A program made the position numbers and the translations under genes. Shown here one piece after another: positions 1 through 17,173 of a stretch of 17,173 nt of DNA (positions are counted from its first letter, which is position 1; each line of letters starts with the position of its first letter). The notes under the pieces were generated by a model. The model made no database searches. It saw only the letters and a program-made list of their open reading frames with translations, and was not told the DNA's origin. The DNA lies in the IMG/VR virus record IMGVR_UViG_2675903324_000013; one strand, written 5' to 3'. This DNA is from a virus (Duplodnaviria; Heunggongvirae; Uroviricota; Caudoviricetes).

Positions 1-1230
1 ATGAGCAGAGCACTTAACAAACTGAGCGATACACAGCTGAGGAAAATCAACGGCACACCCGCCCAAAAAACAGCCTTTCTTAATGACGGTGGAAACCTGA
101 GCGTCAGGCATTCAACCAGTGGCCTTTTAACCTGGTATTTCACTTACAGGGCCGGAACGGGAAGGGGGGCACCACCGGAACGCATTAAGCTGGGAAATTA
201 TCCTGATCTGAGCCTGAAATCAGCCAGGGAAAAAGCCGCCCAGTGTCGCGCATGGCTGGCAGAGGGGAAAAATCCACGTCATGAAATGAATTACACCGTA
301 CAGGAAGCGTTAAAGCCGGTAACGGTTGGCGATGCGCTCACCTACTGGCTTGAGTCGTACGCAAAGGAAAACCGTGTGGATTATGACCCACTGAAAAAGC
401 GGCTAAATAATCACGTAATACAGCACATTGGCCCTATGCCGCTGGATAAATGCGAGCTACGGCACTGGCTGGCCTGTTTTGATCGGGTGGCAAAGAAAGC
501 CCCTGTTTCCGCCGGGTTCCTGCTACAGACATGCAAGCAGGCGCTTAAGTTCTGCAGGAAGCGGCGCTATGCAATCAGCAACGTTCTTGATGATATGAGT
601 GTGGCGGACGTTGGGAAAAAACCGGATATAAGTGAGCGTGTCTTAAGTAACAAAGAACTTGGCGAATTATTGCAGGCACTGGACAAAAAAATATTTTCCC
701 CTTACTACGTCGCACTAATCCGCCTCCTGATTGTTTTCGGATGCCGGACAGTAGAACTGAGGTTATCGGAGATCGGCGAGTGGGATTTTACCGAAATGCT
801 CTGGACCGTTCCGAAGGAGCACAGCAAAACGAAGGTAGCCATATTCCGGCCCATACCGGAAGCGATACTGCCGTTCGTCACGCAGCTGGTGGAGCAGAAC
901 AGGCACACGGGCTTATTGCTGGGGGAAGTGAAACAGGAAACCAGCGTATCGCAGTACGGCAGATTAGCGCACAGGAGGCTAAAACACCCTCAATGGTCAT
1001 TGCATGACATCCGGCGCACCTTTACAACCATGCTGAACGATTTAGGCGTTGATCCTCACGTCGTGGAGCAGCTTACAGGCCACCAGATGCCAGGAATGCA
1101 ACGCGTGTACAACCATTCCCGCTATATTGATGCGAAACGCAATGCGCTTGATATGTGGGTGGAGCGGTTGGAGATACTGGCGGGAACACATGAAAACGTA
1201 ACCACGCTACCAGTAACCAGAATAAAATAA
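1..1230 (+). CDS. int: Tyrosine recombinase / integrase, P4 (CP4-57) type
   Basis: 409-aa ORF starting at window base 1. C-terminal catalytic region carries the tyrosine-recombinase signature residues (…LHDIRRTFTT…, …GHQ…, …VYNHSRY…). Followed by an AlpA gene as in P4-like islands. Confidence 0.9.
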   Translation: MSRALNKLSDTQLRKINGTPAQKTAFLNDGGNLSVRHSTSGLLTWYFTYRAGTGRGAPPERIKLGNYPDLSLKSAREKAAQCRAWLAEGKNPRHEMNYTVQEALKPVTVGDALTYWLESYAKENRVDYDPLKKRLNNHVIQHIGPMPLDKCELRHWLACFDRVAKKAPVSAGFLLQTCKQALKFCRKRRYAISNVLDDMSVADVGKKPDISERVLSNKELGELLQALDKKIFSPYYVALIRLLIVFGCRTVELRLSEIGEWDFTEMLWTVPKEHSKTKVAIFRPIPEAILPFVTQLVEQNRHTGLLLGEVKQETSVSQYGRLAHRRLKHPQWSLHDIRRTFTTMLNDLGVDPHVVEQLTGHQMPGMQRVYNHSRYIDAKRNALDMWVERLEILAGTHENVTTLPVTRIK

Positions 1231-1247
1231 TTTTTTTCGTGTTTTTT

Positions 1248-1263
1248 CAGTATGCGCATACTG
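1248..1263. promoter_or_regulatory. 16-bp perfect palindrome CAGTATGCGCATACTG just downstream of int stop
   Basis: Reverse complement is identical to the sequence itself; lies in the int-alpA intergenic region. Confidence 0.35.
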
Positions 1264-1279
1264 GATAAGTGCACAGATA

Positions 1280-1319
1280 CAACGTGAAACAATGTGCAAC
1301 AACGTGACACAATCACGAA
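1280..1319. repeat. Four tandem 10-bp phased repeats (caacgtgaaa / caatgtgcaa / caacgtgaca / caatcacgaa)
   Basis: Directly visible with exact 10-bp periodicity between int and alpA; candidate binding array for a recombination-directionality factor or regulator. Confidence 0.5.
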
Positions 1320-1419
1320 CAAGAGGCCAAAAAGAATACAGATTTGTAAGTTGCTGATTTTTAATGCTCAGCTGGTTTTTTATACATTAGTGAATTACGC
1401 GTTAAAGCGTGCGAAAAAA

Positions 1420-1448
1420 GGCATAAAACAAGATTTTATGCCTTTGTA
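1420..1448 (+). terminator. Intrinsic terminator-like hairpin downstream of int
   Basis: 9-bp stem GGCATAAAA / TTTTATGCC with loop CAAGA, A-run before and T-rich tract after, so it could act in both directions. Confidence 0.5.
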
Positions 1449-1604
1449 TTAACATGAATTTAAATGATTTTATCCTGATTATTCCTCTTTCTGTAAACCA
1501 TGCGACACCAACATTTGCCAACTCTGAATCATCCTGACACAATCAGACACATCCCAACGCAATAGAACACGAAATAACTCTTTAAGAAACGAAAGGGGGC
1601 AATA

Positions 1605-1793
1605 GTGTTAAGCACTGATCGGTTTATACGTGAAAAAGAATGCGAAAAGCTAACAGGCCTTAGCCGCTCATGCCGCTACCGCCTGGAAAAGGCCGGACAA
1701 TTCCCATCACGTCGTAAACTTGGTGGGCGTTCTGTTGGCTGGTCTTTATCTGAGGTTTTGGCCTGGAAGGATAGCTGCAAGGCAGTTCACTAA
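1605..1793 (+). CDS. alpA: AlpA-family phage regulatory protein (small HTH activator / excisionase-like)
   Basis: GTG start 5 nt after a GGGGG Shine-Dalgarno; 62 aa with the AlpA pattern …LTGLSRS.RYRL…GQFP…KLGGRSVGW…EV..W. Confidence 0.85.
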   Translation: MLSTDRFIREKECEKLTGLSRSCRYRLEKAGQFPSRRKLGGRSVGWSLSEVLAWKDSCKAVH

Positions 1794-1937
1794 AAAGACT
1801 GGCGGCACACAGTCGCCACACATCCACTAATACAGAGATATAACTATGAAGATTGAATATGCGCCCGAACGTGGGCGGGGATTCGTTCGCCCTGGTGAAA
1901 CTGAAAAACAACAAAATTGGGGTTTTTCAGGCATAAA

Positions 1938-1968
1938 AAAAGCGGCCCCGATATGGAGCCGCCTTTCT
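1938..1968. terminator. Bidirectional terminator-like hairpin between alpA and the minus-strand switch genes
   Basis: A-run, stem AGCGGC / GCCGCC (one wobble), 11-12-nt loop, then T-rich sequence; on the minus strand the stem is followed by TTTTTTT. Confidence 0.45.
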
Positions 1969-2036
1969 GAACAATTAACCTGCTGCGCCTTATGTGTATG
2001 TGATCCCAAACATAAGCACGGGAATGATAGCCGCTA

Positions 2037-2240
2037 TCAGGCTGGTGGGCAATTACCTTGCTTGTTGGGGCCGTATTGTGCTGCCATTTTCATCCGTTCA
2101 GAACGTGAATATTTTTTTAGAAACTCATCAAGGACAAAAGCGCATGGAGCGAATCTTTCTGATTCATGCTCGAGCGCCATATTTTCGTGCTCTCTGTTCG
2201 TTTTTTGCGATGGTGTATTGGTTGATTCTTTATTGGTCAT
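2037..2240 (-). CDS. Hypothetical small protein, MTN… paralogue 1 (67 aa), possibly degenerate
   Basis: ORF whose start codon and first codons sit inside a 59-bp block conserved with the start of ORF 2698..2925 (both begin MTN); no clear Shine-Dalgarno; A-rich strand. Confidence 0.25.
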   Translation of the reverse strand: MTNKESTNTPSQKTNREHENMALEHESERFAPCAFVLDEFLKKYSRSERMKMAAQYGPNKQGNCPPA

Positions 2241-2293
2241 TGTGTGTACCTGTAAAGCAATGCGCCGGAGTTCCTCACGCCACGGCGCTGATG
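2235..2293. repeat. Conserved 59-bp block, copy 1 (ggtcat…ctgtaaagcaatgcgccg…cctcacgccacggcgctgatg)
   Basis: About 90% identical to 2920-2978; contains a 6-bp stem GCGCCG / CGGCGC with a 15-nt loop; spans the MTN start codon on the minus strand. Confidence 0.6.
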
Positions 2294-2297
2294 TTTT

Positions 2298-2402
2298 TTA
2301 TTCTTTGGGTTCAATACCGCGTTGCTGTAATTCTTTTCGGATTATTCGTTTTATCCAAGCTGCTAAAGAGTCATCACCGTCTTGTTGTTGTGCTTTTTCC
2401 AT
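2298..2402 (-). CDS. Very small ORF (34 aa, MEKAQQQDGDDSLAAWIKRIIRKELQQRGIEPKE); possible remnant of the C-terminal helix of an RHH-like repressor
   Basis: Occupies the same position relative to the conserved block as the RHH-like gene 2983..3162; weak C-terminal similarity (AAW/AAM…IKR…R); weak RBS. Confidence 0.15.
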   Translation of the reverse strand: MEKAQQQDGDDSLAAWIKRIIRKELQQRGIEPKE

Positions 2403-2465
2403 CTTTTCCCGTAAGTCAGGATCTAAACGGAACTGGAAAGGAGGATTACCACGCCTTTCATTTTT

Positions 2466-2520
2466 GTGTGTTGACACGTCAATTACACTCCATATAATGT
2501 GTTTATGTGTATATACACAT
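2466..2520 (+). promoter_or_regulatory. Near-consensus sigma70 promoter TTGACA (2471-2476), 16-bp spacer, TATAAT (2493-2498), flanked by GTGT-N4-ACAC operator-like sites
   Basis: Hexamers read directly. GTGTgttgACAC at 2466-2477 overlaps the -35; a 16-bp perfect palindrome ATGTGTATATACACAT at 2505-2520 overlaps the predicted transcription start. Confidence 0.5.
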
Positions 2521-2544
2521 TACACACAACTAGCACAAAAAACA

Positions 2545-2578
2545 ACGCCCCGCAGTGATGGGAACACATACGGGGCGT
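2545..2578 (-). terminator. Conserved stem-loop, copy 1: 8-bp GC-rich stem ACGCCCCG / CGGGGCGT with 18-nt loop; followed by a T-tract on the minus strand
   Basis: Homologous to 3293-3325 with one compensatory base-pair change in the stem and a near-identical loop (…GGAACACATA…). Confidence 0.4.
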
Positions 2579-2697
2579 CTAACCAAACCATTAATTGAGG
2601 TAACGATTATGGCTATAAAAGAGCATAGCTTACTCTTTATACACACACAAACGCCCCGGAAACGGAATAATCCGTTTCATAGTTCGGTTTTGTGTAC

Positions 2698-2925
2698 TCA
2701 TCCTGGCGGGCGATTCTTACGGGACTTTAGCCGCCGTGGGCAGCTTGCTAAAAATGCCTCCAACGCGAATAGTCCAGGTTTCATTTCTATCGGTATTAGT
2801 TGGATATTCAGAGGATTAGCCAGTTCGGCTTCAAGGCGAGCACAGGTTTCTAACTGCCTTTGCCGAATGATTTCATCTTCTTGCGTCTGCGTGTCTTGTA
2901 TTGGTGATAGTGTGTTGTTGGTCAT
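2698..2925 (-). CDS. Hypothetical small protein, MTN… paralogue 2 (75 aa)
   Basis: Start codon inside conserved block copy 2, directly downstream of the RHH-like gene on the same strand and in the same frame phase; helical-looking segment EDEIIRQRQLETCARLEAELAN. Confidence 0.35.
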   Translation of the reverse strand: MTNNTLSPIQDTQTQEDEIIRQRQLETCARLEAELANPLNIQLIPIEMKPGLFALEAFLASCPRRLKSRKNRPPG

Positions 2926-2978
2926 GGTACTGCCCTGTAAAGCAATGCGCCGTAGTACCTCACGCCACGGCGCTGATG
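2920..2978. repeat. Conserved 59-bp block, copy 2
   Basis: Same stem GCGCCG / CGGCGC (2947-2952 / 2968-2973); differs from copy 1 mainly in the loop and flanks. Confidence 0.6.
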
Positions 2979-2982
2979 GTGA

Positions 2983-3162
2983 TTATTCTGATTCTTTGGT
3001 CTTGCGGCGCTGGCGGCGTTTGATTTCGCCGCGCATGGCTGCGTTTATAAACTGCCCCGTGCTTTCACCTTCTTCTTTCACGTTCTCCATGCCTTCAATA
3101 ATTTCATGGGCAATACGTGCAGTTACAGATTGTGATTTTGCATTCTTTGGACCCGTTGCCAT
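2983..3162 (-). CDS. Putative ribbon-helix-helix (CopG/Arc/MetJ-like) DNA-binding protein; candidate switch repressor
   Basis: ATG at 3162 preceded by GAGGGG with 6-nt spacing. 59 aa with an N-terminal basic beta-strand (SQSVTARIA) followed by two helices (HEIIEGMENVKEEG / TGQFINAAMRGEI) and a basic tail. Operator-like boxes lie immediately upstream. The six-frame track start at 3201 lacks an RBS. Confidence 0.4.
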   Translation of the reverse strand: MATGPKNAKSQSVTARIAHEIIEGMENVKEEGESTGQFINAAMRGEIKRRQRRKTKESE

Positions 3163-3183
3163 GTTTAACCCCTCATGTTTTTG

Positions 3184-3264
3184 GTGTAAGACAATATACA
3201 CGAAAAAAAAATATTTTGAAGGGTTGACGTGTAAGACACCGTTATTTTACATTGTGTCTTACAC
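3184..3264. promoter_or_regulatory. Divergent promoter-operator region: three GTGTaagACAC boxes and back-to-back promoters
   Basis: Boxes at 3184-3193, 3229-3239 and inverted at 3254-3264. Leftward promoter: -35 TTCAAA / 16 bp / -10 TATATT (complement of 3193-3220). Rightward promoter: -35 TTGACG (3224-3229) with a weak -10 (TTACAT or TACATT) about 17-18 bp downstream. Confidence 0.45.
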
Positions 3265-3292
3265 CTTGTTAATGCAAGGTACAGAAAAGACG

Positions 3293-3325
3293 AAACCCCG
3301 CAGTGCTGGAACACATACGGGGCTT
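3293..3325 (-). terminator. Conserved stem-loop, copy 2: stem AAACCCCG / CGGGGCTT with 17-nt loop; T-rich tract on the minus strand
   Basis: Homologue of 2545-2578; lies in the 5' leader of the rightward operon and upstream of the leftward promoter. Confidence 0.4.
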
Positions 3326-3354
3326 CTAACCAACAACGTAAACTAGGAGCCGTT

Positions 3355-3552
3355 ATGGTTGCTGTAAATCATATACCACACCTTGTACACACACAAACTG
3401 CCTTTGTGTGGCGTTTTCTGGCACTGAGTGCCGGAGAATCTCAAATCATCCACGTCACCGCCTGGACGGAACGCGAAGCGCGTAGCCGTTGCCCGTCCGG
3501 TTGTGTTGCTGTATTTGCCGCCCGTATTCGTCAGGAGGTGCGCCATGATTAA
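3355..3552 (+). CDS. Hypothetical protein (65 aa), first gene of the rightward small-ORF operon
   Basis: AGGAG 6 nt upstream of the ATG; stop overlaps the next start (ATGATTAA); the first ~15 codons are conserved with a degenerate copy at 2609. Confidence 0.4.
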   Translation: MVAVNHIPHLVHTQTAFVWRFLALSAGESQIIHVTAWTEREARSRCPSGCVAVFAARIRQEVRHD

Positions 3553-3757
3553 TCTGTCACTTACTGACCTTAACCGCATTCAGTTTCGTGAGAAATTCAC
3601 AGGGCAGCTACTGGTCAATGTGGATAAAGGTCGCGTGGTGTGTAATTACTACTTACCAGATGAAGCAATTGTCGCCACAAGGGAATCATTACAGGAAATC
3701 ACAAAACGTGCCGGAATGATTAACACGAATATTCAGGGGATGCTTTATGCACAATAA
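3545..3757 (+). CDS. Hypothetical protein (70 aa)
   Basis: ATG at 3545 preceded by AGGAGG; the six-frame track ORF 3428..3757 has an upstream start without an RBS. Confidence 0.45.
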   Translation: MINLSLTDLNRIQFREKFTGQLLVNVDKGRVVCNYYLPDEAIVATRESLQEITKRAGMINTNIQGMLYAQ

Positions 3758-3986
3758 AACCACACCGGACGCAGCCGCCGAAGCCATCAAAACGCTGATG
3801 CACGCGCTGATTGATATTTCTGTTATCGCGGACAGGGCACATAAGCACGCCACCAGCGAAACAGAATATGCCGGGGCTTTCGTTCCTCACTCACTGGCTG
3901 TTATGCAATTTAGTGCTGATATGGCACTGAATGAGGCTAAAACCATCCTGATTACTGATTGTGAAAATGGGGGGGGTTATGCGTGA
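3747..3986 (+). CDS. Hypothetical protein (79 aa)
   Basis: ORF with GGGGA RBS; short overlap with its neighbours, consistent with an operon. Confidence 0.5.
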   Translation: MHNKTTPDAAAEAIKTLMHALIDISVIADRAHKHATSETEYAGAFVPHSLAVMQFSADMALNEAKTILITDCENGGGYA

Positions 3987-4212
3987 TGATCGTTTTAATT
4001 CCCTGAAACAAGAATTTTCCGGCGTTCCTGATGATGCGGCTGATGCGCTTTCGTCAATGCCAGAACTTATTAGAGCGGCTTTTTTCTTACTTTCCACGAA
4101 AGAATATAAATCAACGGGACTTGATGTACTGAATATCGCCGCCGATTATGCGGAATATGTGGCAGAGGCGCGTTACAGAAGAAAATTTCCTGAGGATGTA
4201 AGCCATGCGTGA
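3979..4212 (+). CDS. Hypothetical protein (about 77 aa; start uncertain, alternative GTG at 3961)
   Basis: ATGCGTGA overlap with the upstream stop; G-run RBS. Confidence 0.4.
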   Translation: MRDDRFNSLKQEFSGVPDDAADALSSMPELIRAAFFLLSTKEYKSTGLDVLNIAADYAEYVAEARYRRKFPEDVSHA

Positions 4213-4438
4213 TATTTATCTTGAAACAATAGACCGCGCATCACTTGCACTTTCTCACAGTGAAAACATGATGGAAATATTGCGGATGTGCCTTGAATCC
4301 TTTGGCGATAATGAACGTAATGCAAAAAAAACGCGGATTATTACATCATTAATAACGCTTCTTGAGCCTGTAATAAATGAGTTGCAGGAAATAGAGACAT
4401 TGCACGACAGATATAACGAACAGCACACCGGAGAATAA
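4205..4438 (+). CDS. Hypothetical protein (77 aa)
   Basis: Same ATGCGTGAT start context as the previous gene (coupled translation). Confidence 0.5.
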   Translation: MRDIYLETIDRASLALSHSENMMEILRMCLESFGDNERNAKKTRIITSLITLLEPVINELQEIETLHDRYNEQHTGE

Positions 4439-4443
4439 AAATA

Positions 4444-4743
4444 ATGAAACTTAAATATTCTGGCTTAACTGCCAGTGGCAACACTCACCCTAAATTTACG
4501 CGCGGTGATATTTACCGCGACCAGTACGGCGGCACGGTAATGATTAAGGGCGTGGCGGGACGGTGCGTAACTTACCGCCGTGAAGGTTACGAATATGATT
4601 GCGTGATGCCTGTTTATCAGTTCCGGCGTGATTTTTCTCTGGTACAGACCGCGCCGCATAACGTGCCCACCAGCAACGCCAGGGCACGGGCAAACATCCA
4701 GAAGCTGAAAACCATGATTAACGGATTCAGGGGCAAGAAATGA
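4444..4743 (+). CDS. Hypothetical protein (99 aa)
   Basis: GGAGAA RBS; stop overlaps the rep start (ATGA). Confidence 0.5.
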   Translation: MKLKYSGLTASGNTHPKFTRGDIYRDQYGGTVMIKGVAGRCVTYRREGYEYDCVMPVYQFRRDFSLVQTAPHNVPTSNARARANIQKLKTMINGFRGKK

Positions 4744-6137
4744 AAAGCGCACCGAACTTAAAAAAACAGCCTTACGACAAGATGACCGAAGTCATCATTT
4801 TTGCGGGTAGTGATGCGTGGGCACATGCGAAACAGTGGCAGGAACAGGACGGGCGACTGGCTGGCGATAATGTGCCTCCCATTGTGCTGGCTGATGATCA
4901 ACTGGATGAACTGGCAGACCTGAGAATCATCGACGAGGGGCGCTATTGTGTCCGGCTGTACAAGGCAGGCCACATCAGGCCATCAAATATTAATGCCATT
5001 GCGCACAAGCTGGCGGCGGCGGGCGTAACTGATGCGAATTATTACCCCGAAGGGATACACAGCCAGAAGCGGGAGAACTGGCGCGAATATCTGGAACGGG
5101 AGCGGGGGAAAAAGCCAGGGGAAGAACACCACCAGCGAAAAACCACGCTACCGATGAGCGTTGGATCTGCCGGATATGACACGCAATTAGATTACGTGGT
5201 AAAGGGGATTATTCCGGCATCGTCGCTATGCAGCATATACGGGGCAAGCGGTTCCTATAAATCATTCCTTGCGGGTTCGTGGGCGTGTCACGTTTCCACG
5301 GGCCGCCAGTGGGGAGGCCGCAGGGTGGCGCATGGCGCTGTTCTCTATGTGGTTGGTGAAGGCGGTATCGGCGTTCCGCGTCGTGTAAAAGCCTGGGAGG
5401 TTGTGCACGGTGAGCAGGTGAAAAATCTGTATCTGGTAAACCGTCCAGTTTTTCCGGCTGTCCCGCTTGATGTTGATGAACTGGTTATCGCTGCCCGTCA
5501 GGTGGAGCGGGAAACGGGTAAACCTGTACGCATGATTATTCTTGATACTCTGGCGCGTTGCTTTGGTGGCAATGATGAAAATGATTCCCGTGATATGGGG
5601 GCGTTTATCCGTGGGTGTGACGAGCTTAAACGGCGCACAGGGGCCACGGTGCTGGTGGTTCACCATTCCGGCAAGGATGAGACGAAAGGCGCGCGCGGTT
5701 CCAGTGCATTTCGTGCTTCGCTGGATGCTGAATACCGGATACGCAGGGAGGACGCAGGAAGCGAAGCGCTGGTTATCTCATGCACCAAAATGAAGGACGC
5801 GGAGGAACTCAAAGAGGCTGCCTATGATTTGCGGGTGGTGGAGCTTTTTACCGACGCTGACGGGGAGTTAATCACGTCGCTGGTGGTGGTGGATAAGCCG
5901 CGCCCTCCCGTTGAACTGGAGCGCATCGAGGAGGCAGGCAACAAGACGGAAAACCATACCGCACTATGGGGGTGCATCCGTTCACGCACACAGAACGGCG
6001 ACAAGTGCACGATCCCGCTGTTACGTGATGACATGAAACGGCTTGGGTATGACGTGAAAAATATGCGGCGATGGTTAGCCAAACTGGAAAAAGACGCCGT
6101 GATTTACATTGATGGTGATGATGTAGGACCACTGTAA
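4740..6137 (+). CDS. Replication protein: RepA-like / AAA_25-type RecA-fold ATPase with C-terminal presumed DNA-binding region
   Basis: P-loop-like motif GASGSYKS (non-canonical), Walker-B-like RMIILDTLAR, and LVVHHSGKDETKGARGSSAF typical of RepA/AAA_25 helicase-loader proteins; immediately followed by an iteron array. Confidence 0.65.
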   Translation: MKSAPNLKKQPYDKMTEVIIFAGSDAWAHAKQWQEQDGRLAGDNVPPIVLADDQLDELADLRIIDEGRYCVRLYKAGHIRPSNINAIAHKLAAAGVTDANYYPEGIHSQKRENWREYLERERGKKPGEEHHQRKTTLPMSVGSAGYDTQLDYVVKGIIPASSLCSIYGASGSYKSFLAGSWACHVSTGRQWGGRRVAHGAVLYVVGEGGIGVPRRVKAWEVVHGEQVKNLYLVNRPVFPAVPLDVDELVIAARQVERETGKPVRMIILDTLARCFGGNDENDSRDMGAFIRGCDELKRRTGATVLVVHHSGKDETKGARGSSAFRASLDAEYRIRREDAGSEALVISCTKMKDAEELKEAAYDLRVVELFTDADGELITSLVVVDKPRPPVELERIEEAGNKTENHTALWGCIRSRTQNGDKCTIPLLRDDMKRLGYDVKNMRRWLAKLEKDAVIYIDGDDVGPL

Positions 6138-6340
6138 AAAGTGAGTAGCAAAAGTGAGTAATGGTGAGGTTTTTACAAAATATTAACACGATTACTCACT
6201 TTCTCACCTGTATACATACTCAAAAGTGAGGAGTAAAAAAATGCTTATGAAACATGCACATATAAAACACGAAAATCTCAAGCGAGACGAAGTGAGACGC
6301 GTTAAAAAGTGAGGCGTAAAAGTGAGCGCGAGTGAGGAGA
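6137..6340. repeat. Iteron array, putative origin of replication: about 10 copies of AAAGTGAG(G/T) in both orientations
   Basis: GTGAG at 6141, 6154, 6164, 6226, 6292, 6309, 6322, 6332 and inverted CTCAC at 6195, 6203; spacings of 10 and 13 bp; AT-rich stretch in the middle; directly downstream of the Rep gene. Confidence 0.55.
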
Positions 6341-6348
6341 TAACCAAA

Positions 6349-6591
6349 ATGCGCAGAGACAGAACAGCGCCAAAATATAAAGCGTTAGACATGACAGAGC
6401 ACGCTTTAAAGGTGGCAATCAGAACGATAGACCGCCACGCGGGGGAAGGATACGCGAAGGAACATCCCGACCTGATAAGCGCATTCATGACCACAGCGGC
6501 GGCAAACTTTGCCACGCTGACAGAACGGGAGATTGCCGAAGCGGAACAGGTAACAACCATCAACGTTAAAACCGGAGAGGTGGAATCATGA
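6349..6591 (+). CDS. Hypothetical protein (80 aa)
   Basis: ATG at 6349 with GAGGAG 9 nt upstream; the track start (GTG 6322) lies inside the iterons. Confidence 0.45.
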   Translation: MRRDRTAPKYKALDMTEHALKVAIRTIDRHAGEGYAKEHPDLISAFMTTAAANFATLTEREIAEAEQVTTINVKTGEVES

Positions 6592-6902
6592 GCGAACCAA
6601 AATTTGGTGAAAAATTTTACAAGCACAACGGACGGATCACGATTCTGCAAATAAGCGCAGCTACACCAGGCTGGTGGGTTGAAACAGACGAAGGATCCTC
6701 ACCCGTGGCATCATGGGCGCTTTGTGTGCTTAGTTACCCTGACCGCGATGTGTATCAGGATATTCTGCCTGTGATATCCACTGACAAAGGCATGAAACCC
6801 GTAGACATCAAAAAAATGGGTTTTCAGTGCGTAATGCTCACTGAAAAAATGATGGAAGAGATGAAAAAGATGAAAAAGAACAACGCCGGATCGCTTCACT
6901 GA
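6588..6902 (+). CDS. Hypothetical protein (104 aa)
   Basis: ATGA overlap with the upstream gene; GGAGAGG RBS. Confidence 0.5.
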   Translation: MSEPKFGEKFYKHNGRITILQISAATPGWWVETDEGSSPVASWALCVLSYPDRDVYQDILPVISTDKGMKPVDIKKMGFQCVMLTEKMMEEMKKMKKNNAGSLH

Positions 6903-6911
6903 GGTGGCAAT

Positions 6912-7322
6912 ATGACAGCACAAATTGCAGCTTACGGGCGGCTGGTGGCTGACCCGCAGTTAAAGACCACCAGCAAGGGTACACAAATGACGATGGCGAG
7001 TATGGCGGTCCCCCTTCCGTGCAGCCAGGCAGATGACGGAACGGTGACGATGTGGTTATCCGTCCTGGCATTTGGCAGACAGGCCGAAGCACTGGCAAGG
7101 CACCGCAAAGGTGAACTCCTGACCGTGGCGGGTAACATGCAGATCAGCCAGTGGACCGGACAGAACGGGGAAACACGGCAGGGGTATCAGGTTATTGCAG
7201 ACAGCGTAATCAGTGCCCGCGCGGCACGTCCAGGCGGGAACAGACGCAAAACCACAGGCACACAGGGTAATCAGCCACCAGCGGGAGGCGATGACCCTTA
7301 CGGTGACGGTATTCCGTTCTGA
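6912..7322 (+). CDS. ssb: Single-stranded DNA-binding protein (OB-fold SSB with acidic C-terminal tail …DDPYGDGIPF)
   Basis: Pattern …GRL..DP.L…W..V..FG..AE…KGE…V.G…W…GE.R… parallels bacterial SSB; Gly-rich linker; terminal DGIPF resembling the canonical DDDIPF tail; GAGGTG RBS. Confidence 0.8.
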   Translation: MTAQIAAYGRLVADPQLKTTSKGTQMTMASMAVPLPCSQADDGTVTMWLSVLAFGRQAEALARHRKGELLTVAGNMQISQWTGQNGETRQGYQVIADSVISARAARPGGNRRKTTGTQGNQPPAGGDDPYGDGIPF

Positions 7323-7332
7323 GGGGGTGACG

Positions 7333-7569
7333 ATGGTACATGACCGCATAGCGGAGGAACTCGAGGCAAAAGGCTTTTACCGGAGGGCGTCGGCGCGATG
7401 GGGTGAAGTCATGCAACTGGTGGAGACAGACAAGGAACGGCATCAGGTTACGATGCGACGGCTGGAATGTTCCAGGAAGGCACAGAGGCCACCGGAGAAC
7501 TACGCAGACCTGAGAAATGCAGTAAATCGCACTTATGCAGACATGGGGCTGAGCAAATTAGCTGAGTAG
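7333..7569 (+). CDS. Small regulator-like protein (78 aa), possibly PerC-family
   Basis: GAGGGGG RBS; basic helical protein with the motif DRIAEELEAKGFYRRASARWGEVM, which I recall as PerC-like. Assignment is from memory, not searched. Confidence 0.4.
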   Translation: MVHDRIAEELEAKGFYRRASARWGEVMQLVETDKERHQVTMRRLECSRKAQRPPENYADLRNAVNRTYADMGLSKLAE

Positions 7570-7591
7570 GAATATCAGAACCACACCACGC

Positions 7592-7615
7592 AGCCGGAGC
7601 AATCCGGCTTTTTTT
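7592..7615 (+). terminator. Strong intrinsic terminator T1 (stem AGCCGGA / TCCGGCT, GCAA tetraloop, U7)
   Basis: Read directly; follows the stop at 7569. Confidence 0.7.
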
Positions 7616-7710
7616 GCGTCATTTGAAATGGTATGGCGCACTACTGGCTTTTCGTCACGGTCCGGCATAGTTACTATCTGAAACAAACAGACACAACAGA
7701 GGAAAAAACA

Positions 7711-7935
7711 ATGCCGACGAAATTTGATGAGATATTAAAACAGCGTGATAAATACCATGCTGACAACATGGAGACGATGAACATCACTGATTACCGAGCA
7801 TTCCTGGAAACGGGGGCGCTGATTGAAAAGGATCATCATGGTTTTGTTCGTTGCGCGCTATCCGGTGAAATGCTGGCGGTAAATCCTGAACAGACAGATG
7901 CATTGATAGAATTTCTGAAAGGGATCAGGGACTGA
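7711..7935 (+). CDS. Hypothetical protein (74 aa) in a terminator-bracketed cassette (moron-like)
   Basis: ATG 7711 with GAGGA RBS; possible own promoter (-10 TACTAT at 7672-7677); flanked by two copies of the same terminator. Confidence 0.5.
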   Translation: MPTKFDEILKQRDKYHADNMETMNITDYRAFLETGALIEKDHHGFVRCALSGEMLAVNPEQTDALIEFLKGIRD

Positions 7936-7945
7936 GCACCCATAC

Positions 7946-7967
7946 AGCCGGAGCAATCCGGCTTTTT
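7946..7967 (+). terminator. Intrinsic terminator T2, 23 bp identical to T1 (cagccggagcaatccggcttttt)
   Basis: Read directly. Confidence 0.7.
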
Positions 7968-7986
7968 GTTATTTTTTGTAAATTAT

Positions 7987-8016
7987 TTGTTCGTGGTTGT
8001 TCCACGTTGTTCACTG
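7987..8016. repeat. Three tandem 10-bp repeats TTGTTCgtgg / TTGTTCcacg / TTGTTCactg overlapping a candidate late promoter
   Basis: 10-bp phasing; the third unit is a possible -35 (TTGTTC), with TATTTT at 8029-8034 after a 16-bp spacer; the 15-mer ttgttccacgttgtt recurs at 15574-15588. Confidence 0.45.
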
Positions 8017-8071
8017 AGCGGATCGGCATATTTTACCCGAACTGAATCATGATTATTCTCGCCCGTGGTGC

Positions 8072-8226
8072 CAGGACGCTGGGGCCACTTTCCCGCCTGT
8101 TAATGTGCTCGCCAATATTCATTACCAGGCGGGAAAACGATCGGTGCGATTGCTGATTCCCTTATGAAAAACGGTTGAGTTTTTGCCGCGTCCTGGAGTT
8201 CCTTACTTAACCCCAGGACTTTTTTT
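8072..8226 (+). promoter_or_regulatory. Structured leader of the head-gene operon with alternative pairings and a sequestered Shine-Dalgarno
   Basis: 8188-8196 (GCGTCCTGG) can pair either with 8072-8080 (CCAGGACGC, 9 bp) or with 8213-8219 (CCAGGAC, 7 bp). The latter hairpin is followed by T7 and contains the AGGA SD of the capsid gene (8215-8218). A further 9-bp stem with 26-nt loop lies at 8092-8135. Confidence 0.4.
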
Positions 8227-9384
8227 ATGCCGAGAATAATCGAATTACGCCAGCAGAAAACCGCCATTAAAAATCAGATGCGCGACATGCTGGAGAACGC
8301 GGAAAAAGAAAACCGCAGTCTTAACGATGCTGAGGGCGCAAAATTTGACGAATTACGCGCTAAAGCTGAATCCCTCGATAAAGACATTTCCCGCCTTGAA
8401 GCCATTGCAGACGAAGAGCGCAGCAAGCCAGGTAAAAGCAGCCAGACCACTGACCCCGCAGAACTACGCAGCTACATTCTGACAGGTGAAACCCGCGCAT
8501 TAAGTACAGGCGTTCCCGCTGATGGTGGTTATACCGTTATCCCCGAACTGAACACCGAAATCATGCGAATGCTGGCGGATGAGTCCACCATGCGCCGCAT
8601 CTGTACCGTGAAAAAAATCAGCAGCAACGAGTTTAAGCAGCTTGTTTCCGCTGGCGGTGCGACCGTTAACCACGGTGAAGAGGGTAAGGCACGCGAACAG
8701 ACCAGCACCCCGCAGATTAACGAGGTGAGCATTAAGCTGTATCCGGTCTATGCGTACCCGCGCACCACACAGGAAATCGTGGATTTTTCCGATGTGGACA
8801 TCCTTTCATGGCTGACGGGTGAGATTGGCGACACCTTCACGGAAACCGAAGAAAGCGATCTGGTTGTGGGCGACGGTGACAAAAAAGCAAAAGGTTTTTT
8901 ATCCGTACCCCGTGCAGAGAAGAACGACAAAGAGCGTGATTTTGGTACGTTGCAGGTAATTAAACCTTCCGAATCTCTGGCGTGGACATCTGCGGACCCG
9001 CTGATCGACCTGAAATTTGCATTACGTAAAAAATACCGCAAAAACGCGGTCTGGGTGGTTAACTCCACGACGGCGGCAAAACTCCAGAAGGTGAAGAACG
9101 CGAACGGTGATTACATCTGGCGTGACCGTTTACAGGCGGGTGATCCTGATACGTTGCTGGGCCTTCCGGTCGAATATCTGGAGTTTATGCCTGATAACGT
9201 TATTGCCCTGGGTGACTTCAAACGCGGTTACTACATTGTTGATCACGAAACAGGTGTTCGCACCAGACCGGACAACCTCACAGAGCCGGGCTTCATCAAA
9301 ATTTTCACGCAGAAATATTTAGGCGGTGGCGTGGTGGATTCGAACGCGATCAAGATTCTGGAACTGCCACAGGACGACGATTAA
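8227..9384 (+). CDS. Major capsid protein, HK97 fold, with N-terminal coiled-coil delta domain
   Basis: 385 aa; coiled-coil N-terminus (IELRQQKTAIKNQMRDMLENAEKE…) and a C-terminal region paralleling HK97 gp5 (…VWVVNSTTAAKL…GDYIW…LLGLPVEYLEFMP…GDFKRGYYIVDHETG…). Confidence 0.9.
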   Translation: MPRIIELRQQKTAIKNQMRDMLENAEKENRSLNDAEGAKFDELRAKAESLDKDISRLEAIADEERSKPGKSSQTTDPAELRSYILTGETRALSTGVPADGGYTVIPELNTEIMRMLADESTMRRICTVKKISSNEFKQLVSAGGATVNHGEEGKAREQTSTPQINEVSIKLYPVYAYPRTTQEIVDFSDVDILSWLTGEIGDTFTETEESDLVVGDGDKKAKGFLSVPRAEKNDKERDFGTLQVIKPSESLAWTSADPLIDLKFALRKKYRKNAVWVVNSTTAAKLQKVKNANGDYIWRDRLQAGDPDTLLGLPVEYLEFMPDNVIALGDFKRGYYIVDHETGVRTRPDNLTEPGFIKIFTQKYLGGGVVDSNAIKILELPQDDD

Positions 9385-9394
9385 CAGCATACAG

Positions 9395-9414
9395 AAGGGG
9401 CTTAAAAGCCCCTT
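9395..9414 (+). terminator. Hairpin after the capsid gene (stem AAGGGGC / GCCCCTT, loop TTTTAA), possible attenuating terminator
   Basis: Read directly; followed by T-rich sequence. A partial terminator after a highly expressed capsid gene is common in phages. Confidence 0.35.
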
Positions 9415-9423
9415 TAGTGTTTT

Positions 9424-9996
9424 ATGGGTGAAAAAATTATGAAGAGTATGGAAATCCGGTCATCGGAAATCACCACCAGCGGCAGCAACACGCTTACAGG
9501 CTACGTTGTTCGCTGGGATAAGCTTTCAGAACTGTTATGGGGTGAGTTTTACGAAAAATTCCAGCGGGGGGCGTTTACTGAATGGCTTGCGGCGGGTAAT
9601 GACGTTCGCGGCCTGTATGAGCATGACCACAGTATGTTACTGGGGCGCACCCGTTCCGGCACGCTGAAACTGGAAGAGGATGAAACAGGGTTACGCTTTG
9701 AACTGACCCCACCGGATACCAGTACAGGGCGCGACGTTATCGAACTGGTTAAACGTGGTGATATATCCGGCATGAGCTTTGGCTTTCGCTCCCGTAAGGA
9801 TGTATGGGATACCACAACAGATCCATGCGTGCGCACCGTGCTGGTGGCGGAACTGTACGAAATTACCGTTACATCGGTACCGGCTTACCCCGATTCCGGC
9901 GTGGAGCTGGCCCGCCGTTCCCTGTATGAGCAGCACCCCGAAAAAATGCCGCGTGCGGATAATCGCCGCTGGTGGGTGGATTTAGCGGGGGTGTGA
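9424..9996 (+). CDS. Prohead maturation protease, HK97 family (S78/U35)
   Basis: 190 aa with …LTGYVVRWD…FQRGAF…LYEHD…LLGRT…L.LEEDE.GL.FE…ISGMSFGF…VPAYP…; exact start among ATG 9424, 9439 or 9448 is uncertain. Confidence 0.85.
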   Translation: MGEKIMKSMEIRSSEITTSGSNTLTGYVVRWDKLSELLWGEFYEKFQRGAFTEWLAAGNDVRGLYEHDHSMLLGRTRSGTLKLEEDETGLRFELTPPDTSTGRDVIELVKRGDISGMSFGFRSRKDVWDTTTDPCVRTVLVAELYEITVTSVPAYPDSGVELARRSLYEQHPEKMPRADNRRWWVDLAGV

Positions 9997-9997
9997 T

Positions 9998-11209
9998 ATG
10001 TGGCCTTTCAGAAGAAAAAAAGAGCAGCGCAGCATGACGCTTGATGAATTTATGGCGCTGGCTGGCACATCGAACACGGGGGCGGGTGAGTACGTATCAT
10101 CGGGGACAGCGGAATCACTGCCTGCCGTCATGAACGCCGTTACGGTCATCTCTGAGGCGGTGGCTACCATGCCGTGTTACCTGTACCTGGTACGCAATGA
10201 GAAGGGGAAGGAGGCCCGCGAGTGGCTTGATTCTCATCCGGTCGATCACATCCTCAACGAGCGCCCGAACGCATGGCAAACCCCCTACCAGTTTAAGCGA
10301 ATGATGATCCGCCACTGCCTGTTAAACGGTAATGCTTATGCGGTTATTCAGTGGGGGCGTGATGGTTTTCCGGCGGCTTTACATCCTTACCCGCCGCAGT
10401 CGGTGAACGTGGAGCAGACAGGCGAACACAACTGGCGCTATTGCATCACTGACGCCTACACCGGAAACACCCACAACTATTTACCGTGGGAAGTACTTCA
10501 CCTTCGTTACTCCACGGATGACGGCTTTATGGGGCGCTCACCTGTAACCATCTGCCGCGAATCGCTGGGGCTTGGGCTGGCCCAACAACGCCACGGCGCG
10601 AGCGTGATGCGTGATGGCATGATGGCGGCAGGGGTTATCACGTCAGGCGAATGGCTGGACGGCGTGAAGGGCAAACAGGCATTAGCCGCACTGGAACGCT
10701 ACAAAGGGGCCAGAAACGCCGGAAAAACGCCCATCCTTGAAGGGGGGATGAGCTATCAGCAGCTGGGCATGAGTAATCAGGATGCTGAATGGCTGGCCTC
10801 CCGTCGCTTTACCATTGAAGACATCGCCCGAATGTTCAACGTCTCGCCGATTTTTTTGCAGGAATACAGCAACAGCACCTACAGCAATTTCAGCGAGGCA
10901 AGCCGCGCATTTCTCACCATGACGATGCGCCCGTGGCTGGCGAACTTTGAGCAGCAGATAAAAAACGCCCTGCTGGTGGCCTCGCCTGTACCTGGTATCC
11001 GGTATCAGGTGGAGTTTGACAGCGCGGACCTGTTACGGGCCACACCTGGCGAACGCTTTGCCACCTATGAGCGCGGCATCAAATCCGGCGTTATGTGCCC
11101 GAACGAAGCCCGCGAACGTGAAGGACTGTCACCGCGTGATGGTGGTGATGAGTTCAGTCAGGCATGGAAACAGGAAGTAAAAATCAGCGAGGGAGAAAAA
11201 CCGGAATGA
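9998..11209 (+). CDS. Portal protein, HK97 family
   Basis: 403 aa; GGGGG RBS; motifs …LLNGNAYAVIQW…, …GRSP…, …ARNAGKTPILEGG…, …IEDIARMFNVSPIFL…, …NEAREREGLSPRDGGDE. Confidence 0.9.
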   Translation: MWPFRRKKEQRSMTLDEFMALAGTSNTGAGEYVSSGTAESLPAVMNAVTVISEAVATMPCYLYLVRNEKGKEAREWLDSHPVDHILNERPNAWQTPYQFKRMMIRHCLLNGNAYAVIQWGRDGFPAALHPYPPQSVNVEQTGEHNWRYCITDAYTGNTHNYLPWEVLHLRYSTDDGFMGRSPVTICRESLGLGLAQQRHGASVMRDGMMAAGVITSGEWLDGVKGKQALAALERYKGARNAGKTPILEGGMSYQQLGMSNQDAEWLASRRFTIEDIARMFNVSPIFLQEYSNSTYSNFSEASRAFLTMTMRPWLANFEQQIKNALLVASPVPGIRYQVEFDSADLLRATPGERFATYERGIKSGVMCPNEAREREGLSPRDGGDEFSQAWKQEVKISEGEKPE

Positions 11210-11544
11210 ACATAGGGCGACTGCGTGACAGGATAACGATTCAGACCCTGAAACAGACCAGAGCCATGACGGGCGAAATACTCGAAACGTGGGAGGACGG
11301 TCACACACTCTGGGCAAGCGTGAACATGATCAGCAGCAAGGAGGCCATTTCATCGGGCGCAGAGCTGGCGATTGGTACCGTAAGGATCTGGATACGGTAC
11401 CGGAAGGACATCAACGCCACCAGCCGGATAAAGGTCAGTACGGGGCCGCTGGCGGGGCGTGTACTGAATATCATCGGGCAGCCGTTGCCGGATGTCGCCA
11501 GGACACGCCTTGAAATTCTTTGTCGTGAGGGCGCGGAAAAATGA
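11206..11544 (+). CDS. Head-tail joining / head closure protein (Phage_H_T_join-like)
   Basis: ATGA overlap with the portal stop; pattern …GRLRDRITIQ…GE..E.W.D…WASV…IRYR…RI…LEILCRE. Confidence 0.7.
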   Translation: MNIGRLRDRITIQTLKQTRAMTGEILETWEDGHTLWASVNMISSKEAISSGAELAIGTVRIWIRYRKDINATSRIKVSTGPLAGRVLNIIGQPLPDVARTRLEILCREGAEK

Positions 11545-11837
11545 CAGAAGAACTTATCACCCTGGAAGAAGTGAAACTCCATTGCCGTATCGATGGAGAC
11601 GAGGAAGACCAGTTAATCAGCGGATACATTGCCGCATCGCTTGAGGCGTGCCAGATACACATAGGCAGGCGCTTTGATGACGGGCTGGAGTTCACGCCAG
11701 CCATAAAGATTGGCTGCATGATGTTTATCGCTCACCTGTATGAGAATCGCCAGATTGTCGCGGATAACGCAAAAACACGCGTACCCATGACGATTGGCGC
11801 ACTCTGGACGGCTTACCGTGATGTGGGGGTGTACTGA
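11541..11837 (+). CDS. Head-tail connector protein, gp6-like
   Basis: …LEEVKLHCRIDGDEEDQLISGYIAAS…AHLYENRQ…, typical of gp6-like connector proteins; GAGGG RBS. Confidence 0.7.
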   Translation: MTEELITLEEVKLHCRIDGDEEDQLISGYIAASLEACQIHIGRRFDDGLEFTPAIKIGCMMFIAHLYENRQIVADNAKTRVPMTIGALWTAYRDVGVY

Positions 11838-12277
11838 TGCCGTGGCAACCATTAAGACGATGCACAGAACCAGGCTGTAACAGGCGCGTTAAATCCGGCA
11901 AGTGTGAGGAGCACAGGCGGGCGGCATGGCGTGCAGAGGATGCCAGACGAGGACACCGCCGCGCGCGTGGATATTCCAGACAGTGGGACAAATACCGCGC
12001 CATGTATCTGAGTAAAAACCCGTTATGCGTGCGATGCCTTGAGAAGGGGATATATACGCCCGCCGTGGTGGTGGATCACATTATCCCGATTAATGGCGGT
12101 GATGATGTTCTCTTCTGGCCCGAATGGAACCATCAACCATTGTGCCAGGCGTGTCATAACCAGAAAACGAAATGGCTTGATCCGGCAACAAAAAGCAAGC
12201 GTGCCGCAGGTGGATTTCGTGAAGAGGAAGAACGGGCCGCTAACCGCAATAACTGGATGTATGACGCTGATGAATGA
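11837..12277 (+). CDS. HNH endonuclease (packaging-associated)
   Basis: Cys-rich N-terminus and …CVRC…VVDHIIPINGG…NHQPLCQACHNQKT…; GGGGG RBS; located just upstream of terS as in HNH-dependent cos packaging systems. Confidence 0.85.
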   Translation: MPWQPLRRCTEPGCNRRVKSGKCEEHRRAAWRAEDARRGHRRARGYSRQWDKYRAMYLSKNPLCVRCLEKGIYTPAVVVDHIIPINGGDDVLFWPEWNHQPLCQACHNQKTKWLDPATKSKRAAGGFREEEERAANRNNWMYDADE

Positions 12278-12454
12278 GCGGGAACAAAACCGCCTTATCC
12301 GTGGACTTATAAGGCAGCGTGACGCATGGAAGACACAGGAAACAGGGCATAAAGATAAAGCGTCAGGACGCGCAGAACGCATCACAGCGAAGCGATTAAC
12401 CGACCGTGACCGCGAGGTTATGGAATGTTTCCGCAATCGCTGATGAGGCTGTAT

Positions 12455-12540
12455 GACGGGGTGGGGGGCGTTTTCAGGACAAACCCGACCCCGCCGGGCA
12501 CCGAACGCCTCCTCAAATTTTTATGCACGGGAATTTTTTG
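12455..12540. other. Candidate cos / packaging recognition region between HNH and terS
   Basis: GC-rich blocks GACGGGGTGGGGGGCG and CCCGACCCCGCCGGGC followed by an AT-rich tract; position inferred from known HNH-TerS-cos arrangements. Confidence 0.25.
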
Positions 12541-12566
12541 AAAAATAATCTGGCGAAAAAATAAGC

Positions 12567-12923
12567 ATGTCAAGACCACCGAAAGCCCCCGCCTACCTGG
12601 ATGATATCGCCGTGAAGCAGTGGCGGGAAAAATCTAGGCAGCTTGCGGAACGGGGAGACCTGACCCCCGCCGACTGGAGCAATCTGGAACTGTATTGTGT
12701 CAACTACTCCATTTACCGGAAAGCCGTTGCAGACCTTGCGGCGCGCGGGTTCAGCATTGTTAACAGTCAGGGCGGTGAGAGCAGAAACCCCGCATTAAGC
12801 GCAAAATCCGACGCTGAAAGAGTGATGATAAAAATGGCCTCTTTGCTCGGTTTTGACCCGATAAGCCGCCGTAAAAATCCACCGGAAACAGAAGAAGAGG
12901 ACGAGCTTGACCGCCTGGAATAA
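12567..12923 (+). CDS. Terminase small subunit (P27-family-like)
   Basis: 118 aa, …NLELYCVNYSIYRKAVADL…NP…LGFDPISRR…, acidic C-terminus; immediately precedes TerL. Confidence 0.75.
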   Translation: MSRPPKAPAYLDDIAVKQWREKSRQLAERGDLTPADWSNLELYCVNYSIYRKAVADLAARGFSIVNSQGGESRNPALSAKSDAERVMIKMASLLGFDPISRRKNPPETEEEDELDRLE

Positions 12924-14568
12924 GTACGCAGAAGACGTAAAAACGGGCAAAATTCCGGCCTGTAAACGGCTGAAACAGGCCGTTAAACGGTACTTTTCGG
13001 ACCTTGAAAGCCCCCTTTACACGTTCGATCGTGAGGTTGTGGAGCGGTTTATTGCCTTTTCCAGGGTGTGCCCGCACGTAAAAGGGCCGATGCGTGGCAG
13101 ATCCATTGAGCTGGAGCCGTGGCAGCAGTTCGCCTTTGCGTGCATCCTCGGCTTTAAGGTTAAGGCCACCGGACGGCGCAAATACACGAGCGCCTTTATC
13201 GAAGTGCCGCGCAAAAATGCGAAATCCACGACCGCCGCGATTCTGGCTAACTGGTTTCTGATTATGGAGAACGGGCAGCAGGATATTTACACCGCAGCGG
13301 TGAGCCGTGACCAGGCGCGGATCGTTTTTGATGATGCGCGTCAGATGTGCCTTTTATCCCGACCGTTACGCAGGCGGGTGAATATTCAGGCCCACAAGGT
13401 GATGCACCCGAAAAGCAACAGCCTGTTAAAGCCGCTGGCAGCAAAAGCGGCAACCATCGAGGGCACAAACCCAAGCCTTTCCATCGTGGACGAATACCAC
13501 CTACACCCCGATAACGGCGTTTATTCCGCGCTTGAGCTGGGGATGGGCGCACGTCCCGAAGGGCTGTTATTTGCCATTACCACATCGGGCAGTAACGTCG
13601 TTTCAGCCTGTAAGCAGCACTATGATTATTGCTGCCAGATCCTGGACGGCGAAGAGGTCAACGATTCAATTTTTGTGCTGATTTACGAGCTGGACGACGA
13701 AAACGAGGTTGATGATCCGGCGATGTGGATAAAGGCTAACCCTAACATCGATGTTTCCGTGGATCGTGAAAAACTGGCCTCAACCATCCAGAAAGCGCGG
13801 GGTATTCCGTCGCAATGGGTGGAGATGATGACAAAGCGATTTAATATCTGGTGCCAGGGGGCTACCCCGTGGATGGGTAACGGCGCATGGGCTGAGTGTG
13901 CCGGAACGTTCACGGAGGAAGATTTACACGGGCAGGAGTGTTACGCGGGGCTGGACTTATCATCAACCAGCGATATTTCCAGCGTGTGCTATGCCTTTCC
14001 GGTCGGTAAAAATATCATGCTGGTTTCCCGTCATTATCTGCCGGAGTTCCAGCTACAGAACCCCGCCAATAAAAACCGCGCTGTCTATCGCCAGTGGGCT
14101 AAAGCGGGCTGGATACGCACAACGCCAGGTGACTGCATTGATTACGACCGGATCAGAGATGACATCATGCAGGATGCGGAGAAATTTAATATCAGGCTGG
14201 TGGGCTTTGATACGTGGAACGCCACGCATCTCAGGACGCAATTACAGGGGGCTGGTTTTGAGGTGGAGCCGTTCCCGCAAACCTACCTCAGATTCAGTCC
14301 GGCGGCGAAATCGTTCGAAGTTTTTGTTAACCGCAGGGTGATTGTGCATCGTGGCGATCCGGTGTTGTCCTGGTCGATGAGTAACGTCGTGATGCAGAGT
14401 GACGCGAACGCCAATATCAAGCCGAACAAGAAAAAATCACCGAACAAGATAGACCCGAGCGTAGCGGCGCTGATGGCGTTTGGTACATTCCAGGCAGAGC
14501 ATGAGGATTTTGCTTTTGATATAAGCGACAGCCACCGCCAGAAACTGGAAGAATTTAGCGGGGTGTAA
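12907..14568 (+). CDS. Terminase large subunit (ATPase-nuclease)
   Basis: 553 aa; apparent TTG start at 12907 overlapping the terS end by 17 nt, with AGAGGA upstream; N-terminal pattern …W..YAEDV.TGKI…, then ATPase and nuclease-like regions. Confidence 0.9.
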   Translation: MTAWNKYAEDVKTGKIPACKRLKQAVKRYFSDLESPLYTFDREVVERFIAFSRVCPHVKGPMRGRSIELEPWQQFAFACILGFKVKATGRRKYTSAFIEVPRKNAKSTTAAILANWFLIMENGQQDIYTAAVSRDQARIVFDDARQMCLLSRPLRRRVNIQAHKVMHPKSNSLLKPLAAKAATIEGTNPSLSIVDEYHLHPDNGVYSALELGMGARPEGLLFAITTSGSNVVSACKQHYDYCCQILDGEEVNDSIFVLIYELDDENEVDDPAMWIKANPNIDVSVDREKLASTIQKARGIPSQWVEMMTKRFNIWCQGATPWMGNGAWAECAGTFTEEDLHGQECYAGLDLSSTSDISSVCYAFPVGKNIMLVSRHYLPEFQLQNPANKNRAVYRQWAKAGWIRTTPGDCIDYDRIRDDIMQDAEKFNIRLVGFDTWNATHLRTQLQGAGFEVEPFPQTYLRFSPAAKSFEVFVNRRVIVHRGDPVLSWSMSNVVMQSDANANIKPNKKKSPNKIDPSVAALMAFGTFQAEHEDFAFDISDSHRQKLEEFSGV

Positions 14569-14581
14569 TGAGGTCAGCAGC

Positions 14582-14863
14582 ATGACAGAAGCCGAAATAC
14601 TGCGATTAATCCGCCGCGTCTCTGGAATCAGCCAGCAGGCTGACGAACAGACCACGCAGCCGGACAGCGTGACAGCCGAAAATTATGCGCGTGTTGTTGC
14701 TGAGGTGATGCGCCGTGATGGTATCCAGCTTAATGATGCGGATATGCGCGACATACGGATCCGCGTTCTGGAAATGCTGGCCTACAATCGCCGCGTTGAA
14801 CTGTATCGGGAGAAGGAGAAAATCACGTACCACTGGAAGAAGCCGGAGCGGTTACGGCGGTAA
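14582..14863 (+). CDS. Hypothetical protein (93 aa), terminal gene of the island
   Basis: GAGG RBS 8 nt upstream; the stop overlaps the first copy of the CGGCGGTAACT repeat. Confidence 0.5.
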   Translation: MTEAEILRLIRRVSGISQQADEQTTQPDSVTAENYARVVAEVMRRDGIQLNDADMRDIRIRVLEMLAYNRRVELYREKEKITYHWKKPERLRR

Positions 14864-15135
14864 CTTGTTGATTAAAAGGCGGCTCAATTCTGAGCTGGGT
14901 AGCTGACGGCGGTAACTGTTTGATATTCCCGATAACGCAAAATTGCGCTGACTACATCCCTCACATCTGAGGACTGTTAACCAGCAGGCCGGAATATATT
15001 CACAAACTACGAAATTTTCGTAGTTTAATTACTCGCCAGTTTATCGTTAACTAGTTGATATTTTCGGAAACCTCAATTTGAGGAAGTCGGCGCGGTAACT
15101 GTTTTATATTCCCGATAGCGCAAAAATGCGCGGTC
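14854..15135. repeat. Direct repeats R1 (14854-14873, partial), R2 (14905-14952) and R3 (15089-15135) sharing CGG(C)GGTAACTGTTTkATATTCCCGATArCGCAAAAwTGCGC; candidate att copies
   Basis: R2 and R3 match over about 40 bp with 2-3 differences; each carries the near-palindrome CGCAAAATTGCG; palindromes CTACGAAATTTTCGTAG (15007-15023) and CCTCAATTTGAGG (15071-15083) lie between them. Confidence 0.5.
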
Positions 15136-15160
15136 GGGCAGAATGAGCACCACCTCAATC

Positions 15161-15195
15161 GTGACGGAGAGTGACAACCAGTGACACACCGTGAC
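15161..15195. repeat. Four GTGAC pentamers in exact 10-bp phasing (gtgacggaga gtgacaacca gtgacacacc gtgacaaaaa)
   Basis: Read directly; similar GTGA-containing 10-bp phased array near int at 1280-1319. Confidence 0.55.
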
Positions 15196-15248
15196 AAAAA
15201 GACGGTTTAACCGTTCATTAAAAATCGACGTGATTTTGTGCTTTCCGG

Positions 15249-15272
15249 ATGACGTGGCCAACGTCATTTTTT
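15249..15272 (+). terminator. Intrinsic terminator-like hairpin (stem ATGACGT / ACGTCAT, loop GGCCA, then T6)
   Basis: Read directly; no annotated plus-strand gene ends here. Confidence 0.4.
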
Positions 15273-15712
15273 AGCGAAAAATTCTGATTAAGGTCACTGG
15301 CTGAATGGTCATAATGACCACGCAGACCATCGAGGCAACCATAGCGATCATCGTTACGGTTGGAGCTTTTCCGCCATTGGTGGAAAAGGTGCACATCTGG
15401 ATCATCATTACGGTGATCAAGGGTATGTAAAACCCACCAGCCTGATTAAAGGTTAACCGGAAAAAAAATCCGGTAGCCCCGTTATGGGGATCCCCATATC
15501 GACATTAACGCCCCTCATGAATTGGTGCGCTTCCCCCTGGAAAGATTACCCGCCTGTATATTTCTTGTGTCTATTTGTTCCACGTTGTTTCATACAGTGC
15601 ACCGAACGGTGTAGTTAATGGTGTAGTCAATTTGCGATTTTTGGCACTTTTTCAATGATAATTGTTTAATTAAATCAATGGCTTGACCTGGTATAGTGAT
15701 AAAAGGACATAT

Positions 15713-17173
15713 TTATTCATCTTTCGGCGCAGAATGCTGGCGACCAAAAATCACCTCCATCCGCGCACCGCCCAGCATGCTCTCTCCGGCGACGATTTTA
15801 CCCTCATATTGCTCGGTGATTTCGCGGGCTACCGCCAGCCCTACACCTTGCCCAGGGCGTAAAGTATCAACCCGTTGACCACGGTCGAAAATGACCTCTC
15901 GCTTGCTTAATGGAATACCGGGGCCATCATCCTCGACCACAATATAGAGATGCTCGTCGGTTTGCCTTGCAGAAATTTCGACAAACTCGAGGCAATATTT
16001 ACAGGCATTATCCAGCACGTTGCCCATCACCTCGACAAAATCGTTCTGCTCACCGACAAAGCTGATCTCTGGCGAAATATCGAGAGAGATATTGACCCCT
16101 TTGCGTTGATACACTTTGTTCAGCGCTGAGGTGAGATTGTCCAGCAGTGGGGCGACCGGATGCAGCTCGCGGCTGAGCAATGTCCCGCCGCGCATACTGG
16201 CACGATGCAGGTAGTAGCCAATTTGCTGTGAAATGCGGCTGATTTGCTCCAGCATTACCGGCTCAGCATCACTGACGCTCATCTTTTCACTACGCAGAGA
16301 ACGCAGCGTACTTTGCAGCACCGCCAGTGGCGTTTTCAGACTATGGGTCAGGTCGGTGAGCGTCGTACGGTATTTGTCGTAACGTTCGCGTTCACTTTTT
16401 AACAATCGGTTCAGGTTTCGTACCAGACTGGTCAGTTCTCGCGTTGTGGCTGGATTGAGCAATTCGCGGTTATGTTCTTCCAGTTCGCGGACTTCTTTTG
16501 CCAGGGCTTCGATGGGGCGTAAACTCCACCAGGCGGCGACCCACAGCAGCGGGATCACTAACAGCAGATTGGCTGAGAGCACATAGATAAACCAGCTCCA
16601 GACCATATAGGAACTTTTTAGCTCCACCGGAATGGTATCCACCACCACAATGGTTAATTTTGGCATCCGCGATGTTGCCGGGTAGACGTTTACTGCCACC
16701 GAGTGGGTCATCTCCGCGTCGTCATCATCTTCCCGCACTTCCTGCAACTGTTGCTGTATCGAATGATCTCCACTCAGCAAGAGGCTGGTATCGTTAACAT
16801 CCGCTTCAATTTCATGAAAACCATTCGATTTCAGCCAGTCAGGCTGGATCATCTTCATCAGCCAGGGCACGTCACGTTGCGCCCATAAAAGCTGCCCGTT
16901 CTCATCATAAATTAGCGTCATGGTGGGGCTTTGCTTGTCGATATTTTCGGGTAACTCGACATGCAACTTATTGTTTTCCCACTTCGCAAGGGTATAGAAC
17001 AGATTGCTCTCGCCACGTAACAGCCGAAACGTAGTTTTATCGAAACTGACGCTATAACCGATCAGCGCGACCATTCCGTAGGCAAGCGAAAGCACCAGTA
17101 CTACCGCAGCCGTTGCCAACAGAAAACGTACCCGCAGTGAGAGCGGGAAAAAAAGACGCAGTAATTTTTTCAT
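15713..17173 (-). CDS. phoQ: Sensor histidine kinase PhoQ (PhoPQ two-component system), full length
   Basis: 486-aa product whose sequence I recognise as Escherichia coli PhoQ (N-terminus [77 protein letters not shown]…, acidic patch [11 protein letters not shown]-box and ATP-binding motifs); start codon at the last bases of the window. Confidence 0.97.

Follow-up and report, generated by a model that had tools for sequence, protein, structure and literature searches.

TTGT repeat arrays of a capsid-forming PICI as probable operators of AlpA

The island between roxA and phoQ

The window, by which we mean the whole stretch of 17,173 nucleotides that was analysed, corresponds to a capsid-forming PICI (cf-PICI) of ~15.9 kb that sits between roxA and phoQ, with its borders at the core GGACATATTT. 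The assignment follows the definition in the literature, namely an own att site, a length of about 10-16 kb and a set gene content, which we read from the annotation of the matching record together with the open reading frames. The island has int, alpA, a replication module and a complete HK97-type capsid and packaging module, without tail or lysis genes. The packaging operon runs in the order capsid, protease, portal, head closure, connector, HNH, terS and terL, and ends at 14568. The main features are collected in Table 1.

Table 1. Features of the island and its right border, with coordinates in the window
Feature	Coordinates	Strand	Basis or remark
int, tyrosine integrase with N-terminal arm-type DNA-binding domain	1-1230	+	PF13356 Arm-DNA-bind_3 (5.5e-18), PF00589
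int-alpA spacer array, five 10-bp units TTGTTCGTGA TTGTGTCACG TTGTTGCACA TTGTTTCACG TTGTATCTGT	1273-1322	-	motif scans
conserved hairpin AAAGGCATAAAA-N5-TTTTATGCCTTT, with an A-run and a T-run at its sides	1417-1445		in window and EcCICFT073
weak proximal array ATGTGTCTGA TTGTGTCAGG and degenerate neighbours	1523-1562	-	matrix scan
alpA, 62-aa AlpA-family winged-helix protein, proposed array binder	1605-1793	+	PF05930 (5e-18)
two-unit weak array TTGTGTCTGT TTGTTTCAGA, low-confidence member	7677-7696	-	adjoins RBS of small ORF 7711-7935
intrinsic-terminator hairpin AGCCGGAGCAATCCGGCT and T-run	7946-7963	+	23 bp before late array
late block, TTTTGTAAATTAT then units TTGTTCGTGG TTGTTCCACG TTGTTCACTG (7987-8016), holds first 15-mer	7974-8016	+	motif scans
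major capsid gene, opens HK97-type packaging operon	8227-9384	+	ORFs, annotation
candidate further array, different unit, TTGTCACGGT GTGTCACTGG TTGTCACTCT	15170-15199	-	10-bp phased; membership uncertain
attR-arm array TTGTGTCTAT TTGTTCCACG TTGTTTCATA, holds second 15-mer	15565-15594	+	motif scans
doubled 12-bp motif GGTGTAGTTAAT GGTGTAGTCAAT, predicted paired Int arm-type sites	15608-15631	+	covariation with Int hairpin
att core GGACATATTT, right island junction	15705-15714		attL and attR set against the empty K-12 site
phoQ, host gene, intact	15713-17173	-	ORFs and annotation

Comparison with the empty site of K-12 shows that the att core shares bases with the stop codon of phoQ (15713-15715, minus strand), and the repeats near phoQ are therefore island DNA in the attR arm, 115-145 bp inside attR. 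The first-pass annotation had raised the possibility that the island reaches phoQ, and the position of the right junction bears this out. In island-free K-12 the roxA-phoQ spacer is just 75 bp long and the motif is absent, while homologous islands carry it, so the chance match that the annotation had allowed for fails on both counts. At the left end the int ATG is position 1 of the window, and the attL arm lies 22-181 bp further upstream (L001 2820-2978), where it holds a TTGT array, a doubled 12-mer and the core. Genomes of O157:H7 have a non-cf PICI at the same roxA-phoQ site.

TTGT arrays, their conservation and their surroundings

The exact 15-mer TTGTTCCACGTTGTT occurs at 7997-8011 and 15575-15589; the first of these positions had been given correctly, and the second had been placed one nucleotide to the left, at 15574-15588. 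As already described, each copy lies within three tandem 10-bp units beginning TTGT. A bare 15-mer pair is expected by chance 0.15 times in direct orientation, or 0.27-0.30 times with both orientations, close to the earlier figure of ~0.3. The repeat context is far beyond chance. Allowing up to two mismatches, we find five matches to the 15-mer against 0.10 expected, and the pattern TTGT-N6-TTGT-N6-TTGT also gives five, against 0.00 expected in 200 shuffles; scores with a three-unit matrix range from 32.7 to 38.7 bits, where the top shuffle reaches 19.1. The two 15-mer sites share 77% identity over 35 nt, of which 10 nt lie 5' of the units (repeat family D3). The exact identity of the 15-mer comes only from the consensus unit TTGTTCCACG, which both arrays have, and the TTGTT that opens the next unit.

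Four strong arrays were found, along with weaker candidates, where the first-pass annotation had reported two. They lie in the attL arm (outside the window), at 1273-1322, at 7987-8016 and at 15565-15594, that is, at both island ends, near alpA and before the capsid genes. The array at 1273-1322 is on the minus strand within the window, and the attL array was invisible to the annotation because the window begins at the int ATG. The attL array has four units (L001 2912-2951) and the attR-arm array three, both with an exact 10-bp period, the latter at -145 to -115 relative to the core centre.

Hardly any variation in the TTGT core or the 10-bp register is seen among about 90 related islands, while the remaining unit positions drift, and the positions of the arrays are fixed in islands at six different attachment sites. 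This recurrence makes a common binding site, as had been proposed, the best explanation. The array between int and alpA is present in virtually all islands with a type-A AlpA, as 5-7 units at -322 to -346 from alpA, and its pairwise identity falls from 0.98 in the TTGT core to 0.72 at unit positions 5-10 and 0.59 in the flanks; in one island (L041) a whole unit has been duplicated. The weaker candidates at 7677-7696 (~320 bp 5' of the late array) and at 15170-15199 (~370 bp left of the attR-arm array) are both kept in many islands.

The array at 1273-1322 is a candidate autoregulatory operator of AlpA. It faces away from alpA at a distance of 280-330 bp from the start codon, and the hairpin that stands between them looks like a bidirectional terminator; orientation, distance and hairpin together are awkward for a simple activation of alpA. 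The weak proximal array overlaps the only sigma-70-like site 5' of alpA (TTGCCA-17-CACAAT, 1515-1543), and its counterparts in other islands, such as TTGTGTCGGA TTGTGTCAGG, lie at -61 to -83 from alpA.

Before the capsid genes, a block of 43 bp containing the late array is kept in a lineage in which both flanks, terminator included, are replaced, and thus appears as a phylogenetic footprint. The block is also found in a type-B cf-PICI (L009), and homology of the late module between islands begins at it. The PICIs with another late module (L006, L008, L010, L011 and EcCICFT073) have no array before their capsid genes. The terminator hairpin has an identical copy at 7592-7609 (repeat family D12). 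The label of late promoter that the region had been given is plausible, but a scan for the sigma-70 consensus found no promoter near 7974-8016. Promoter-like elements here, a -35-like TTGTTC at 8007-8012 and, after a spacer of 16 bp, TATTTT at 8029-8034, are weak and are not kept in the diverged lineage. We regard 7974-8016 as a candidate AlpA-dependent promoter element.

Two repeat types that vary with two proteins

In both att arms a TTGT array stands beside the doubled 12-bp motif, with a gap of 13 bp in attR and 3 bp in attL; the doubled 12-mers are centred at -90 on the attR side and at +142 in the attL copy. The 12-mer covaries with the N-terminal hairpin of Int across five variants. Because its sequence changes with this arm-binding hairpin of the integrase, we take the doubled 12-mers to be the probable Int arm-type sites.

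Two islands are informative when compared with the window. L007 has an identical AlpA (WP_000953271.1) with another Int arm hairpin and att site; here all four 12-mers are switched from TTAAT to TCACT and the arrays are unchanged. The attR-arm array is likewise unchanged in islands with the same AlpA at other att sites. L010 combines the Int hairpin and 12-mer of the window with a type-B AlpA, and position 7 of its arm units is G in place of C. At this position C is found in 12/14 arm units of the type-A group and G in 15/16 of the type-B group, a covariation that rests on two main AlpA types and one recombinant from related lineages, so that Fisher p-values overstate independence. The two types share the same TTGT core, and some G-type units also occur in type-A arrays. 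Judged by these sequence comparisons, the flavour of the TTGT units appears to follow the AlpA variant, and the neighbouring 12-mers Int.

The 12-mers have counterparts elsewhere. A doubled motif, tgTGTATTGCan twice, was described for helper-embedded PICIs (HE-PICIs), where it was stated to be absent from other PICIs and its binder was left open (PMC10111431). A tandem, co-oriented 12-bp pair is placed on each side of the core at about -81/+132 in HE-PICIs, at about -75/+134 in P4 (using the 'attP arm sequence repeats' annotation of NC_001609) and at -90/+142 in the island. The HE-PICI doubled motif and the P4 arm repeats thus correspond to the 12-mers of the island, not to its TTGT arrays. 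The published HE-PICI motif is found upstream of int in the IMG/VR locus L081, and other PICIs appear to have equivalent doubled motifs that differ in sequence and covary with the Int arm hairpin.

AlpA as the probable reader of the arrays

Among recognisable double-strand-DNA-binding proteins, only AlpA and Int are encoded by all of the islands that we examined. Other island proteins were excluded as binders because their pattern of presence and absence does not fit: PerC is missing in L008, L010 and L011, and the same YlcI protein accompanies both array flavours. AlpA is predicted to have an excisionase fold. Its AF2 model (pLDDT 87) has the GIsul2 excisionase 8c3t as the top fold match (TM 0.79/0.86), with further matches to the RdfS and TorI excisionases and to MerR-type winged helices. 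Our literature search found no DNA-binding results for any PICI AlpA. No comparable TTGT array is seen in P4 or CP4-57, whose AlpA relatives are distant.

The E. coli PICI and cf-PICI that have been studied experimentally are EcCICFT073 and EcCIEDL933 (PMC6092414; bioRxiv 10.1101/2022.09.08.507074). In these sister islands alpA is required for excision and induction, AlpA alone sets off excision and replication, and capsids of EcCIEDL933 were made using an alpA-overexpressing strain. EcCICFT073 occupies the roxA-phoQ site as well and shares its arrays with the window; its Int is near-identical and its AlpA 93.5% identical to that of the window. It differs in its late module, which is without the upstream array. 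A PalpA reporter of EcCICFT073 is activated by AlpA alone, without phage or island, although the responsive element was not mapped. We see that the reporter fragment (L094 7128-7583) includes the int-alpA array, and that the TTGT arrays are its sole direct repeats. A Pint reporter, whose fragment contains the attL array, showed no response to AlpA, as is expected if the attL array is a recombination site.

These observations make the TTGT arrays most likely the sites of AlpA, the small protein behind both excision and activation of the island. We put a probability of roughly 60% on the arrays being AlpA operators, with AlpA acting both as excisionase/RDF and as transcription activator. Of the two possibilities that the first-pass annotation had set against each other, a shared regulator site and an island reaching to phoQ, both would then hold, but the copy on the phoQ side would be an att-arm recombination site and not the site of a regulator of the host junction.

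Several other readings have to be weighed. It is very unlikely that the integrase uses the TTGT arrays as its arm-type sites and that another factor, for example AlpA, binds the doubled 12-bp motif. The arrays do flank the core on both sides with a common orientation, which is also the arrangement of arm-type sites, Int possesses an arm-binding domain, and the 2023 HE-PICI paper left the choice between Int and AlpA as binder of the doubled motif undecided. However, it is the 12-mer and not the TTGT array that tracks the Int hairpin in five variants: all four 12-mers differ in L007 in spite of an identical AlpA, and the arrays differ in L010 in spite of the same hairpin. Moreover, strong arrays without 12-mers occur 1.4 kb and 8 kb from attL (1273-1322 and 7987-8016), and the annotated attP arm repeats of P4 are tandem 12-mers at matching distances. 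That the arrays are replication iterons of the island origin is barely credible. Tandem direct repeats of 10 bp are what iterons typically look like, and P4 carries 'ori type 2' repeats of that length, but the arrays are common to islands with unrelated replicases (a RepA-family helicase or a primase) and are located in att arms and before operons, while directly behind the replicase gene, the reported location of PICI origins, the island has a distinct group of about nine GTGAG iterons (6135-6345).

Binding by something else than AlpA, be it a host protein that recognises direct repeats (such as a response regulator of the OmpR/PhoB type), another island protein or a helper-phage protein such as an excisionase that triggers induction, is unlikely, but has points in its favour. 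Crosstalk of excisionases between a PICI and its helper is on record, the GTTCG repeats recognised by TorI-type phage excisionases are similar to the array units, and binding of the arrays by AlpA is something that we infer. Against this stands the published finding that AlpA alone, without phage or island, activates a PalpA fragment in which the arrays are the only direct repeats and also triggers excision and replication; furthermore, unit flavour varies with AlpA type among islands of one host species, and among recognisable dsDNA binders only AlpA and Int are universal, PerC being absent from several islands and YlcI failing to track the flavour. A chance match, or a functionless relic of a duplication that involved the attR arm and the region upstream of the capsid genes, is hardly conceivable. 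An exact 15-mer pair is expected 0.15-0.3 times in 17 kb, and the 77% identity over 35 nt could reflect common descent. Yet the array-level statistics exclude chance, the TTGT core and register are kept despite extensive divergence of the other unit positions and the flanks, and the array positions are constant in islands at six att sites.

If the arrays are AlpA operators, a helper phage would induce alpA, and AlpA monomers would bind head to tail, one per helical turn, recognising units of the form TTGT(T/G)N(C)NNN; that AlpA itself binds the units, and in this mode, we infer. The same repeat type is found at att, in both arms, and at putative promoter positions, at 1273-1322 and 7987-8016. 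At attR and attL, AlpA on the array beside the paired 12-bp Int arm-type sites would bend the arm and help Int to assemble the excisive complex. The array at 1273-1322 and the weak pair over the alpA promoter (1523-1562) would give positive autoregulation, and the block at 7974-8016, behind its terminator, would switch on the capsid-to-terL operon only after induction. A single cis-code would then make AlpA a direct switch for excision, self-amplification and capsid production.

The closest parallel that we compared is the KplE1/CPS-53 prophage of E. coli K-12, where sites of the RDF TorI lie in attL (Panis et al. 2010, PMC2951348). TorI is a small winged-helix excisionase, as is proposed for AlpA, and uses short direct-repeat sites with a GTTCG-type core; the island units contain GTTCG or GTTCC. 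KplE1 has one block of three TorI sites with a 10-bp period, CAGTTCGTCA TGGTTCGCTT CAGATCGTTG, just 5' of the intS -35. The IntS arm sites come next and int reads inward from attL; the attL of the island has the same order of array, arm sites and int ATG. The systems differ in other respects. At the sequence level AlpA and TorI show marginal similarity (hhalign probability 9%), and TorI is not matched by PF05930. TorI represses intS, whereas AlpA of EcCICFT073 has no effect on Pint. Sites in KplE1 are described at att only, whereas the island has arrays on both arms and at two internal positions.

Because the units resemble the GTTCG-type sites of TorI/Xis-family excisionases, a helper-phage excisionase may also read the arrays, although we consider this very improbable. 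If true, the satellite would sense induction of its helper by eavesdropping on the excision protein of the helper, and the long-sought phage inducer of Gram-negative PICIs would be identified.

A wider family of regulators offers a model for such a dual role. P2 Cox, 186 Apl, P4 Vis and lambda Xis (at X1-X1.5-X2) are small proteins that bind helically phased tandem direct repeats; regulators of this type bend att-arm DNA for excision and regulate transcription via like repeats at promoters. P4 Vis is the AlpA homologue of the satellite P4. Cox, Apl and Vis mainly repress their own promoters, whereas AlpA of the island is proposed to be an activator, for which autoactivation is published and activation of the capsid operon would be the further step.

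Borders of the island and the TTGT arrays

E. coli chromosomes match the window from end to end, and the genes of its island (an integrase, an AlpA-family regulator, a RepA-family helicase, an SSB, PerC and a complete HK97-type head and packaging module of capsid, protease, portal, head closure, connector, HNH, TerS and TerL) make up the gene set published for capsid-forming PICIs (cf-PICIs). Annotation, ORFs and Pfam gave no tail or lysis genes in the island gene set, and the window contains no tRNA gene and, anywhere along its length, no Rfam RNA family. In K-12 the integration site is empty, and roxA and phoQ are separated by a spacer of just 75 bp (...gaagtatgggcatatttattcatc...). The left junction in island-bearing strains reads gtatGGACATATTTtatcaatt and the right junction aaaaGGACATATTTattcatc, with the att core GGACATATTT overlapping the phoQ stop codon. 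As both junctions can be placed against the K-12 empty site, the island is about 15.9 kb long and ends at phoQ, which bears out one of the two alternatives offered earlier, that it reaches close to phoQ. Since int opens the window with its ATG, the attL arm falls just beyond the window's left end.

The first-pass annotation had reported an identical 15-mer within two arrays of tandem 10-bp units starting TTGT. The match at 7997-8011 is exact; so is the second copy, but its position was one base off and is corrected here to 15575-15589. The bare pair has a chance expectation of 0.15–0.3, in agreement with the earlier estimate. The repeat context of the 15-mer is not due to chance: allowing up to 2 mismatches gives 5 matches against 0.10 expected, the pattern TTGT-N6-TTGT-N6-TTGT gives 5 against 0.00, and three-unit scores from a unit matrix reach 32.7–38.7 bits, where the best shuffle reaches 19.1. 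Two arrays share the consensus unit, and the exact 15-mer is a consequence of this; the earlier interpretation, a common family of binding sites at the late operon and the island end, is supported.

Coordinates of arrays, repeats and related features (window numbering unless a locus is named)
Feature	Coordinates	Strand	Remarks
Left junction	L001 2820-2829
Right junction	15705-15714
phoQ stop codon	15713-15715
Strong array, attL arm	L001 2912-2951		units TTGTTCCAGC TTGTTTCACG TTGTAGCCCT TTGTGCAACG
Strong array, int–alpA	1273-1322	minus	five units
Strong array, late	7987-8016
Strong array, attR arm	15565-15594
Weaker candidate array	1523-1562	minus	over predicted alpA promoter
Weaker candidate array	7677-7696	minus
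Weaker candidate array	15170-15199	minus	TTGTCAC units; 10-bp phased TTGTCACGGT GTGTCACTGG TTGTCACTCT, plus CCGTCACG
12-mer pair, attR arm	15608-15631
12-mer pair, attL arm	L001 2955-2978
P4 attP arm repeats	L095 3942-3965, 4151-4174		tandem 12-mers
PalpA reporter, EcCICFT073	L094 7128-7583
Six-unit array in PalpA reporter	L094 7182-7251
Proximal pair in PalpA reporter	L094 7443-7472
GTTCG pair, type-B island	L009 15943-15960	forward	two units 10 bp apart
Seven-unit int–alpA array	L041 1261-1330		duplicated TTGTTGCTCA unit
IS3-family element	L006 15458-16784
Terminator-like hairpin	1417-1445
Terminator hairpin before late site	7946-7963
Weak promoter-like feature	8007-8034		TTGTTC-16-TATTTT
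GTGAG / AAAGTGAG iteron-like repeats	6135-6345		about nine, some inverted
28-nt repeat	7586-7613, 7940-7967		93%
Small ORF between 28-nt copies	7711-7935
Hairpin before capsid ATG	8190-8229		GTCCTGG-N16-CCAGGAC, then T7
40-nt repeat	14909-14948, 15044-15083, 15092-15131		other two copies 93% and 65% identical to first
75-nt direct repeat	2230-2304, 2915-2989		84%; spaced 685 bp
Palindrome CAGTATGCGCATACTG	1248-1263		perfect, 16 bp
CTG-N10-CAG (CTGGATAAGTGCACAG)	1261-1276		LexA-box frame
Exact 16-mer TATCAGGCTGGTGGGC	2035-2050, 14190-14205

Related islands came from a collection of E. coli genomes and from viral contigs scanned by alignment; they fall mainly into two AlpA types, type A (as in the window) and type B. 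The int–alpA array is present in virtually all type-A islands, with 5–7 units at −322 to −346 from alpA and in 24 distinct versions. In these arrays the TTGT core deviates in only ~6 of ~125 units and positions 5-10 drift; mean pairwise identity falls from 0.98 in the core to 0.72 at positions 5-10 and 0.59 in the flanks. The arrays evolve by whole units; one island (L041) has gained one by duplication. Ahead of the packaging operon, a block of TTTTGTAAATTAT plus three units is kept in one lineage (L037, L077, L078, L090) between an upstream terminator and a downstream leader that are unrelated in sequence. The block is also present, with a degenerate middle unit, in the type-B cf-PICI L009, and homology between the late modules of different islands starts at this block. 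PICIs with other late modules have no array ahead of their capsid genes. Directly upstream of alpA, L009 carries a GTTCG pair in place of the long inverted int–alpA array of type-A islands.

The tandem 12-mers and the integrase

After the TTGT array, each att arm carries two tandem copies of a 12-bp repeat (GGTGTAGTTAAT), and the island has none elsewhere. In the reconstructed attP, measured from the core centre, the 12-mer pairs have their midpoints at −90 and +142; those of the arrays fall at −130 and +107. P4 likewise has tandem 12-mers, annotated as 'attP arm sequence repeats', near −75 and +134, and the island's pairs lie at P4-like distances.

A related island in tqsA (L007) separates the two kinds of repeat. 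Its AlpA is identical to that of the window. Its Int shares 89% identity, and the differences cluster in residues 1–60; all TTGT arrays are unchanged, and all four 12-mers become GGTGTAGTCACT or GGTGTAGTCATT. Across ~90 loci the 12-mer sequence follows the N-terminal Int hairpin exactly, in five variants that include L007, L009, L010, L081 and L091: SVRHSTSGLL with GGTGTAGTYAAT, SVKYLTSGKL with GGTGTAGTCAYT, EIKHSKGGKL with TGTGTGGTCAGT, SVKVSKIGVM with KGTGTAGTCAGT, and SVRVSVSGTV with TGTGTATTGCAR. Because the 12-mers track the Int hairpin and the arrays remain unchanged in L007, this covariation identifies the 12-mers as putative Int arm-type sites and the TTGT arrays as something else. The last variant, TGTGTATTGCAR, is the published 'doubled motif' of helper-embedded PICIs, which was located at −81/+132 and reported absent from other PICIs, with its binder left open (PMC10111431). 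Our comparison of sequences points to the Int arm domain as that binder, and shows the motif to be a feature of this integrase family as a whole rather than one peculiar to helper-embedded PICIs.

In the roxA–phoQ PICI of O157:H7 FRIK944 (L006), an IS3-family element lies between the attL arm and int. It truncates the start of int and leaves the attL-arm array and 12-mers intact, and has probably immobilised this PICI.

AlpA as the candidate reader of the arrays

Several proteins were considered as binders of the TTGT arrays. Int is ruled out, as the 12-mers covary with its hairpin and the arrays do not, and PerC is ruled out by its absence from L008, L010 and L011, all of which still have arrays. 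YlcI/YnfO could be dismissed on the grounds that the YlcI of L011 is identical to that of L009 and L010, yet L011 has the other array flavour. Islands share the arrays whether they encode a RepA helicase or a primase, and a distinct set of GTGAG iterons marks the probable ori, which excludes the replicase. With phoQ nearby a PhoP box was also considered, but both period and sequence differ, and the same arrays occur in islands at five other loci.

AlpA, a 62-aa winged-helix protein, and Int are the only recognisable double-strand-DNA-binding proteins encoded by all these islands. In type-A islands, whose AlpA has the recognition region LSRSCRYRLEK, 12 of 14 arm units carry C at position 7; in type-B islands (VSRTTRYELEK or VCRTTRYEMEK), 15 of 16 carry G there. 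These counts come from related islands and are not phylogenetically independent. Included in the type-B count is L010, which combines a type-B AlpA with the Int hairpin and 12-mer of the window. Unit flavour follows AlpA type in these islands.

AlpA belongs to PF05930 (Pfam). A structure model built from the single sequence (pLDDT 87) best matches the GIsul2 excisionase 8c3t (TM 0.79/0.86, 39% identity), and also matches RdfS, TorI and MerR-type winged helices. The relation to TorI is argued from fold only, because a profile comparison of the two is weak (probability 9%) and Pfam does not place TorI in PF05930. The literature searched yielded no AlpA operator of PICIs.

That an excisionase acts on phased repeats at att sites and promoters is well established: KplE1 TorI does so, as do lambda Xis, P2 Cox, 186 Apl and P4 Vis. 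The principle is already known, and reading the island arrays in this way is a useful specific prediction, not a new kind of mechanism. The KplE1 excisionase TorI recognises GTTCG-type sites in attL, of which three, 2 nt apart, overlap the intS promoter ahead of the IntS arm-type sites (PMC2951348). This block reads CAGTTCGTCA TGGTTCGCTT CAGATCGTTG in the K-12 sequence; its layout is the same as here, and its core is almost the same as the island's TTGTTCGTGG and TTGTTCCACG. In CP4-57, where AlpA was first defined, the surroundings of attL, intA and alpA lack a clean TTGT or phased array, a negative that is uninformative because its AlpA is very diverged. P4 has no TTGT array; its 'ori type 2' repeats, which are P2 Cox boxes, are three 10-bp TTAAAG-type units that differ in sequence from the TTGT units.

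The island EcCICFT073 occupies the same roxA–phoQ site, and has the same arrays and the same Int and AlpA proteins as L008. Its alpA is needed for induction and transfer, and AlpA alone leads to excision, replication and activation of its own promoter, with Pint unaffected (PMC6092414). When the published primers are mapped, the PalpA reporter holds a six-unit array and a proximal pair close to alpA, which are the only direct repeats in the fragment. The Pint reporter (L094, about 5623-6471) holds the attL array and 12-mers, and its lack of response to AlpA is consistent with arms that serve recombination and do not act as promoters. For EcCIEDL933, capsids were made from a strain simply overexpressing alpA; therefore AlpA suffices, directly or indirectly, to switch on the packaging operon of a cf-PICI.

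From the locations, conservation and covariation of the arrays, we infer that AlpA binds them. Once induced by a helper phage, AlpA would bind the phased units head-to-tail. At attL and attR it would cooperate with arm-bound Int to direct excision, upstream of alpA it would amplify its own synthesis, and at 7974-8016 it would activate the packaging operon. This last site lies 11–70 bp after a terminator hairpin and ~210 bp before the capsid ATG, and the only promoter-like feature there is a weak one. A sigma-70 consensus scan detected no promoter close to the late array, and none that was convincing in the leftward direction beyond the int–alpA array. The int–alpA array points away from alpA, with a terminator-like hairpin in between. 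As this layout of terminator and then array mirrors the late site, an antisense-int transcript driven from the minus-strand array was considered, for which no −10 element was found.

Gram-negative phage satellites (PICIs, cf-PICIs and PICMIs) have AlpA as their master switch. In the papers found, its role as activator, excisionase or both is still debated, and none defines its DNA site. A conserved repeat code in both att arms, in the AlpA-responsive fragment upstream of alpA and before the capsid operon would bring these roles together, and suggests that the capsid genes of cf-PICIs are wired directly to AlpA. The arrays offer precise targets for EMSA, ChIP and mutagenesis.

Other repeats and hairpins in the window

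The weaker candidate array of TTGTCAC units lies ~370 bp left of the attR-arm array, in an 850-bp stretch without annotated gene, and is kept in many islands. This may be a variant of the AlpA arrays, or another protein may bind there. The non-coding region from the last ORF to attR also holds three copies of a 40-nt repeat, of which the first and third are well conserved and each contain a small palindrome (GCGCAAAATTGCGC or GCGCAAAAATGCGC).

Iteron-like repeats directly 3' of the RepA-family helicase gene, around the start of the next small ORF, probably mark the replication origin of the island. The two copies of a 28-nt repeat, with an identical terminator hairpin AGCCGGAGCAATCCGGCT, bracket a small ORF that looks like a cassette introduced between PerC and the late operon; the diverged late-module lineage has a different hairpin in place of AGCCGGAGCAATCCGGCT. 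Immediately 5' of the capsid ATG, a further hairpin, kept in the main lineage, has an AGGA ribosome-binding site within the 3' half of its stem, and could act as an attenuator or in translational control of the capsid gene.

A palindrome directly follows the int stop codon and is overlapped by a LexA-like CTG-N10-CAG that abuts the int–alpA array; this may be unrelated, since published work describes alpA induction as SOS-independent. An exact 16-mer that occurs in the variable zone after alpA and inside terL, without repeat context, may be a chance pair. In the same variable zone, each copy of a 75-nt direct repeat adjoins a small minus-strand ORF (one YlcI/YnfO-like, one hypothetical). The repeat looks like a duplicated small module, which may correspond to the units for regulatory RNA or immunity reported from the PICI 'Bro zone'.

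Follow-up and report, generated by a model that had tools for sequence, protein, structure and literature searches.

A repeat-dense segment next to phoQ is probably the non-coding right arm of a capsid-forming satellite

In the 17,173-nucleotide stretch of DNA analysed here (the window), the last gene of an integrated island is separated from phoQ by a segment crowded with direct repeats, palindromes, a terminator and small hydrophobic open reading frames. The initial annotation had taken the repeats as possible att cores left by successive integrations and had considered a small RNA or a toxin-like peptide. This raises the question of what the segment is and how its repeats arose. Our reading, to which we assign a probability of about 70%, is that positions 14864-15714 constitute the non-coding right arm of a capsid-forming PICI (cf-PICI) satellite, integrated directly downstream of phoQ. 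From right to left, this arm would be built of four layers (attR with the P arm, block F3 with its Chi octamer, a late-operon terminator with GTGAC repeats, and modules of IHF-consensus sites and palindromes). The sequences directly show the junction, the core, the arm repeats and how these co-vary with the integrase, the mosaic of cassettes, the non-conservation of the reading frames and the enrichment of motifs; binding by Int and IHF, termination and a function of Chi are predictions. All features listed by the initial annotation were recovered; it did not mention the phased GTGAC repeats, the palindrome at 15306-15320, the hairpin at 15366-15388, the four IHF-consensus matches or the Chi octamer. 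The coordinates of all features are given in Table 1.

Table 1. Positions of sequence features in and next to the right arm (window coordinates; functional names are assignments from sequence)
Feature	Position	Strand	Description
gene93, last island gene (93 aa, phrog_1561)	14582-14863	+	conserved C-terminus ...KKPERLRR-stop
Module R1	14861-14895	-	IHF consensus AATCAACAAGTTA 14861-14873 overlapping TAA stop, then palindrome GCTCAATTCTGAGC 14882-14895
Module R2	14906-14948	-	degenerate copy of gene93 3' end; IHF consensus TATCAAACAGTTA 14913-14925; palindrome CGCAAAATTGCG 14936-14947
Palindrome, 23 bp, perfect	15004-15026		AAACTACGAAA-T-TTTCGTAGTTT; 11-bp perfect arms; fold z = -5.6
Module D	15044-15083	-	IHF consensus TATCAACTAGTTA 15048-15060; palindrome CCTCAATTTGAGG 15071-15083
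Module R3	15092-15131	-	93% copy of R2; IHF-like site with one mismatch 15096-15108; palindrome GCGCAAAAATGCGC 15118-15131
Four GTGAC repeats	15161-15200 (repeats 15161-15195)	+	exact 10-bp phase; 0.03 expected
Putative intrinsic terminator	15249-15272	+	ATGACGT-GGCCA-ACGTCAT then T run; 7-9 bp stem, GGCCA loop, six T
Palindrome, block F1	15306-15320		TGGTCATAATGACCA; one to three copies in relatives
10-bp hairpin, block F2	15366-15388	+	z = -3.5; within both hydrophobic ORFs
Block F3, most conserved non-coding block	15420-15515		Chi octamer 15434-15441 minus strand; A8 tract flanked by CCGG; palindrome CGTTATGGGGATCCCCATATCG
Putative P arm of attP, integrase-specific	15502-15704	+	TTGTTCCACGTTGTTTCA 15576-15593; tandem arm-type GGTGTAGTYAAT x2 15608-15631; IHF consensus 15673-15685; core-type site TGATAAAA 15697-15704
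attR crossover region	15705-15719		overlap GGACATA (15705-15711) + host core-type site TTTATTCA

The junction with phoQ and the integrase arm

The window carries a capsid-forming PICI, which is located between roxA and phoQ. The RefSeq annotation of a related locus (L001), the right-hand part of which is 99.9% identical to the window, lists an integrase, a replication module, an HK97-type capsid, protease, portal, connectors, HNH, TerS and TerL, and the layout of reading frames was determined in the window itself. Tail genes are absent, and the size agrees with the about 15-17 kb of this satellite class. The right end of a phoQ-adjacent satellite was detected in at least 514 of 5426 complete E. 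coli genomes. When phages were searched with the right-arm region, there were zero matches, and a search of a plasmid collection yielded 6 matching records, 2 of which are 1.4 and 4.9 Mb in length. Two candidate functions of the right arm, a cos site and a replication origin, were rejected. A lambda-type cosN is absent from the window, and the PICI literature places cos upstream of rpp in classical PICIs and the replication origin 3' of the replication gene. The cos site of the cf-PICI is likely to be positioned at 12443-12567. A mutant of the gene labelled '1792' in the cf-PICI paper showed reduced transfer.

The phoQ gene was matched in all 5426 E. coli genomes, and in the island-free ones the match extends only from 15705/15708 rightwards. 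The segment is missing from these genomes; it is island DNA beside the island/chromosome junction, as had been assumed initially. Alignment to island-free strains and to the left flank, which the initial annotation had proposed as a way to the duplicated att core, did reveal such a core, GGACATATTT, but it is located at 15705-15714 and not in the repeats that had been singled out. The same core is present in attL (2046-2055 of L001) and in attR, and the empty K-12-like attB is near-identical (it reads GGGCATATTT). In attR the core overlaps the phoQ stop codon (15713-15715), and the insertion keeps PhoQ intact but replaces the 3' flank of its gene. From the alignment of attL, attB and attR we reconstructed an attP in which inverted core-type sites surround a 7-bp overlap (TGATAAAA-GGACATA-TTTTATCA), which is within the 6-8 bp of a classical attachment site. 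In the excised circle, the crossover core would lie between these inverted sites, and the circle junction is expected to read ...TGATAAAAGGACATATTTTATCAATTAGTG... Exact att coordinates are now available for a common insertion.

The 12-bp tandem repeat listed by the initial annotation is real (GGTGTAGTTAAT / GGTGTAGTCAAT at 15608-15631) and is best read as an integrase arm-type site. A tandem GGTGTAGTYAAT pair occurs on both arms, at -97/-85 and +136/+148 relative to the core, and the int-side pair is located just upstream of int. Moreover, a 72-bp stretch (15561-15632) recurs on the int side with 78% identity. When the relatives were compared, we found that block 15502-15704 tracks the integrase: it is present at an integrase identity of at least 89% and absent at 25-69%, and where the integrase is only 41% identical, in one element, a different tandem repeat (TGTGTATTGCAA) is found at each of the two ends. 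Integrase-specific direct repeats on both arms are a property of attachment sites, and the sites described here are predicted to bind Int and IHF, with recombination depending on them. The proposed P arm spans about 200 integrase-specific base pairs, in which the 12-bp arm-type tandem is followed, towards the core, by a putative IHF site.

Repeats and cassettes downstream of the last island gene

The last island gene, gene93, is also the last gene in three different satellite packaging layouts, and in the loci of the relatives it always adjoins the right arm. Gene and arm form one backbone module common to the three layouts. The protein family is narrow (37 representatives at 50% identity) and its database names are all 'hypothetical'. 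The predicted model of the 93-aa protein is helical with moderate confidence (pLDDT 71.5), and we observed neither a recognisable DNA-binding fold nor a PDB fold match at E < 0.8. A search of genome contigs with this single protein returned only 2 loci, with 1 close relative on a Shigella flexneri chromosome.

The CGGCGGTAAC repeats described for this region are present. R2 (14909-14948) and R3 (15092-15131) comprise 40 nt each, are 93% identical and start 183 bp apart. The shorter copy R1 (about 14853-14872) includes the gene93 stop codon, and a weaker relative (65%) was found at 15044-15083. The conserved C-terminus of gene93 with its stop codon is the source of the CGGCGGTAA repeat. Similarly, the three palindromes of the initial annotation were recovered within a few bases of their proposed positions (15004-15026; 15071-15083, CCTCAATTTGAGG; 15483-15498, TATGGGGATCCCCATA) and all of them are perfect. 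The first occurs in part of the Type I cassettes (see below) and looks like a candidate operator for a dimeric protein, and the folding energy of the second is not unusual (z = -0.3). The IHF consensus was matched five times in the window (0.73 expected), and four of these five matches are located in the right-arm region. In 33 distinct relatives we counted 49 IHF sites, all in one orientation and in 19 of the 33 overlapping the stop codon, but these relatives are closely related and locus counts represent non-independent events. The density in the relatives was 3.4 per kb, compared with 0.27 per kb over all loci collected at that point. In R1, R2 and D, each IHF site is accompanied by a palindrome with 5-bp arms 8-10 nt further on. 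The fourth layer would consist of short modules of this composition, which appear to derive from the sequence overlapping the gene93 stop codon.

A presence/absence matrix of the relatives, together with their sequences, indicated that they carry one of two alternative 3' cassettes, either the modules (Type I) or the GTGAC repeats plus terminator (Type II). In the island studied here both cassettes are arranged in tandem, which gives rise to the 40-bp R2/R3 direct repeat, and module R3 marks the joint. From these sequences, the CGGCGGTAAC repeats are most readily explained as island-internal copies of the last gene93 codons plus stop, multiplied by shuffling between two cassettes that are common in E. 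coli satellites. We found no link between cassette type and packaging module. The GTGAC repeats number five in relatives and start about 20 bp past the gene93 stop, and F3 lies between 190 and about 730 bp from gene93; one locus has a second F3 copy, at a distance of up to 984 bp. Type II elements lack the IHF/palindrome modules, which suggests that these can be dispensed with or replaced, and they are perhaps neutral repeats.

We consider it unlikely, but worth keeping in mind, that modules, phased GTGAC repeats and F3 are functional cis-elements of one satellite-wide system and not by-products of recombination. Such a system might be an extended enhancer of recombination or condensation, or a regulatory hub to which IHF and a satellite protein (for example the 93-aa product or AlpA) bind. 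The 12-fold enrichment and strict co-orientation of the IHF consensus would fit such a system, as would palindromes that hold their position while their sequence changes, the exact phasing of the GTGAC repeats, the constant neighbourhood of gene93 and the distance of 144-160 bp between F3 and the arm repeats, which is kept even where the arm repeats differ. However, common descent of a duplicated unit also yields co-orientation, the swapping of cassette types and the variable gene93-F3 distance argue against a fixed architecture, and the moderate model of the 93-aa protein lacks a recognisable DNA-binding fold.

Still more doubtful is the idea that the stretch represents a currently empty accessory-gene slot, in which the gene93 3' end and F3 serve as homology arms for cargo exchange and the repeats are leftovers of such exchange. 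In one relative a Q-antiterminator gene is located between the conserved blocks and in another a 111-aa gene, the mosaic pattern is consistent with exchange, and RecBCD recombination would be promoted locally by the Chi site in the right-hand flank. Cargo is exceptional, though: in 50 of the 52 loci with both flanks, the gap measures only 190-640 bp and contains no annotated gene.

Probable terminator, small reading frames and Chi sites

The plus-strand terminator is present at 15249-15272 as initially described. On the plus strand it is predicted to fold with -13.7 kcal/mol (z = -2.3), compared with only -9.2 for the minus strand, where it lacks a T run. Thus, a stable stem-loop directly precedes a U run on the transcribed strand, as in intrinsic terminators. 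The structure is conserved at 92-100%, and a consensus terminator scan reported the homologous site of another locus (L016) but not that of the window. The earlier statement that this terminator has no obvious gene did not survive comparison, since minimal (Type II) relatives place it about 110 bp after gene93, the last gene of a rightward operon. It most likely ends the rightward late operon, with termination at 15272, and the third layer would comprise this terminator and the phased GTGAC repeats upstream of it.

It appears very improbable to us that the region encodes a small RNA with its end at 15272 or a type I toxin-antitoxin pair based on the hydrophobic reading frames. Both reading frames exist (41 aa at 15305-15430 on the plus strand; 15271-15408 on the minus strand, with 45 aa when started at ATG and 49 aa when started at a TTG at 15420), the plus-strand frame is open in many variants, the sequence of the terminator is conserved, and an RNA may be processed from the 3'-UTR of the operon transcript. 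There is also a weak minus-strand promoter-like site at 15431-15404, but we rejected it because it was not found in relatives, and no plus-strand promoter-like site was detected in 14500-15900, including the stretch upstream of the terminator. Rfam gave no family match in 14000-16200 at E up to 1, and Esr41 of O157 was rejected since this small RNA is located in OI-43 and not here. The reading frames themselves are not conserved as proteins. Only 3 of 19 distinct variant forms (4 of 53 loci) keep the minus-strand frame intact, the C-termini differ by a 7-nt indel, the C-terminus of the plus-strand frame is frameshifted, the N-termini are replaced, Type II elements lack the block, and by eye the substitutions between aligned variants are mostly non-synonymous. 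Searches of Pfam, PHROG and NCBIfam revealed no matching family, toxin families included, and the best hit, to a bacteriocin model (E = 0.07), did not reach the cut-off of that model. With frames that are frameshifted, truncated or deleted in relatives, the compositional artefact that the initial annotation had named as its second option is the better explanation. The F2 hairpin, which is located within both frames, exhibits a compensatory change at one pair, and in one relative a different hairpin occupies the same place. Finally, the direct CGGCGGTAACTGTT repeats near the island end are not att cores from successive integrations and the region is not a stack of old junctions; the comparison of attL, attB and attR has already refuted this, as the motif is missing from attL and attB and the real 10-bp core with its classical inverted core-type sites lies elsewhere, and the repeats begin at the conserved last codons and stop of gene93 and occur in satellites at four att sites (phoQ, tqsA, yejO, yifB). 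Removing stacked att scars and a toxin gene from consideration eliminates a false lead.

Block F3 (about 95 bp) is conserved regardless of the integrase type. It carries an exact Chi octamer (5'-GCTGGTGG-3', 15434-15441, minus strand), which is kept in one variant with a changed flank. The second layer would be this block, common to all related satellites whatever their integrase, with the Chi octamer as its heart. Conservation of F3 reaches well past the octamer, so that Chi alone is insufficient as an explanation. An RNA hairpin involving the F3 A-tract was rejected, as CCAGG variants break the pairing without compensation.

When we counted Chi octamers in the whole island, we found 18 (0.61 expected), compared with none in phoQ and 3 in 20.5 kb of flanking chromosome. 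This corresponds to one Chi per 0.87 kb in the island, and 49 satellite-derived IMG/VR loci contained 0.86 per kb. The host average is one per 4.6 kb and phage LLS carries one per 1.86 kb (PMC12315714). Chi is commoner here than expected from chance and from the host background, which implies selection. Among 37 distinct right arms, which were retrieved via the 93-aa protein and not via Chi, 33 contain Chi within 1 kb, in at least 6 non-coding sequence contexts; the 38 minus-strand and 9 plus-strand sites reduce to about 3 minus and 3-4 plus when orientation is counted by context and not by locus. Over the whole cf-PICI, 10 sites are on the plus and 8 on the minus strand.

The conserved Chi is located about 2.9 kb from the presumed cos and, being on the minus strand, faces the left (terminase-gene) end. 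It would be oriented for RecBCD entering from the left cos end of packaged DNA and may halt degradation before attP and int are reached. We also examined 53 classical PICIs that have a lambda-type cosN. Within 1.5 kb to its left, the nearest Chi sites were all end-facing (46 plus, 0 minus). To its right, the sites at 0-1 kb were 15 plus-strand ones that face outward, and end-facing minus-strand sites came next, at 1-2 kb (35 minus, 6 plus). This polarity switch at cosN supports the idea of end-facing Chi sites. We tentatively propose, as a possibility that we would not yet call probable, that E. coli PICIs, both classical and capsid-forming, represent a Chi-saturated class (about one site per 0.9 kb here, five times the host) and that the F3 octamer acts as a guard post, at which RecBCD would stop degrading the DNA and begin to load RecA before it reaches attP and int. 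Loss and replacement would then be most frequent in the segment that separates the end from Chi, which would account for the mosaic of shuffled cassettes, and modules and GTGAC repeats may belong to the same design of end protection or end repair. If survival in a newly entered cell depends on Chi, RecBCD would help to determine the host range of satellites, and the establishment of identical cf-PICIs in different species could in part be tested with point mutants.

Comparison with known systems

The anatomy of the right arm is mostly ordinary, and its Chi richness is the most interesting lead. As in the Gram-negative PICI and cf-PICI satellites (EcCICFT073, EcCIEDL933), the genes int, alpA-like, replication, HK97-type capsid, HNH, TerS and TerL occur in the same order, all rightward and without tail genes (10.1101/2022.09.08.507074; PMC6092414), but these papers are silent on the right arm, its modules and its Chi content.

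The attachment region resembles attP and attR of lambda- and P4-type tyrosine integrases in its 7-bp overlap between inverted 8-bp core-type sites, in its tandem arm-type direct repeats on both arms, which are distinct from the core, in a sequence match to the IHF consensus between arm and core and in an arm that co-varies with the integrase. In P4, where Int regulates its own gene, the arm repeats are adjacent to the start of int, and this also holds for the island. Unlike lambda, for which no counterpart is described, the island carries the integrase-independent block F3 on the outer side of the arm, at a distance that stays constant.

Like the Rho-independent terminators at operon ends, the candidate terminator is a conserved stem-loop with a T run on the coding strand, about 110 bp past the last gene in minimal relatives. 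In contrast, its stem is A/T-rich (3 G-C pairs in 7), and the island copy lies 386 bp after the stop codon, displaced by the inserted Type I cassette.

In the BIME-1/RIP (RIB) elements of E. coli, an IHF site is combined with palindromic units at operon ends; two palindromes flank the IHF site and the REP consensus comprises about 35 bp. The island modules are likewise repeated extragenic units with an IHF consensus and palindromes, which follow the last gene of an operon. They differ from BIME-1/RIP in that each IHF site has a single palindrome of 12-14 bp, which is sequence-variable and unlike REP, and in that they occur only where the satellite is present and are absent from island-free genomes.

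The closest parallel for the Chi content is the class of Chi-rich lambdoid phages without a recombination module (LLS class; PMC12315714, PMC3784561). Similar to these phages, the island has no annotated recombinase or Gam (annotation of L001), its Chi frequency is far above chance and host average, and in classical PICIs the Chi sites nearest to the cos ends tend to face these ends. The island differs from the class in being a satellite and not a phage, and satellites are unmentioned in both papers. In addition, the orientation bias in this cf-PICI is weak (10:8), and one of its Chi sites is located in a conserved non-coding block beside attP and not in genes.

Attachment site and integrase arm

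To identify the element, we combined the ORF layout of the window with the RefSeq annotation of the E. coli UC4224 locus, which is 99.9% identical to the window over 14500-16200. In this annotation, an integrase, an AlpA-like HTH protein, a RepA-family helicase, SSB and PerC are followed by HK97-type capsid, protease, portal, two connectors, HNH, P27-family TerS and TerL; the final island gene encodes a 93-aa hypothetical protein, and neither source contained tail genes in the island. The same layout is known from EcCIEDL933, a capsid-forming PICI (10.1101/2022.09.08.507074), and judged by gene order the window element is of this type (cf-PICI). A non-coding stretch, G-rich and then A/T-rich, separates terS from the small ORF after HNH; its position is HK97-like and makes it the candidate cos of this element, the cited cf-PICI papers containing no cos map. 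The island is inserted in the roxA/phoQ interval, which measures 75 bp in a K-12-like genome. The UC4224 island is about 1.3 kb longer than that of the window between int and terL, and since the right ends are 99.9% identical, the left and right parts of such satellites appear to have different histories.

The comparison with island-free strains and the left flank, which the initial annotation had suggested, revealed the duplicated core. The phoQ end of the query finds a match in each of the 5426 complete E. coli genomes, and in island-free genomes the match starts at 15705 or 15708 only. Thus, 14864-15704 is island DNA, and the stretch 14864-15712 does not occur unchanged in island-free strains. 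When attL (UC4224), the empty site and attR (window) were aligned, both island junctions read GGACATATTT, whereas the K-12-like empty site reads GGGCATATTT; this difference could be a host polymorphism or a base introduced by the island. Since the phoQ stop codon lies within the core region, PhoQ remains unchanged, the insertion replacing only the 3' flank. Rebuilt from the two island ends, the attP of the excised circle is TGATAAAA-GGACATA-TTTTATCA; a 7-bp overlap lies between two inverted 8-bp sites, as is standard for the core of a tyrosine recombinase site. The CGGCGGTAACTGTT repeats had been proposed as att cores left by successive integrations, but this motif is missing from attL and attB, which refutes the proposal.

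A 72-bp stretch of the right end is repeated at the opposite island end (78% identity). The tandem GGTGTAGTYAAT is found at -97/-85 and +136/+148 relative to the core, the second of these pairs lies some 25 bp upstream of the start of int, and the motifs TTGTTyCA and CACGTTGT are present on both arms. An IHF consensus match is located between arm sites and core. The strongest support for arm sites is that the arm repeats co-vary with the integrase: the block 15502-15704 is present in related loci with an integrase at least 89% identical and absent at 25-69%. One locus with a 41% identical integrase has a tandem repeat of its own, TGTGTATTGCAA, with two copies at the right end and three immediately upstream of int; its arm architecture is the same as in the window and only the repeat sequence differs. 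As far as sequence can tell, the 12-bp tandem repeat is an integrase arm-type site, presumably bound by Int, and the right 200 bp are an ordinary attP arm.

Features of the right arm and of related loci
Feature	Position	Remark
Candidate cos	12443-12567	
93-aa gene	14582-14863	phrog_1561
Palindromes	15007-15023, 15071-15083, 15483-15498	
GTGAC repeats	15161-15200	four, exact 10-bp spacing
Terminator hairpin and T run	15249-15272	plus strand
Minus-strand ORF	15271-15408	45 aa
Half-site GGTCAC	15293-15298	
Plus-strand ORF	15305-15430	41 aa
F1 palindrome	15306-15320	TGGTCATAATGACCA
F2 hairpin	15366-15388	
F3 block	15420-15515	
Chi octamer in F3	15434-15441	minus strand, CCACCAGC
Stretch repeated at opposite end	15561-15632	
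12-bp tandem repeat	15608-15631	
IHF consensus match	15673-15685	
Shared core	15705-15714	GGACATATTT
phoQ stop codon	15713-15715	
Core of K-12-like empty site	L002 2501-2510	GGGCATATTT
Tandem repeat of related locus	L018 ~12990-13015 and 1400-1465	TGTGTATTGCAA
F1 variants of related locus	L008 ~2180-2200 and ~2310-2330	AATGATCATTATGATTA
Cargo in right arm	L007 2796-3188; L009 2482-2817	
Paired F3 copies	L032 5646, 6177; L036 ~546-594, 295-336	each with Chi

Shared cassettes and repeat modules

The 93-aa protein belongs to a narrow family (37 representatives at 50% identity). Its model is helical and no fold match was found for it; the C-terminus KKPERLRR is strongly conserved. For a cf-PICI, lowered transfer was reported for a mutant of a gene named only 'hypothetical gene 1792' (10.1101/2022.09.08.507074). 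Three satellite layouts end in the 93-aa gene followed by non-coding DNA of the right-arm kind: cf-PICIs with TerS/TerL/HNH, classical PICIs with capsid-like, decoration and TerS-like genes, and elements with a ClpP-capsid fusion. These satellites are inserted at phoQ, tqsA, yejO or yifB. Parts of 14864-15704 are present in 1359 of the 5426 genomes and at least 80% of the stretch in only 35, and no phage records matched the right-arm region.

The gap between the 93-aa gene and the conserved block F3 varies from 190 to ~730 bp and comes in two alternative forms. The Type I cassette consists of repeat modules and the F2 hairpin, the Type II cassette of five phased GTGAC repeats, the terminator and the TGGTCATAATGACCA palindrome; cassette type was not associated with the packaging module. 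Like a few others, the window island carries Type I and then Type II in tandem, so that R2 and R3 repeat at the joints. Now and then the right arm holds cargo flanked by conserved non-coding blocks (one locus has a Q-family antiterminator gene there, another a 111-aa minus-strand gene).

The repeats, palindromes, 12-bp tandem, terminator hairpin and small ORFs of the initial annotation are all present in the sequence. R2 and R3 are 40-nt direct repeats (93% identical), and the shorter copy R1 comprises the last codons of the 93-aa gene and its TAA stop; R2 additionally contains the 17 nt before these in degenerate form. Their common motif, TAACNNNNTTGATW, is the IHF consensus on the opposite strand. 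The window contains five perfect matches (0.73 expected), four of them in the right-arm region; the IHF-like site of R3 has one mismatch. A palindrome with 5-bp arms, variable in sequence between copies, lies 8-10 nt after each of the three left-hand sites. What had been listed as 40-bp repeats and two of the palindromes is thus one family of IHF-site/palindrome modules. Among 33 distinct relatives we counted 49 IHF-consensus sites, all in a single orientation, at 3.4 per kb versus 0.27 per kb over all loci of that comparison, and 19 relatives have a site overlapping the stop codon. The modules are missing from Type II elements and are therefore dispensable or replaceable; they may be functional or neutral.

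Features beyond the initial annotation are the GTGAC repeats (0.03 expected), the F1 and F2 palindromes/hairpins, the IHF-consensus matches and a Chi octamer. Relatives carry five GTGAC repeats, starting ~20 bp past the stop of the last gene; in the window, the related half-sites GGTCAC and TGGTCATAATGACCA flank the terminator. The F1 variants AATGATCATTATGATTA of one relative resemble a Fur box, which the window copy fits less well. Taken together, the repeats stem from cassette shuffling among related satellites, as by-products or possibly as functional units.

Predicted terminator and small ORFs

The hairpin with its T run (-13.7 kcal/mol) is oriented for the plus strand; the minus strand folds more weakly and lacks a T run. 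Type II elements carry this hairpin and T run ~110 bp past the stop of the 93-aa gene, where the consensus scan detects them. Gram-negative PICIs are transcribed rightward as a single unit (PMC6092414), and the simplest reading is a predicted late-operon terminator. Insertion of the Type I cassette would have pushed it to 386 bp from the 93-aa gene in the window island, and it would block antisense read-through from the operon into phoQ and, once the island is excised as a circle, into int. The terminator had been noticed before but assigned to no obvious gene, possibly ending a small RNA; the structure stands, but the missing gene does not, as the late operon lies upstream in Type II relatives. 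A scan of 14500-15900 revealed no promoter-like site on the plus strand, and nothing in 14000-16200 matched Rfam; a processed 3'-UTR RNA is still conceivable.

Of 19 distinct variant forms, only 3 keep the minus-strand ORF intact (4 of 53 loci). The ORF on the plus strand is open in many variants, with its N-terminus replaced in the commonest one and its C-terminus shifted by a 7-nt indel. Substitutions, read by eye from the aligned variants, are mostly non-synonymous, and the block is entirely absent from Type II elements. Broken or absent in relatives and matching no protein family, these ORFs do not qualify as the toxin-like peptides once suggested and are, by their pattern of variation, not genes. 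Within the ORF stretch the F2 hairpin is kept: pairing amounts to 92.7% in 11 variants, with one pair varying between C-G, A-U and G-U, and in one relative an unrelated hairpin takes its place. This conservation lends modest support to a structure and none to a peptide.

Chi content

No other non-coding block is as conserved as F3, which occurs irrespective of the integrase type. Its distance to the arm repeats (144-160 bp) is kept even where these differ. At its centre lies an exact Chi octamer, and conservation reaches well past it. Two related loci have two F3 copies in the same orientation, ~530 bp (L032) and ~260 bp (L036) apart, which could be tandem satellite ends or internal duplications.

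We counted 18 exact Chi octamers in the island (1-15704), 10 on the plus strand and 8 on the minus strand, versus 0.61 expected by shuffling; the phoQ part of the window has none and 20.5 kb of flanking UC4224 chromosome three. We fetched 80 loci through the 93-aa protein, and thus without selection for Chi, which gave 37 distinct right arms. In 33 of these, Chi occurs within 1 kb of non-coding DNA. Right-arm sites number 38 minus and 9 plus in at least six sequence contexts; these loci are related to one another, and counted by context the orientation bias vanishes. For comparison, we inspected 53 classical PICIs with lambda-type cosN. Up to 1.5 kb left of cosN, the nearest Chi sites all belong to the plus strand (46 to 0). 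On the right side, the first sites met (0-1 kb) are 15 on the plus strand, facing away from that end, so that the minus-strand sites prevailing at 1-2 kb (35 to 6 plus) are the first end-facing ones.

Overall, the right-arm features represent no new kind of system, and the hairpin is a predicted ordinary operon terminator. The shared right-arm module, the IHF-site/palindrome units and the extreme Chi content are without description in the cited satellite and Chi papers, and we single out the Chi richness of satellites as the lead. Island density is one Chi per 0.87 kb, and related satellite loci average 0.86-0.93 per kb; by comparison, E. coli K-12 has one per 4.6 kb and phage LLS, described as unusually rich in Chi, one per 1.86 kb (PMC12315714). 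Chi-rich phages relying on RecBCD have been described, with no mention of satellites (PMC3784561, PMC12315714). Since no recombinase or Gam is annotated in the island (RefSeq, UC4224), it fits this Chi-rich class dependent on host RecBCD.
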